Part shown: positions 1 to 39,200 of the stretch, one piece after another
Layout: the number at the start of each line of letters is the position of its first letter
Position numbering within the stretch: the first letter of the stretch is position 1
From: Methanomicrobia archaeon LH_S13
GTDB taxonomy: Archaea; Halobacteriota; Syntropharchaeia; Alkanophagales; Methanospirareceae
Length of the DNA stretch: 39,200 bases
Reading direction: 5' to 3'
Assembly (NCBI GenBank): GCA_023659785.1
Contig: JAGXOR010000001.1
Location: forward strand, 1-39,200
Program-made: the position numbers and the translations under genes
The notes under the pieces: generated by a model
Seen by the model: only the letters and a program-made list of their open reading frames with translations
What the model was told of the DNA's origin: nothing
The model's database searches: none

Positions 1-54
1 GATAGTATCATAAAGCATAAAGATAAACATTTCGGTACATTTCAGTTAACTATA
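1..54. repeat. 54-nt segment, exact inverted copy of 16020-16073; probably the end of a mobile/MITE-like element running off the left edge
   Basis: The reverse complement of 1-54 equals 16020-16073 base for base. The match stops at position 55 versus 16019. It abuts a truncated PIN-domain stub. Confidence 0.7.
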
Positions 55-57
55 TAT

Positions 58-114
58 TTAGACTCCTCTCTTCTTTACCATGTCAATAAAGACAGAAGAG
101 TCAATGTACTTCAT
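58..114 (-). pseudogene. VapC/PIN-domain toxin N-terminal stub (18 codons, MKYIDSSVFIDMVKKRGV*)
   Basis: The ATG overlaps the stop of the upstream small ORF (ATGA-type overlap typical of TA pairs). MKYIDSSVFI resembles the PIN N-terminus with its first acidic residue. The reading frame ends where repeat 1-54 begins. Confidence 0.3.
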
Positions 115-241
115 TCTTCAACGCTCCCTCTCCTTCAGAAAATCCTCCACTGTAAGCGAAATCCCTTTCTTCTTTAAAATTTCCATCTCTCCACAAACCT
201 GTAAGATTAATCGGCTGTGTTCTTATTACGGTTTGAGCCAT
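101..241 (-). CDS. small ORF (46 aa, MAQTVIRTQPINLTGLWRDGNFKEERDF...), possible antitoxin partner of the truncated PIN gene
   Basis: AAGGAG-like RBS upstream of the ATG at 241. The ORF overlaps the PIN stub. It is below the ORF-track length cutoff and was translated by hand. Confidence 0.3.
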   Translation of the reverse strand: MAQTVIRTQPINLTGLWRDGNFKEERDFAYSGGFSEGEGALKNEVH

Positions 242-308
242 CTTTTCTTCTCCTTATTTTTTTCTATTCTATCGCCTCCTTGGCAAATGATACTTTCTCG
301 CATGGCAT

Positions 309-1838
309 TTAAATCCTTAGTTTCCACTGCCATCTTTTCCTCTTCCCTACCAATTTGCTTATCTCATCGCTCGTTACCATCCCGATAACTCTTCTATCCC
401 CGTCTATCACTGGTAACGCGGAGATGTTATATCTCTCCAACTTTCTTATCACCAGCTCCAGAGGCTCCTCCGAATCCGCGGTTATCACCGCCCTTGTCAT
501 TATTTCCGCCAATCCCTCGTGTCGCTTCGCCACTGCCGTTGATATATCCCAGGCTGTTACTATCCCCACAAGTTTGCTCTCTTTTGATATAACAGGAACA
601 TGTGTGAACTGTGCTTCCATAATCAATTTCGCCGCATCTGCTATACTTGCCCTTTCACTTATCGTCTTCACTTCGCGTATCATCACGTCCTTCACCAGTG
701 GCAGCTCCTTCGTCTGTTTCATCGGCTTGCACACGGTATCTGTTGGCAATCGCTCTACGGGCAATGATAATAAAAACTTCCCTACCTCTATTTCACTCTT
801 CAACTCCTCAGCCACTTTCTTCGCCATAAAAAAGCTGGAAAGAGGAGAAGCTGGCACTTCCTTACCTTCTATCTCTATGAGTCCCGATTTTAACTCCTCG
901 TATGTAACTTTCCTCAATACAGGCCTTTCTCGCCTACTAACACCATAATCAAGCACTTCTGTTACAATATCCGCATCATTTATTCCTGTTTTCTTCGCTA
1001 TTCTTTCATTCAGTACCGGTATCGGTATTCCAATACCCACATACAGAGTAACACCATACCCGTAGAAGGAGGCACCTTTGAGAAATTCCACGTTCATCTC
1101 TTTCACGTTTCCTGCAACCATTAATGTTCCAAAGTTGTTAACAGGGCTATGTTGCGTACCGGCTCCTGCTACATATCCACTTGCACCGCAAAGGAAAATC
1201 CTTGTTCCCACCCCTATAGTCTCGAAGTCGGGGTCGTTAAAAAGGGGAGAGAGTGCGCCAGCACCACAATAATTCGCATTTCGATAACTGGGAAGCAGCG
1301 TGCCCATATATGTGTACAGAGTTTTGTCTGTGGAGTTTGTCGCAACTTCATGCCTCTGAGCTGAATTCCTCGGATTTAACATCACCGCCTGATTCAGGTC
1401 TTCAAGCGTAATTGTTGTTTCTAGTTCTTTACGGGGATAGCAATCCGTGCCATAACCGAGAGCCTTCACCTCTATTGGCTTACCAGCCACTAAATCTTCT
1501 ATTACGTATCCTCCACCATATTCCATTCTTTTATCCTCGGATAATTGCGCTGCTCCTAAATAAGCATCTACCGCGGCAATTCCTGTATGTGCTTCTACAT
1601 CGTTAAGCCACACTCGCTGCATTTTTATCGGTGGCTCTGCATGCCCAAAGTTGATAAATACCCCTGAGGAACACATAGGACCAAAAGTCCCCGTGGTTAC
1701 GACATCTACTTCCTTCGCCGCTTCTTCTGTACCCAATTCGCTCACTATCTCGCTCATTCTATCTGCTGTCACTACACGAACACTGCCGTCCTCAATTCTC
1801 TTGTTTATCTCCCCTATGCTTTTTTCTGTCCCCGTCAT
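309..1838 (-). CDS. COG1900/MA1821-type homocysteine biosynthesis protein (L-aspartate-semialdehyde sulfurtransferase family) with C-terminal CBS pair
   Basis: ORF 309..1877. The N-terminal ~390 aa carry family-typical stretches (TGTFGPMCSSGVF, YCGAGALSPLFNDP, GIGIPIPVLNE). These are followed by two CBS repeats (VPVISKESKLVGIVTAWDI, ALPVIDGDRRVIGMVTSDEI). Start placed at ATG 1838 (MTGTEKS...); 1877 is an alternative. Confidence 0.8.
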   Translation of the reverse strand: MTGTEKSIGEINKRIEDGSVRVVTADRMSEIVSELGTEEAAKEVDVVTTGTFGPMCSSGVFINFGHAEPPIKMQRVWLNDVEAHTGIAAVDAYLGAAQLSEDKRMEYGGGYVIEDLVAGKPIEVKALGYGTDCYPRKELETTITLEDLNQAVMLNPRNSAQRHEVATNSTDKTLYTYMGTLLPSYRNANYCGAGALSPLFNDPDFETIGVGTRIFLCGASGYVAGAGTQHSPVNNFGTLMVAGNVKEMNVEFLKGASFYGYGVTLYVGIGIPIPVLNERIAKKTGINDADIVTEVLDYGVSRRERPVLRKVTYEELKSGLIEIEGKEVPASPLSSFFMAKKVAEELKSEIEVGKFLLSLPVERLPTDTVCKPMKQTKELPLVKDVMIREVKTISERASIADAAKLIMEAQFTHVPVISKESKLVGIVTAWDISTAVAKRHEGLAEIMTRAVITADSEEPLELVIRKLERYNISALPVIDGDRRVIGMVTSDEISKLVGKRKRWQWKLRI

Positions 1839-1906
1839 TGTTTTTATCTCAGTTATACGTAAAAGATACGAAAGCAAAGTTATAAAATATTATGGTTTTT
1901 GCTCCA

Positions 1907-2470
1907 TCATTTATTCCTTGCCATATCGCACAAATACTTAACCATACATGCGTGTTCAATCGAGCTGAGAATAACAAAGGCTTCGTCTACCGTTGCCCCA
2001 CGAGCAAAAGTGCCGTGACCCTGAACGACAATCCCCTTATGGTCGCGAAGCGCGCGGGCGGCATTTCTCGCCAGTTCTTCCGAACCGATACCACCAGTCA
2101 CCACGGGTATTTCATGCAGAAAATAAATGCTTTCCGAATCTTCAGGCACAATCAGCATCTGCTCGCCGGGCTTGCAAAGCATTGACATCACCACCGCATA
2201 CTTTGAATGCCCATGTAAAATAGCAAGAGCAGATGTGTCCTTGTAAATTGCTCGATGAACGTTTACCTCTGACGAGGCAATCACATCAAGCTCATCCGGC
2301 GATGCGAGGTCTATTGGAACCGTAACAATCTGTCCTTCGAGCTCGTCAAGCATGCTTCCTGTTGTGCTGATAAGCATCTGGTCTCCAACTCGCTTGCTCA
2401 CATTTCCAAAATGCGAATGTACGAGCCCTGCCTCAACTATTTTCCGCCCGTATTTTATTAGTTCTTGCAT
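1907..2470 (-). CDS. class II aldolase/adducin family protein (FucA-like)
   Basis: 187 aa with fold-typical motifs: HFGNVS, metal-binding histidines (LHGHSKYAV) and VVQGHGTFARG. Confidence 0.75.
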   Translation of the reverse strand: MQELIKYGRKIVEAGLVHSHFGNVSKRVGDQMLISTTGSMLDELEGQIVTVPIDLASPDELDVIASSEVNVHRAIYKDTSALAILHGHSKYAVVMSMLCKPGEQMLIVPEDSESIYFLHEIPVVTGGIGSEELARNAARALRDHKGIVVQGHGTFARGATVDEAFVILSSIEHACMVKYLCDMARNK

Positions 2471-2611
2471 TTCGCATTAGTATTCAGTAAACTTGATAAG
2501 CCCTTTACAAGGTTTTACAAGCTCGCAGAGCCGTGTAGAAGTTTTGACATTTGGATTTAGGATTTTTCACTTTTTATTGAGCATTTTCGTATTATATTAT
2601 TTTATTTTATT

Positions 2612-3241
2612 TTATATTATACCCAACACCGCTTCAATGTTATCAAAGACAAAATCAGGTTTTTCCTTTTCCAATTCCTCTTTTGAGTACATCCCGGTAG
2701 TTAAGCCAATCGTCTTTACGCTTGCCCTTCTGCCCTGGATTATATCGGGTGGTGTATCGCCACAATAGAAAGTTTGAGCCGCCGTAGATTTAAGTAATTC
2801 TATCGCTTCGAGTAAAGGTTCAGGGTCAGGTCTTGCTCTTTCGGTATCCTCTGCGGTGAGTAAAATGTCATAAGAGAACTGAAAAAGCCGTATCATTTCA
2901 TCTGCTGATTCCCTATCCTTTGTCGTTACAATCCCTATTTTTATCCCTTTTTCCCTAATCAGCTCAAGTGTCATTTTCGATTTCGGCAGTTCCTTTATCA
3001 TTGGTTTGAATTTCGTCCTGATAAGGTGGAGGAAGACCGAATCAAACTCAGCCGGGTCTTTATCCGGGTACAAAACCTTGAAAGAGAGCTGACTTGGCAA
3101 ATAGATTGTTTCCTTTATCTCATTATCTGCTGGAATTCTCAAACCCCTTATTCTCGCTGCTTCCTTAACAGAACTCAAAATCGCTGCGGACGAATCAATT
3201 AAAGTGCCATCCATATCAAAAAGACCAGTTTTGAATTTCAT
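2612..3241 (-). CDS. HAD-superfamily hydrolase (phosphoglycolate phosphatase-like)
   Basis: 209 aa. HAD motif I is FDMDGTLIDS, motif II is VTTK, and motifs III/IV are CGDTPPDI. Confidence 0.75.
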   Translation of the reverse strand: MKFKTGLFDMDGTLIDSSAAILSSVKEAARIRGLRIPADNEIKETIYLPSQLSFKVLYPDKDPAEFDSVFLHLIRTKFKPMIKELPKSKMTLELIREKGIKIGIVTTKDRESADEMIRLFQFSYDILLTAEDTERARPDPEPLLEAIELLKSTAAQTFYCGDTPPDIIQGRRASVKTIGLTTGMYSKEELEKEKPDFVFDNIEAVLGII

Positions 3242-3246
3242 TCTTT

Positions 3247-3699
3247 TTATGACTTCTCCTTCTTATCCACTATTATCTCCTCTATCCGCGTATGTGGGTA
3301 ATTTCCCGTTTCGTCCTTCTCCTCCGACTTTACCATGTCCCAAATTGTCAGCAATGCCACAGATAGCCCATGCAGTGTATCCATCTCTACACCTGTCTTT
3401 CCAACTGATTTCACAGATACTGCTGCTTTTATATCTCCTTCGCCTATCGAAAAATCAACGTTTACAGCTTCGATACTTATAGGATGGCATAAGGGGATCA
3501 TATCCGGGGTTTTTTTCACCGCCAATATCGCTGCTGTCTCTGCACATCCAAACACATCTCCTTTCTTTATAGTCCCCTTTTTAATTTTCTCCACGGTACT
3601 GCTTTTTAATTTTATTCTGCCAGAAGCCACTGCTATTCGCTCAACATCTCCTTTCTCGCTTATATCCACCATGATCATGCTTACGCCATGTTTATTCAT
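3247..3699 (-). CDS. moaC: cyclic pyranopterin monophosphate synthase MoaC
   Basis: 150 aa. MVDISEK, KGDVFG.AE.A.I.A.KKT...IPLCHP and [11 protein letters not shown] are MoaC-typical. Confidence 0.85.
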
Positions 3700-3747
3700 T
3701 GCTTATACATCATATTTTGTATTTTTGTATAAATAAAATAGTTATTC

Positions 3748-4015
3748 CAGAAGATAAGCAAGAAAGCCTCAGCGCTTTAGCCTGAGGATGAATTGCGCTT
3801 ATAATTGTATGTGCATACTTTTTATGTCTATCAATTCCTTTTTATACTAACAAATCTTATATTATATTATATTAAGCATATGGAAATACAAAACACCGCG
3901 AAGGGATATAGAAGTGGGATAAAGCTAGAGAAGTTGAAAGGGATAAGAAAAAGAGCAAGCCTTAGAAGAACGTTTCGATATTCCTTGCACAGCTGGTCGT
4001 TCTATCAACTGCAAG
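3748..4015 (+). mobile_element. decayed IS200/IS605-type element relic (tnpB fragment plus conserved 5' block with hairpin)
   Basis: 3748-3819 matches 9780-9851 with one mismatch and contains the hairpin CCTCAG-N9-CCTGAGG. 3916-4015 matches 10010-10109 at roughly 90% and encodes the TnpB-like segment GIKLEKLKGIRK.ASLRR.FRYSLHSWSFYQLQ. Confidence 0.6.
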
Positions 4016-5408
4016 TTTCCTTCCCACCTAACATCTCCTTCACCCTATCTCTCTTATAAATTGCCTCCCTAATTGCATTATCCACCTTCCTCTTCATCTC
4101 TTCAAAATCGCCACCCGATTCTCCTACAACCTTCTTTACCGGCGTGTAAGCCGACTCTCGAAACTTAGGAACAAACTCCTTCTTTTCTCCATCCACAATG
4201 ATCTCTGCACCCCTCCCCTCTTCTACATTGCCAATTTCTTCTATTCTCACTCCTTCACTCCTTACAACTTTCTTCACATCTTCCGCAACGGCTTCCGGAC
4301 AAATAATTAGAAGAGCATCTAAAGAGACACCTAAATAGTCTATCCCATGCCGCTCCAGCATCTCAAGCACGTGCTCATTCACCAAACTCCTTATTCGTTC
4401 TTCATAAAAAACGAGTTTCAAAGCTGCTACCTTTGCAATCTCATTTGCATCTCCGCGAATTCCTCCATTCGTAACGTCTGTCATGACATGAACCTTTCTT
4501 ACCATGTCTTCTTCGATAATAGTATTACAAGCATCCAAAAATTTTATGTTCAACGTTTCTTTCACAACTTCGTATTCACCATAATACAAAGCGGCGGTGG
4601 ATATTGTGCCGCCGCCTGCGCCTTCAGTCATCAATATTACATCTCCTTCTTTTGCCCCTCCCCTAGACACAACAGCTTCAGCCACGCCAACCGCACCAAC
4701 GCAGCCCGTCATTCGTTCCCCTATTACTACGTCACCACCTATTCTCAATGTCGAGCCCGTTACGAGAGGAACACCAGTAGCGTCTGATACGGCTGAAATC
4801 CCGGCAATATGGTCAAATATCTTCGCAACGTCGCCATCGTCGGCAACGTGAATGTCCGACAGCAGTGCAATCGGTGCAGCTCCCATCACATACACGTCAC
4901 GAAGAGCTGCACGTGCAACGTGAAACCCCGCGAGAAAAGGAAAATCACTCAGCCTCGAATGCATTCCATCCACGGTTACGACCACAAATTTACCTTTATT
5001 GTTACCTGCGCCCTTACTCTTTCCTTCACTTAGAAAACGCACTACTCCGGAATCACTTAAGCTTGACGAGTCAACCACTGCACTAGTCGCACCTATTATC
5101 TCTCCTATTTTCTCATGAGCGTAAAAATCACCCAAGCCTCTCGACCCTACTCCGAACTCGCCCATTCTCACGCCTGATTTTATTTCCGTGAGAAGGCCAA
5201 TCAAAAACTCGTCTTTGCTTTTACCTTTATCTTTTAAATCAATCGTTCTTTTCGCTTCCTCTAATATCGCCTTAGAAAGTGCCTCAGCATCTTCCTTTCT
5301 TATACGAATGCGCTTTATCTCTATAATGCGACTGCACATCTCAGCGATTATTTCTTCTTCTCCTGCACCTTCTCTTAACTTCCTCTTTGCAAATCCCTCA
5401 AGGTCCAT
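4005..5408 (-). CDS. AIR synthase-related protein (PurM/HypE/ThiL superfamily)
   Basis: 467 aa with PurM-like N and C domains (VVTVDGMHS, DIHVADDGD, MTDVTNGGIRGD). The last codons and the stop (4005-4015) lie inside the IS relic. Confidence 0.7.
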   Translation of the reverse strand: MDLEGFAKRKLREGAGEEEIIAEMCSRIIEIKRIRIRKEDAEALSKAILEEAKRTIDLKDKGKSKDEFLIGLLTEIKSGVRMGEFGVGSRGLGDFYAHEKIGEIIGATSAVVDSSSLSDSGVVRFLSEGKSKGAGNNKGKFVVVTVDGMHSRLSDFPFLAGFHVARAALRDVYVMGAAPIALLSDIHVADDGDVAKIFDHIAGISAVSDATGVPLVTGSTLRIGGDVVIGERMTGCVGAVGVAEAVVSRGGAKEGDVILMTEGAGGGTISTAALYYGEYEVVKETLNIKFLDACNTIIEEDMVRKVHVMTDVTNGGIRGDANEIAKVAALKLVFYEERIRSLVNEHVLEMLERHGIDYLGVSLDALLIICPEAVAEDVKKVVRSEGVRIEEIGNVEEGRGAEIIVDGEKKEFVPKFRESAYTPVKKVVGESGGDFEEMKRKVDNAIREAIYKRDRVKEMLGGKETCS

Positions 5409-5451
5409 TTTTCATGCTTCCTTTATTTCTATTTAATGAGTTTGAAAATAA

Positions 5452-5790
5452 AATCCAAAATTCCTACGACTGGGGAAGCTTTCGGGCTTATATGCCAAGG
5501 AATACCCGTTCATATTGACAACAGGGACAAAATTGGAGATGTACACACACTCCATGATGCGTAACATTCCTTCGCTAAGCGAGCAATTCCCAGATAATCT
5601 ATTGGAAATCAATCCAGAAACAGCAACAAAAATTGGTATTGAGGACAGTGATATCGTAAGCGTTGAATCGCCAAGAGGTAGGATCGAGTGTTCAGCTAAA
5701 GTAACAGATTGCATCGATCCACGAGTTGTCGGTTTGTATCATGGATTTGCAAAGAGTAATTGTAACGTCTTAATATTGATGTCACGCTTC
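5452..5790 (+). pseudogene. C-terminal fragment of a Mo/W-bis-PGD (molybdopterin) oxidoreductase catalytic subunit
   Basis: The frame is open from 5452 with no ATG. EYPFILTTG...LEINPETATKIGIEDSDIVSVESPRGRIECSAKVT..DPRVVGLYHGF is the molybdopterin-dinucleotide-binding barrel. No upstream catalytic domains are present. Similarity is lost after about 5780. Confidence 0.6.
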
Positions 5791-6060
5791 GTTCACGACT
5801 CTGCGGTTGCTTCGCAACAGGCTTTGCTTTCGGGATCGGAACGAGTGTGATAAGCGGGCTTTATCCTGCATAGAGAGCATCAATGCTGAAACCGATAGAA
5901 GCACGGAGGTAGGAATGATGAAGTGAAAGATTTTTGGTTTGAGCAACATCCCGAGACGAGAAAGTTTTATTTTCTCTGTTCTACATATATAAAAGACTTA
6001 GCATGAAAAATAGAAAAGCTTATATTTACCTATTATAAACATGTGCATATGGATAATACA

Positions 6061-6171
6061 ATGATGAGAGTATCTAAGGAAACGAGAGATATGCTAAAAG
6101 AGATAGGGAAGAAGGGGGAGACCTATGATGATATTATCAGGAGGCTAATAGAGATAGAGAAATGCAAATAA
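6061..6171 (+). CDS. short ribbon-helix-helix-like ORF (36 aa, MMRVSKETRDMLKEIGKKGETYDDIIRRLIEIEKCK), resembles truncated COG1753-type VapB antitoxin
   Basis: Translated by hand because it is below the track cutoff. The pattern (I/V)S.ET...L......(E/S)(Y/F)(D/S)D(V/I)IRRL is typical of small archaeal antitoxin-like proteins. Its 3' end overlaps the tnpB relic start at 6162. Confidence 0.35.
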   Translation: MMRVSKETRDMLKEIGKKGETYDDIIRRLIEIEKCK

Positions 6172-6708
6172 CCTATAAGTTTCGGCTGTACCCGAAGAAG
6201 GAAGACGAAAAGAAGTTGCTATCGGTGTTAGAGATATGCAGGTTGCTCTACAACTCCTTTTTAGCTATCTGGAATGACAGCGAGAAGGTTCCTTCCAGGT
6301 ATAAGTTGCAGGCGATGTTGCCCACGATGAAGGAAGAGCATGAAGGACTGAAAAAGGTGAACTCAAAAACTCTACAAATGGTTCTGTTTATGCTGTATAA
6401 TAATCTAAAAGAAAATTTCGGCGATAACGAGGACAATAGAGAAGGTTATGCGATTAGCTAAGTTACATCAACGATTGGCAAATCAACGAGATGACTTCCT
6501 ACACAAGCTGTCACGATTCTATGTTGATAACTACGACTTGATAGCGATTGAGGATTTGAACATAAAAGGGATGGCGAAGAATCATTGGCTTGCACAGTCA
6601 ATTTTAGATGCTTCATGGAGTAAGTTCTTTGGTAGGGATTATAACGCCTCGCTGAATATACTGGAGCGAGGTATGGTGGGGCAGGGACTGCCCCTTTGTG
6701 CCTTCTGA
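6162..6708 (+). pseudogene. tnpB: IS200/IS605-family tnpB (OrfB) pseudogene, internally deleted and split into two ORFs
   Basis: ORFs 6162..6461 and 6448..6708. The N-terminus is MQITYKFRLYPKKEDEKKL. The RuvC segment is LIAIEDLNIKGM. The C-terminal motif is RDYNASLNILERG. Together they total about 185 aa, against about 400 aa for intact TnpB. Confidence 0.75.
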
Positions 6709-6796
6709 GGTGGAACCGCTACGGGAGTTGATACCAATTTCCGCAAGTTCTATCGTTGAAGTAGGGAGTCCCTTGCGATAGCTATGGGTAGTTCAC
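6640..6796 (+). ncRNA. putative TnpB-associated omega/right-end RNA scaffold region of the decayed element
   Basis: The 3' end of the tnpB relic plus 88 nt downstream is about 90% identical to the inverted copy at 19703-19860, and both end in GGGTAGTTCAC. By established knowledge, the TnpB guide RNA is encoded at this location. Confidence 0.4.
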
Positions 6797-6802
6797 GTAA
6801 AG

Positions 6803-7750
6803 ATGGAACTGAACGAGTTATTAGGAATAGAGGATTTTATGCTGGTAGAACAGAGCTATGCCGCTCTAAAAGAGATAGGCAGAACGCTTGAATATCTTGG
6901 TAAGGTCAAAGAAGGGGACGTGACAGAATCAATAAGAATACTTACAGAAACCAGGATCAAAGGTAAAAATAAAGAGCTGATTGGCATTGCCATACAGGAT
7001 AAAGACCTGGGCTTCTGGATTATCTTCACGGATTTTATCTCAAACAAGAGAAGTAAGGAAGAATTTGAGGTGCTTGCAAACAGGATAAAAGGCGCTAAGG
7101 AAAGAGAAGTAGAAGTGGAACGGGAGAAATTTCGTGAGGGAGTGATTGAATTTTATTCTGTCGGGTTAGTAAACGGACTATTTTACAATTGTGTTTCCGA
7201 TTTAAATTTAGAAGGTGCGAGTTTCTATCCGAGGCAAAGGACAGAGGCATTAAAAAAAGTACTGGATGAATTTGTAAGCGAGAATGATTTAGAAAAAGAC
7301 AGGAGGGGTAAGAAAACACTTGAGATTGGATGTGGCGATGGAGGTGCAACAATTGCACTGCACGAATCAGGCATTTTCCCTTTTACTGTGGACATAAACG
7401 AATGTGAAATTTGCAAAGGGTTAGAAGAAGGGGTGTTGGAGCCTACGCGCAGCATTGTATTGGATTGCTCCGTACTGTCAACCTTTTTTGGTAAAGAATT
7501 TGACGTTGTCTTTGGGTTTATGATTGGTAAACTCACACCTTTTAATAGATTTGAGTGGGAAAGGGTGCTAAGAGAGGTTCATAATGTATTGAAAAGTAGT
7601 GGTAAAGTGCTGTTTACGGTTTCGAGTGAGGAGGAAGCAGTAATGGTAAAAGAGATATTAAAAGACGAATTCGAGGGAAAACTAAAAGAGAATAAAGAGA
7701 GTGAGGGTTATCTCGACCATTGGATGTATACTGGTTCTCTTTCTTCGTAA
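6803..7750 (+). CDS. class I SAM-dependent methyltransferase with uncharacterised N-terminal domain
   Basis: 315 aa. Motif I (LEIGCGDGGATIAL) and post-I/II-like segments lie in the C-terminal half. The ATG is 7 nt after the IS relic end. Confidence 0.65.
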   Translation: MELNELLGIEDFMLVEQSYAALKEIGRTLEYLGKVKEGDVTESIRILTETRIKGKNKELIGIAIQDKDLGFWIIFTDFISNKRSKEEFEVLANRIKGAKEREVEVEREKFREGVIEFYSVGLVNGLFYNCVSDLNLEGASFYPRQRTEALKKVLDEFVSENDLEKDRRGKKTLEIGCGDGGATIALHESGIFPFTVDINECEICKGLEEGVLEPTRSIVLDCSVLSTFFGKEFDVVFGFMIGKLTPFNRFEWERVLREVHNVLKSSGKVLFTVSSEEEAVMVKEILKDEFEGKLKENKESEGYLDHWMYTGSLSS

Positions 7751-7772
7751 TTCCTAAAGTACAACGAGGAAA

Positions 7773-8699
7773 ATGAAATCCAAGTTTATCGGTGCTTTAA
7801 TAGGCACTGCCGTTGGAGACGCATCCGGTGCTCTACTGGAAGGCTATAGCATGGATGAAGTCAATTCGGTGAAGGGGGGGAGCGATACGTGGGAAATGAT
7901 TTCTGGTCGTTACACAGACGATACGGAGATGATGAAAGGAGTTGCAGAATCTTTAATAGAGAATAAGGGTTTCAATGGAGAGCACATGGCAACGAGGTTT
8001 ATTGAGAATTACGACCCGAGAAGAGGATATGGTCCCGGGACTAGAGAAGCATTGAGAAGGATAAGCAAGGGTGAGAGCTGGAAAGAGACGTCGAAAAAGC
8101 TATTTGGTGGAAAAGGTTCGTATGGAAATGGAGCTGCAATGCGGATTGCTCCCGTAGGTCTTTTTTATTACGATGATGCAGATAAGCTAAGAGAAATAGC
8201 CTATAAATCAAGCCATATCACGCATTACCACGAGCTTGGTAAAGAAGGAGCAGCTTTGCAGGCTTTCTCTATCGCTTTGGCTGTATCGGGAACTAAAAAG
8301 GAAGACATGCTGCTCAAATTGAAAAGATTTATCAAGAGCGAGATATATAAGGAAAAGGTAAGAAAGCTGGAAGCGGTTTTGGATAAAGAAGCGACTAAAA
8401 AAGAGGTAAATTCCGAATTGGGGAATGGAGAAGCAGCTTTTAACTCGGTGCCAACTGCAATTTACTCTTTTCTTCGTGCCGACAGCTTTAAGGACGCTGT
8501 TGTTTATGCAGTAAGCCTGGGTGGCGATACTGACACCATAGGTGCGATGACGGGTGCAATAAGCGGTGCTTATTACGGCGAGGGAGGAATTCCAAAACGG
8601 TGGGAGGAGAAATTGGAGGAGGGGAAAGGGAAAAAGGGTAGAAGTTATATAAGGTGGTTAGGAGAAGAGTTGTATCGCGTTAAGGTTTTTATCTCTTAA
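7773..8699 (+). CDS. ADP-ribosylglycohydrolase family protein
   Basis: 308 aa with GALIGTAVGDA, RYTDDTEM and GGDTDTIGAMTGAISGAYYG. Confidence 0.85.
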   Translation: MKSKFIGALIGTAVGDASGALLEGYSMDEVNSVKGGSDTWEMISGRYTDDTEMMKGVAESLIENKGFNGEHMATRFIENYDPRRGYGPGTREALRRISKGESWKETSKKLFGGKGSYGNGAAMRIAPVGLFYYDDADKLREIAYKSSHITHYHELGKEGAALQAFSIALAVSGTKKEDMLLKLKRFIKSEIYKEKVRKLEAVLDKEATKKEVNSELGNGEAAFNSVPTAIYSFLRADSFKDAVVYAVSLGGDTDTIGAMTGAISGAYYGEGGIPKRWEEKLEEGKGKKGRSYIRWLGEELYRVKVFIS

Positions 8700-8726
8700 A
8701 AATAACTCATATTATAATAATTAAAT

Positions 8727-8799
8727 AGCCCGGTAGTGTAGGGGTCAATCATCCGAGGCCCTGGACCTCGTGACGACGGTTCGAATCCGTCCCGGGCTA
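8727..8799 (+). tRNA. tRNA-Gln (anticodon CUG), archaeal type with A1-U72; no encoded CCA
   Basis: Hand-folded cloverleaf. Acceptor stem AGCCCGG/CCGGGCT. D arm GTGT/TCAT. Anticodon stem CGAGG/CCTCG with loop CCCTGGA. T arm GACGG-TTCGAAT-CCGTC. Discriminator A. Confidence 0.85.
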
Positions 8800-8807
8800 T
8801 TTGAAAG

Positions 8808-9788
8808 ATGAAAGAACCGAAAAAAAGAGAAGAAGGAGAAAAAGAGACATTAATAGACGATTACGGTAGAAAGATAAGAAGTTTGAGGTTATCCATCACG
8901 AATCGTTGTAACTTGAATTGCATCTATTGCCATCATGAAGGGGAAGGGAAAAGAGAGGAAAGAGATAAAGATAGAAAAGAAATAAGTGCTGAGCTTATTA
9001 TAGAAATAGCAAGAATTGCATCCGTTTATTTTAATGTAAGGAGAATAAAATTTTCAGGTGGCGAGCCTTTGATGCGAGATGACCTTGTGGACATAGTTCA
9101 AGGTATGAGGATTTTTGAAGATAACATCTCGGTAACTACAAATGGCGTATTATTAAAGAAATATGCAGTTGAACTTGCAGATGCGGGTTTGAACAGGGTG
9201 AACGTCAGCTTAGATTCGCTTAAAGAGGAAAAATATGATTTTATCACGTCTTCAAGAAACAATCTCCCCAGGGTGATTGATGGCACATATAGTGCAATTG
9301 ATGCCGGTCTTACGCCGGTCAAGCTGAATATGGTTCTTCTGAGAGGAATAAACGAGGATGAGATAGTTGGCATGATGGATTTTGTGCGTGAGTGCAATAA
9401 AAGGGGAGGAGAGGAAATGGCAATCCTGCAATTAATAGAATTGATTCCTTCTTTTGGCGCAGAGCCCAACAGTATGTTAAATTACAAAGTAGATCTTCAA
9501 AAGGTAGAAGCAGGACTCAAATCAAAAGCCTCAGCGATAAAAACGAGGAGGTTGCAGCACAGGAGAAAATATTTTATTGATGGTGTGGAAGTAGAGGTTG
9601 TTCATCCGATAGATAACACGGAGTTCTGTGCAAATTGCTCCCGGTTAAGAATAACGTCTGATGGAAAGATAAAGCCGTGTTTGCTTAGAAATGATAATCT
9701 CGTTCCCATAGATAGCATGGATGAAACATATATAATAAACAAATTGAAGCTGGCGATGCGGCATAGAAAGCCGTTTTACAGAAGATAA
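8808..9788 (+). CDS. moaA: GTP 3',8-cyclase MoaA (radical SAM)
   Basis: 326 aa. Radical-SAM motif CNLNCIYCH. C-terminal auxiliary cluster cysteines (CANCSRLRITSDGKIKPC). GGEPLMR motif. Confidence 0.9.
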   Translation: MKEPKKREEGEKETLIDDYGRKIRSLRLSITNRCNLNCIYCHHEGEGKREERDKDRKEISAELIIEIARIASVYFNVRRIKFSGGEPLMRDDLVDIVQGMRIFEDNISVTTNGVLLKKYAVELADAGLNRVNVSLDSLKEEKYDFITSSRNNLPRVIDGTYSAIDAGLTPVKLNMVLLRGINEDEIVGMMDFVRECNKRGGEEMAILQLIELIPSFGAEPNSMLNYKVDLQKVEAGLKSKASAIKTRRLQHRRKYFIDGVEVEVVHPIDNTEFCANCSRLRITSDGKIKPCLLRNDNLVPIDSMDETYIINKLKLAMRHRKPFYRR

Positions 9789-10267
9789 GCAAGAAAGCCT
9801 CAGCGCTTTAACCTGAGGATGAATTGCGCTTATAATTGTATGTGCATATTTTTGTGCATAAAAAATACAAGAACATCAGGAGGCGGATGCAAAAAGCAGG
9901 TAAATATAGCGTGGTGAAACGTTTGAAAAGACGTGAGAGCAGGATAGTAAGGGATTTAAACCACAAGATAAGTCGTAAAATAGTGAATACGGCGAAAGAA
10001 GAGGGCAGCGGGATAAAGTTAGAGAAGTTGAAAGGGATAAGGAAAATGGCAAGCCTTAGAAGAGCATTTCGATATTCCTTGCACAGCTGGTCGTTCTATC
10101 AACTGCAAGACATGATAGAATACAAAGCCAGGCTGCTTGGCATAGATCAATTCGTTGTAGACAGAGATGTAACGAAGGGGAGCACTGATACCCCCAGAGC
10201 GGCAATGGTGGGGGATGCCACTAACCACAGAACCCCCTATGCTTTAGCTTGGGGAGTATGTCAGTGA
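9780..10267 (+). mobile_element. decayed IS200/IS605-type element relic with tnpB C-terminal fragment
   Basis: Carries the same 5' block and hairpin as 3748-3819. ORF 9836..10267 encodes the TnpB-like segment LNHKISRKIV...GIKLEKLKGIRK...SWSFYQLQDMIEYKARLLGI. The repeat starts inside the last codons of moaA. Confidence 0.6.
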
Positions 10268-10286
10268 AGGTTAGGGGAAAAGGATA

Positions 10287-10448
10287 ATGATAGAAGTAGA
10301 AGTAGATATATTGGTGGATAAGGAAGAGATGGAAGCAAATGAATTCGTACAAAACTCGATAGGAAGAGCAATCGCGGGTGCGGTTTCTGCGCTTCATGGC
10401 GTGAAGGAGGACTGGAATGAGATAGAGATAAGAGTGAAGAGGAAATGA
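10287..10448 (+). CDS. small hypothetical protein (53 aa, MIEVEVDILVDKEEMEANEFVQNSIGRAIAGAVSALHGVKEDWNEIEIRVKRK)
   Basis: Translated by hand. It ends 8 nt before the Lrp/AsnC gene on the same strand. No family recognised. Confidence 0.3.
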   Translation: MIEVEVDILVDKEEMEANEFVQNSIGRAIAGAVSALHGVKEDWNEIEIRVKRK

Positions 10449-10455
10449 GATTAGC

Positions 10456-10953
10456 ATGAAAGAAGAAGAAGAAGAGGAAGAAATACTGAAGATATTGGAA
10501 GGAAACGCAAGAATCGCTGATAAGGAGATAGCGAGGATGGTAGGACTGAAAGAAGAGGAAGTGAAGCAAATCATTTCGGAACTGGAGAACAGAGGAGTAA
10601 TAAGGAAATACAAAGCAGTGATAAATCCAGAAAAAGCAGGGATAGAGACTGTTCATGCGTTAATAGACGTAAAAGTCGGTCCTGAAAGGGATACCGGTTA
10701 TGATCCCGTTGCAGAACGGATTGTGCGATTCCCGGAAGTGAAGTCAGTGCGATTGATTTCCGGCGAGTATGACCTTTCGGTATTGGTAGGAGGGAATACG
10801 ATGAGAGAGGTTGCGTATTTCGTTGCGGAGAAGATATCGTCTCTGGAGCAAGTTCGTAACACGGTAACGCATTTTTTATTGAAGACTTATAAAGAGAATG
10901 GAGAAATATACGAAGAGGAGGAGAAGGTGAAAAGATTAGCAGTAACACTGTAA
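10456..10953 (+). CDS. Lrp/AsnC family transcriptional regulator
   Basis: 165 aa. N-terminal HTH (ILKILEGNARIADKEIARMVGLKEEEVKQIISELENRGVI) plus a RAM/AsnC ligand-binding domain. It has a poly-Glu N-terminus. Confidence 0.85.
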   Translation: MKEEEEEEEILKILEGNARIADKEIARMVGLKEEEVKQIISELENRGVIRKYKAVINPEKAGIETVHALIDVKVGPERDTGYDPVAERIVRFPEVKSVRLISGEYDLSVLVGGNTMREVAYFVAEKISSLEQVRNTVTHFLLKTYKENGEIYEEEEKVKRLAVTL

Positions 10954-11040
10954 AAATACTTTTTCTTTAAAACTTTTAAGGAAAGTTTTATCAAAAACGC
11001 TTCGTATAAAAAGAAAACCTGTGCTAAAAGGAAAAGGAGT

Positions 11041-12207
11041 ATGAATTCAAATAGAGTAGCAGATAGGGTGCGAGAAATAGAGGGCTCAGGCATAAGGAAG
11101 TTCTTTGATATCGCACAACAGATGGAAGAAGCGATTTCTTTGGGTGTCGGCGAGCCTGATTTCGTAACGCCATGGAGTATAAGGGAAGCGTGCATATTCT
11201 CGTTGGAAAAAGGCTACACGTCCTATACATCTAATTGGGGTCTGCTGGAGTTGCGGGAGATGCTTTCAGACAAAATGTATAACGAGGACTCGGTGTATTA
11301 CGAGCCCGAAGGAGAGATACTTATAACCACCGGAGTAAGTGAAGCGTCTGATCTGGCACTACGCGCGATTCTCAATCCTGGCGATGAGGTAATAATTCAC
11401 GAACCTTCTTATGTAAGTTACAAGCCGTGCACGGTATTCGCTGGTGGGGTTCCCGTATGCGTAGCTACGGAAGTAGAGAATGAATTCAAGCTGCAAGCAG
11501 AGGAAATAGAGGAAAAAATAACAGAGCATACAAAAGCTGTTGTTTTGAACTATCCAAACAATCCTACGGGAGCAACATTGAGCAGAAAGGACCTGGAAGA
11601 GATAGCAGATGTGGTGAACGAGCATGATTTACTTGTTATATCGGATGAGGTTTATGGCAAGCTGACTTATGAAGGTAAACATACATGCTTCTCCTCGCTT
11701 AATGGAATGCGGGATAGGACAATACTGCTGAATGGTTTCTCGAAGGCGTATGCGATGACAGGGTGGCGATTAGGGTATGCAGCAGGAAATAAAGAGATAA
11801 TAGAAGCGATGATGAAGATTCATCAATATGTTATGATGTGTGCACCAATTACCGCGCAGATGGCGGCGATGGAAGCATTGAGATGCAATGACGAGGTGGA
11901 GAGAATGGTAAGCGAGTACAATCGGAGGAGGCGGTTAATGGTAGAAGGGCTGAGGGAAATAGGGTTGAGCTGCTTTGAACCAAAAGGAGCGTTTTATACT
12001 TTTCCGTCTATTGTAAGCACGGGTCTCACTTCGGAAGAGTTTGCAAAGCGGCTGCTTTTGGAGGAGAAGGTGGTGGTAATACCGGGAAGCGTATTTGGTG
12101 CTTGTGGAGAAGGATTTATAAGGTGTGCTTATGCGGTGTCGCAATATGAAATAAAAGAGGTGTTGGAGAGGATGAGGCGGTTTTTGGAACGGCATCATGT
12201 AGTATAA
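11041..12207 (+). CDS. PLP-dependent class I/II aminotransferase (aspartate aminotransferase-like)
   Basis: 388 aa. NYPNNPTG, and SKAYAMTGWRLGY carrying the PLP lysine. Confidence 0.9.
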   Translation: MNSNRVADRVREIEGSGIRKFFDIAQQMEEAISLGVGEPDFVTPWSIREACIFSLEKGYTSYTSNWGLLELREMLSDKMYNEDSVYYEPEGEILITTGVSEASDLALRAILNPGDEVIIHEPSYVSYKPCTVFAGGVPVCVATEVENEFKLQAEEIEEKITEHTKAVVLNYPNNPTGATLSRKDLEEIADVVNEHDLLVISDEVYGKLTYEGKHTCFSSLNGMRDRTILLNGFSKAYAMTGWRLGYAAGNKEIIEAMMKIHQYVMMCAPITAQMAAMEALRCNDEVERMVSEYNRRRRLMVEGLREIGLSCFEPKGAFYTFPSIVSTGLTSEEFAKRLLLEEKVVVIPGSVFGACGEGFIRCAYAVSQYEIKEVLERMRRFLERHHVV

Positions 12208-12405
12208 AGAAAAGCGTTTTCGGAAATATTTTTTGTCCGCTAGATAAATGGATGCAACAATTGATGCTAAGACATTGTTGAATGCGTTATTGTTCGTGAT
12301 CGTGTTGTTACTTGAAGAATATAGGTAGATACCTTCGTCGTTGTCCATTACGTTAACATGAAGGAAAAGCTGGAAGCCCCATGCGTAAGCGTTGGGAGGA
12401 CGTCA

Positions 12406-13509
12406 CTATCTTTCCCCCCTCTTCCTCTTACTCTCTCCCAACCTCCGTACCAATCCCATCCCTTTCTCTTCTATTTCTTTCGCTTTAATGTACCCCTTCT
12501 CCACTGCACCCTCGACTATCTCCTCTCCTTTTTCCGTGTGAGCGAAAACCGTTGACCACCCGTCTTCAGAGCCCACCGAGCCCACGGAAATATCGGCAAG
12601 TTCAGCGGTATAATCCATGCAAACCGAGCATCCCTCGCTCTCATAACGCTTTATCTCATCCAACGCAATAGCATAAACTTTACCTTCTTCATCATAAACC
12701 AAAAACTCTTTTCCCTTTATGTCGAACTTCCGCACGCGTTCTAAATCTAAACTCAGCTTATCCCTCACGAAATCCAACAGCTCTTCCTTGAAATTATCCA
12801 TGCAGAACAACCCAATCAACAATTTTATGCGCTCTTTTCCCACTTCATACGGCTGTTCTGAAGTTTGAACTTTTCTCAAACCCTGTATTTGACATGGCAG
12901 TCCTACGAATCCGATGTTTTCACAGCCAGCTTCCATCGCTTCTTTAATACCTACTACACCGGGATAAATCGTATATTTCGTGCCTGCACTCTGCTTCAAG
13001 TCCTCGTAACTTTTCGCAACTTTTGGTAAGGGTCTCCACTGGTCGTCTGAGGCCGTGGTAACAGCGCAATCTACTATCCCTGCCTCAAGCGCATAAGCAA
13101 GCAGCGAGGTAACCGCACCACCATCCTGCCCTTTTATATCTTCCTTCTTTGACTTAACCGCATAGCAACCTCGATAGATACCAAGAACATCTCCTTCTGC
13201 CTTTTTCCTTGCTTCCTCATTTCCAAATATTTTCCTCTCTATTTCAGCTAACGGCAAGAAAGTCCTGGGGCAGAAAGCATAACACAGCCCGCATATCGTG
13301 TCGTATTCTTCGACTAACTCCGGCTTAAGTTCTTTTTCACTTATTCTTATCTTATCGCAAAATGTTGCACAGGTGCCACAAAGGCTGCAAATTCGTTTAT
13401 CCACTACATCTCGCTTCAACGCTGAAAAACCCTGTTCTAAAAAGGTCGGCAGCCTTACATATTTCTGCTCTTTCGTTTCCAACTCAGTTGGATTTGTTTC
13501 TCTTGCCAT
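12406..13509 (-). CDS. coenzyme F420 hydrogenase/dehydrogenase beta-subunit family protein (FrhB/FdhB/FpoF-like) with N-terminal ferredoxin-type Cys motifs
   Basis: 367 aa. CSLCGTCATFC and CGLCYAFCP, followed by GQDGGAVTSLL and GLPCQIQGLRK. Its ATG (13509) is 1 nt from the stop of the oxidoreductase beta subunit. Confidence 0.8.
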   Translation of the reverse strand: MARETNPTELETKEQKYVRLPTFLEQGFSALKRDVVDKRICSLCGTCATFCDKIRISEKELKPELVEEYDTICGLCYAFCPRTFLPLAEIERKIFGNEEARKKAEGDVLGIYRGCYAVKSKKEDIKGQDGGAVTSLLAYALEAGIVDCAVTTASDDQWRPLPKVAKSYEDLKQSAGTKYTIYPGVVGIKEAMEAGCENIGFVGLPCQIQGLRKVQTSEQPYEVGKERIKLLIGLFCMDNFKEELLDFVRDKLSLDLERVRKFDIKGKEFLVYDEEGKVYAIALDEIKRYESEGCSVCMDYTAELADISVGSVGSEDGWSTVFAHTEKGEEIVEGAVEKGYIKAKEIEEKGMGLVRRLGESKRKRGER

Positions 13510-13510
13510 T

Positions 13511-14440
13511 TCATTTCACTCCCGCCTTCTCTCTCAACTTCAAATACTCCTCCTCCACTCGCGCCTGTATTTTCTCTACAATATCCTCTGTAAGATGCCT
13601 GAACCTCCTTTGCTCTTTCATATACTCGCGCACGGGTTTCAACTCGGGGAAATCAAAGCTTAACCGGTATTCGCCGTCAATCACTTCATAAAGCGGAAAA
13701 ACACCGGTCTCTACTGCCAACCGACCTATTTCTATCGTTAGATTCGGTGGATACCTCCAGCCCGTGGGACATGGCGATAATATATGAACGTAAGCAGGTC
13801 CTTCGATCTCCGCTCCTCTCTTCACTTTATCCATTAAATCAAACGGATACGAAGGGCAAGCCGTCGCTACATAAGGTATCCTGTGCGCAACTGCAATTTC
13901 CGGCATGTTCTTCTTCCATGTCGCCTGCCCTATGCTTTTCTTCCCCACAGGCGCAGTCGTCGTCCACGCACTGTAAGGGGTGGAAGAAGATCGTTGTATT
14001 CCAGTATTCATGTAAGCTTCGTTGTCATAGCAAACATACAAAAAATCATGTGCGCGCTCCATAGCACCTGACAATGCCTGTATTCCGATATCCGAAGTGC
14101 CGCCGTCACCCGCGAATCCGACAAATTTCACTCCCTTATCAGGTATTTTACCTTTCCTTACCCTCGCTTTATACGCCGATTCTATACCTGACATCACTGA
14201 TGCCGAGTTCTCAAACAGTGTATGAATCCAGGGCACTTGCCATGAAGTTTGCGGTAACAGCGATGAGATAATCTCTATGCAGCCCGTAGCGGTAACGATT
14301 ATTACATTCTTTCCCAGCGCTTTACACACGTGCCGAACGGCGAGAGCCTCGCCACAGCCTATGCAGGCGCGATGCCCGGGAGCGAAGATTTCTTCGGTTG
14401 TAACCAACCTCGGCACAAACAATTCCTCTTCTTTCTCCAT
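13511..14440 (-). CDS. 2-oxoacid:ferredoxin oxidoreductase, beta (TPP-binding) subunit
   Basis: 309 aa. CIGCGE, ATGC and the TPP motif GDGGTSDIG. Confidence 0.9.
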   Translation of the reverse strand: MEKEEELFVPRLVTTEEIFAPGHRACIGCGEALAVRHVCKALGKNVIIVTATGCIEIISSLLPQTSWQVPWIHTLFENSASVMSGIESAYKARVRKGKIPDKGVKFVGFAGDGGTSDIGIQALSGAMERAHDFLYVCYDNEAYMNTGIQRSSSTPYSAWTTTAPVGKKSIGQATWKKNMPEIAVAHRIPYVATACPSYPFDLMDKVKRGAEIEGPAYVHILSPCPTGWRYPPNLTIEIGRLAVETGVFPLYEVIDGEYRLSFDFPELKPVREYMKEQRRFRHLTEDIVEKIQARVEEEYLKLREKAGVK

Positions 14441-14476
14441 TTCCCTCTCTCCTTTTTATTTTACCCCTCGAGTACG

Positions 14477-14538
14477 CCGAGAGCACAGAGTTTTTTATTG
14501 TAGCTACCAAATCCCCTCTGTGTCCTCTGTGATCTCGG
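14477..14538 (-). other. intercistronic stem-loop between alpha and beta subunit genes
   Basis: Arms 14477-14490 (CCGAGAGCACAGAG) and 14525-14538 (CTCTGTGATCTCGG) pair at 13 of 14 positions around a ~34-nt loop. It lies within an unusual 121-nt spacer. Confidence 0.35.
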
Positions 14539-14561
14539 AGGTTAACATCTTTTATCCCTTT

Positions 14562-15761
14562 CTACTCGCCTTCCCCATCCCTTATTCCTATCATCTCCAT
14601 TTCGATTTCCTCTCCACGCTCTATCGCTTTCACTTTTTCCAACGCACTCCGTATCATATACTCAAATCCTTCTATCAGTATGTCGCGTCCGCCAAGCCCA
14701 GCGATAAACCCCACCACATAGGGTCTCTTTTGCAGGCCATACAACGCTGATTTCACCTCTGAGCAAACAGGACCGCCCATTCCAAAAGATATGCAGCGGT
14801 CTAACACCACAAGCACCTCCACGTCCTTTACTGCCTCTCTGAGCTCCTTGAATGGGAAAGGTCGCCACAATCGTAATCTTATAAGTCCTACATCCTCTCC
14901 TTTAGCTCGCAGTTCATCTATCGCAAGCATTGCCGTTTCACTGCAGCTGCCCATCGTCAATAGCGCAATTTTCGCATCTTCCATCCGGTATTTCTCAACC
15001 GGTGCGTAATGCCTGCCGAAACGGTCGCCAAACGCTTTCCACGTTTCTATTATTTTTGATATCGTATTCTCAAACGCGACTTCCTGCGCCTTCTTCGTCT
15101 CCGGGTATATGAATGGTGGACCGTAACAGCCCATGCTCACCGGCTTGTCCGGGTCTAACGTAAAAGGGTGCTCGTATTCCGGAATGAACCCTGCTACTTC
15201 TTCGTCTTCTGGCAAATTCATGTCTTCGATTACGTGTGACAGATAAAAGCCATCAATATGCACCATCACGGGGAACAGAACCTCACTGTCCTCCGCTATC
15301 CGGTACGCACACAACGTGAGGTCGAATGCCTGCTGGTTGTTCTCTGCCAACATCTGTATCCAGCCTATGTCCCGAACAGCCATCATATCTGAATGGTCGC
15401 ACCATACCGTTAGAGGAGCGGATAATGCGCGGTTCGCTATCACCTCAACTACGGGCAGCCTCATTGAAGAAGGTATGTACAGCACTTCATGCATTAATTC
15501 TAACCCCTGACCCGCAGTGCACGTAAACACTCTTCCTCCTGCTGCCGATGCCCCTACGCATGCGCTCATTGCAGTATGCTCACTCTCAACGCAGATAAAC
15601 TCTGCATCCAGATCGCCATCTGCTACCATTTCCGATAATCTTTCTACAATATGCGTCTGCGGTGTAATAGGGTATGCTGCAATAACATCCGCGTTTGCCA
15701 TCCGAACTGCCTCGGCAACGGCAAAGGAACCTTCTAAGCCCACCACTCTTTCTTTTTTCAT
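14562..15761 (-). CDS. 2-oxoacid:ferredoxin oxidoreductase, alpha subunit
   Basis: 399 aa. Typical N-terminus (GSFAVAEAVRMANADVIAAYPITPQT) and transketolase-like domains. Confidence 0.9.
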   Translation of the reverse strand: MKKERVVGLEGSFAVAEAVRMANADVIAAYPITPQTHIVERLSEMVADGDLDAEFICVESEHTAMSACVGASAAGGRVFTCTAGQGLELMHEVLYIPSSMRLPVVEVIANRALSAPLTVWCDHSDMMAVRDIGWIQMLAENNQQAFDLTLCAYRIAEDSEVLFPVMVHIDGFYLSHVIEDMNLPEDEEVAGFIPEYEHPFTLDPDKPVSMGCYGPPFIYPETKKAQEVAFENTISKIIETWKAFGDRFGRHYAPVEKYRMEDAKIALLTMGSCSETAMLAIDELRAKGEDVGLIRLRLWRPFPFKELREAVKDVEVLVVLDRCISFGMGGPVCSEVKSALYGLQKRPYVVGFIAGLGGRDILIEGFEYMIRSALEKVKAIERGEEIEMEMIGIRDGEGE

Positions 15762-16019
15762 CTTTTATTTATCAATCAATCAATTCCTATTTTATATAAC
15801 TACATAAAAAACCTATGGATTTATCCTTGCTTATCCCCACCCACTAAATATAAATATCTTTCCACTCTTCTTTTCATCGTCAAAAACTCATCATAAACTT
15901 CTAATCTCTCACATCGTGAAGTGGCTTCTCTCCTTTAATGCGTCTCTTATATCTCCTGCTTGAATTGAGAACTTCTCCCTCTTCAGTGCTTCTTCAAGCT
16001 CATCGGCATCTTTATCTGT

Positions 16020-16073
16020 TATAGTTAACTGAAATGTACCGAAATGTTTATCTTTATGCTTTATGATACTATC
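16020..16073. repeat. second copy (inverted) of the 54-nt repeat seen at 1-54, inside the 460-nt gap that splits the oxidoreductase operon
   Basis: Exact reverse complement of 1-54. Confidence 0.7.
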
Positions 16074-16222
16074 AAATAGGTGAACATTTGAGGAAAAGTG
16101 TGGATAAAAGACCTTAAGTGCGATGCGGATTTGATAGCATCATACGAAGAGGTTTGAAACAAAATGTTTAAATTTCATAACCTTCCCATTAGCAATATTT
16201 GGATTTGTGATTTTCTTCTTTC

Positions 16223-16513
16223 TTATTCCTCCACCTCCTCAACCATTGTTATTACACCTCTCGGACATTCATGCGCACAGATTCCACATCCCTTGCAATA
16301 ATACAAATTGGCTTCGAAGTACCCTTCTTCATCCTCCTCAATGCACGCCTCCGGACAGTAGATATAGCATATCCCGCATTTTATGCAGCGCTCATTCTCG
16401 CGAACTGGTCTTTCCGACCGCCAATCACCTGTTTTATACACCGATGCACTTCCTGGTTCGGTAACCACAGCACCAATTTCTAAATCTTTCCACCCTATTT
16501 TTTCTCCACTCAT
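16223..16513 (-). CDS. 2-oxoacid:ferredoxin oxidoreductase, delta (2x[4Fe-4S] ferredoxin) subunit
   Basis: 96 aa with CIKCGICYIYCP and CKGCGICAHECP. Confidence 0.9.
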   Translation of the reverse strand: MSGEKIGWKDLEIGAVVTEPGSASVYKTGDWRSERPVRENERCIKCGICYIYCPEACIEEDEEGYFEANLYYCKGCGICAHECPRGVITMVEEVEE

Positions 16514-16515
16514 TT

Positions 16516-17070
16516 TTAGCTCATCACCGTTTCTTCAAACGCTTTTCTCATCGCCGCGATATTCTTTGTGGCGACTTTCCCAAAACGTTCTTCCATCGGT
16601 TCCTCTAAGGACTCCAATTTAACGATTCCCGCTGCTTTTACCAGCGCTCCTATCATTGTCGTATTGACGATAGCCAAGCCTAAAACATCTCTCGCGATGC
16701 CCATCGCATCCACCGTCGCTAATTTATTCACGCCAATATCCGATCTTATTTCAGTCATTTTCTTCTTTGTATTGACTACCGCTATTCCATCCTTTTTAAG
16801 CCTTGAAACGACATCACCAACCCCTAGCAAACCAGGATCAAGCACGACTAACACATCCGGCTCTTCTATCTCTGCTCTAACTTTAATCCGTTCCGCTTCG
16901 CTCACCCTTAAGAACGCGAGAACGGGCGCTCCCCTCCTCTCGGGACCAAAAGAAGGCATTGACTGCGCATGTTTACCCTCTGAGATGGCTGCATGTGTGA
17001 CTAACTCCGCTAATGTAACTCCTCCTTGCCCCCCTCTCCCATATATGCATATCTCCATCATTTCAAACAC
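16516..17070 (-). CDS. 2-oxoacid:ferredoxin oxidoreductase, gamma subunit
   Basis: 184 aa. YGRGGQGGVT motif. The ATG at 17058 (MEICIYGRGGQG) is an alternative start. Confidence 0.9.
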   Translation of the reverse strand: MFEMMEICIYGRGGQGGVTLAELVTHAAISEGKHAQSMPSFGPERRGAPVLAFLRVSEAERIKVRAEIEEPDVLVVLDPGLLGVGDVVSRLKKDGIAVVNTKKKMTEIRSDIGVNKLATVDAMGIARDVLGLAIVNTTMIGALVKAAGIVKLESLEEPMEERFGKVATKNIAAMRKAFEETVMS

Positions 17071-17140
17071 CTTTTCTTTTTACAAAAAACCTTTTTGCAA
17101 GCAAAAATCTTTACTAAAAAAAAGATATATGTTTCTTTGA

Positions 17141-19039
17141 TCAAACTTTCTTTGTGAAAGAAAGTTTGTTTGGCGAAATGTAATCCCCGTAGTTCTCTCT
17201 TGCGAGGATTAGTCTTTGCTTTTGCTCTTCCAATACTTCAAACACTATTTTCGGCGTATCCAGGACTTTTGTCTTGTAGAACTCCATTACCCGTTCGATT
17301 TTAGCTAAAGTCTCTGCAACTCTTACCGTGAATTGTTTGACATAATCCTTGTTGGGATACTCTTTATCAAGCACCTCTCTAAACAGCCTCTTAAGGTCTT
17401 CATGTTTTGGTATGTGCCCTGTGGGCGTTGTTATTGCCTCAACTTCGTGATGAGAACGCAGTTCCATCCATTTGAGCCACACTCTCTTATCCGTTTTATC
17501 ATTCGTGAGATTACCTTCAGAATCTCTTAAAAAATAATTCACGGAGAATATAGGAGGCGGATTTCTCAATTTAGCGCCAAAATTCAAATAATCCTCTATA
17601 TATTTCCCAGTAGGTATCGAAAGGAAATCCAGGTTAGACATAGGATTGATTTTTTGCACTCCTTCTTTTCCCAGCGCTGCGGCTGTAGTTTCTGACTCCA
17701 GTGCGGCACCCATGGTGATAACGCCATGCACCCAATCAAAAGATTCTTCAACCGGGACCTTCGTGTCAGAATCTCTTCCACCGTATATTATCCCTCCTAT
17801 TACCACACCTTCAGGATTGTCAAGCTCAGGGTCCAGATTCTCTATGAGTCGCATGTCAAGTGTAAACCGGGCATTTGGATGCGAGAGTGATATTTCGTTA
17901 CCCTCTGCATCTCTCTTTCCCGGTGTCCATTCACCGGAGTGATGAATACCCTTAGTGGGCTGAGCTTCATTCTTACCAATCCAGTAGACGCCTTTTTCTT
18001 CCGTAACCAGTATATTTGAGAATATAATCTCATCTGGACTGTGAAGTGTCTTCCAGATCAGGGGGTCGTCCTCAGAGTTTATGCCGTGTATTATTCCAAA
18101 TATTCCCTTCTCTGGATTGACTGCACGTATTACTCCGTCCCTTTTCCTCAGGTATGCTATATCATCCCCAATTATGGTTTCTCCCAGCAGCATAGATGTA
18201 GAAGTCTTTCCGCAGAGTGAAGGAAACGCACCCGTAAAATAAGTTACTCTCTTCGATGGACCATGCACGCCCATGATAAACATGTGTTCTGTCCGCCAAC
18301 CCTCTTTTGACCCTTTGTTTATTGCTAAGCGCATTGCTAACTTCTTAAGTCCTATGGTATTGCCGCCATACTGCGTATTCACGCTATACACGGTTTCATC
18401 CTCAAGGTCAATATACACCCGGCGTTTATCAATATTCTTGGAGGTCATTTCCTCGTCCAACGCTCCCGCGGAATGCACAAACTTGAAGAACCGTACAGAT
18501 TTGCCCAATCTTACGAACTCTTCATAGCCCTGTCTATACAACAGGTCCTCTGAATGGGCTACATAACCGGAATCGGTAAGCTGAACCGCGGGTATTGAGA
18601 ATTGCGAATTGAGTGGTCCCAAACAGAAAAAAAGCACGTACAACTGGTGCCCCTGCATGATGCCTCGCATAGTGTCATGAATTTCTTTGAGTCCCTCTTC
18701 CCTATCTACCGCATTTATATTAGCACCTAAATCAACACCCGCTGGTAGAAGGAACTTAGTGTTTTTCTTATCCCTTGCCTGGTCGTAATAGCCGTCGAAA
18801 TGAACCGTATGACCTTCCATAGCAAGTTCCTTCTCTTCTCCAGCTCTTATCGCTTCTTGCCTGATGTAGTAGACATCCTCAGGCGAGCCAGTGGAAACAA
18901 AAACTTTATCAGGATTACACAGCTCAACATACCTGGCAATGAATTGATGAAGCTCTTGGTTATCTATCCTGCTGAGCTTTCGGTAGTTTTCGTCTCCTAA
19001 TCTTGCTTTTAGCATGTCCATCGTTCTTTTATCTTCCAT
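17141..19039 (-). CDS. pckG: phosphoenolpyruvate carboxykinase (GTP)
   Basis: The track ORF is 17141..19318. Homology starts near MEDKRTMDMLK (ATG 19039). The GTP-PEPCK P-loop GAFPSLCGKTS is present. The upstream 93 codons are hydrophobic junk overlapping the divergent Lrp gene. Confidence 0.9.
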   Translation of the reverse strand: MEDKRTMDMLKARLGDENYRKLSRIDNQELHQFIARYVELCNPDKVFVSTGSPEDVYYIRQEAIRAGEEKELAMEGHTVHFDGYYDQARDKKNTKFLLPAGVDLGANINAVDREEGLKEIHDTMRGIMQGHQLYVLFFCLGPLNSQFSIPAVQLTDSGYVAHSEDLLYRQGYEEFVRLGKSVRFFKFVHSAGALDEEMTSKNIDKRRVYIDLEDETVYSVNTQYGGNTIGLKKLAMRLAINKGSKEGWRTEHMFIMGVHGPSKRVTYFTGAFPSLCGKTSTSMLLGETIIGDDIAYLRKRDGVIRAVNPEKGIFGIIHGINSEDDPLIWKTLHSPDEIIFSNILVTEEKGVYWIGKNEAQPTKGIHHSGEWTPGKRDAEGNEISLSHPNARFTLDMRLIENLDPELDNPEGVVIGGIIYGGRDSDTKVPVEESFDWVHGVITMGAALESETTAAALGKEGVQKINPMSNLDFLSIPTGKYIEDYLNFGAKLRNPPPIFSVNYFLRDSEGNLTNDKTDKRVWLKWMELRSHHEVEAITTPTGHIPKHEDLKRLFREVLDKEYPNKDYVKQFTVRVAETLAKIERVMEFYKTKVLDTPKIVFEVLEEQKQRLILARENYGDYISPNKLSFTKKV

Positions 19040-19161
19040 CTTCCATCTTTTTCCCCTCCTACTTCGCGTTCCCTCTTCTGCTTTCATGACTATAATTAAT
19101 AAACCAAAAAGAATAAAAAGCATAATCAGTTTATAAATATTTCGATATTTAATTTTTACAA

Positions 19162-19647
19162 ATGATGGAAACAAAGTTGAAGAAAAAGGACAAATGTATT
19201 TTGAATGCGTTGCTTGAGAACGGAAGGCTTTCTTATTCTGAGTTGAGTAGAAGGTGTGGGATAAGTAGGCAAGTTGCTTTTGAACGTGTAAAGAAGCTAT
19301 CAGAGGAGGGTATAGCAAAGGGATTTGCAGTATGTTTGGATAGGGATAAGCTTGGATTCTCCTTTCAGGCTTATGTTCTACTCATTGCAAAGCCGGAAGA
19401 GAAATTGAGAAGTGAACTCGCAGATTTCTTGCGGAACAGTAAAAACGTGAGTAAAATTCAACTCCTCTTCGGCAGGTTTGACTTCTTCTTAGAGCTTCTT
19501 TTCCGCGATAAGGAAGAGATGACGGTTTTCTTAAGGGCGATACAATCTTTTAACGCTGTTGAGAGAACCGAGACATTTATCGTGTATCAAACGATAAAGG
19601 ATAAACCAGAAGACCCGCTTTTGGAGTGTTTTAGAGAGGAGGAATGA
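19162..19647 (+). CDS. Lrp/AsnC family transcriptional regulator (divergent from pckG)
   Basis: 161 aa. HTH (ILNALLENGRLSYSELSRRCGISRQVAFERVKKLSEEGI) plus a RAM domain. Confidence 0.85.
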   Translation: MMETKLKKKDKCILNALLENGRLSYSELSRRCGISRQVAFERVKKLSEEGIAKGFAVCLDRDKLGFSFQAYVLLIAKPEEKLRSELADFLRNSKNVSKIQLLFGRFDFFLELLFRDKEEMTVFLRAIQSFNAVERTETFIVYQTIKDKPEDPLLECFREEE

Positions 19648-19702
19648 AACGTAAGTGGTAAATAAACATAAGGAAATAAGGTGGTGAAACAGAACAATTT
19701 AA

Positions 19703-20123
19703 GTGAACTACCCCTCGCTATTGCAAGGGGCTTCCTACTTCAACGATAGAACTTGCGGAAATTGGTATCAACTTCCCTAGCGGTTCCACCTCAGAAGGCA
19801 CAAAGGGCAATCCCTGCCCCCCGCCATACCTCGCTCCAATATATTCAGCGAGGCGTTATAATCCCTATCCAGTTCTGTACCATATCTGTATTCCTTGCTT
19901 GTACCTCGTGGATTTACGTCTCCCACTATCTTATCAGCGCTCTCAGCCTTGTTATATAGCATAAACAGAACCATTTGCAGTATTTTTGTGTTCACTTTCT
20001 TCAACCCTTCCTTCTCTTCTTTCATCTTCGGTAGCATCGCCTGCGACTTATACCGTGAAGGAATCTTATCGCTGTCATTCCAAATAGCTAAGAAGGAGTT
20101 GTAGAGTAACCTGCATATCTCTA
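19703..20123 (-). mobile_element. tnpB: second, inverted relic of the same tnpB element family (independent internal deletions) with conserved 3' RNA region
   Basis: ORF 19777..20190 keeps EICRLLYNSFLAIWNDS..PSRYK.QAMLP.MKEE.EGLKKVN.K.LQMVLFMLYN and DRDYNASLNILERG. Segment 19703-19860 matches 6640-6796. Homology to copy 1 stops at about 20123. Confidence 0.7.
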
Positions 20124-20594
20124 TATGAATACTTTTATTGGTGGTGGTGTGGTAGAAAAGATTTATCTGCTCTCTATACACCCCTACCATAATAGAAGAA
20201 ATATCCGGACTTTAGGTAGGAGATAAGGGTTCTAGTTTAAGCGGTCTTTCATAGTCATAAGACCACCTCTACCTGAGGCTTCATCGTATCATACGGTTTC
20301 CCTCTCGAGTTCATCGGGAATCCTTCCATTCCGCCCCCGTCTGGTCGAACCCGCCCACAGCATCCCATTCACACCGTTTCCAGTATGACATCATCTACCG
20401 TAGGGAAGTCCCTCCATCTTTAGTCTTTTTTCTTTTCCTAAACCACTAATTGAACGCTGGGCTTATTGATATTGCCGACGCCTTATAGAGTGGTTATTTC
20501 GATCACTTATCATATTGATTTTTGTTATATAAAAAGCTTTTCTATACTCTACTTAAAAACGAACTGTTACAAAGGCAATATTGATGTGGCATTT

Positions 20595-22142
20595 ATGAGA
20601 ATACTATTAGCAACCGGAAGAAAAGCAGAGGCGATGGTAAAGGATGCAGTAAGAATTTTGGCGATCTCGCCGTCGAACTGCGATGTTCTTACACAGGGAC
20701 TGGGTATTGCCGCTTTTTCCACGCCTGAATCGTTAAGAAAAGCGCTTAAAAAGCATTTTAATGCTGAAAAAGAGTACGACCTCATTTTAGTTTCTGGGCT
20801 TTGCAAAGCGGATTTCAGCTATCTGGAGAAGGAGATAGGCACACCAATCAGGTTGGGACCCCGGCATGCGTACGACATCGGCGAGGCTTTAAAATTCGCA
20901 GAAGAAATAGAATTCTCTTCACTTACACCTGCTGATGTGTTTTTGGCAGAGAAGAGAAAAGAGAGCGCAAAGAATCAATTGTATGAATTGGAAAGCAGCG
21001 TAAAAGAGAAGTTCAGTGTAAAAGGAGTTAAGATAGGCGGAGGTGCAAGAATGAAAGTGTGCGCGGAAATCGTGGATGCGACGCAGATGACCGAGGAAGA
21101 AATACATCGAAGAATGGACCATTTCTTGAAAAGTGGCGCAGATATAATAGACTTCGGTGTTCACGTGGATGCGAAGTCAAAGGAGGTGAAAAAAGCAGTA
21201 AAAGATGCTTTGTCCTTCGCATCAGATGTTCCTCTTTCTGTTGATACCTTAGACGCAGAGCTAATACTTGCAGGCATTGAAGCCGGTGCAGACATAGTGC
21301 TCAGCCTGAATAAAGAAAATATCCCGGAAGTGGGTGACGAGGTGGGGGGAAATGATATAGCGGCAGTTGTAATCCCCGATTTTGACGCAGGTGGCAAAAG
21401 TGAGGGTAAAAATAGCGAAAGCTTGTTTACAAACATGAAAATGGCTGAGGAACACGGCATAAAGAACATAATCGCAGACCCTGTGTTGAATGCTGTTGGA
21501 TATGGAATTGCTGAATCATTGTACAACTATTATCATTTCAGATTGCAAGATAAGAGCACACCTCTTTTCTTTGGCGTTGGAAACGTCACTGAACTTATAG
21601 ATGCGGATTCAGGTGGTGTAAACGCAACTTTAGCAGGTATAGCCTCTGAATTGAATGCGAATGTCCTTTTTACTCCTGAATACAGTGATAAAGCAAGAGG
21701 AAGTGTAAGAGAGTTGAGAATAGCGTCAGAGATGATGGCACTCGCAAAAGCACGCAAAAGCGCACCTAAGGATATCGGGCTTGACCTATTGATGTTGAAG
21801 GAAAAGAGAAGGAAGCCAATTATGAGGATTCATGATAAGGAAAGCATCGTCGCAAAAGAGAATGCGAAGTGGCGACTTGACCCTAAGGGATGCTTTAGTA
21901 TAGGTATTTGTGAAATTGAAGGCGATAACATGATATATGCCAAACATTCGCCTACCGGGAAACGAATAGTAGGAAGAAGTGCAAAAGGGATAATGGATAC
22001 AATCTTGCGATTAGACATGGTTTCACTACATGAACATGCTTCTTATCTTAGTAAGGAGTTAACAAAGGCAGAACTTGCTTTGAGATTGGACCGCAGTTAT
22101 GAGCAGGATGAAGAAGTGTTCAGTTTAAAATCAAAATTCTAA
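20595..22142 (+). CDS. dihydropteroate synthase-like pterin-binding protein with C-terminal DUF4346-like domain (methanopterin-pathway type, MJ0107-like)
   Basis: Start set at ATG 20595 (MRILLATGRKAEAMV). The pterin-binding barrel segment is GADIIDFGVHVDA...PLSVDT...AGADIVLSLN. The C-terminal segment is DPKGCFSIGI...GRSAKGIMDTIL. Confidence 0.7.
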   Translation: MRILLATGRKAEAMVKDAVRILAISPSNCDVLTQGLGIAAFSTPESLRKALKKHFNAEKEYDLILVSGLCKADFSYLEKEIGTPIRLGPRHAYDIGEALKFAEEIEFSSLTPADVFLAEKRKESAKNQLYELESSVKEKFSVKGVKIGGGARMKVCAEIVDATQMTEEEIHRRMDHFLKSGADIIDFGVHVDAKSKEVKKAVKDALSFASDVPLSVDTLDAELILAGIEAGADIVLSLNKENIPEVGDEVGGNDIAAVVIPDFDAGGKSEGKNSESLFTNMKMAEEHGIKNIIADPVLNAVGYGIAESLYNYYHFRLQDKSTPLFFGVGNVTELIDADSGGVNATLAGIASELNANVLFTPEYSDKARGSVRELRIASEMMALAKARKSAPKDIGLDLLMLKEKRRKPIMRIHDKESIVAKENAKWRLDPKGCFSIGICEIEGDNMIYAKHSPTGKRIVGRSAKGIMDTILRLDMVSLHEHASYLSKELTKAELALRLDRSYEQDEEVFSLKSKF

Positions 22143-24550
22143 CCCATCCTCACCCAACTCACACCCTCTTCATCCTCCGTCACCCGCAACACATACTCCA
22201 TATAATCCTTCACATCCTCTATGTGCGTAATCAGGAATATCTGCCTGAACTTCTTTGAAAGCTCGTTCAACGCCATGATAATATTCCTCTTCCGAAGTGC
22301 GTCCTGCGAGCCAAAAATTTCGTCCAGAATAATAAAATTCGTTTGAATCGCACTTCTTTCTGCAACCACTGCGGAAATCGCAAGCCGAAGACACAGATTC
22401 GCTAAGTCCTCCTCACCACCTGAAAACCTGTTTATCCCGTAAGACGTCCCTTCATCGTAAACAAAAACATCGTAGTTCTCATCTACCTCCAACTTGCTGT
22501 ATTTACCATCCGTTAACCTTCTCAGCATATCAGATGCGTAATCAGAAAGCATCGGGCGAATCATGCCCACCATATACACCTTGAAGTCTTTCATTATTTT
22601 CTCAAGCAGGCCGAGATACATTATCTTCGTCTCTTCTTCCTCTTTCTCCCTCAGTAACCTCTTTTGCTCCTCTATCTCCTCCAGCACACGCTCTATGTCC
22701 CTGCACACGTTCTCGAACTCGTTTTTCTTCTCCAAAAGCTTTAGTTTTAATTCATTCAATTCCTCTCTCTTCCGGTCGTATCTCGCCTTTATCTCTACAT
22801 ACGCCATTTTATCAAATGCTAATTCTCCTATTTGCCTCTGTAACATCGTTATATCCTCCACAAACTTACTTTCCGATTCACTTAACTCCTGCACGTTATT
22901 TTTTACTTCTTCAGCCCTTCCTATCTCTGCTCTTAACCCGATTATCTCCCTGTACACCAGTTCAAGACCCTTTAGAGTGGAAATAATGCCCTTGTAGGCG
23001 TTATCGTCAAACTCCACTTCCTTAATGGGCGTCAAATCAGTTTTTATCAACTCCAATTCCTTTCTCCACCGCTCTAACTCACGTTCTTCACCCACAATTC
23101 TTACATCCAGTGCTTGTTTCTCCGTTACACGTTTCTCTTGCTCCTTATCTTTTTTTACAAGCAATTCCTCCTCTCTTTCCTTAGAACCGAGTTCCTCTTT
23201 CTTCTTTTTGTATTCACCGGAAATCGAATAAAATGTTTCCTTGTTAGTTTTTATCTCATCACTTAGCTTCTTTATCAACACTTCGTAATGCGACTCCAAT
23301 TTCCTCTCGCACATTGGACATTCACCGGCGGGACCCAAATCCTCTATTTTCTTCTTTTTCTCTTTACTCTCTCCTATATCACTCTTAATCTGTATTGCTC
23401 TCGATTTAAAAGCACCGATAGAAGAATGCAAACTTTCCTTTTGTTTCCTTATCTCTTCTATTCCCTTCTTTACCTCTTCCACCCTCTTTTCTATGCCTTC
23501 AAATTCTTTCCTCTTCGCATTCAACTCTCTTATTTTCCCTTCTCGCTTAACTATCTCCACCTGTTTTTTCTCTTCCCTTCTCAATAGCTCCTGCTTTCGT
23601 TGATATTTCTCTCGTGTCGCATCGAGCTCCTCCTTCTTCTCTCTAAACAGGAAATATTGCTTTTCTTTGTCTGCAATTCCTTCAAGCTGCTTTTTCTTTA
23701 CAAGCAAATCCTCAAGCTCTTTTTCTTTCTCTTCTCTCCTCTTCCTCGTATTCTCCAGGTCGCTTCTTCTCTCGCCCAGGTTATTGCTCAATTCCATGTA
23801 TTTCTCATATTTCCTCGTGGTGGTTTCCAGTTCTTCTTTCGCTTCACCCGCTTCTTTCTCTTTCACCACTTTAGCGGCTTCTATTTCTTTTATAATTGGT
23901 AAAAGCTCTTCTTTAGACTTCTCCAATTCATTCTTCCCGCCTTCGAGTACTTCTATCTTCTTTCTGCCTTTTTTATCCACAGTTGCTGCTTTTATACCCT
24001 CTATAAGCTTCCCTTTACCTCTTTTATCCTCTCTTATTGCCTGTATACTCTTTTCTATCCTTTCTATGCCGAGCATACGAAGCACGAGCTTTTTACGCTC
24101 CGCAGCTTTCATTGTTGACAGTGCGTTCAACTCCTTCTGCCTTGCGAAGACCGAAGTAAAAAAAGACTGGTGATCCATACCTATTCGTTCCTCTATGACT
24201 CTCGTGACCTCTTCAGCGTTGTTAGTTATGAGGTTTCCGTTGATAACGAGACTTGCTTTTGGCACTAAATTCCTACCTGACATCTCCCTTACCACCTTAT
24301 ACTCGTCACCTTCCAGCTCGAATTCCAGGGCAACGCTGCATGCCTCATTAGCCGATGCGCCTTCCCTTTTTATCAGTTCTTTTGTTGTCCTTGCGGCGTG
24401 ATGGCCGAGCAAAACCCAGCCTATCGCTTCTATCAAAGTCGTTTTCCCGACACCATTTAACCCGATAATCCCTATAACGCCATCCGGGAATTCAACATCC
24501 GCATTCTTATATTTTCGGTAATTCCTCAGTATTAGCGTTTTTAATAGCAT
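22139..24550 (-). CDS. Rad50/SbcC-family SMC-like ATPase with CxxC zinc hook
   Basis: 803 aa. Walker A GLNGVGKTT. Q-loop FARQ. Long K/E-rich coiled coil with the CPMCERKL hook (about 23305-23330). Signature FSGGEEDLANLCLRLA. Walker B FIILDEIFGSQD. H-loop LITHIED. Confidence 0.8.
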   Translation of the reverse strand: MLLKTLILRNYRKYKNADVEFPDGVIGIIGLNGVGKTTLIEAIGWVLLGHHAARTTKELIKREGASANEACSVALEFELEGDEYKVVREMSGRNLVPKASLVINGNLITNNAEEVTRVIEERIGMDHQSFFTSVFARQKELNALSTMKAAERKKLVLRMLGIERIEKSIQAIREDKRGKGKLIEGIKAATVDKKGRKKIEVLEGGKNELEKSKEELLPIIKEIEAAKVVKEKEAGEAKEELETTTRKYEKYMELSNNLGERRSDLENTRKRREEKEKELEDLLVKKKQLEGIADKEKQYFLFREKKEELDATREKYQRKQELLRREEKKQVEIVKREGKIRELNAKRKEFEGIEKRVEEVKKGIEEIRKQKESLHSSIGAFKSRAIQIKSDIGESKEKKKKIEDLGPAGECPMCERKLESHYEVLIKKLSDEIKTNKETFYSISGEYKKKKEELGSKEREEELLVKKDKEQEKRVTEKQALDVRIVGEERELERWRKELELIKTDLTPIKEVEFDDNAYKGIISTLKGLELVYREIIGLRAEIGRAEEVKNNVQELSESESKFVEDITMLQRQIGELAFDKMAYVEIKARYDRKREELNELKLKLLEKKNEFENVCRDIERVLEEIEEQKRLLREKEEEETKIMYLGLLEKIMKDFKVYMVGMIRPMLSDYASDMLRRLTDGKYSKLEVDENYDVFVYDEGTSYGINRFSGGEEDLANLCLRLAISAVVAERSAIQTNFIILDEIFGSQDALRKRNIIMALNELSKKFRQIFLITHIEDVKDYMEYVLRVTEDEEGVSWVRMG

Positions 24551-24602
24551 CTCATTATGTATTCAACTACTTTCTAATTTTTTTTATAAAGATTATTTGT
24601 CC

Positions 24603-25055
24603 CTATTCTCTTCTGTATTCCTTCACCTTATCAAGTCCTGATGCGCAAAAATAATTGTAAACGTGTTCTTTTAGCCGGGTTAAGCTCGTAGAAAAGAACA
24701 AATGACTTTTACATGAGCAATCGGTGCATCCGAAGTTTTCTATGCAATCCAACTCTCTGTCTATGTTCATTTTCACAGCTATCTCACATTCTTTCCTCTC
24801 CTCCGTTTCTGCGAATATCACTTCCTTTACTTCTACCGTGGGACACGCCAGGAAATAGTCAATATGCCAATGCAATTTCTTGTTGTCGCCCGGGGCACGC
24901 AAGTGTCTTCCTATTCTTTGCTCCAATCCGGAAAGAGCCGAACCTACGTAAGCGTAAAATCCTCTTTTGAACTTTATACGCCCTATTTTGCCTATTTCTA
25001 TTTCTATTTCTGTATCTGCATGGTTCTCTACGATTAGCACGTAAGTTCCTTTCAT
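24603..25055 (-). CDS. DUF123 / GIY-YIG (Uri) superfamily endonuclease-like protein
   Basis: 150 aa. GTYVL...GFYAYVGSA...L..RI.RHL....K.HWHIDYF pattern, plus a C-terminal Cys cluster (CTDCSCKSH). Confidence 0.7.
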   Translation of the reverse strand: MKGTYVLIVENHADTEIEIEIGKIGRIKFKRGFYAYVGSALSGLEQRIGRHLRAPGDNKKLHWHIDYFLACPTVEVKEVIFAETEERKECEIAVKMNIDRELDCIENFGCTDCSCKSHLFFSTSLTRLKEHVYNYFCASGLDKVKEYRRE

Positions 25056-25118
25056 TACACTTACACTTTTCCTTTTTTATATCCGCTAAACAAATATTAT
25101 TATTATTATTATATTGCG

Positions 25119-26036
25119 ATGGAGAAAGAGCGCATGGAGAGGATAAAGGAGATAGAAAGGTTAAAAAGAGAGAAAAATGCGATTATTTTGGCTCATAACT
25201 ACCAGCGCGCAGAGATTCAGGACATAGCAGAGTTCGTTGGCGACTCATTGGAGCTCGCAAGGAAAGCGATGGATACTGCTTCCGACATCATAATCTTTTG
25301 CGGCGTTGATTTCATGGCAGAAACCGCTGCAATAATGAATCCAGATAAAAAAGTCATCATTCCTGATAAAGGGGCGATATGCCCGATGGCGCAGCAACTA
25401 CCCGCAGAGGATTTGCTTGCAGCAAAGCGAGAGCATCCTGAAGCCGAAGTTGTCCTTTATGTAAACACGCTTGCAGAAAGCAAGGCACTTGCAGACTGCA
25501 TCTGCACTTCTGCGAATGCTCAGGAAATAGTTAAGGCAATGGACGCGTCCACCATCTTATTTGGCCCTGACCGCAATTTAGCGTATCACGCACAGAAAGC
25601 AACGTCAAAAAAGATTATCCCCGTTCCTGAATATGGACTTTGCCCTTCGCATCACCAGATAGTAATGACGGATTTGATAAAAGCGAAGGCGGCACATCCG
25701 AGAGCAAAAATCGTTGTTCATCCAGAGTGCATCCCCGAAGTTCAAGACGCCGCGGATTACATCGTGTCAACGAGTGGCATGGTAAAGATTTGCAAGGAAG
25801 GGGAAGATGGAGAATTTTTGATTGGTACAGAAATCGGACTTCTTTACAGACTCAAAAAGGAAGCAGCGGGGAAAAAGTTCTATCCCATCTCTACTACCGC
25901 CGTCTGTCCACAGATGAAAATGCACACGTTAGAAAACATAGAAGCGGCATTAGAGCTCGAGAAGCCCGAAGTATTTATTAAGAAAGAACTCATAAATAAA
26001 GCAAGGAAATCAATCGAGAGAATGCTTGAAATATGA
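25119..26036 (+). CDS. nadA: quinolinate synthase NadA
   Basis: 305 aa. ILAHNYQ, FCGVDFMAE, VHPEC and conserved Cys residues. Confidence 0.9.
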   Translation: MEKERMERIKEIERLKREKNAIILAHNYQRAEIQDIAEFVGDSLELARKAMDTASDIIIFCGVDFMAETAAIMNPDKKVIIPDKGAICPMAQQLPAEDLLAAKREHPEAEVVLYVNTLAESKALADCICTSANAQEIVKAMDASTILFGPDRNLAYHAQKATSKKIIPVPEYGLCPSHHQIVMTDLIKAKAAHPRAKIVVHPECIPEVQDAADYIVSTSGMVKICKEGEDGEFLIGTEIGLLYRLKKEAAGKKFYPISTTAVCPQMKMHTLENIEAALELEKPEVFIKKELINKARKSIERMLEI

Positions 26037-26731
26037 GAAAAATAGTGAACCCGCCCGATTTGAAGCTGTTTGTGTTCTACGGACTGGTACTCGTTCCAAC
26101 TTTCTTCTTGTGCTACGAGAGAAACCTATCGTTCTTCATTGTCATCGTATCGATGCTTCTGACAAGCGTAATAGAGATACCAATCTACAAGTTTAGAACA
26201 CGGAAGCCGGGATACAGCGAGCTTGAGGCAATGCGTATCGGCGAATTTTACGACGTGCCAGTGGCAGAGGAAATGCATAAAGACAACGAAAGGAGATATA
26301 AAACAACGGTAACGCTGAACATGGGTGGTTTTATTATACCCCTTTTTTGCTCCTTTTACCTGCTGATAAGCTATCGCGCATTCTTGTTAGAAGAAGTGGT
26401 AATGTCTATCATGCTAATGACCATCTTTTCATATATGCTTTCAGAAGTTAAGGGAGGTGTGGGAATAGTAATTCCAAGCTATGTAGGCATTTTTGCTATT
26501 CCTCTTGGGCTTATACTTGCTGCGCCGTTGGAACTACCGCTTGAGAACATAGCAGGGGTGTTGATATTTGTACCTGCGATTTTTGGTATTCTATTGGGGA
26601 TATTTATAAAGTTGGCAACACTGCCCGAGGAAAAAGTAGGAAGTGCTTTCTTTAATATCGGTGGTATCGGCAGTTTCCATTCTATATTCCTTCTCTCCCT
26701 TTTGGCTTTGTTAATCGGAACCGTAACGTAG
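26033..26731 (+). CDS. polytopic membrane protein, DUF1614-like
   Basis: 232 aa with several hydrophobic spans. LNMGGFIIPLF and IGGIGSFHSIFL resemble DUF1614. There is an ATGA overlap with nadA. Confidence 0.5.
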   Translation: MRKIVNPPDLKLFVFYGLVLVPTFFLCYERNLSFFIVIVSMLLTSVIEIPIYKFRTRKPGYSELEAMRIGEFYDVPVAEEMHKDNERRYKTTVTLNMGGFIIPLFCSFYLLISYRAFLLEEVVMSIMLMTIFSYMLSEVKGGVGIVIPSYVGIFAIPLGLILAAPLELPLENIAGVLIFVPAIFGILLGIFIKLATLPEEKVGSAFFNIGGIGSFHSIFLLSLLALLIGTVT

Positions 26732-26774
26732 TATCTGCTCAAAATTAGGGGGAATTTTGAACAGACAATGAAAA

Positions 26775-27455
26775 ATGGAAAATGCAAAGTGCAAAAGTAA
26801 AGTGATAATAAAATTGGGTGGTAGCCTGTTAGAGAAAGGCCGTGATGTCATACAGTCTCTTAGAGATTATGTAGAAGAGAAAGAGAAAGAGAAAGATAGA
26901 GCTTTAACCATGATATTAATTCCGGGTGGTGGACCTTTTGCTGATGCCGTAAGAAATCTATCGGGAGATACACATATACCAATATCAGAGGAGGCTGCGC
27001 ACTGGATGGCGGTTTTCGCAATGCACCAGTACGGCATTTTTTTGGCATCGGGTGAAATTGAAATACCATTAGTTGAAAGCGTGGATGAAATAGATAAAGC
27101 TGGACCGATATGCATATTACTACCCTATAAGATTCTAAAAGCGGCCAATTGCCTACCGCATACCTGGGCTGTTACATCTGACACGATAGCTGCGTTTGTT
27201 GCAAATAAAATAGGCGAAAAGACCTTCATAAAACTGACCGACGTTGATGGGATACTAGACGAAAAGGGGCATCTTATCAAAAAAATCTCTGCAAAAGAGA
27301 TGTTTAAGAAAGAGAAGAAGGGATGTATTGACGCAGAACTACCGGGATTTTTAACGCAGAATAAAATGAGTTGCATTATTGTAAACGGTAACTTCCCAAA
27401 TCGAATAATAGACGTAATCGAAGAAAAAGAGACAAATTGCACAAAACTTTTTTAA
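26775..27455 (+). CDS. amino-acid-kinase-fold family kinase (MfnE-like / uridylate-kinase-like)
   Basis: 226 aa. VIIKLGGSLL, LIPGGGPFAD, TSDTIAAFVA and LTDVDGI. Confidence 0.6.
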   Translation: MENAKCKSKVIIKLGGSLLEKGRDVIQSLRDYVEEKEKEKDRALTMILIPGGGPFADAVRNLSGDTHIPISEEAAHWMAVFAMHQYGIFLASGEIEIPLVESVDEIDKAGPICILLPYKILKAANCLPHTWAVTSDTIAAFVANKIGEKTFIKLTDVDGILDEKGHLIKKISAKEMFKKEKKGCIDAELPGFLTQNKMSCIIVNGNFPNRIIDVIEEKETNCTKLF

Positions 27456-28360
27456 CTAACGTCAGCCGCAGAGGCTTTTTCTCGACGAGGATGTGGGGAA
27501 AGAGAATCTATATCTACTTCTAAACTTTTTCCCAATTCCTTATACCTGTTTCGAATTGTAATCTCAGTTGTACCTACAACCTTAGCTATTTCCTTCTCCG
27601 TTCGATACTCACCACTTAAAACTGTGGCAATATATATCGCCGCAGCTGCGGTTCCTATCGGTGCCCAGCCTCTGGCTGCTCCCTTTCCCTTATTCTCCTT
27701 TAGTATCTCTATTGCCTTTTCCCTTATCCTCTCGCTTAACCCAAGCTCAGAGCAGAACCGAGGGACATAGTGTGATGGATCCGCAGGTGCAATCTTCAAT
27801 TCAAATTTCCTTAAAAGAAAAAGGTATGACCTCCTTATTTTCTTTAGGGGACTTCTTGACACCGCTGCGATCTCTTTCAGTGTTCGTGGAATTCCATACT
27901 GTCTACAAATAATGTACAGCATTGCAGAGACCAATTCTTCTATGCTTCGCCCCTTGATCAAACAGCGCTTCGCCGCTTTTCGGTACAGCACTGCAGTTGT
28001 TTCCTTTATATCATTCGGCAGCTTAAGTGCGCATGCCATTCTATCTATCTCGATAAGCGCGAAGGCAAGAGTTTTTTCACTACTACCCATATTTACCCAT
28101 CGCAATCTTTTTATCCCCGCGGGCAATTTTGGCGTAGATGTGCTCAGTCCTTTATCGTGAATTCTATAACTCATTCCTGGACCGGTTCTTACCCTTTTAG
28201 AAGCTTGTTCGGAATCATACGCACGCCATTCGGGCCCAAGGTCTACGATATTCTCTGCTATTACCATCCCGCAGTCGGCGCAGTAAAGTTCCGCATGCTT
28301 AGAATCAGATACCACGTTTTTTGATCCACATTCAGGACAATTTCTTATTTTGTTCTCCAT
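27452..28360 (-). CDS. tfb: transcription initiation factor IIB (TFB)
   Basis: 302 aa. Zn ribbon CPECGS...CADCG, B-finger/linker, and two cyclin-fold repeats. Confidence 0.9.
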   Translation of the reverse strand: MENKIRNCPECGSKNVVSDSKHAELYCADCGMVIAENIVDLGPEWRAYDSEQASKRVRTGPGMSYRIHDKGLSTSTPKLPAGIKRLRWVNMGSSEKTLAFALIEIDRMACALKLPNDIKETTAVLYRKAAKRCLIKGRSIEELVSAMLYIICRQYGIPRTLKEIAAVSRSPLKKIRRSYLFLLRKFELKIAPADPSHYVPRFCSELGLSERIREKAIEILKENKGKGAARGWAPIGTAAAAIYIATVLSGEYRTEKEIAKVVGTTEITIRNRYKELGKSLEVDIDSLSPHPRREKASAADVS

Positions 28361-28456
28361 ACCAATAATAACATATTTTTTTATTATATAATAGTTTCGG
28401 TTTTTAAGTGTACGTATATAATGAATAATTATTAAAGATACGAGGTGAGATAGATT

Positions 28457-28630
28457 ATGGAAATAGAAGAAAAAAGCGCGGGTAATGTGGAGATATTATC
28501 CCTGAACGATAGGCTCGATGCCATCGTGGATTCCAAGAAGATGAACTTGACCTACGTAAATGCGGGGCACAACCCTCCTCTGCTGCTCTGGGAAACGTCC
28601 GGTGAAATTATCTTATTAAATTACATATAA
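28457..28630 (+). pseudogene. chimeric relic: STAS (anti-sigma antagonist)-like N-terminus joined to a PP2C/SpoIIE phosphatase motif
   Basis: A 57-aa ORF translated by hand. The N-terminus, MEIEEKSAGNVEILSLNDRLDA, is STAS-like. The segment LTYVNAGHNPPLLL matches the SpoIIE/PP2C motif. It is far too short for either domain. Confidence 0.4.
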
Positions 28631-28673
28631 TTATTTATACTTTAACTCACTATAACATAGTGAAGAAAGAAAA

Positions 28674-29687
28674 ATGAAGAACCTCGAAGCCATTCTCGCG
28701 GGTGATAAAGGTTTGGGTTTGGGCTTGGGCTTAGGGCACGTATTACACTTGTATAATTCAAACGTAAACAAATATGCCGTTCAAATACCTTTCATTGCTT
28801 CCACATCCAAAAAAGAAAAGGTTATTTACGTGACTGCGGAGGAGGAGCTGATAAAAGAGGAGTTAGAAATAGAGAATTTAAATTTAAAGGTTGATATGGT
28901 TATATATTACCCGGAGGAGATGGGGAAGATATGCATGCATAATAAGGGGAGAATTATCGTAGACGTTTCTTCATTTGGTGATGCTTCGGTTATAGAAGAA
29001 GTGGAAGGAAAAAGGAGGGTTATAGGAAGAAAAACACTTTACAGTAGATATACCAATTACAAGCAAAGAGAAGTATATTTAAGCTCTATTTGCAATCAGT
29101 ACCCCAGTGCATATAGCATATTATGCAGTTATAACATGGATGAGCTGGAGCCAGAAATGAGTAACTCGCTGTTGAAATACCACGATAAGATAATTATGAG
29201 CACTGATGACAGCGATGTAGGCATGCCTTCATCTATACTGTTACAAACTACGAATAGTATTGCGGAGAAATATATGGTGCGATTTGTGAAGAATTATTTA
29301 GACATGATTGTGCTTGCATTGGTCTTAAAGAGAAAAATGTGCGGCACCGATATAATAAAAAGTATTCAAAAGAGTTTCGGGGTACTCCTGAGCACTGGAA
29401 CAGTATATCCACTTTTGCATGATTTGGAGGAAAAGGGACTATTAGACTGCGAATACGGTATAAGAAGGAGGTACAAAAAGAAGGTATATAAGCCAAAAGA
29501 TGAACAGCAGGTAAAGAATATCCTGATAGAGCACGTTCAATCGAATAACATTTTAAACAAATTCTTGCGGTCTTTTCCTCATGATTATATAATAGGGGGG
29601 AGGGAGCTGGACAAGGAGGAAACAAGAGATCACAGTAAAAAACCACGAGATTTCAAAAGAGACACACAAGAGATGCATCCCTACTAA
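28674..29687 (+). CDS. putative regulator: MEDS-like N-terminal sensory domain fused to PadR-type winged HTH
   Basis: 337 aa. HVLHLYNSNVNKYAVQIPFIASTSKKEKVIYV resembles the MEDS N-terminus. LDMIVLALVLKRKMCGTDIIKSIQKSFGVLLSTGTVYPLLHDLEEKGLL is PadR-like. The last ~15 codons run into 22-nt box copy 1. Confidence 0.5.
   Translation: MKNLEAILAGDKGLGLGLGLGHVLHLYNSNVNKYAVQIPFIASTSKKEKVIYVTAEEELIKEELEIENLNLKVDMVIYYPEEMGKICMHNKGRIIVDVSSFGDASVIEEVEGKRRVIGRKTLYSRYTNYKQREVYLSSICNQYPSAYSILCSYNMDELEPEMSNSLLKYHDKIIMSTDDSDVGMPSSILLQTTNSIAEKYMVRFVKNYLDMIVLALVLKRKMCGTDIIKSIQKSFGVLLSTGTVYPLLHDLEEKGLLDCEYGIRRRYKKKVYKPKDEQQVKNILIEHVQSNNILNKFLRSFPHDYIIGGRELDKEETRDHSKKPRDFKRDTQEMHPY
29639..29660 (+). promoter_or_regulatory. 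22-nt conserved box, copy 1 (AAAACCACGAGATTTCAAAAGA)
   Basis: 21/22 identical to copy 3 (36550-36571) and 20/22 to copy 2 (31137-31158). It lies in the 3' end of the regulator ORF. Confidence 0.5.
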
Positions 29688-29722
29688 TATTCTTAATTAT
29701 AAAGAGCTAAACAAATCCGCTT

Positions 29723-29744
29723 TTTTATATCAGGATTTGATATA
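29723..29744 (+). promoter_or_regulatory. putative TATA box (TTTTATATCA) overlapping the palindrome TATATCA-N5-TGATATA, upstream of the first gvpF/L-like gene
   Basis: AT-rich TATA-like element about 75 nt upstream of ATG 29805. The same TTTTATATCAAATCC core recurs at 33632 in the opposite half-site orientation. Confidence 0.3.
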
Positions 29745-29804
29745 ACCAAAATTTATTAAAGAACAGAGGTAGAATTACGTTTTTAGAGAGGGTAAGGGAA
29801 AATA

Positions 29805-30842
29805 ATGGAAGAGATTAATATCGCGTTCATCGGGAAAAAGGGAATGCCATTTCCGATAAGAAAGCATCCCGGAAGATACTTCTTCATCTCGGAAACCGAT
29901 TTAAAAAAGCTGACGGAGATAAACGAAGCGTGCAAGGAAAAGGGACTAAAGCACCTCAAAGAAATAAGGATAGTTGGTAGAGGAGGAGTATTGGGGAACA
30001 AGCCCTTTTTGCTAAGACGACCAGAAGGGGGTTTTCTCGAAGGTAGGTATGTTTGTATTCTTGTAGAGCATACGGTAGAGTTCGAAGAGGTGCGAAAAAG
30101 GTATGAAGGGTTAATAAAAGAAGAGAAAATAGCAAAGGAAAAGGAAAAGGCAGAAGAAAAGAAAGAGGAGGTAATAAGAAAAAGAGAGGAAGGGAAATAC
30201 GTTTACTGCGTGATAAAATCAGATGAAGAGCAGAGAAGTTTTGGTGATTTTGGGATAGAAGATACAGGAGAAGTTTATACCATTCCCTATAAGAAGTTCG
30301 CAGCGGTTGTGAGTGATTCCCCGATGAAGGAATATGAAGCGAGGGAAGAAAATGTGAAAGAGCACGAAGAAATTGTTAGGAAGATATTATTAGAGGGTCA
30401 CACGGTGCTGCCTGTTGCTTTTAATATGGTTTTTAAGGATAAACGGACGCTGCTTGTAACGATGAGCAAGGCGAGGAAGGGATTAAGAAAAGCTTATGAA
30501 ACAGTGGACAAAAAAGTAGAACTCGGAATTAAGGCTATTTTCACTAAAGAGGCGCTGAAAACCCTTGAAAAAAGCAGAAGCGAGTTAGGCCAGGACTTTG
30601 AATCTGACTTACTCGAAACAATAGATGGTAAATTCGCATCTTTAAAGAAGTTGGATTTGTTCAGTGACCGTCTGGCATTGAATATGACTTTTTTGGTTGA
30701 CCGGGACAAGATAGCGGAGATTTCAGAAGCAATTGAACCCCTGTATAATAAATACGATTCGTTAAAAGTCCAGTATAGCGGTCCCTGGGCACCCTATAAT
30801 TTTGTTAACATAAGGATATTAGGAAAAGGAGGAGGAAAATAA
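29805..30842 (+). CDS. GvpL/GvpF-family gas vesicle protein with ~130-aa uncharacterised N-terminal extension
   Basis: 345 aa. From KYVYCVIKSD onward it has the GvpL_GvpF pattern (YTIPYKKFAAVVSD, ...HEEIVRKILLEGHTVLPVAFNMVF, ...LNMTFLVDRDK, ...YSGPWAPYNF). Confidence 0.75.
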   Translation: MEEINIAFIGKKGMPFPIRKHPGRYFFISETDLKKLTEINEACKEKGLKHLKEIRIVGRGGVLGNKPFLLRRPEGGFLEGRYVCILVEHTVEFEEVRKRYEGLIKEEKIAKEKEKAEEKKEEVIRKREEGKYVYCVIKSDEEQRSFGDFGIEDTGEVYTIPYKKFAAVVSDSPMKEYEAREENVKEHEEIVRKILLEGHTVLPVAFNMVFKDKRTLLVTMSKARKGLRKAYETVDKKVELGIKAIFTKEALKTLEKSRSELGQDFESDLLETIDGKFASLKKLDLFSDRLALNMTFLVDRDKIAEISEAIEPLYNKYDSLKVQYSGPWAPYNFVNIRILGKGGGK

Positions 30843-31127
30843 ATGCCATTTATAATTGACGACTTATTTCTGCGGATGCTTGGGATTTCTATCCCCCCTT
30901 TCGATATGTTATGGTTGATGGAGCAAATAAGGGATTATGCTTATACAGAGATGTATGATACAGAGAAGATAAATAGCCAGCTAAAAGAGAACAGGCTGCT
31001 TTACGAATTTGATGAGATAACAAAAGAGGAGTATGAGAAAAGGAACGAGAAACTTAATCACAAATTGAAAATGGCAAACCACGTGAACCACGCAAATATG
31101 CGGGACAGAGTGAATGCCCTGAGATAA
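30843..31127 (+). CDS. gvpG: GvpG-like gas vesicle protein
   Basis: 94 aa. MPFIIDDLFLR...MYDTEKINSQLKENRLLYEFDEITKEEYEKRNEKL matches the GvpG pattern as remembered. It starts directly after the stop of the previous gene. Confidence 0.6.
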   Translation: MPFIIDDLFLRMLGISIPPFDMLWLMEQIRDYAYTEMYDTEKINSQLKENRLLYEFDEITKEEYEKRNEKLNHKLKMANHVNHANMRDRVNALR

Positions 31128-31136
31128 GAGAAAGAT

Positions 31137-31158
31137 AAAACCACGAGATTACACAAGA
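31137..31158 (+). promoter_or_regulatory. 22-nt conserved box, copy 2 (AAAACCACGAGATTACACAAGA)
   Basis: Intergenic, 20 nt upstream of ATG 31178. 21/22 identical to copy 3. Confidence 0.5.
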
Positions 31159-31177
31159 TTTACACAGAAGAGAGAAA

Positions 31178-31390
31178 ATGAAAAAAGGAAGAAGGAGAGG
31201 AAAAGAAAAACGCCTTGTGCCAAGATCTTTAAAAACAATAGATGCATTACAGGAAAAGGGGACAGTGGTTGATTTCAAGTACTCAACCAATTTAATTTCC
31301 TTGATAAGAATGGACGTTGAGGGAAGAGCTGCGATTAAAGGTTATGATGCCGGTGTTGACGTTCATCCATTCAAACTATACAGGAGGTAA
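31178..31390 (+). CDS. highly divergent GvpA/J/M-family-like small protein with basic N-terminus
   Basis: 70 aa. SLKTIDALQEKGTVVDFKYSTNLISLIRMDVEGRAAIKGYD aligns by eye to the GvpA core LAEVLDRILDKGVVVD.WARVSLVGIE.LTVEARVVVASV. Confidence 0.45.
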   Translation: MKKGRRRGKEKRLVPRSLKTIDALQEKGTVVDFKYSTNLISLIRMDVEGRAAIKGYDAGVDVHPFKLYRR

Positions 31391-31394
31391 GAAC

Positions 31395-33383
31395 ATGAAC
31401 AAAGAGCCAGGCTTTTTCTCTGATGAATTAAACCTCATATTCTTCGGTGGGAAAGGAGGAGAGGGGAAGACGACATGTGCGGCTGCAACTGCGCTGCGTC
31501 TATCAGAAAGAGGGAGGAAAACGCTTATCCTCTCCACTGACCCAGCTCATTCACTTTCAGATAGTTTCGGCATTCACATAGGTAACAAAATCACGCCTCT
31601 AAAAGACAACCTGTATGGTCTGGAGATAGATTCGAGGGAATTGATAGAAGAGTTTATGAAAGAAAATGAAATTACAATTTCAAAGATAGTTGACAGAGGC
31701 ACATATCTTGATGCCGATGACATATTAAAAATGCTCTCCCTTTCCCTACCAGGTATGGACGAGTACATGGCGATATTAAAAATAAGGGAATTGATGAGAG
31801 AGGGGGAATACGATTTGTTCATTTCCGATACAGCACCAACTGGACACTCCATTCGTCTATTATTAACACCGGGATTAGCTGATGAATGGATTGGTTTCCT
31901 CGATAAGTTGGCAGAAAAACACAGGTATATAACGAGGACATTCAGGGGCAGATATGTAAAGGACGAAACGGACGCGTTCTTAGAAAAGATGCATAGAGAC
32001 TTGAGGATGGTGATGAAAGCTTTTACAGATGTGAAAACGGAATTTGTGCCCGTTACAATCCTGGAAGCGATGGGTGTAGAGGAAACCGCAGACCTGCTTT
32101 CTGCACTTCAAGACCTCAAAATAAATGTCAGAAGCATAGTAATTAATAGAGCAAATTTATCCCCCATAGAGAAGTGCGATTTATGCGCTCATAGAGTAAA
32201 AGACCAGGAAAGGTATGTCAGTGAAATATATGAAAAATGGGGGAGATATGACGTTATACAGGTGCCGCTGTTTCCTCACGAGATAAGAGGGTCAGAAAGG
32301 CTAAGCGAGTTCGGCGATGTATTGGCAGGAAAGCCTTATGAGTATAAGCCAAGTGCAGAGAAGAGACAGCGAAAAAAAAAAGCGAAATCGAGAATAAAGG
32401 ATTTGCTGGAGAAAGAACTGAAGGTGCTGATTATTGGCGGAAAGGGGGGAGTGGGAAAAACAACGGTAGCATCAGCATCGGGTTTGTACATTGCAAGAAG
32501 AAAGCCGGGAAAGAAGATACTGGTGGGCTCTACTGACCCGGCGCATTCATTATCCGACTCTTTTGACCTGCACATAGGTAATAAGGTTACCAAGATAGAA
32601 AACAACCTTTATGGTTTGGAAATAGATGCGGAAGAGGCGATGGCTGAATTTAGAGATAAATACACGACGGAGATAAAAGAAGCATTTGAAGGTTTAGCCC
32701 GCGATAGAAGAACTGCCATTGATTTGCCTTTTGATAGGGATATACTTCAACGTCTCAAGGAGCTTACTCCTCCTGGTTTAGATGAGATAATGGCACTCGC
32801 GAAGATAGTGGAATTGACGAAGAGTAGTGAGTACGATTTAATTATTTTAGATACCGCTCCAACAGGGCATACCATTAGATTGTTAGAGCTGCCGGATATA
32901 GCATTGGACTGGTTTGATGCTTTTATCAGGATAATACACAAATATAGAGAGATGGTTTCGCTGACAGACACCTTAAGATTGGTATTAGAAAAGAAGAGGG
33001 ATACAGAAGAGACGCTAAAAATCCTGAGAAGCGAAGCCCAAACGGAATTTGTTGGTGTTACAATTCCAGAGGCGATGAGTGTATTTGAGACTGAACACCT
33101 CATATCAGAGATAAAAAAAGCTGAGATTTGTTTAGAGCACGTTATTATCAACAGTATTATTCCGGCTCCTGCGGCGAAATGTAGTTTCTGTATATCGCAA
33201 CTAAAAAATCAGAGGGAGTATATAAAAGAAATAGGAAAACTTGGCTACAAAATCACCGAGATACCTTTGTTCGAGCATGAAATCCGAGGTATAGATATGC
33301 TTGCTGACTTTGGCGAAGTGATATATGGAGAAGGGAGGAGTCATAAAACGGGGATTGGCAATAAATTATTTGGTTTTTTTTAA
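31395..33383 (+). CDS. tandem (pseudo-dimeric) ArsA/Get3(TRC40)-family ATPase
   Basis: Start at ATG 31395, preceded by AGGAGGT; the track ORF starts at 31317. Two P-loops (GGKGGEGKTT, GGKGGVGKTT). Two DTAPTGH(S/T)IRLL switch motifs. Two CxxC motifs (KCDLC at 32175-32186, KCSFC at 33180-33191). Confidence 0.85.
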   Translation: MNKEPGFFSDELNLIFFGGKGGEGKTTCAAATALRLSERGRKTLILSTDPAHSLSDSFGIHIGNKITPLKDNLYGLEIDSRELIEEFMKENEITISKIVDRGTYLDADDILKMLSLSLPGMDEYMAILKIRELMREGEYDLFISDTAPTGHSIRLLLTPGLADEWIGFLDKLAEKHRYITRTFRGRYVKDETDAFLEKMHRDLRMVMKAFTDVKTEFVPVTILEAMGVEETADLLSALQDLKINVRSIVINRANLSPIEKCDLCAHRVKDQERYVSEIYEKWGRYDVIQVPLFPHEIRGSERLSEFGDVLAGKPYEYKPSAEKRQRKKKAKSRIKDLLEKELKVLIIGGKGGVGKTTVASASGLYIARRKPGKKILVGSTDPAHSLSDSFDLHIGNKVTKIENNLYGLEIDAEEAMAEFRDKYTTEIKEAFEGLARDRRTAIDLPFDRDILQRLKELTPPGLDEIMALAKIVELTKSSEYDLIILDTAPTGHTIRLLELPDIALDWFDAFIRIIHKYREMVSLTDTLRLVLEKKRDTEETLKILRSEAQTEFVGVTIPEAMSVFETEHLISEIKKAEICLEHVIINSIIPAPAAKCSFCISQLKNQREYIKEIGKLGYKITEIPLFEHEIRGIDMLADFGEVIYGEGRSHKTGIGNKLFGFF

Positions 33384-33405
33384 AAATTTCAAAAGGGGAT
33401 AAGAA

Positions 33406-33624
33406 ATGGGAAGAAAGAAGTATTGGCAAAGAAGCATGGAAATTTACTTCAGGGAGCAGAATAGAAAGCGTGATCCTTTAAAGCTTCGTGAGGAAATGGA
33501 AAAGGGAACTAAAGAAATCAGTGAAAAAATGAGTTCTTATGTGGAAGAGAAAAGTGAAGAGCGAGATGACTATGCAAAAAGATTCCAGGAAGATGTGAAA
33601 AAGATAAAGAATAGACTGAGATAA
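33406..33624 (+). CDS. small charged coiled-coil-like protein (72 aa)
   Basis: ATG preceded by a purine-rich RBS. N-terminal KKYWQR resembles KEHWQR of ORF 34694. No family recognised. Confidence 0.5.
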   Translation: MGRKKYWQRSMEIYFREQNRKRDPLKLREEMEKGTKEISEKMSSYVEEKSEERDDYAKRFQEDVKKIKNRLR

Positions 33625-33631
33625 AAAAGGG

Positions 33632-33641
33632 TTTTATATCA
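33632..33641 (+). promoter_or_regulatory. putative TATA box (TTTTATATCA) of an internal promoter
   Basis: Lies in the only long (112 nt) intergenic gap of this sub-cluster and carries the same 10-mer as 29723-29732. Confidence 0.25.
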
Positions 33642-33736
33642 AATCCCGCTATAATCGAAATCCTTTTGAATGCAGACTTCTAACATAAAATTTGAAATTA
33701 AAAAAATAAAAGAGTTTTTAACGAGGTGTGAAAAAA

Positions 33737-33961
33737 ATGGTTACACGAGAAGCAAAAAGTAGGGGAAAGTTGGTAGCGGAATTGGATGATTCAACGTATA
33801 GGGCGATAGCAGGTAAGGTACGTAGTCACTTATCTCCTCGTGTGTATATCTCACCTGAGAGGACAAGTGTAGAAGGTAAGAAAGTAGTCAGGCTGTGGAG
33901 CAGATACCCGGAAGCTGCGAAAAGAGCGGTTCAAAAGGTATTGGCTGAGAGGCGTAAATAA
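33737..33961 (+). CDS. small basic hypothetical protein (74 aa)
   Basis: ATG 33737 sits 8 nt after GAGGTG; the track uses GTG 33728. No family recognised. Confidence 0.5.
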   Translation: MVTREAKSRGKLVAELDDSTYRAIAGKVRSHLSPRVYISPERTSVEGKKVVRLWSRYPEAAKRAVQKVLAERRK

Positions 33962-33978
33962 AAAAGGAGGTAATAAAA

Positions 33979-34188
33979 ATGACTTCGGTAAGGAGTTATA
34001 GTATGGAGAAGGATAGAGCGATAAAAGAGATACAAGCAGGAATTGAAGAGGTTGAAGAAAGAATGGCGGCTGGTATAAGTGAGCTACAAGCAGAAAGAGA
34101 AGCGGTTGAAAGAAGAGTTGCTGCGGATACTACGGAGAAGCAGAAAGATTCAGATAGGTTTGCAGAAGAGTTTTGGGAAGGAGAATGA
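33979..34188 (+). CDS. small acidic coiled-coil-like protein (69 aa)
   Basis: AAGGAGGT RBS upstream. E/A/R-rich heptad-like sequence. Confidence 0.5.
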   Translation: MTSVRSYSMEKDRAIKEIQAGIEEVEERMAAGISELQAEREAVERRVAADTTEKQKDSDRFAEEFWEGE

Positions 34189-34217
34189 AAGGTTATAAAA
34201 AATAGGGGGTGATAAGA

Positions 34218-34430
34218 ATGGTTACTATGCGACCGAATAGTGGAACAACACCAGGGAAGGATAAAGCAGCAAGAGACAGGCAAGTGAAGTTTTTAAGATA
34301 TCTCAGGACGAGAACACAACACTTATCTCTCACATTACGTCCACGCGGCGTTCGACAACTCTGGATGGTGGAGGAACAGAGATGGCGTGGCAGGGAGTGG
34401 TGGAAGAAAGATAAAGATTGGTGGAGGTAA
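34218..34430 (+). CDS. small basic protein with Trp/Arg-rich C-terminus (70 aa, ...EEQRWRGREWWKKDKDWWR)
   Basis: ATG 34218 follows GGGGGTG; GTG 34209 is an alternative. Confidence 0.45.
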   Translation: MVTMRPNSGTTPGKDKAARDRQVKFLRYLRTRTQHLSLTLRPRGVRQLWMVEEQRWRGREWWKKDKDWWR

Positions 34431-34435
34431 ATGAC

Positions 34436-34687
34436 ATGACGACTTCAAGTAGTATTTCAAGACGCTTAGAAGGGCTGGGCAACGAAAAAGAGAGGGTAAA
34501 AAGAGAGACAGAAAGGATTGATAGACAGAAGAAGGCGATACTCGAAAGAAGGCAGAAAGCATTGGAACGGGGTGAAACATTGACCGGGATGGATGATATG
34601 GAGAGAAAAAAGAGAGCAACGCGGTCGAGATGGGATAGAAAATGGAATTATAGAAGATGGAAAATTGATGCGAAAAAGAGGTCTTAA
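34436..34687 (+). CDS. small basic protein, paralog A (83 aa)
   Basis: ATG is 6 nt after the previous stop, preceded by GGTGGAGGT. It shares ERI.RQK....ERR.....RGE..TG.D..ERKK.AT..RWD.KW..R..K.DA with ORF 34694. Confidence 0.55.
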   Translation: MTTSSSISRRLEGLGNEKERVKRETERIDRQKKAILERRQKALERGETLTGMDDMERKKRATRSRWDRKWNYRRWKIDAKKRS

Positions 34688-34693
34688 AGCAAA

Positions 34694-34960
34694 ATGACAG
34701 GGAAAGAGCATTGGCAAAGAGATCTGGCGTATTTGAAAAGAAGCATGCTGGGTTCAGGGCAGTTGAGAAGGATTAAAGCACAGGAAGAACGGATAAGCAG
34801 GCAGAAGGAAGCTGCGCATGAAAGAAGACGAGCAGCTATAAAAAGGGGTGAAGTAATAACCGGGATAGACAAGGTGGAAAGGAAAAAGTTAGCAACGCAG
34901 CATAGATGGGATGGAAAATGGGCTCGCAGGAAAATGAAATTGGACGCAAGAAGGAGGTAG
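34694..34960 (+). CDS. small basic protein, paralog B (88 aa)
   Basis: Tandem paralog of 34436..34687 (see motif above). Confidence 0.55.
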   Translation: MTGKEHWQRDLAYLKRSMLGSGQLRRIKAQEERISRQKEAAHERRRAAIKRGEVITGIDKVERKKLATQHRWDGKWARRKMKLDARRR

Positions 34961-34966
34961 GTAAAA

Positions 34967-35329
34967 ATGGAAAAAATCGGTGCGGAAATCGAAGATGCGA
35001 GAATACAAAGTGTATATGATATATGGGGAAAGAAGCCGCCGGGAATTAGATTCTGCGATACTGATGTTTTAACCATAGCTGCAAAGACAGATGAGAGTGA
35101 GGAAGTAAAAGACACTTTCTTTTTCTCTCTAAAAGCAGATGGAACATTTGCTGTAAATACCGCGCACAGAATAAGCCGTTTAAGAAGAAAAAGACTGGCT
35201 GAATTCCTTAGATACTACAATATCGCAGATAAAGTGGAGGAATACAACTTAAGAAAGGGAATAGAGGAATGGAAAGGGAAGAAGATAGAAGTGGTTAAAA
35301 GCAACGGAAGGTATATTTTTGTTCAATAA
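34967..35329 (+). CDS. hypothetical protein (120 aa)
   Basis: AAGGAGGTAGGT RBS. No family recognised. Confidence 0.5.
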   Translation: MEKIGAEIEDARIQSVYDIWGKKPPGIRFCDTDVLTIAAKTDESEEVKDTFFFSLKADGTFAVNTAHRISRLRRKRLAEFLRYYNIADKVEEYNLRKGIEEWKGKKIEVVKSNGRYIFVQ

Positions 35330-35343
35330 AAAGGAGGTAAAAA

Positions 35344-35466
35344 ATGACACCGGAAAAATCGAAAGTAAGATTGGCGGGAATGGAAAGAAAGATGGAAGAA
35401 AGGATAAAAAAGAGCGATTTAAGATGGAAAAGAAGAGAGAGGGCTGGAAAAGCAGCTAAAGCGTAA
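35344..35466 (+). CDS. very small basic ORF (40 aa, MTPEKSKVRLAGMERKMEERIKKSDLRWKRRERAGKAAKA)
   Basis: Translated by hand. AAAGGAGGT RBS 6 nt upstream. Its RWKRR motif echoes the neighbouring small proteins. Confidence 0.4.
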   Translation: MTPEKSKVRLAGMERKMEERIKKSDLRWKRRERAGKAAKA

Positions 35467-35488
35467 GCTTAAAAGAGGAAGAAAATAT

Positions 35489-35519
35489 CCTGTTCTTTTC
35501 TCTCTATTTTTCTTTTTTT
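35489..35519 (+). terminator. oligo-T/pyrimidine-rich tract, candidate archaeal terminator, followed by the TATA-like GATAAATAT
   Basis: CCTGTTCTTTTCTCTCTATTTTTCTTTTTTT directly follows the last small ORF. The TATA-like element lies about 20 nt before ATG 35543, so a near-leaderless transcript is possible. Confidence 0.35.
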
Positions 35520-35542
35520 GATAAATATGATTGTATTCAAAA

Positions 35543-36574
35543 ATGGTAGAAAATAAAGGTAAATACGTCTATGGAATATTAAACAACGGTGAGGGAAGGA
35601 GTTTTGGAGAAATCGGGATTAACAAAGAAGAGGCTTACTGCATCAATTTTAAGGATATTTCCGCCGTGGTTGGCGATTCTGCACTTAAGACATACGAAGT
35701 GACGAGGGAAAAATTGCTTGCTCATGAACAGGTCATCCAAGAGGTGATGAAAGAGCATACTATCATCCCAATGACGTTTGGAACCGTTGCTAAGGACGAG
35801 AAAGATGTCGAGAATATGCTTGAGCGGATGTACGCGGAATTCAAGCAGGTGCTGAAGAGAATAGAGAATAAATTGCAGATAGATGTGAAAGCGATTTGGA
35901 ATAAAGATGTAATTTACACGGGTATTTTGAGAGAAGATGAAGGGATAAGGAGGTTAAGTGAAAAGGCATCAAAAAAACCGGCTGATAAGACTTATGATGA
36001 AAAGGTGGAATTAGGTAAGAAAGTGATGTCAGCCGTGGATAAGAGGAAAGAGAGGTATATAAAAGAGATAACTGAGGCTTTGAGCACTTATATAGAAGAT
36101 TCACAGCAGAATAAACTCAAAGATGACAAAATGATAATGAACACTTCTTTTCTCGTGGCTAAAAGCAAAGAGCAAGAGATTTATAAAAAATTGGACGAGT
36201 TGGATGAGAAATATGGAGAGGACGTGCAGGTTATAGCAGTTGGACCTTTGCCTCCTTATAATTTCTCGCATATAGAAATAAAGCCTATGGATTTCGATAC
36301 GATTGATTCTGCCCGTAGAACATTAGGCTTGGGTAAGGGGGTGACGATGTCAGAAATTGATGATGCATATAACCGCCTGGCATTGCAATTCCATCCTGAC
36401 CGAAATCCTGATGCGTCAGCAAAAGAGAAGTTCAAGGAGATAGAGCAAGCTTATTCTACGCTGCGAGATTATTGCTCACGATATGTGTATTCATTCAAGA
36501 AGAAGGATGTGGAGAAGACTGTGATGGTGTATATAGCTAGCGGAGGTAAAAAACCACGAGATTTCACAAGATAG
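35543..36574 (+). CDS. GvpL/GvpF-family protein fused to a C-terminal J-domain (DnaJ-type, HPD motif)
   Basis: 343 aa. GKYVYGILN...FKDISAVVGDS...HEQVIQEVMKEHTIIPMTFGTV...MNTSFLVAKSK...GPLPPYNF is GvpL_GvpF-like. Positions 36302-36469 encode the J-domain MSEIDDAYNRLALQFHPDRNPDA.AKEKFKEIEQAYSTL (HPD at 36392-36400). The last codons run into 22-nt box copy 3. Confidence 0.8.
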   Translation: MVENKGKYVYGILNNGEGRSFGEIGINKEEAYCINFKDISAVVGDSALKTYEVTREKLLAHEQVIQEVMKEHTIIPMTFGTVAKDEKDVENMLERMYAEFKQVLKRIENKLQIDVKAIWNKDVIYTGILREDEGIRRLSEKASKKPADKTYDEKVELGKKVMSAVDKRKERYIKEITEALSTYIEDSQQNKLKDDKMIMNTSFLVAKSKEQEIYKKLDELDEKYGEDVQVIAVGPLPPYNFSHIEIKPMDFDTIDSARRTLGLGKGVTMSEIDDAYNRLALQFHPDRNPDASAKEKFKEIEQAYSTLRDYCSRYVYSFKKKDVEKTVMVYIASGGKKPRDFTR

Positions 36575-36587
36575 CAATTTCTTGTGA
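36550..36587 (+). promoter_or_regulatory. 22-nt conserved box, copy 3 (AAAACCACGAGATTTCACAAGA), whose 3' half forms an 8-bp hairpin (TCACAAGA/TCTTGTGA)
   Basis: Box at 36550-36571. Hairpin arms at 36564-36571 and 36580-36587. It lies at the gvpF/L-J to hsp70 junction. Confidence 0.5.
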
Positions 36588-36621
36588 GAATCTGTGTAAT
36601 CTGAGGGGTTATAAAGGAAGC

Positions 36622-38412
36622 ATGACAAAAATATCAGCAAGTGGAATCGTAGGAATAGATTTAGGAACAACGAATTCAGCAGCGGCGGTGATGATAGGTG
36701 GTGAGCCGGTAATAATACCAAGTGAGGAGGGACTTACACCTTACGGTAAGATGTTTCCTTCTGTGGTGGCATTCACGGACGAAAATGAAAGATTGGTTGG
36801 TGAGTTAGCAAGGATGCACGCGGTTGAAAATCCTGATAGGACAGTGAGCGGGATAAAGAGGAAAATGGGCACTTCGCACAAGGTAAAAATAGGTCCGAGG
36901 GAATATACACCGCAGGAAATCTCTGCTATGATACTTCAAAAGATAAAGATGGATGCCGAGGAATATTTGGGAACGGAAGTAGAAAAGGCGGTTATCACCG
37001 TGCCCGCGTATTTTAACGATAATCAAAGGATAGCGACGAAAGAAGCGGGAAGAATTGCAGGTTTAGAAGTAGTCAGGCTGATAAACGAACCTACTGCCGC
37101 TTCTTTAGCTTATGGATTGGATAAAGAGAAGAAAGAGGAATTAAAGATTGCAGTGCTTGATTTGGGTGCAGGGACGTTTGACGTTACGATATTAAAGCTC
37201 AGAGAAGAGCTGTTCAAGGTCATCTCCACCAGTGGAGATACTCAATTAGGCGGGCTGGACATGGACGAGAAGCTCGTTGAATTCATGCTTAAGGAGTTGG
37301 AAAAGGAATACCGGCTTGACATAAGAAGAGATAAAAAGGCAATGCAAAAATTACGGTCTGCGACAGAGAGAGCGAAGATAGATTTATCTACTGCAAGTTC
37401 AACGAATATAGGCATATCATTTCCATTTGTTGAGTTGGGGTTAAATCAGAATATGAACCTGGATTTAAGCAGGGAAGAAATGGAAGAGTTAATCAAGCCC
37501 GTAATTCAGAGGTTGGATGAACCGATAAATCAAGCGTTAGAAGATGCGAAATTAGCTCCTGAGCACATAGATAAGGTTGTATTGGTAGGAGGACCAACGA
37601 GGATGCCTGTAGTGCGGGAAAAAATCGAGCGATTCTTTGGTAAGGAAGCGGAGAGAGGGATAGACCCGATGGAATGTGTGGCAAAAGGGGCTGCAATTCA
37701 AGCTGGTGTTCTCGCAGGTGAGATAGATGATGTGCTTCTGCTGGATGTAATTCCTCTTTCCTTAGGTATAGAGACCTCAGGCGGGATTTTTACGCCGATA
37801 ATGGAGAGGAATACGACAATACCGGTAGATGAGAGCGAGATATTTACCACCTCAAAGGATAACCAGATGAGGATGGCAATACACGTGCTACAAGGAGAAA
37901 GAGCAATGGCTGCGGATAACACAACACTCGGCTTGTTTTCCTTTGATGATATTCCAGTAGCACCAAAAAGGACTCCTCTAATTGATGTCGCTTTTGATAT
38001 AGATGCCGATGGCATTTTAAACGTGAGTGCCGAGGATTTAGACACGAGTAAGCGCAGGGAGATAAGGATCGAAGGGTCAACAAAACTTTCAGAAGAAGAA
38101 ATAGGAGGGATGATAAAAAAAGCGAAGAGACATGAAAAGGAGGATAAGAAAAGGAGAGAGAGTATAGAGACGCTAAATCAAGCAAAGGCGATAATAGATG
38201 CAGCAGAGCTTGCAATAAAAGAAATGTACGAAGATGAAGGAGTGAATGAACAAGGAAAGGGAGAGGTGAAAAAGGGTGTTTTACAATTAAAAGAAGGAAT
38301 GAAAGGTGAAGTTGAAGGCGATATTGACATTCAGAAGATTAAAAAAGATGCTGAGGAGTTGAAAAGAATAATGCAGAAGATGTTGATTGATAAAGGAGAA
38401 GGAGAAGAATAA
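36622..38412 (+). CDS. Hsp70/DnaK-family chaperone (596 aa), no adjacent grpE or canonical dnaJ
   Basis: GIDLGTTNSAAAV, VITVPAYFNDNQR, LINEPTAASLAYG and DLGAGTFDV, plus a substrate-binding beta domain and a short helical lid. Confidence 0.9.
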   Translation: MTKISASGIVGIDLGTTNSAAAVMIGGEPVIIPSEEGLTPYGKMFPSVVAFTDENERLVGELARMHAVENPDRTVSGIKRKMGTSHKVKIGPREYTPQEISAMILQKIKMDAEEYLGTEVEKAVITVPAYFNDNQRIATKEAGRIAGLEVVRLINEPTAASLAYGLDKEKKEELKIAVLDLGAGTFDVTILKLREELFKVISTSGDTQLGGLDMDEKLVEFMLKELEKEYRLDIRRDKKAMQKLRSATERAKIDLSTASSTNIGISFPFVELGLNQNMNLDLSREEMEELIKPVIQRLDEPINQALEDAKLAPEHIDKVVLVGGPTRMPVVREKIERFFGKEAERGIDPMECVAKGAAIQAGVLAGEIDDVLLLDVIPLSLGIETSGGIFTPIMERNTTIPVDESEIFTTSKDNQMRMAIHVLQGERAMAADNTTLGLFSFDDIPVAPKRTPLIDVAFDIDADGILNVSAEDLDTSKRREIRIEGSTKLSEEEIGGMIKKAKRHEKEDKKRRESIETLNQAKAIIDAAELAIKEMYEDEGVNEQGKGEVKKGVLQLKEGMKGEVEGDIDIQKIKKDAEELKRIMQKMLIDKGEGEE

Positions 38413-38435
38413 AATCATAGGGGTGAGATAAGAAT

Positions 38436-38952
38436 ATGGAAAAAGGGAAGAGGAAAAAAAAGAAGGGGTTGAATTTGATTTCGGGGGTTTATTTAAAGGT
38501 TTGGGAGACTTTTTTGAAAGTGTTGCAGAAATTGCAAAAGAGTGAAAGACGGAGATAGAGAAGACTGGAGAGATTACTTTTGATAAAGCGAAGAAACTAC
38601 GAGGGATGTATGGCATTAATGTTAAGGTCAGCAGTGCAGGCATACCTGTTGTAGAAACTTTCGGGACAAGAAAAAGAAAATACGAAAAGCGCGAGCCCCC
38701 AGAACTCGAAGCGAACCTTTAGTAGATGCTTTTGAGGAGGATGAAAAAGAAAGTATGAGAGTAATAGCAGAATTGCCGGGAACTGAGGAAAAGGATATAA
38801 AAATTGAGATAGAAGGGAATATTTTAAAATTATCTGCGGATAGTAAAGAAAGAAAGTATAGTAAAGATGTAACACTGCCCTGTGAAGTAACTGGCGATAT
38901 GCAAAAGACGTATAATAATGGGGTATTAGAGCTTATATTGAAGAAAAAATAG
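38436..38952 (+). pseudogene. sHSP (Hsp20/alpha-crystallin) GvpH-like gene, disrupted by two -1 frame changes and one in-frame TGA
   Basis: The ATG at 38436 is in frame 0. The Gly-rich N-terminal region EGVEFDFGGLFKGLGDFFESVAEIAKE is in the -1 frame after the A-run at 38454-38461. There is a TGA at 38543-38545. The alpha-crystallin part, EPLVDAFEED..MRVIAELPGTEEKDIKIEIEGNILKLSA...NNGVLELILKKK, sits in a third frame, of which track ORF 38755..38952 is the tail. Confidence 0.6.
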
Positions 38953-39024
38953 ATAGTTTTAAAATATGTTATATGACCTATTTTTAAACGGATAGAAATA
39001 TGTTAAAAATATGGAGGAGGGAAT

Positions 39025-39200
39025 ATGGAAAAAGAATATGAAAAGAGGAGAAAACGTCTAAAAGAGAGGTATCAAGCACGAAAAGAGAGATATGAGGAGC
39101 GTTACAAATCTGAAGCGCCGATGCCACCATCAGTAGAGGAAAAAGTAGAAGAAGAAATAAAGCCCAAAGTGGAAGCACCAGTACCGGTAGAGGAGGAAGA
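39025..39200 (+). CDS. partial ORF running off the window (MEKEYEKRRKRLKERYQARKERYEERYKSEAPMPP...), charged/low-complexity
   Basis: GGAGGAGGG RBS upstream. The frame is open to the last base, on the same strand as the cluster. Confidence 0.35.
   Translation, partial: MEKEYEKRRKRLKERYQARKERYEERYKSEAPMPPSVEEKVEEEIKPKVEAPVPVEEE

Follow-up and report, generated by a model that had tools for sequence, protein, structure and literature searches.

An archaeal gas-vesicle gene cluster with a GvpF-J-domain fusion beside a DnaK-type Hsp70 gene

Genes of the cluster

From position 28674 to its end at 39200, the 39.2-kb stretch of DNA analysed here (the window) carries 18 genes, all co-directional on the + strand, with gaps between successive genes of 117, 0, 50, 4, 22, 103, 17, 20, -13, 6, 6, 14, 76, 47, 23 and 72 nt, and with GGAGG-type sites upstream of about 7 of the 18 gene starts. 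The genes listed in the original prediction, which was made from the sequence alone, are real and co-directional, and profile searches agree with its labels for the MEDS-PadR regulator, GvpF/L, GvpG, the tandem Get3/ArsA ATPase, GvpF-J, Hsp70 and the small heat-shock protein (sHSP), but not with its GvpA-like label (see below). Since the genes 5' of the cluster are archaeal housekeeping genes, the cluster is chromosomal; going by how the nearest database proteins are labelled, its host is an ANME-1/Methanophagales-like archaeon. Gvp proteins of ANME-1 have been found by metaproteomics, according to a review citing that work (Stokke 2012, in PMC4335971).

The cluster is headed by a transcription regulator (28674-29687) with a Pfam PadR match of 36.1 bits (cut-off 27) and a weak MEDS match (19.5 bits), the latter domain being matched in 7/7 of its orthologues (best E-value 7e-9); in almost every archaeal locus, GvpF/L-GvpG has such a MEDS-PadR gene before it. 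The second gene encodes a GvpF/L paralogue (29805-30842), in which the Pfam GvpL_GvpF domain (E-value 4e-39) covers only residues ~130-345, so that the 128-aa N-terminal extension is real; NCBIfam GvpL/GvpF models match under their cut-offs, and the extension is common only to ANME-1-like and Methanobacterium orthologues. The start of GvpG (30843-31127; Pfam GvpG E-value 2.7e-15) abuts the GvpF/L stop.

The next gene, w70 (31178-31390), encodes a basic 70-aa protein and had been called a divergent GvpA-like ORF. It is real and conserved, with orthologues between GvpG and the tandem ArsA gene in seven loci (L009, L010, L039-L042 and L046; 72-91% amino-acid identity, 74-91% in L009, L010 and L039; dN/dS 0.13-0.24), and is absent from L002. 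The GvpA label, on the other hand, is unsupported: there is a weak, in-register motif resembling the GvpA core, yet the comparison with the GvpA profile by hhalign is not significant (P = 0.0066, probability 5.7%), no Pfam or NCBIfam family matches, and GvpA was not among the matches in a search of 1.8 billion representatives. We therefore leave the family of w70 unassigned; its AF2 pLDDT is 44.

Downstream of w70, a tandem (pseudo-dimeric) Get3-type P-loop ATPase (31395-33383) contains two Pfam ArsA_ATPase domains (E-value 7.5e-149), and a GGAGG site precedes its ATG at 31395. The best solved relatives are Chlamydomonas ARSA1 (5zme), which has the same tandem architecture, and Methanothermobacter Get3 (3zq6), whereas E. 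coli ArsA aligns over only ~160 aa. The protein shares with Get3/TRC40 and chloroplast ARSA1 the P-loop, the DTAPTGH switch and the archaeal-Get3 CxxC, which is present in both halves and aligns with that of 3zq6 in the C-terminal half. It differs from them in the P-loop of its N-terminal half, which reads GKGGEGKT, and in its context, which is not that of a tail-anchored-protein pathway; the ArsA-type gene adjoins GvpG in every examined gvp locus that holds both.

Eight small ORFs (33406-35466) separate the ATPase gene from the GvpF-J gene. The original prediction had listed them as small charged ORFs; all are matched by orthologues in other gvp loci and are under purifying selection (dN/dS 0.1-0.55). 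The first, s1 (33406-33624; charged, 72 aa), has orthologues in L010 (74%), the Bathyarchaeia locus L016 (41%) and L004 (dN/dS 0.19), and s2 (33728-33961; basic, 77 aa) in L002, L010 (80%) and L016 (57%) (dN/dS 0.16-0.36), while s3 (33979-34188; acidic, 69 aa) is more weakly conserved (39-54%; dN/dS 0.55). Besides L010 (69%), more than 10 loci of Bathyarchaeia hold an orthologue of s4 (34209-34430; basic, 73 aa), placed there between gvpA and gvpN. The paralogues s5 (34418-34687; basic, 89 aa) and s6 (34694-34960; basic, 88 aa) are 50% identical to each other; s5 has orthologues in L002, L009-L011, L013, L015 and L016 (dN/dS 0.17-0.38), and s6 in the same loci (74% to L002; dN/dS ~0.2). The 120-aa product of s7, or w120 (34967-35329), is 93% identical to its L002 orthologue and 72-76% to those in L009 and L010, with further orthologues (48-49%) between gvpN and gvpO in Bathyarchaeia loci L013 and L016; it has no Pfam or NCBIfam match and an AF2 pLDDT of 42, and its family is left unassigned. 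Finally, s8 (35344-35466; basic, 40 aa) has a GGAGG upstream, and its frame is conserved in L009, L010, L004 and L011; we rejected the alternative frame at 35319-35459 in favour of this conserved one.

The GvpF-J fusion (35543-36574) and Hsp70 (36622-38412) genes come next and are described below. After them lies an sHSP pseudogene (38436-38952), which the original prediction had rightly called broken: relative to the intact 171-aa orthologue of L002 it has lost 1 nt and 4 nt in two separate deletions and gained an in-frame stop codon (GGA>TGA), and the same lesions are found in a separately assembled, 100% identical contig. A residual 65-aa ORF (38755-38952) still matches Pfam HSP20 (E-value 6e-5). 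The last ORF, said to leave the window, is likewise real: it is the 5' part (39025-39200) of a helix-hairpin-helix (HhH) gene cut by the window end, whose full 121-aa product in the identical contig L001 matches HHH_5. Relatives have 3-4 HhH paralogues at this position, just 5' of GvpA/J-family genes.

A repeated 17-27-nt element, GTAAAAAACCACGAGATTTCA, occurs three times, each time within the cluster, where 0.17 copies would be expected. The copies lie at 29635-29660, at 31133-31158 just 3' of GvpG, and at 36546-36571 at the 3' end of GvpF-J (all +), the last being also kept in L002 and L033.

Extent of the cluster and its relatives

Profile searches detected no GvpA, GvpN, GvpO, GvpK, GvpJ or GvpM within the window's 39.2 kb, so the original prediction was right in recognising no GvpN, K, J, M or O there. 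It had gone on to propose a streamlined or re-purposed protein shell for which F/L, G and a divergent GvpA would suffice as Gvp parts, the work of GvpN, J, K, M and O being done by Get3, J-domain and Hsp70 chaperones. The weak in-register match of w70 to the GvpA core would fit this proposal, as would the lack of GvpN, GvpO and short GvpA genes in the two closest long contigs, L002 and L033, within the flanks of up to 10 kb that were read on both sides. However, L002 is collinear with the cluster at ~88% nucleotide identity, and its operon runs ~8 kb further. The 3' continuation in collinear relatives encodes HhH proteins, two GvpA/J-family (PF00741) proteins, sHSP-like proteins, GvpK and two more GvpF/L proteins, and L033 has the same continuation, after which the cluster ends. 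The non-canonical, streamlined look thus arises because the window edge cuts the cluster, and further gvp genes beyond that edge are an outcome which the original prediction itself had named as speaking against it. Moreover, w70 is missing from L002 besides being not significantly GvpA-like, and GvpN, GvpO and canonical GvpA accompany GvpF-J/Hsp70 in most loci, including L039, which speaks against chaperones acting instead of GvpN. A streamlined shell is therefore very unlikely. Positions 28674-39200 are the left part, ~10.5 of roughly 18 kb, of an ordinary-looking archaeal gvp cluster truncated by the window end, its right half being taken from the collinear relatives, as this genome was read to 39200.

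On the left side, homology to all relatives begins only 43-57 nt upstream of the regulator, and the junction is rearranged. In L039, whose ArsA and w70 are 92% and 91% identical to those here, a gvpA-gvpA-gvpN-gvpO operon lies divergently and directly upstream of the regulator; L042 has a canonical gvpA in the divergent position and L009 a gvpA fragment upstream of the regulator. The window has a PP2C-like gene fragment and TFB there instead, and lacks the divergent gvpA-gvpN-gvpO operon where sister lineages usually have it. This rearrangement, together with the three disabling sHSP lesions and the absence of GvpA, GvpN and GvpO from the 39.2 kb, might mean that the cluster is a decaying remnant, which lost gvpA-gvpN-gvpO at the left junction and no longer makes gas vesicles. 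We consider this doubtful. The remaining 16 genes are intact and full length compared with their orthologues, the small ORFs have dN/dS values of 0.1-0.4, and relatives hold further sHSP-like paralogues downstream. In addition, the upstream gvpA operon is likewise missing from L002, L038 and L043, although their clusters are intact, which suggests relocation rather than loss, and Methanothrix offers a precedent for split gvp loci (PMC10470525).

Among known clusters, the haloarchaeal p-vac and c-vac regions, in which gvpACNO is divergent from gvpDEFGHIJKLM, are some of the nearest. GvpF/L paralogues and GvpG are shared by the cluster itself, GvpJ/M-type GvpA-family proteins and GvpK are shared via the collinear relatives, and the two-operon layout is matched by sister contigs, where gvpA-gvpA-gvpN-gvpO faces the accessory operon. 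In contrast to the haloarchaeal regions, the regulator here is MEDS-PadR rather than GvpD/GvpE, GvpC, H and I could not be recognised, Zn-ribbon and GRAM/bPH extensions are found on the GvpA/J-family proteins, and there are an extra Get3-type ATPase, GvpF-J, Hsp70, sHSPs, HhH proteins and the eight small proteins.

The GvpF-J/Hsp70 pair

The fusion protein combines a full-length Pfam GvpL_GvpF domain (E-value 5.5e-66) with a DnaJ domain (E-value 5e-16), whose HPD motif is invariant in 17 diverse homologues; this architecture is common to ~50 clusters at 90% identity. The Hsp70 gene encodes a gvp-linked DnaK-type paralogue of 596 aa (Pfam HSP70 E-value 9e-196) that aligns with Geobacillus DnaK (2v7y) over the nucleotide-binding domain (NBD), the VLLLDV linker and the substrate-binding domain (SBD). 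Hsp70 lies immediately 3' of GvpF-J in 28 of 30 independent loci, the MAGs concerned being labelled Bathyarchaeia, Methanocellales, Thermoplasmatales, Methanobacterium, Micrarchaeota and ANME-1-like; the adjacency is lost in the two bacterial-type loci, with Hsp70 distal in L007 and absent from L008. A search from the Hsp70 side found two homologues of 566-569 aa (61-64% identity), both in ArsA-GvpF-J-Hsp70 runs in which the GvpF-J and Hsp70 genes overlap at stop/start, and a 618-aa homologue (59%) in a grpE-dnaK-dnaJ operon.

As the Hsp70 is typical of DnaK by sequence, being closest to 2v7y throughout NBD, linker and SBD, the chaperone genes might be taken for housekeeping genes that adjoin gvp genes by chance. 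Synteny refutes this reading, whose probability we put close to nil: the adjacency recurs in several orders of archaea, GvpF and the J-domain form one polypeptide, and neither grpE nor dnaJ is found beside the gvp-linked Hsp70s, whereas the canonical homologue stands in grpE-dnaK-dnaJ. In a neighbor-joining tree built without support values from canonical and gvp-linked sequences of different genomes, the gvp-linked Hsp70s also branch separately and lie outside the clade of canonical archaeal DnaK, to which the canonical Bathyarchaeia DnaK belongs. GvpF-J, Hsp70 and tandem ArsA are repeatedly found together in other genomes, and the chaperone genes are therefore an integral part of the cluster, as the original prediction had supposed.

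The pair resembles the grpE-dnaK-dnaJ system in having a DnaK-type Hsp70 with NBD, linker and SBD, and a partner with an HPD-containing J-domain. It differs in that it includes neither type-I DnaJ nor GrpE (none of the loci showed a GrpE-type exchange factor), the J-domain being a C-terminal appendage of GvpF, and the Hsp70s of the ANME-1-like, L035 and L036 loci are shorter (566-596 aa) than canonical DnaK (~610-640 aa).

A putative chaperone relay for gas-vesicle subunits

From domain architecture and synteny, GvpF-J/Hsp70 is most likely a chaperone relay dedicated to one kind of client, the hydrophobic subunits of gas vesicles. The GvpF domain, which is the GvpA-family-contacting part of known gas-vesicle assembly factors, would act as client adaptor, and the C-terminal J-domain, whose HPD is invariant, would bring in the Hsp70 encoded next to it and activate the Hsp70 ATPase. 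Shell and nucleation subunits, which are very hydrophobic and prone to aggregation, would then be kept in solution by Hsp70 and delivered to the vesicle as it grows. The Get3-type ATPase is probably there to shield a hydrophobic helix, either the N-terminus of GvpG or a segment of a GvpA-family protein. The sHSP would serve as a holdase, and the whole set would accompany GvpN rather than replace it. HscA/HscB, a client-dedicated Hsp70/J pair for the Fe-S scaffold IscU, is similar in that the operon of the client pathway also codes for a specialised Hsp70 and for a J-protein one domain of which is specific to the client. The pathway is a different one here, and the client-binding domain has the GvpF fold.

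Alternatively, Hsp70, the J-domain, the Get3-type ATPase and the sHSP may serve regulation, quality control or disassembly (Gvp turnover, stress) rather than shell assembly. Hsp70/J systems commonly disaggregate proteins and pass them to proteases, a CDC48-type AAA+ gene adjoins or lies inside some of these clusters, and the ArsA-type gene is optional, being carried by about one-third of the loci. Nonetheless, this role seems rather improbable, since the protein that carries the J-domain also contains a complete GvpF, an assembly factor, GvpF-J and Hsp70 are translationally coupled within a structural operon, and a protease gene is conserved in none of the loci. We thus favour, as a probable reading, a chromosomal gvp cluster cut by the window end, with a GvpF-J/Hsp70 chaperone set working beside GvpN.

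The original prediction had held that no known gvp cluster carries a Get3/ArsA ATPase or a J-domain/Hsp70 pair. The first part does not stand: Castillo and Saier (2010; PMC2963123) described two-domain ArsA homologues and Hsp20 inside gvp operons of Polaribacter, Pelodictyon, Geobacter uraniireducens and Anabaena/Nostoc, and proposed that the internally duplicated ATPase (~640-660 aa) energises a biogenesis step. A Pfam family, 'HSP20-like domain found in ArsA', joins both chaperone types. The present cluster is like those operons in pairing a duplicated ArsA-family ATPase with an Hsp20 gene, and differs in its archaeal host and in an ATPase that is clearly Get3-like, with CxxC in both halves. 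The second part appears to stand: that paper mentions neither a J-domain fusion nor Hsp70 ('Hsp70' and 'DnaK' occur 0 times each), and we found no paper describing the GvpF-J/Hsp70 pair. While ArsA and Hsp20 in gvp operons have been known from bacteria since 2010, the new part is likely to be GvpF-J together with its own DnaK-type Hsp70, a conserved pairing that is apparently new to the literature.

Gene content of the cluster

Eighteen genes, all on the + strand, fill positions 28674-39200 of the window; the gaps along the cluster are, in order, 117, 0, 50, 4, 22, 103, 17, 20, -13, 6, 6, 14, 76, 47, 23 and 72 nt, and GGAGG-type sites lie upstream of about seven of the starts. Profile searches bore out nearly all of the gene labels in the original prediction, the exception being the GvpA-like label of the 70-aa ORF w70. 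The first gene (28674-29687) encodes a regulator in which PadR scores above threshold and MEDS is weak in the window copy; both domains were matched by all seven of its orthologs (best E-values 6e-10 for PadR and 7e-9 for MEDS). The product of the first GvpF/L gene (29805-30842) matches GvpL_GvpF (PF06386, E = 4e-39) over residues about 130-345, and since the match begins only there, the 128-aa N-terminal extension is real. These are followed by GvpG (30843-31127; PF05120, E = 2.7e-15), a tandem ATPase (31395-33383; ArsA_ATPase twice, E = 7.5e-149), a fusion of GvpF/L with a J-domain, here called GvpF-J (35543-36574; full-length PF06386, E = 5.5e-66, plus DnaJ, E = 5e-16), an Hsp70 (36622-38412; HSP70, E = 9e-196) and an HSP20 fragment (38755-38952). 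The last was predicted to be a broken sHSP gene, and it is one: relative to an intact 171-aa ortholog it has three disabling lesions, namely, a 1-nt deletion, an in-frame GGA to TGA change and a 4-nt deletion. HSP20 (PF00011) is matched by a 65-aa remnant only (E = 6e-5), there is no intact alpha-crystallin ORF, and the gene is in the same broken state in a separately assembled contig (run SRR14170924) that is 100% identical to window positions 35309-39200. The region is a gas-vesicle cluster truncated at the window edge, with the known ArsA/sHSP accessory module; the observation behind the original prediction is confirmed, and its interpretation is upheld in part only.

The 28 kb upstream of the cluster encode archaeal housekeeping proteins (HcyBio, FrhB, POR, PEPCK, Rad50-like, NadA and TFB), and the nearest database proteins are labeled Methanophagales, Halobacteriota or Methanomicrobia archaeon. 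In view of these housekeeping flanks we rejected the idea that the cluster comes from a plasmid or virus.

Several sequence features accompany the genes. In some Bathyarchaeia loci (L013 5875-6951, L015 1360-2424 and L019 2000-3061) the N-extension of the first GvpF/L is a basic coiled coil (KYxELRKKRLKEReERFKR) and not the ANME-1-type 128-aa domain. The start of the helix-hairpin-helix (HhH) protein at the end of the window (39025-39130) has the motif EYEKRRKRLKERYQARKERY, similar to this Bathyarchaeia extension, and the common motif may be a shared interaction tag. The 17-27-nt element GTAAAAAACCACGAGATTTCACAAGAT has three copies in the window (29635-29660, 31133-31158 and 36546-36571), all within the gvp cluster, versus 0.17 expected from shuffles; it also occurs in the related contigs L002 (11002-11038), L033 (319-331) and L010 (624-636, - strand), the last of which is probably mis-binned, because its cluster is ANME-1-like (78-81% identity) despite the label Nitrosotalea. 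The sites are at or just past the 3' ends of the regulator, GvpG and GvpF-J genes; translation of the element gives the regulator and GvpF-J a common KKPRDF(K/T)R tail, and an 8-bp hairpin follows the copy after GvpF-J. This element could serve as operator, terminator or processing site. AT-rich repeats resembling a TATA box (TTTTATATCA...ATATAA) pair 29723-29752 with 33632-33661 and 28416-28446 with 29740-29770 of the window. The first GvpF/L gene and the small ORF s2 start about 80-95 nt downstream of such repeats, which suggests internal archaeal promoters and, possibly, several transcription units in the cluster.

Continuation and left boundary of the cluster

GvpN, GvpO, GvpK and GvpJ/M-type genes are not detectable anywhere in the 39.2-kb window, just as the original prediction had recognized none of them in this stretch, and tblastn with three GvpA/J queries (E <= 1) found no PF00741-like sequence there, apart from a weak match in w70. 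From this composition a streamlined, non-canonical system had been proposed, a reading that is now largely refuted by the genes that follow in relatives, an outcome that the original prediction had itself named as counting against it. The window's own continuation is readable for a further 214 nt only. Collinearity between the window and the contig L002 (about 88% nucleotide identity) begins 57 nt upstream of the regulator and extends to the window end; past that point the L002 operon encodes more HhH paralogs, then a GvpA/J-family protein of 122 aa whose C-terminus is a zinc ribbon, a 243-aa GvpA-family protein, three proteins (two of them sHSP-like), GvpK and two GvpF/L proteins. L033, from an NCBI MAG, has the same gene order; there the cluster stops, and the next genes are those of a two-component system and of a CDC48-type AAA+ protein. 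In both contigs the GvpJ/M-type and GvpK genes lie 2-6 kb beyond the equivalent of the window end, and neither GvpN nor GvpO occurs in the flanks read, which span up to 10 kb per side; both of these genes are present in the sister contig L039, in Bathyarchaeia loci and in the gvp contigs L007 and L008. As judged from these sequences, it is the window end that cuts the cluster short; the cluster is not streamlined.

The GvpA/J-family proteins of such archaeal clusters have unusual extensions (L002 15035-16142; L004 4228-4988 and 8184-9248; L007 14001-14375 and 18475-19581). The 122-aa form, with 63-81% conservation between phyla, ends in a zinc ribbon of the pattern CPxC...CPWCGW, and the 199-375-aa form has a GvpA core fused to GRAM/bPH-like domains, mostly with a zinc ribbon as well. 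The CDC48-type double AAA+ ATPase of L033 (11952-14084) is encoded 1.2 kb past the end of the ANME-1-like cluster, on the same strand, and another (L008 2909-5041) adjoins GvpN inside a bacterial-type gvp operon; this ATPase may be a further accessory unfoldase.

On the left side, a metagenome scan with the regulator as the query yielded sister contigs. In L039, whose regulator, ArsA and w70 are 83%, 92% and 91% identical to those of the window, two identical canonical 73-aa gvpA genes, a gene for an 82-aa repeat protein, gvpN and gvpO are located directly upstream of the regulator in divergent orientation, and L042 likewise has two gvpA copies upstream of the regulator. With its divergent gvpA operon and accessory operon, L039 matches the two-operon layout of haloarchaeal gvp regions. 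Its 82-aa protein (L039 2173-2421, - strand, between gvpA and gvpN) contains an internal repeat (IQRGIKQTT...) and is a candidate for a short GvpC-like protein. The window is without the divergent operon: homology to every relative starts 43-57 nt upstream of the regulator ATG, and further upstream are a PP2C-like gene fragment and then TFB. Relatives at least 66% identical in the regulator have left junctions of three kinds, from which we infer that the gvpA operon was relocated or lost in the window genome. The first kind is a divergent gvpA (L039, L042 and L009, with gvpN and gvpO in L039), and the second is HTH_45 plus an 82-aa gene (L002, L038 and L043). The third is that of the window itself, where the left boundary (28361-28673) holds TFB and a 57-aa fragment (ORF 28457-28630) with a PP2C/SpoIIE-like YVNAGHNPPLL motif, and the junction lies at about 28617-28631. 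The locus is a rearrangement hot spot, since the upstream flank of L002 is the downstream flank of L033 inverted. Split gvp loci have also been described in Methanothrix (PMC10470525). In two MAG contigs the regulator orthologs (L010 707-1690 and L015 531-1388) are interrupted by an internal stop codon, indicative of pseudogenes or of misassembly.

The absence of the gvpA operon from its usual place, together with the dead sHSP gene, might be taken to mean that the cluster of the window genome is decaying. However, the 16 remaining genes are all intact and evolve under purifying selection, and we consider decay unlikely.

The Get3-type ATPase and the small ORFs

Both halves of the tandem ATPase have a GKGG(E/V)GKT P-loop, a DTAPTGH switch II and a CxxC. 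Its best PDB matches are the tandem ARSA1 of Chlamydomonas (5zme) and the Get3 of Methanothermobacter (3zq6), with the CxxC of which the C-terminal-half CxxC aligns; E. coli ArsA (1f48) is alignable over only about 160 residues. By these motifs and alignments, the protein clearly belongs to the Get3 type. An arsenic-resistance role was rejected in view of this Get3-like sequence and of the lack of ars genes, as none of the arsenite-pump neighbors arsB, arsD and arsR was found in the window or related loci. The gene is optional, as about one in three GvpF-J loci has it, and it adjoins GvpG in every examined locus holding both, with w70 in between in three; this ATPase beside GvpG and sHSPs often accompany GvpF-J and Hsp70. 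The original prediction knew of no gvp cluster with a Get3/ArsA ATPase, but gvp operons of Bacteroidetes/Chlorobi, Geobacter, cyanobacteria and Acidobacteria hold two-domain ArsA homologs of ~640 aa together with Hsp20, and a role in vesicle biogenesis has been proposed for these ArsA homologs (Castillo & Saier 2010, PMC2963123). The two chaperone types are further tied together by a Pfam family named "HSP20-like domain found in ArsA".

The N-terminal P-loop (at about 31450) reads GKGGEGKT in the window and GKGGVGKT in the L009 and L010 orthologs and in the protein's own second half; this Val to Glu change may mean that the site in the N-half is degenerate, or it may be a sequencing variant. 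The ATPase region has also been swapped as a module between close relatives: whereas the window and L002 have about 88% nucleotide identity across the cluster, the ArsA regions within window 31128-33620 and L002 5541-8180 have only about 45% amino acid identity. The window module consists of w70 and the single fused tandem ArsA gene, the latter 92% identical to L039 and L046; that of L002 has two single-domain ArsA genes and extra GvpG paralogs, without w70.

The ORF w70 (31178-31390) is a real conserved gene, with 72-91% amino acid identity in L009, L010, L039-L042 and L046 and dN/dS of 0.13-0.24, and it is always located between GvpG and the fused tandem ArsA. A weak in-register motif (TIDALQEKGTVVDF versus VIDRILDKGIVVDA in GvpA) spans the helix-1/beta-hairpin core. 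Its label as GvpA-like is nevertheless unsupported: w70 has no match in Pfam or NCBIfam, hhalign against the GvpA profile gave P = 0.0066 and a probability of 5.7%, and a HMMER scan of 1.84 billion representatives returned two ortholog clusters and two spurious repeat proteins, GvpA being absent. The AF2 model of w70 from a 3-sequence alignment (pLDDT 44) is unusable, as is that of the small ORF s7 (34967-35329) from a single sequence (pLDDT 42). The small charged ORFs s1-s8 (33406-35466) likewise belong to no credible family in Pfam or NCBIfam. All eight are genes, because they have orthologs in other gvp loci and dN/dS of 0.1-0.4 (0.55 for s3); s5 and s6 are tandem paralogs, 50% identical.

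The GvpF-J/Hsp70 pair and its possible role

The recorded GvpF-J gene starts at the ATG at 35543, not at a TTG. Its DnaJ domain (PF00226) scores 59 bits against a cut-off of 27.8, and the HPD motif (H284-P285-D286) is invariant in 17 diverse homologs. The GvpL_GvpF plus DnaJ architecture occurs in about 50 protein clusters at 90% identity, and we collected 30 independent fusion loci from MAGs labeled Bathyarchaeia (many), Methanocellales, Thermoplasmatales, Methanobacterium, Micrarchaeota and ANME-1-like, plus two bacterial-type contigs. The linkage is conserved, with Hsp70 directly downstream of GvpF-J in 28 of the 30 loci; in the two bacterial-type exceptions Hsp70 is at the far end of the cluster or absent. 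Chance placement of a dnaK gene beside gvp genes is excluded. GvpN, GvpO and canonical GvpA are present with the pair in most loci, so that the pair accompanies GvpN and does not replace it, contrary to the proposal that chaperones act here instead of GvpN.

The Hsp70 matches PF00012 over residues 9-587, and its alignment to DnaK of Geobacillus (2v7y) spans residues 7-521, among them the VLLLDV(I/T)PLSLG linker, with the NBD, linker and SBD kept. Identity among its homologs falls sharply, from 78-97% in ANME-1-like proteins (555-596 aa) to 64% or less, and GvpF-J is present wherever the ANME-1-like Hsp70s have matchable contigs. Two homologs of 566-569 aa, 61-64% identical, are encoded in GvpK-GvpF/L-GvpA-like-ArsA-GvpF-J-Hsp70 runs, in both of which the GvpF-J and Hsp70 genes overlap at stop/start; a 618-aa homolog with 59% identity (contig L037) is in a canonical grpE-dnaK-dnaJ operon. 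Unlike such operons, where GrpE and a type-I DnaJ are the partners, the window Hsp70 is without both, and neither GrpE nor DnaJ_C was found in any gvp locus examined. In a rough NJ tree without support values, canonical archaeal DnaKs, including those of Bathyarchaeia, form one clade and the gvp-linked Hsp70s fall outside it. We found no report of a J-domain fusion or dedicated Hsp70 in gas vesicles in the open-access literature, which is not proof of novelty; the only chaperone link found there is ArsA/Hsp20 (PMC2963123). The GvpF-J/Hsp70 module is widely conserved and, so far, apparently undescribed.

As for function, our analysis suggests the following roles in assembly. GvpF/L proteins are assembly factors contacting GvpA-family subunits, and J-domains with an HPD motif switch on the Hsp70 ATPase; the fusion is thus most likely a client-specific J-protein. 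GvpF-J would bring the adjacent Hsp70 to hydrophobic shell or nucleation subunits, as dedicated Hsp70/J pairs do elsewhere; the Get3-type ATPase beside GvpG would probably shield a hydrophobic helix, and the sHSPs would serve as holdases. To our knowledge, the solubility of hydrophobic GvpA and its insertion into the growing vesicle are still unexplained, and so is the role of the GvpF/L, G, J and K factors. We give about an even chance to the proposal that GvpF-J and the neighboring GrpE-less DnaK-type Hsp70 form an undescribed ATP-driven chaperone relay, dedicated to the delivery of hydrophobic GvpA-family subunits in vesicle nucleation and growth and common among anaerobic archaea (ANME-1, Bathyarchaeia, Methanobacterium, Methanocellales and Thermoplasmatales). 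That the chaperones act in regulation or turnover instead seems to us rather improbable. Gvp proteins of ANME-1 were detected in a metaproteome (Stokke 2012) according to a review (PMC4335971), which lends indirect support to vesicle formation.

If the relay exists, the role of GvpF as a shell-subunit adaptor is directly testable, and the relay might be the factor missing when archaeal gvp clusters are moved into foreign hosts. Gas vesicles serve as acoustic reporters. According to a 2025 study, their heterologous expression is accompanied by proteotoxic stress and poor assembly, with chaperone capacity among the possible host factors (PMC12848028), so a dedicated chaperone set, co-expressed, could help. 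Our results supply archaeal examples of the ArsA/Hsp20 association that was noted in bacterial gvp operons in 2010, and extend gvp clusters with canonical gvpA, gvpN and gvpO to ANME-1-like and Bathyarchaeia MAGs. At the genomic level, the natural fusion of a full GvpF to a J-domain, with Hsp70 encoded next to it, hints strongly at a client-adaptor role for GvpF and suggests ATP-dependent chaperoning in the gas-vesicle assembly of many anaerobic archaea.

Follow-up and report, generated by a model that had tools for sequence, protein, structure and literature searches.

What does a tandem ATPase of the Get3/ArsA family do inside an archaeal gas-vesicle (gvp) gene cluster? The question is raised by the window, as we call the whole stretch of 39,200 nucleotides analysed here, which belongs to Methanomicrobia archaeon LH_S13, an Mcr-encoding archaeon represented by an 85%-complete MAG. 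The ATPase gene stands within a cluster that places GvpL/F and GvpG upstream and a GvpF-DnaJ fusion downstream, in the following order:

28674..29687, forward strand: MEDS-PadR-type regulator heading the cluster (PF03551, E 6.3e-9; MEDS match weak)
29805..30842, forward strand: N-terminally extended GvpL/F, immediately adjoining GvpG (PF06386, E 4.4e-39)
30843..31127, forward strand: GvpG (PF05120, E 2.7e-15)
31178..31390, forward strand: orf70, a clade-specific basic ORF of 70 aa directly upstream of the ATPase (homologues; no Pfam match)
31382..31387, forward strand: AGGAGG ribosome-binding site, 7 nt 5' of the ATPase ATG and overlapping the last codons of orf70 (sequence)
31395..33383, forward strand: tandem (pseudo-dimeric) Get3/ArsA-family ATPase of a gvp-linked subfamily (profiles, AF2, Foldseek, tree)
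35531..36574, forward strand: GvpF/L fused to a J-domain (PF06386, E 5.5e-66; PF00226, E 5e-16)
36622..38412, forward strand: Hsp70/DnaK of the cluster (TIGR02350, 726 bits)

The reading favoured here, with a probability of about 0.6, is that of a chaperone or targeting factor driven by ATP and clamped by zinc, whose clients would be hydrophobic Gvp proteins.

The ATPase is encoded by an uninterrupted ORF translated into 662 aa. PF02374 (ArsA_ATPase) matches two stretches of it (E 7.4e-149, 495 bits for a cut-off of 24.3); aligned with each other by blastp, the N and C halves share 42% of their residues (E 3e-69), in agreement with the two homologous halves described in the first-pass annotation. 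The Walker A, DTAPTGH and KCxxC motifs that this annotation had read in each half are all present, and its coordinates for the CxxC motifs were exact:

31446..31472, forward strand: deviant Walker A of the N half, GGKGGEGKT, aa 18-26 (sequence, conservation in 94 homologues)
31827..31847, forward strand: switch II of the N half, DTAPTGH, aa 145-151 (sequence, conservation in 94 homologues)
32175..32186, forward strand: CxxC of the N half (C261, C264; KCDLC, aa 260-264), judged from sequence to contribute, probably, one half of a Zn site within the molecule
32436..32462, forward strand: deviant Walker A of the C half, GGKGGVGKT, aa 348-356 (sequence, conservation in 94 homologues)
32850..32870, forward strand: switch II of the C half, DTAPTGH, aa 486-492 (sequence, conservation in 94 homologues)
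33180..33191, forward strand: CxxC of the C half (C596, C599; KCSFC, aa 595-599) (sequence, alignment to 3zq6)

From aa 145 the N half reads DTAPTGHSIRLL, and from aa 486 the C half reads DTAPTGHTIRLL. The KGGxGKT, switch I DPAHS and switch II DTAPTGH motifs occur in both halves and are invariant or nearly so across 94 homologues; in the region of the N-half Walker A, G19, K20, G21, G24, K25 and T27 never vary in this set. The complete list of cysteines comprises C28, C261, C264, C579, C596 and C599. Those of the CxxC motifs, four in all, never change in a set of 26 diverse homologues; in the 94, their conservation reaches at least 90%, with C264 invariant and C261 kept in at least 90%. The AF2 model is a confidently predicted two-lobed pseudo-dimer (pLDDT 85.4, pTM 0.83) in which long helices are predicted after switch II. 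Submitted to Foldseek, it matches ArsA and the Chlamydomonas reinhardtii ArsA1 (CrArsA1) over the full length and the Get3 of Methanothermobacter thermautotrophicus (MtGet3) half by half.

A two-domain ArsA_ATPase architecture is what is expected of the ATPase of an arsenite/antimonite pump, homologues are named 'arsenite-transporting ATPase' in some databases, and the top full-length Foldseek matches are ArsA structures, the closed forms of the E. coli/plasmid ArsA (1f48; L099-L101) sharing the fused two-domain fold with a TM of 0.77. Nevertheless, there is practically no chance that the protein works in such a pump, a role effectively refuted by missing cysteines, gene context, model cut-offs and phylogeny. 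Sequence identity with these ArsA proteins is 23-24%, and the scores against the arsenical-pump equivalogs fall far below their cut-offs (243.4 vs 650 bits for TIGR04291; 314.4 vs 800 for NF041417). E. coli ArsA binds metalloids through C113, C172 and C422. Inspection of the equivalent positions, a check proposed in the first-pass annotation, reveals that these cysteines are absent from the window ATPase, the ArsA motif S-x-C-T-x-E being replaced in both halves by PGMDE/PGLDE, i.e., the Get3-type P-G-x-D-E. The partners ArsD and ArsB are missing from the locus. At the genome scale, a search that covered ArsB (PF02040) and Acr3 (TIGR00832) gave no match, the MAG being 85% complete. Labelling from seeds was applied to the related loci with gvp linkage and detected neither ArsD, ArsB or Acr3 nor an ArsR-type regulator, save a weak ArsR-labelled ORF of 426 aa in L041; it does recover ars partner genes in control ars operons.

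The features that separate the protein from ArsA bring it close to Get3, and the proposal of a fused Get3-like pseudo-dimer is upheld. It passes TIGR00345 (GET3_arsA_TRC40) with 476.2 bits for a cut-off of 135. In the multiple alignment, the CxxC motifs of the two halves fall on those of Methanobacteriales and Heimdallarchaeota Get3, the N-half motif occupying the CxxC column of the MtGet3, Methanobrevibacter and Heimdallarchaeota proteins, and in the pairwise alignment the CEFC of M. thermautotrophicus Get3 (3zq6) falls on the C-half CSFC. Archaeal Get3 (M. thermautotrophicus 3zq6, M. jannaschii 3ug6) is also the best structural match of each half (TM 0.84, 36% identity), with an exactly aligned CxxC and with PGxDE, switch I and switch II in common. 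In contrast to the window ATPase, these archaeal Get3 proteins have a single domain, assemble as homodimers or tetramers and do not occur in gvp clusters.

The history of the fusion was traced in a half-domain tree (quick IQ-TREE search, LG+G4, SH-aLRT support, no bootstrap). The window ATPase lies in a clade of 119 rows (SH-aLRT 97), apart from bona fide ArsA, Get3 and CrArsA1, which all fall outside; gene context was scored for 116 of these 119 rows, 101 of which are gvp-linked. The N halves and the C halves of the gvp-linked clade are each monophyletic with a support of 99, and the clade includes proteins from Nostoc, Dolichospermum, acidobacteria and myxobacteria. True ArsA stands apart as a clade that underwent a fusion of its own. 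The first-pass annotation had named a clustering with arsenite-pump ArsA, together with nearby ars genes, as an outcome contradicting it; this clustering is not observed, and the genome search for ArsB and Acr3 was negative. In CrArsA1, the two halves group together, in the company of Asgard/eukaryote-type Get3, which indicates an independent fusion. On these sequence data, the gvp-linked clade, spread over many bacterial and archaeal phyla, appears to derive from one ancient fusion, distinct from those of ArsA and of Chlamydomonas ArsA1.

CrArsA1 (5zme/5zmf), likewise a fused Get3, has tail-anchored proteins of the chloroplast as its ligands. Among solved structures it gives the best sequence match (5zme, E 1.2e-72, about 30% identity over the full length), ahead of archaeal Get3 (3zq6, 1.3e-52); E. 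coli ArsA stops at 6.3e-34. Both CrArsA1 and the window ATPase are fused pseudo-dimers devoid of metalloid cysteines, but CrArsA1 lacks the CxxC and any gvp linkage.

Two-domain ArsA homologues have been recognized in bacterial gvp operons, and the same inference from gene context was already drawn at that time (Castillo & Saier 2010, PMC2963123); clusters 4 and 6 of that study comprise Nostoc/Anabaena, Pelodictyon, Polaribacter and an acidobacterium. As in the window, the proteins described there have two domains, are encoded in gvp clusters together with GvpL/F, GvpG, GvpK, GvpJ/M and Hsp20, and have no ars genes nearby; in our tree, cyanobacterial gvp-linked members share the clade of the window ATPase. 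That study covered bacteria only, whereas the window ATPase is archaeal, its cluster also comprising genes for a GvpF fused to a J-domain, for an Hsp70 and for a regulator of the MEDS-PadR type. The CxxC motifs that the window ATPase possesses are missing from the cyanobacterial gvp-linked members. Bacterial tandem Get3 homologues with a TRC40-insert and CxxC were later described in Myxococcales and some Proteobacteria, with a function called unclear (Farkas et al. 2019, PMC6593721). Gas vesicles are nowhere mentioned in this review, which gives archaeal Get3 as single-domain only. Its tandem proteins resemble the window ATPase in carrying a CxxC in each half, and myxobacterial and acidobacterial members fall in the same clade. 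Literature searches pairing gas vesicles with Get3 retrieved nothing, and those using other ArsA names retrieved Castillo & Saier 2010 alone, the Nodularia and Chloroploca genome papers mentioning ArsA and gas vesicles only separately. The gvp link is thus known since 2010 and the tandem-plus-CxxC class since 2019. The window protein is a new archaeal member, which leaves published knowledge on gvp gene linkage unchanged.

Linkage to gvp genes is conserved in relatives, as revealed by the co-occurrence check that had been suggested and contrary to the lack of linkage that would have spoken against the proposal. At least two kinds of gvp genes are found at the locus in 43 of the 51 tandem relatives, and members of the subfamily from over 15 phyla show the linkage. 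In most loci the genes follow the order GvpL/F-GvpG-ATPase, which is better conserved than any other feature of the surroundings. The gvp context is also seen at the related loci L011-L013 and L015-L017, the MEDS-PadR-type regulator taking the equivalent position in L011-L013, L015 and L017, and a matching architecture exists in Thermoplasmatota, Methanocellales and Zixibacteria. In a phylum sample of 401 genomes, an ATPase match was obtained for 9 of the 50 GvpL/F-positive genomes against 2 of the 351 negative ones (Fisher p 1.7e-7), and in those nine the match was always on the contig carrying GvpL/F. Conversely, 41 of the 50 GvpL/F-positive genomes have no such ATPase, and most gvp clusters work without it.

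The suggestion that the ATPase perhaps replaces GvpN does not hold. Indeed, a bona fide GvpN is encoded on contig C131 of the same genome, beside GvpO (343.9 bits for a cut-off of 266.8), and GvpN is present in 18 of the 43 gvp-linked tandem loci.

Could the protein be the general Get3 of the organism, in charge of tail-anchored membrane proteins and only incidentally adjacent to gvp genes? It is the sole full-length ArsA/Get3-family gene detected in the 85%-complete MAG, and it has kept the Get3-type CxxC and the catalytic motifs. Such a housekeeping role is nonetheless improbable in view of its distribution. Among 41 genomes (40 relatives and the source), the tandem copy is found in none of the 36 GvpL/F-negative genomes but in two of the five GvpL/F-positive ones. 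The widespread paralogue of the family is a different protein, a single-domain one of about 400 aa with an ArsA_HSP20-like tail, and all three paralogue types coexist in the relative G003. The persistence of the gvp linkage over so many phyla also argues against incidental adjacency.

The ORF directly upstream had been taken as GvpA-like and as the dedicated client of the ATPase. The coupling of both genes is tight, since the orf70 stop (TAA, 31388-31390) and the ATPase start (ATG, 31395) are separated by 4 nt, as first annotated, and the ribosome-binding region is shared. The gene pair is conserved in L011-L013, where orf70 always precedes the ATPase. orf70 is a real gene, with 16 homologues that are 72-100% identical, all from the window's own narrow clade (word-based homologue search). 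A chaperone devoted to its product is, however, very improbable. While orf70 is restricted to that clade, the ATPase subfamily spans bacteria and archaea, and elsewhere the immediate upstream gene of the tandem ATPase is GvpG (26 of 51 loci) or GvpO (3 of 51). Moreover, orf70 is the least hydrophobic of the small proteins tested (maximum KD 0.59), and no GvpA fold can be demonstrated for it.

The GvpA-like assignment itself was not borne out. orf70 has no match in Pfam or NCBIfam, hmmscan reporting none even at E<=10, and a genome-wide PF00741 search misses it even at E<=1. Aligned with the GvpA profile by hhalign, it gives a local match of 15 columns only, in the right register, with a probability of 4.8% and an E of 0.008, and its AF2 model, built from a shallow alignment, has a pLDDT of 43, too low for the model to be used. 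On sequence grounds, a GvpA-like nature of orf70 is thus unproven. GvpO, GvpG and GvpK did not find support either as identities for this ORF, the hmmscan list being empty and hhalign, run with five profiles built here, returning the weak local GvpA match alone.

If the ATPase is a chaperone for hydrophobic Gvp proteins, its working cycle may be sketched from Get3. In Get3 dimers, a Zn is held between subunits. By analogy, the window ATPase would most likely hold one Zn at the interface between its halves by means of the two CxxC motifs, one contributed by each half. With ATP bound at both P-loops, the helical sub-domains of the two halves would shut around a client, to be freed when the ATP is hydrolysed. 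Candidate clients are the aggregation-prone shell proteins of the GvpA/J/M type or the hydrophobic N-terminal helices of GvpG/GvpK, which the ATPase might keep soluble and pass to the assembly machinery. The GvpL/F-GvpG pair encoded just upstream could be its partner, with the Hsp70/J-domain and GvpN systems acting alongside.

Several observations count against this chaperone model. The hydropathy scan of the cluster disclosed no tail-anchor-like protein of transmembrane grade, the maximum KD over 17 residues being 1.9, for GvpJ and GvpK. The CxxC is absent altogether in 9 of the 43 gvp-linked tandem relatives, so the subfamily can do without a Zn clamp, and the many gvp clusters without the ATPase also weigh on this side. 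Finally, the region equivalent to the TRC40 insert of Get3 contains a nearly invariant charged motif, KHRY...GRYxKDExDxF, in the 94 homologues, and this motif is more in keeping with a dedicated contact surface for another protein than with an unspecialised greasy groove.

Part of these data would suit another role, in which the ATPase acts on the nucleation complex of GvpL/F and GvpG as a switch or scaffold governed by nucleotides and, in the manner of SIMIBI proteins of the MinD or NifH type, regulates or times shell initiation rather than holding clients. Such a role would explain why the GvpL/F-GvpG-ATPase order is so well conserved, why an almost fixed charged motif stands in place of the variable hydrophobic TRC40 insert, and why the cluster encodes no client of transmembrane grade. 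We consider it unlikely. Indeed, the closest characterised relatives, Get3 and CrArsA1, are client-binding chaperones, and the helical sub-domains of the Get3 groove are retained at nearly the Get3 length: the segment after switch II counts 70 (N) and 64 (C) residues, thus shorter than the 75-78 of Get3 and CrArsA1, whereas true ArsA has a shorter one (45-57).

How the extremely hydrophobic GvpA-type subunits stay soluble and are added to the growing shell is a question that also bears on the engineering of acoustic reporter genes. The dedicated Get3-like ATPase conserved in a substantial fraction of the gvp clusters beyond the model ones is a natural candidate for this step. The archaeal case shows a subfamily that spans both domains and, by the tree, would stem from one ancient fusion; it also shows that the ATPase coexists with GvpN. 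As a tentative extension of the chaperone reading, the gvp-linked clade might represent a Get3 pathway diverted to a target other than a membrane, in which newly made subunits of the GvpA/J/M type would be captured in the ATP-closed groove and delivered to the growing shell at the gas-water interface, GvpL/F-GvpG playing the part of a receptor or release factor like Get1/2. The single-domain gvp-linked forms would then correspond to the pre-fusion state. Archaeal single-domain gvp-linked forms do branch as sister to the tandem forms, and one archaeal family keeps both versions side by side, offering natural material for their comparison.

The ATPase gene (31395..33383, forward strand) is intact and encodes 662 aa. 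Its ATG stands 4 nt past the TAA (31388-31390) of orf70, a 70-aa ORF at 31178..31390 (forward strand), and is preceded by AGGAGG at 31382-31387. Two ArsA_ATPase domains (Pfam, E 7.4e-149), an NCBIfam TIGR00345 (TRC40/GET3/ArsA) score of 476 bits vs a cut-off of 135, and 42% identity between the N and C halves (E 3e-69) bear out the tandem Get3/ArsA-type ATPase described in the first-pass annotation, and the motifs that it had located match exactly those found:

Walker A, one in each half of the protein: GGKGGEGKT and GGKGGVGKT
Switch II, one in each half of the protein: DTAPTGH(S/T)IRLL
nt 32175-32186 and nt 33180-33191, forward strand: K-CxxC, one in each half

The full set of cysteines is C28, C261, C264, C579, C596, and C599. 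Judged from its sequence, the protein is a fused Get3-type ATPase bearing the Zn motif, with catalytic motifs intact in both halves.

The ATPase is genetically tied to gas-vesicle (gvp) clusters, above all to GvpL/F-GvpG. Around it, genes for a MEDS-PadR regulator, GvpL/F, GvpG, orf70, the ATPase itself, a group of small charged ORFs, a fusion of GvpF with a J-domain, Hsp70, and a fragmentary Hsp20 follow one another. In three close relatives (72-82% identity) the order is the same. Thermoplasmatota, Methanocellales, and Zixibacteria have more distant tandem homologues (45-50% identity), which stand directly behind GvpL/F-GvpG or GvpO, in clusters with GvpF-DnaJ, Hsp70, Hsp20, CDC48, GvpA/J, and GvpK. 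Linkage was surveyed in 80 loci from named genomes, with ORFs labelled by phmmer using Pfam-verified seeds rather than curated models. The co-occurrence with gvp genes is conserved, at least two kinds of them being present in the locus for 43 of 51 tandem-size relatives. Immediately upstream of these 51 tandem genes lies GvpG in 26 loci, GvpO in 3, GvpL/F in 3, and orf70 in 3, the last in the window's own clade only. Two CxxC motifs are found in 29 of the 43 gvp-linked tandem loci and none in 9, mostly cyanobacterial; GvpN is present in 18. Single-domain relatives lie in gvp clusters in 16 of 36 cases, with the order Hsp20-ATPase-CDC48 in Chlorobi, Bacteroidota, and Pirellulales.

Downstream of the ATPase, the window (33406-35500) and the own-clade loci L012 and L013 carry the small charged ORFs followed by GvpF-DnaJ/Hsp70, unlike locus L105 (genome G003, contig C294), where a canonical 73-aa GvpA, GvpN, and GvpO come within ~2 kb. 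The L012 contig (DYFG01000021.1) is titled Nitrosotalea sp., with a cluster ~81% identical to that of the Mcr-encoding host archaeon, and is probably mis-binned or mislabelled. In a cyanobacterial tandem clade lacking both CxxC motifs (L037, L046, L048, L065), the ATPase is neighboured by a gene for a CDC48-like double AAA+ protein, also at loci with no gvp gene inside 10 kb, which suggests an ATPase pair able to travel without gvp genes.

The distribution of the protein is that of an accessory component. Among 41 sampled genomes (40 relatives and the host), tandem copies are restricted to G000 and G003, both GvpL/F-positive, and are absent from all 36 GvpL/F-negative genomes (Fisher p 0.012). 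Many gvp-less relatives have a ~400-aa single-domain paralogue with a degenerate switch II (DTVPSGE), no CxxC, and a weak ArsA_HSP20 tail. Across the phylum, GvpL/F was found in 50 of 401 sampled genomes; 9 of these 50 strongly match the window protein, always on the GvpL/F-carrying contig, vs 2 of the 351 GvpL/F-negative genomes, one match being a contig-edge fragment (Fisher p 1.7e-7). This distribution marks the protein as accessory and dedicated to the cluster, as opposed to a general Get3. The majority of archaeal gvp clusters work without such an ATPase.

An identity as arsenic pump is rejected on several grounds. The arsenical-pump equivalog models TIGR04291 (243 bits, cut-off 650) and NF041417 (314 bits, cut-off 800) score far below their thresholds. 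Three bona fide arsA genes from ars operons with arsD, arsB/acr3, and arsR, aligned half by half, carry the cysteine motif S-x-C-T-x-E in both halves, where the window protein has the Get3-like PGMDE and PGLDE, so that the metalloid-binding cysteines are missing. No ArsB or Acr3 is encoded in the host genome (1.54 Mb, MAG 85% complete). Together with the tree, in which the protein stands apart from ArsA, this agrees with the Get3-like nature first proposed.

That tree of half-domains (152 rows, IQ-TREE quick search, LG+G4, SH-aLRT support, no bootstraps) places the window protein with its gvp-linked relatives in a clade of 119 rows (support 97). Bona fide ArsA, archaeal and Asgard Get3, Chlamydomonas ArsA1, paired single-domain proteins, and the ArsA_HSP20-tailed type fall outside. 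Of the 116 rows scored for context in this clade, 101 are gvp-linked, the rest being mainly cyanobacterial tandem proteins. All its N halves fall into one group (99) and all its C halves into another (99), so the tandem form traces back to a single ancient event of duplication and fusion; separate fusions gave rise to ArsA (99-100) and to ArsA1 (100). Archaeal single-domain gvp-linked proteins are sister to the tandem forms (99).

The best solved structures by sequence are 5zme (Chlamydomonas ArsA1, a fused tail-anchor-binding Get3; E 1.2e-72) and 3zq6 (M. thermautotrophicus Get3; E 1.3e-52), E. coli ArsA being weaker (E 6.3e-34). KCSFC of the window protein aligns with CEFC of archaeal Get3 (HMMER), whereas ArsA1 lacks cysteines at either CxxC position. 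None of the four CxxC cysteines varies across 26 diverse homologues, and in a set of 94 each is conserved to at least 90%. The helical segment after switch II is 70 residues long in the N half and 64 in the C half; Get3 and ArsA1 have 75-78 residues there, ArsA 45-57. An AlphaFold2 model from a 94-sequence alignment is confident and two-lobed (pLDDT 85.4, pTM 0.83); as a whole it matches closed ArsA (Foldseek TM 0.77) and ArsA1, and half by half its best match is MtGet3 (TM 0.84, 36% identity).

In Get3 dimers, a Zn held by two CxxC motifs acts as pivot and an ATP-dependent hydrophobic groove closes (PMC6593721). By analogy, both features would carry over to the window protein, where a single Zn would clamp the two halves within one molecule. 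Driven by ATP, the groove would close over hydrophobic stretches of Gvp proteins, and the ATPase would pass these proteins on to the assembling shell, in cooperation with the Hsp70/J-domain, Hsp20, and GvpN systems of the cluster. Where Get3 has a variable, hydrophobic TRC40 insert, the N half (aa 175-202) displays a nearly invariant charged motif, KHRY...GRYxKDExDxF...D (K175-H-R177-Y ... K-D190-E-x-D193-x-F195 ... D202), which may be a subfamily-specific partner interface. Since this motif speaks against a generic greasy groove and hints at a specific protein interface, it keeps alive the rather unlikely alternative that the ATPase is a switch on the GvpL/F-GvpG complex instead of a hydrophobic-groove chaperone.

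The suggestion that the chaperone-like ATPase might replace GvpN is refuted, as the same MAG encodes a bona fide GvpN on contig C131 (343.9 bits vs cut-off 266.8), adjoining GvpO. Its contig C240 carries two PF00741 GvpA/J-type genes, GvpK, two further GvpL/F, and Hsp20-like genes; this fragmented MAG (85% complete) yielded no canonical short GvpA. Both PF00741 proteins (C240:45-419 and 427-1518) have C-terminal zinc-ribbon-like tails (CPxCG...CxxCG), an unusual architecture in the GvpA family, and the 363-aa one has additional weak GRAM/Vps36-like matches. The host also encodes McrA, and gas-vesicle proteins have been reported in an ANME-1 proteome, as cited in PMC4335971.

orf70 is a real, conserved gene, with 16 homologues at least 72% identical, all from the same clade. 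Its earlier label as GvpA-like is not confirmed. Pfam gives no match even at E<=10, and comparison with a 113-sequence GvpA alignment yields a match of 15 columns only, in the right register ('ktidalqekgtvvdf' on 'dvLDRvLdKGvVI'; probability 4.8%, E 0.008), profiles of GvpO, GvpG, GvpK, and Hsp20 faring worse. Among the small proteins compared it is the least hydrophobic, and its AlphaFold2 model (pLDDT 43) is uninformative. An ATPase dedicated to orf70 is unlikely, because a protein confined to one clade does not qualify as the conserved partner throughout the subfamily; within its own lineage, orf70 may act as an adaptor or client.

Two-domain ArsA homologues were already described in gvp operons of cyanobacteria, Chlorobi, Bacteroidetes, an acidobacterium, and a deltaproteobacterium, with a proposed role in gas-vesicle biogenesis (Castillo & Saier 2010, PMC2963123). 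Bacterial tandem Get3 homologues with TRC40 insert and CxxC were described as unique and of unclear function by Farkas et al. (2019, PMC6593721), who do not mention gas vesicles and give archaeal Get3 as single-domain. A literature search found no paper connecting 'gas vesicle' with Get3. The modest novelty lies in the archaeal tandem member of the gvp-linked subfamily, the single-fusion topology of its clade, the coexistence with GvpN, and three paralogue types inside one archaeal family, all present in G003:

ArsA/Get3 paralogue types in the host's family
L102, L103, L108: ~400-aa single-domain type, weak ArsA_HSP20 tail, no CxxC
L104:1759-2787, L106:9370-10398, L107:8767-9783: ~340-aa single-domain type, one CxxC, inside a classic gvp cluster
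L105:7531-9576: tandem type

Elsewhere in the phylum, a 49%-identical tandem homologue in a gvp cluster (G091:C20:10584-12542) contains one in-frame TGA, which could mean that the gene is a pseudogene, that the TGA is a sequencing error, or that it is recoded.

Follow-up and report, generated by a model that had tools for sequence, protein, structure and literature searches.

A GvpF–J-domain fusion protein and its neighbouring specialised Hsp70: a likely dedicated chaperone pair of archaeal gas-vesicle gene clusters

Specialised Hsp70s that work with a class C J-protein, the non-J part of which serves a single client family, are known from the bacterial Fe-S system (HscB-HscA) and from yeast (Jac1/Hsc20-Ssq1). 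HscA and HscC have neither the R56-E264 bridge nor the GrpE signature at 290-295, an absence linked to fast, GrpE-independent exchange, and changes at arch and pocket positions 404, 429 and 436 alter specificity (PMC8215388). The J-domain docks through electrostatics between its helix II and subdomain IIa of the Hsp70 nucleotide-binding domain (NBD), with co-evolving interfaces insulating Hsp70 networks from one another (PMC7289447); K26 of the J-domain and E217 of the Hsp70 are among the key J-NBD contacts (PMC13012618). Binding of accessory Gvp proteins and of GvpA is known for the GvpF proteins of haloarchaea and Bacillus megaterium (PMC7688916, PMC11445434): in the former GvpF is the sole GvpA partner (PMC7688916), and in the latter it has been proposed to be the chaperone of GvpA2 (PMC11445434). 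We found no paper that describes a pair of a GvpF–J-domain fusion and an Hsp70 for gas-vesicle assembly.

Here we analyse a 39,200-nt stretch of DNA from an archaeon, probably of ANME-1/Methanophagales (‘the window’), in which a gene that joins GvpF to a J-domain (GvpF-J) is followed by an Hsp70 gene (Table 1). The explanation that we favour, and consider likely even without expression, interaction or ATPase data, is that the two proteins constitute a dedicated J-protein/Hsp70 pair built into the archaeal gas-vesicle cluster.

Table 1. Features of the gas-vesicle (gvp) cluster in the window.
Feature	Position (nt)	Strand	Evidence
PadR-type regulator (plus weak MEDS), head of gvp cluster	28674..29687	+	Pfam PadR E 6e-9, MEDS weak
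Second GvpF/L paralogue, unfused, N-terminal extension of ~130 aa	29805..30842	+	Pfam GvpL_GvpF E 4e-39, aa 130-261
GvpG	30843..31127	+	Pfam GvpG E 2.7e-15
Tandem ArsA/Get3/TRC40-type ATPase, two domains in one protein	31395..33383	+	Pfam ArsA_ATPase E 9e-149, two stretches
Run of small K/R/E-rich ORFs, incl. tandem paralogues 34418-34687 and 34694-34960	33406..35329	+	
Conserved 120-aa gene within small-ORF run	34967-35329	+	93% identity with L001 9617-9979
GvpF-J fusion gene, 343 aa	35543..36574	+	Pfam, homologue alignment, AF2 model, Foldseek
GvpF/L body of fusion gene	35558-36268	+	
J-domain of fusion gene	36320-36490	+	
J-domain helix II face D273, D274, N277, R278	36359..36376	+	Alignment to DnaJ
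HPD tripeptide H284-P285-D286 of J-domain	36392..36400	+	Homologue alignment
Conserved post-J tail (YC..Y..SF.K..VE) of fusion gene	36470-36535	+	Homologue alignment
Cluster-encoded Hsp70, 596 aa, gvp-linked clade	36622..38412	+	Pfam HSP70 E 8.8e-196
GvpH/Hsp20-like gene, disrupted	38432..38952	+	Three-frame translation; Pfam HSP20 on last 65 aa
Next cluster gene, start only, cut by window end	39026..39200	+	77% identity with first 33 aa of L001 13521-13928

The first-pass annotation of this DNA had claimed that a single ORF carries a GvpL/F body and a J-domain with an HPD tripeptide, and the domain assignments bear this out. The ORF can be read from 35531 or 35543, with homologues beginning at the ATG at 35543 (MVENKGKYVYG). 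Pfam places GvpL_GvpF (PF06386) at aa 6-242 (profile positions 1-244 of 245, E 5.3e-66) and DnaJ (PF00226) at aa 260-316 (E 4.9e-16; 59 bits, cutoff 27.8), and gives no other domain. The protein lacks the G/F region, the zinc finger and the C-terminal domains of DnaJ, a lack that sets class C apart from classes A and B, and NCBIfam DnaJ models match its J-domain alone, with scores far under their cutoffs. The HPD tripeptide lies at nt 36392-36400, precisely where that annotation put it; it is invariant in all 28 aligned homologues (34-90% identity), and the fusion genes scanned in related loci have kept it intact as well. The AlphaFold2 (AF2) model of GvpF-J (mean pLDDT 86.5) agrees with the HMM result that the C-terminal segment is a J-domain: helices are predicted at 251-260, 269-283 and 291-313, and with Foldseek this part matches ~40 J-domain structures at ~1.9 Å rmsd, including 5NRO_B, the model superposing on the GvpF crystal structures 6L5D_B (TM 0.88) and 4QSG (TM 0.78). 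A modelled strand pair, 244-248 with 327-331, appears to tie the J-domain back to the GvpF body; the tail beyond the J-domain has a pLDDT of only ~71-76. By predicted fold, HPD and domain content GvpF-J is thus assigned to the class C (type III) J-domain proteins, the stimulation of a partner Hsp70’s ATPase by it being inferred, with only indirect support from conserved adjacency and interface covariation. Judged by its sequence, it is a distinct subfamily of GvpF/GvpL and not an orthologue of either named protein; its scores lie under the NCBIfam equivalog cutoffs both for cyanobacterial GvpF (99.8 against 350 bits) and for GvpL (82.6 against 200).

The fusion is encoded inside a gas-vesicle gene cluster, with GvpF/L and GvpG genes upstream in the window and gvp genes downstream in L001, a locus 90% identical to that of the window. 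The PadR gene holds the same position in L001 and in locus L003 (86% identity between the window copy and the L001 homologue), and the unfused GvpF/L is 85% identical to L001 3985-5016. The ORF of the ArsA/Get3-like ATPase is listed from a TTG at 31317, with the ATG at 31395 the probable start; the protein scores 476 bits with NCBIfam TIGR00345 (cutoff 135), and ArsA recurs in related gvp clusters. No family in Pfam or NCBIfam was matched by the small K/R/E-rich ORFs, one of which (34694-34954) is 74% identical to L001 8632-8940. The GvpH/Hsp20-like gene starts out of frame, is interrupted by an in-frame TGA and shifts frame, and with tblastn the intact 171-aa homologue from L001 splits into two frames against the window; this genome may therefore be losing the cluster, or the assembly may be prone to errors. 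No GvpA or GvpN gene is seen in the window, past the end of which the cluster runs: in L001 PF00741 (GvpA/J/M family) genes follow, along with GvpK and a further two GvpF/L genes, and loci L087, L016 and L006 contain complete clusters with GvpA, GvpN and GvpO.

A complete Hsp70 was said to follow after 47 nt with no grpE or classical dnaJ adjoining, and neither statement needs revision. Pfam HSP70 (PF00012) covers aa 9-587 (profile positions 1-593 of 599), with NCBIfam and PDB matches as well, and the 47-nt gap (36575-36621) has a purine-rich AGGAAG 4 nt ahead of the Hsp70 ATG and no long T run. Pfam found no GrpE, DnaJ_C or zinc-finger DnaJ domain in the scanned ORFs of 19.7-39.2 kb, and phmmer searches of every window ORF from 50 aa upwards with Bathyarchaeia GrpE and class A DnaJ queries matched only the fusion’s own J-domain, the test being weak for GrpE because this protein diverges quickly. 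Nor was GrpE or class A DnaJ found in any related gvp locus. Of the NCBIfam DnaK models, NF001413 is passed (723.5 bits, cutoff 648) and TIGR02350 is failed (726.2 bits, cutoff 822.55). HscA was rejected as an identity for the protein, with scores of 508-510 bits (cutoffs 620 and 708.55) and 351 bits (cutoff 743).

The architecture of PF06386 plus PF00226 was found in ~50 protein clusters at 90% identity, down to 33% identity, drawn from NCBI, JGI, ENA and Logan assemblies, with an alignment that is continuous across the junction; it is a single ORF in dozens of GTDB genomes too. In all 19 archaeal-type loci examined (the window, L001, L003, L005, L009-L021, L039 and L087) the next gene downstream of GvpF-J is Hsp70, frequently with a 4-8 nt overlap between the two genes. 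These loci come from ANME-1-like, Methanobacterium, Methanocellales, Bathyarchaeia, Thermoplasmatota and other MAGs, some of the taxonomic labels being doubtful (‘Nitrosotalea’, ‘Halobacteria’, ‘Micrarchaeota’). Three of the 19 were chosen solely by where their Hsp70 falls in the tree, and all three had GvpF-J upstream. Hsp70 is encoded in none of 29 loci with unfused GvpF, and in 2 of 35 bacterial-type fusion loci, in neither case adjacent to the fusion.

A neighbour-joining (NJ) tree that also included 83 further archaeal DnaKs and an outgroup from bacteria places all 55 archaeal gvp-linked Hsp70s in a single clade (199 of 200 bootstraps), which branches within archaeal DnaK-like sequences; the sample comprised the best 120 matches plus the locus genes, and long-branch effects are possible. 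The canonical Bathyarchaeia DnaK (P0235) is located in a grpE-dnaK-dnaJ locus (L085/L086). Distances among GvpF-J proteins and among their Hsp70 partners are correlated (r = 0.96), with none of 5000 Mantel permutations reaching as high a value.

Comparing the 55 gvp-linked Hsp70s with the 83 other archaeal DnaKs (DnaK numbering), we observe that the catalytic and allosteric residues are conserved: D8, K70, E171, D194, T199, D201, R151, R167, D326, D393 and the VLLLD linker are kept, with D13, K79, E156, D180, T185, D187, R152 and VLLLD 371-375 as the conserved sites in the window protein. What has been lost are GrpE-related features. R56 is Arg in 83/83 canonical DnaKs and in 0/55 gvp-linked Hsp70s (window: M65), E264 is mostly lost (window: S246) and the P293-K294-H295 GrpE signature loop is degenerate (window: N275-Q276-N277); the K55-E267 bridge is mostly kept, including in the window. 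These substitutions suggest that the gvp-linked Hsp70 probably works without GrpE, a proposal for which there are no biochemical data. The substrate arch is remodelled as well: position 404 is Ser in 55/55 gvp-linked Hsp70s and Leu in 83/83 other DnaKs (window: S386), A429 is replaced by S or E (window: S411), and V436 by M, as in HscA (window: M418). The DnaK criterion of Met or Leu at 404 plus Ala at 429 is therefore not satisfied by the window protein.

Helix II of the J-domain and the Hsp70 docking patch covary, if not uniformly. Against E. coli DnaJ and canonical archaeal DnaJ, residues D273, D274, N277 and R278 of the fusion align with DnaJ R22, K23, K26 and R27, so that the helix II face in the window is acidic or neutral at sites that are basic in DnaJ, and the charges of the window pair are inverted, with J-domain D273/D274/N277 against Hsp70 K192/R194/K199. 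Pairs of the ANME-1 group have D/E at J positions 22 and 23, with K192, R194 and K199 on the Hsp70. On the Hsp70 side, DnaK position 217 is K/R in 49/55 gvp-linked proteins and 0/83 others, and position 206 is K/R/Q in 45/55 as against E/D in 83/83. On the J side, K/R at position 26 occurs in 0/18 archaeal and 23/33 bacterial fusions (Fisher p = 6e-7, uncorrected for phylogeny), and in three Bathyarchaeia pairs D26 faces K217. The pattern is uneven: loci L010 and L014 retain E/D at 217, with Leu at J26, and the Bathyarchaeia-type Hsp70s have K at DnaK-477, yet the J-domains inspected retain K48.

The mechanism that we propose is inferred. The GvpF body of the fusion would bind the hydrophobic shell protein of the GvpA family and the GvpF/L/G accessory complex, as GvpF does elsewhere; the J-domain would dock on the ATP form of the cluster Hsp70 via the co-evolved, charge-inverted interface; and contact of the HPD loop with the conserved R152 (DnaK R167) would trigger ATP hydrolysis, whereupon the Hsp70 would clamp the client presented by GvpF. 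Clamping may keep the aggregation-prone shell protein soluble, or remodel it for insertion into the growing vesicle, and ADP would then probably be released by the Hsp70 itself with no need of GrpE, as happens in HscA and HscC. The GvpA-family client, the assembly step and the GvpF/L complex as the site of action are all inferences, and the pair could act in assembly or in disassembly, either direction being possible. Even so, the locus suggests that in archaea with this cluster an ATP-driven chaperone helps to build gas vesicles, although biochemical data are lacking. More tentatively, and with somewhat less than an even chance in our estimation, the gvp-linked Hsp70s are an undescribed specialised family, present in gas-vesicle clusters of MAGs labelled as several archaeal phyla, free of GrpE, insulated by the charge-inverted interface and driving by ATP the handover of GvpA-family proteins from GvpF into the vesicle. 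If true, GvpF would amount to a J-protein’s substrate-binding domain, which would settle its long-debated role and supply the missing energy-dependent step in gas-vesicle assembly.

Could the fusion be an artefact of assembly or of a frameshift that ran GvpF together with an independent gene for a small J-protein? The frame disruptions in adjacent GvpH make sequence errors conceivable, but the same ORF, continuous across the junction, in ~50 independent clusters from many assemblies and in dozens of GTDB genomes refutes this origin, AF2 packs both parts together, and we see virtually no room left for it. It is also very unlikely that the cluster Hsp70 is a general-purpose DnaK that sits beside gvp genes by chance, with the J-domain borrowing the housekeeping chaperone as the bacterial fusions appear to do. 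Annotation pipelines do label the gvp-linked Hsp70s DnaK; NF001413 is passed; the bacterial fusions mostly lack a cluster Hsp70 and have a canonical basic helix II; and a second dnaK has not been demonstrated in the genome. If the gvp-linked protein were the organism’s only Hsp70, it may have general functions too. However, the gene order is kept in 19/19 archaeal-type loci labelled as several different phyla, the clade stands apart from other archaeal DnaKs, including the Bathyarchaeia ones in grpE-dnaK-dnaJ loci, TIGR02350 is failed, R56 is gone, as are the GrpE signature loop and the Leu/Ala arch, and the J-docking patch has changed in step with the fused J-domain. On these grounds, and with each of its suggested checks that could be run going its way, the first-pass annotation’s proposal of a dedicated Hsp70 is supported.

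Two further explanations accept the chaperone and differ in what it does. In the manner of auxilin with Hsc70, the J-domain on GvpF might recruit Hsp70 to dismantle the GvpF/L/G complex or to strip GvpF off inserted GvpA, an uncoating or recycling machine, which we consider unlikely but do not dismiss. Binding of GvpF to GvpA2 is transient and superseded by GvpG (PMC11445434), and so a release step exists; the modelled strand pair, by tying the J-domain to the GvpF body, would place Hsp70 on GvpF itself; and the conserved post-J tail could be an Hsp70-binding segment, albeit one modelled with low pLDDT. No datum tells uncoating apart from delivery of a client; the arch, remodelled at S386, S411 and M418, implies a specific bound segment and is silent on whose it is. 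Somewhat less probable still is a quality-control island, in which Hsp70, Hsp20 (GvpH) and the ArsA/Get3-like ATPase buffer the proteotoxic stress of shell-protein overproduction with no direct role in assembly. Three chaperone-type genes do lie in one cluster, and heterologous gas-vesicle expression is reported to cause proteotoxic stress (PMC12848028). For stress buffering alone, however, there would be no need to fuse a J-domain with an assembly factor or to maintain a private interface that covaries, and this explanation overlaps with that of a dedicated J-protein/Hsp70 pair, differing only in how direct the role is.

How does the dedicated pair compare with characterised proteins? Like GvpF and GvpL of Halobacterium, Anabaena, Microcystis and B. 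megaterium, GvpF-J has a full-length PF06386 domain with the predicted fold of 6L5D and 4QSG, and its gvp cluster also encodes GvpG, another GvpF/L, GvpK and GvpA-family proteins; unlike them, it has a C-terminal J-domain and a conserved tail. The bacterial GvpF-J proteins (such as those of Desulforhopalus vacuolatus DSM 9700, Syntrophus, Syntrophorhabdaceae and Chloroflexota MAGs) share the architecture, with HPD, in gvp clusters, but differ in that a cluster Hsp70 is usually missing (2/35 loci, non-adjacent); in their helix II the canonical IKKAY[RK][RK] pattern is usually preserved, which fits the use of the host’s housekeeping DnaK. A CDC48-like AAA+ gene often lies directly upstream of the bacterial fusion, and a ‘Volactin’-type actin-fold gene lies near it in three bacterial loci.

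With canonical archaeal DnaK the gvp-linked Hsp70 shares the fold, ~58% identity, the catalytic residues and linker, and a short NBD of the ‘Gram-positive type’, which lacks the insertion seen in E. coli. It departs from the canonical grpE-dnaK-dnaJ arrangement in having no adjoining grpE or class A dnaJ and in forming a separate clade, and from canonical DnaK itself in its length (561-596 aa for most clade members, 613-646 aa for canonical DnaK), in the changes at R56, the 293-295 loop, L404 and A429, and in the reversed charges at 206 and 217. As in auxilin/GAK-Hsc70, which uncoats clathrin, and other site-targeting class C J-proteins, a J-domain on a shell-binding module would bring Hsp70 to its site; the proteins belong to unrelated families and to another domain of life, however, and the gvp Hsp70 is itself specialised and co-encoded. 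A close parallel is HscB-HscA, which likewise has an Hsp70 without the R56-E264 bridge and GrpE signature loop (PMC8215388), with an altered arch and pocket, including Met at the DnaK V436 site, and a private co-evolving interface (PMC7289447). The gvp-linked Hsp70 differs from HscA in scoring below the HscA cutoffs (508-510 against 620-709 bits), in branching within archaeal DnaK-like sequences, and in mostly keeping the K55-E267 bridge, and its J-protein differs from HscB in carrying GvpF instead of HscB_C as the client module, for gas vesicles instead of Fe-S assembly.

The 343-residue protein GvpF-J combines a complete GvpL_GvpF domain (aa 6-242, profile positions 1-244 of 245, E = 5.3e-66) with a C-terminal DnaJ J-domain (aa 260-316, E = 4.9e-16), as judged by a Pfam scan of the ORF. 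The HPD tripeptide (H284-P285-D286) is encoded at nt 36392-36400, and the first-pass annotation, which had described a GvpF/L body followed by a J-domain with an intact HPD at this position, proved accurate to the base. The AlphaFold2 model of GvpF-J, computed with 28 homologues in the alignment, has a mean pLDDT of 86.5: its first ~246 residues fit onto two crystal structures of GvpF, 6L5D (TM 0.88) and 4QSG, and its C-terminal ~57 residues superpose at ~1.9 Å on J-domains, including the DnaJ J-domain of 5NRO. The J-domain is followed by a conserved tail (YC..Y..SF.K..VE in the 28-sequence alignment, with Y310-C311 at its start), which the model folds, with moderate confidence, into a short helix and a strand (327-331) lying beside strand 244-248 of the GvpF body. 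PF06386 and PF00226 occur together in a single chain in about 50 protein clusters (90% identity clustering) that range from 92% down to 33% identity to GvpF-J, and the HPD, Y310 and C311 are invariant in all 28 aligned sequences. The fusion is real and old, and its spread over so many clusters with an invariant HPD excludes an assembly artefact as its source.

The spacer between GvpF-J and the next gene is 47 nt long, purine-rich just 5' of the ATG and without a long T run. What follows is a complete Hsp70, as the first-pass annotation had claimed; its second claim, that neither grpE nor a classical dnaJ lies beside this Hsp70, also held, in that Pfam (ORFs of 19.7-39.2 kb) and phmmer (all window ORFs of at least 50 aa) detected neither GrpE nor a class A/B DnaJ. 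A Bathyarchaeia GrpE query likewise found no GrpE in any gvp locus searched with it, which is a weak test. Hsp70 is the immediate next gene of GvpF-J in 19/19 archaeal-type gvp loci examined (the window, its ~90%-identical relative L001, and loci L003, L005, L009-L021, L039 and L087), often with a gap of a few bases or an overlap of 4-8 nt at the junction. Three of these loci (L009-L011) were chosen solely from the position of their Hsp70 in an initial tree, and GvpF-J precedes Hsp70 in all three. The locus of a Thermoplasmatota MAG (L087) is a textbook cluster, with genes for GvpA, GvpN, GvpO, GvpJ/M, Hsp20, GvpK, GvpF/L, GvpF-J and Hsp70. Where GvpF occurs only unfused, in 29 loci, no Hsp70 lies within the stretch covered for each locus; among the 35 bacterial-type fusion loci just two have one (L006 and L022), at the far end of the cluster in both.

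The pair cannot be a general substitute for the AAA+ protein GvpN, since pair and GvpN coexist in Bathyarchaeia and Thermoplasmatota loci; GvpN was not seen within 10 kb in ANME-1-like, Methanobacterium and Methanocellales pair loci. Archaeal pair loci with ArsA have no GvpN within about 10 kb (L001, L009, L012-L014, L017), and those with GvpN have no ArsA (L015, L016, L018, L020, L021, L087); this exclusivity fails in bacterial loci.

The window is archaeal, with a TFIIB gene and a methanogen-type pterin-binding protein, and its source organism is probably an ANME-1 archaeon, to judge from the closest relatives of both GvpF-J and Hsp70, which are MAG proteins labelled Methanophagales, Methanomicrobia or Halobacteriota. 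An ANME-1 metaproteome is reported to contain gas-vesicle proteins (Stokke et al. 2012, cited in PMC4335971). The window ends before the gvp cluster does, and the downstream content is read from L001, which carries, beyond the point corresponding to the window's end, two PF00741 (GvpA/J/M family) genes, GvpK and two more GvpF/L genes.

Features of the window in and around the gas-vesicle cluster
Feature	Position (nt)	Strand	Remark
137-aa ORF	19777-20190	-	
TFIIB gene	27452-28360		
PadR/MEDS regulator	28674-29687	+	
Unfused GvpF/L	29805-30842	+	
GvpG	30843-31127	+	
Tandem ArsA/Get3-type ATPase	31395-33383	+	single two-domain protein
Several small basic ORFs	between ArsA/Get3-type ATPase and GvpF-J	+	
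K/R/E-rich small ORF	34418-34687	+	89 aa
K/R/E-rich small ORF	34694-34960	+	88 aa
Conserved gene	34967-35329		120 aa
Stretch just 5' of the GvpF-J start	35470-35542		
GvpF-J	35543-36574	+	343 aa
Hsp70	36622-38412	+	full-length, PF00012, E = 8.8e-196
GvpH/Hsp20-like gene	38432-38952	+	after Hsp70

Several further features of this region deserve a record. The tandem ArsA/Get3-type ATPase shares only ~46% identity with its L001 counterparts, two separate ArsA genes, although the flanking genes are 85-93% identical, which suggests mosaic replacement within the cluster; why a Get3-like ATPase is found within a cluster for very hydrophobic proteins is unexplained. The two adjacent K/R/E-rich ORFs are paralogues without a family match, both aligning to one 102-aa gene of L001 (one at 74%, the other at 48% identity), and together with the conserved 120-aa gene they constitute uncharacterised cluster members. 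Just 5' of the GvpF-J start lies a T-rich run (TTTTCTCTCTATTTTTCTTTTTTT), followed by ATAAATAT; by eye only, these could be an archaeal terminator and a TATA box, in which case GvpF-J and Hsp70 could form a separate transcription unit. The GvpH/Hsp20-like gene is broken relative to its intact 171-aa homologue in L001: ATG 38436 is out of frame with the body, an in-frame TGA follows near 38544, and around 38700 the reading frame shifts at a run of C. The gene is either a pseudogene or the product of sequencing error, and its disruption may reflect decay of the cluster in this genome or assembly errors. The 137-aa ORF matches nothing but the C-terminal TNB zinc-finger domain of Cas12f/TnpB-like proteins and is probably what is left of a transposon-associated nuclease.

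Against ~32 ANME-1-group clusters the window Hsp70 shows 78-97% identity, which falls to 57-64% against a broad set of archaeal DnaKs. Of the NCBIfam DnaK models it passes NF001413 (723 bits, cutoff 648) and fails TIGR02350 (726 bits, cutoff 822); it fails all HscA models. Neighbour joining on 141 sequences places all 55 archaeal gvp-linked Hsp70s in a single clade in 199/200 bootstraps, apart from 83 other archaeal DnaKs and the Geobacillus outgroup; the bacterial cluster Hsp70s of L006 and L022 pair together, also outside this clade. As far as a neighbour-joining tree of a biased sample can tell, the gvp-linked Hsp70 is a separate lineage, in line with the dedicated Hsp70 that the initial reading had proposed. 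One of the DnaKs outside the clade, from Bathyarchaeia, sits in a classical grpE-dnaK-dnaJ operon, and Bathyarchaeia as a lineage thus have both kinds of Hsp70. Across 16 loci, the pairwise distances between GvpF-J proteins correlate closely with those between their Hsp70s (r = 0.96, a value reached by none of 5000 Mantel permutations), which shows that the two genes travelled together. A four-residue insertion (TPYGKMF) was dropped as a marker of gvp-linked Hsp70s because ordinary archaeal DnaKs have it too. The gvp-linked Hsp70 of the Methanobacterium MAG (L003/L004, 11272-12741) is only 481-489 aa long, stops soon after the beta-sandwich and is without the helical lid.

Residues were converted to E. 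coli DnaK numbering via PDB alignment. The catalytic and allosteric residues D8, K70, R151, R167, E171, D194, T199, D201, D326 and D393 are conserved in gvp-linked Hsp70s, as is the VLLLD linker; judged by these residues, the Hsp70 machinery is intact in the clade. Three sets of positions split the clade from other archaeal DnaKs: the nucleotide cleft, the substrate cleft and the J-docking patch. In the nucleotide cleft, residue 56 is Arg in 83/83 others and in 0/55 clade members, Met taking its place in the window (M65). Most of the clade has also lost the partner residue E264 (S246 in the window), and the P293-K294-H295 loop has degenerated, reading N275-Q276-N277 in the window; the K55-E267 pair is for the most part retained. 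Both salt bridges (R56-E264 and K55-E267) and the GrpE signature at 290-295 are absent from HscA and HscC, a loss that accompanies much faster, GrpE-independent ADP release (reviewed in PMC8215388). In the substrate cleft, arch residue 404 is Ser in 55/55 clade members as compared to Leu in 83/83 others, A429 is replaced by Ser in the ANME-1 group and by Glu in the Bathyarchaeia type, and V436 by Met in most clade members, as in HscA. Changes at DnaK 404 and 429 modulate specificity, and Met at 436 gives HscA a shallower pocket (PMC8215388).

The contacts between J-domains and Hsp70 vary and co-evolve across systems (PMC7289447), with DnaJ K26 and DnaK E217 among the key ones (PMC13012618). 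Canonically, J positions 22, 23, 26 and 27 are K/R (IRKAYKRL in E. coli, IKKAYRRL in Bathyarchaeia DnaJ), and in the canonical archaeal DnaKs sampled position 206 is E/D in 83/83 and position 217 mostly E (68/83). Position 217 is K/R in 49/55 gvp-linked Hsp70s and in none of the 83 others, and position 206 is K/R/Q in 45/55 gvp-linked Hsp70s. On the other side, J26 is K/R in 0/18 archaeal fusions, with N, D, H, L or T instead. In the ANME-1 group J22 and J23 are acidic (D273 and D274 in the window), facing Hsp70 K192, R194 and K199, so that the inferred interface is charge-inverted on both sides; D26 stands opposite K217 in three Bathyarchaeia pairs. Exceptions to the pattern are L010 and L014, two archaeal loci that keep E/D at 217 and have Leu at J26. 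Bacterial GvpF-J proteins, which presumably must use the host DnaK, mostly retain IKKAY[RK][RK], with K/R at J26 in 23/33 as compared to 0/18 in archaea (Fisher p = 6e-7, uncorrected for shared ancestry); none of these covariation counts are phylogenetically independent. The J K48/DnaK D477 pair was set aside as evidence, as it shows no simple covariation: Bathyarchaeia-type Hsp70 has K477, and the inspected J-domains keep K48. We read the covariation between J helix II and the Hsp70 patch as evidence, from sequence comparison and without experimental data, that GvpF-J and Hsp70 touch via the usual J-Hsp70 interface. The ANME-1-group pair is probably insulated from any canonical DnaJ/DnaK, with the caveat that a second dnaK in the window genome has not been established.

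A scan of one genome per GTDB species with a GvpF-J alignment, in which MAG taxonomy labels are partly doubtful, located the fusion in archaeal MAGs (ANME-1-like, Methanocellales, Bathyarchaeia, a 'Micrarchaeota' bin and Thermoproteota) and in ~35 bacterial loci (Syntrophus, Syntrophorhabdaceae, other Deltaproteobacteria, Elusimicrobiota, Chloroflexota, Actinomycetota, Nitrospirae, Saganbacteria and Desulforhopalus vacuolatus DSM 9700, a cultured gas-vacuolate sulfate reducer). Three bacterial-type clusters encode a ~340-aa actin-fold 'Volactin' (PF25216; L007 5811-6839, L008 231-1250, L030 9936-10994) no more than two genes from GvpF-J, where archaeal clusters carry Hsp70; in L007 and L008 the genes after it encode small membrane proteins of LiaF-TM and holin-like type. 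A CDC48-like double AAA+ ATPase is encoded 5' of GvpF-J in bacterial clusters including that of Desulforhopalus vacuolatus, directly upstream in L022 (4077-6209), L030 (5562-7721) and L037 (7551-9824), separated by an unfused GvpF in L074 (6757-9021) and by several genes in L007 (2909-5041), and looks like a second recurring ATPase partner.

In haloarchaea GvpF alone among the accessory proteins was found to bind GvpA, and its further partners are GvpL, GvpG, GvpH and GvpI (PMC7688916); the primary partner of B. megaterium GvpA2 is likewise GvpF, which binds it transiently and has been proposed to be its chaperone (PMC11445434). In J-proteins, the non-J part binds the client or site, the J-domain triggers hydrolysis and Hsp70 traps the client (PMC8215388). 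Combining the two, we propose that GvpF-J would hold a GvpA-family protein, or sit in a GvpF/L/G complex, and recruit the cluster Hsp70 in its ATP form; the HPD would fire ATP hydrolysis through Hsp70 R152, Hsp70 would close on a specific exposed segment, and ADP would leave without GrpE, freeing the client for insertion. Of this scheme, the comparative data show the part up to and including the co-evolved interface, along with intact ATPase residues. That the ATPase is stimulated, which protein is the client and in which direction the pair acts are all inferred, with no experimental data for any family member.

The same data would fit uncoating or recycling, with Hsp70 removing GvpF or dismantling the accessory complex, which we consider unlikely. 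That the locus is a general quality-control island of Hsp70, Hsp20 and ArsA is rather improbable: such an island leaves the covalent J-domain and the private interface unexplained. The notion of a housekeeping DnaK that merely happens to lie nearby can be given very little credence, contradicted as it is by gene order, phylogeny and the signature positions. We favour a dedicated GvpF-J/Hsp70 pair acting on gas-vesicle assembly, as a proposal.

GvpA is a very hydrophobic shell protein, and how it is kept soluble and inserted into the growing vesicle is unresolved, as is the function of GvpF. That GvpF is a GvpA chaperone has only been hypothesised, from recent interaction work (PMC11445434). 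GvpF naturally fused to a J-domain, and kept beside a co-evolving private Hsp70 in many lineages, constitutes independent evolutionary evidence for this idea and makes it directly testable. For the Hsp70 field, the pair would be an archaeal specialised J-protein/Hsp70 system with HscA-like hallmarks and an apparent charge swap of the docking surface, and would give a clean example from nature of Hsp70 networks insulated from each other. In engineering, gas vesicles serve as acoustic reporter genes. In foreign hosts, where expressing them is proteotoxic, a chaperone module reserved for gas-vesicle proteins, portable and orthogonal, could help.

The databases name the two proteins only 'GvpL/GvpF family' and 'DnaK'. 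In the literature searched we found no paper with a J-domain on GvpF or a cluster-encoded Hsp70 in a gas-vesicle context, and the main text of a large J-protein survey does not mention Gvp (PMC10410713). Closest in logic are HscB-HscA and Jac1-Ssq1, in which a class C J-protein serving one client family works with a specialised, GrpE-independent Hsp70. Unlike HscA, the gvp-linked Hsp70 is a DnaK derivative by both score and phylogeny, and, as compared to other J-proteins, GvpF is a new targeting domain.
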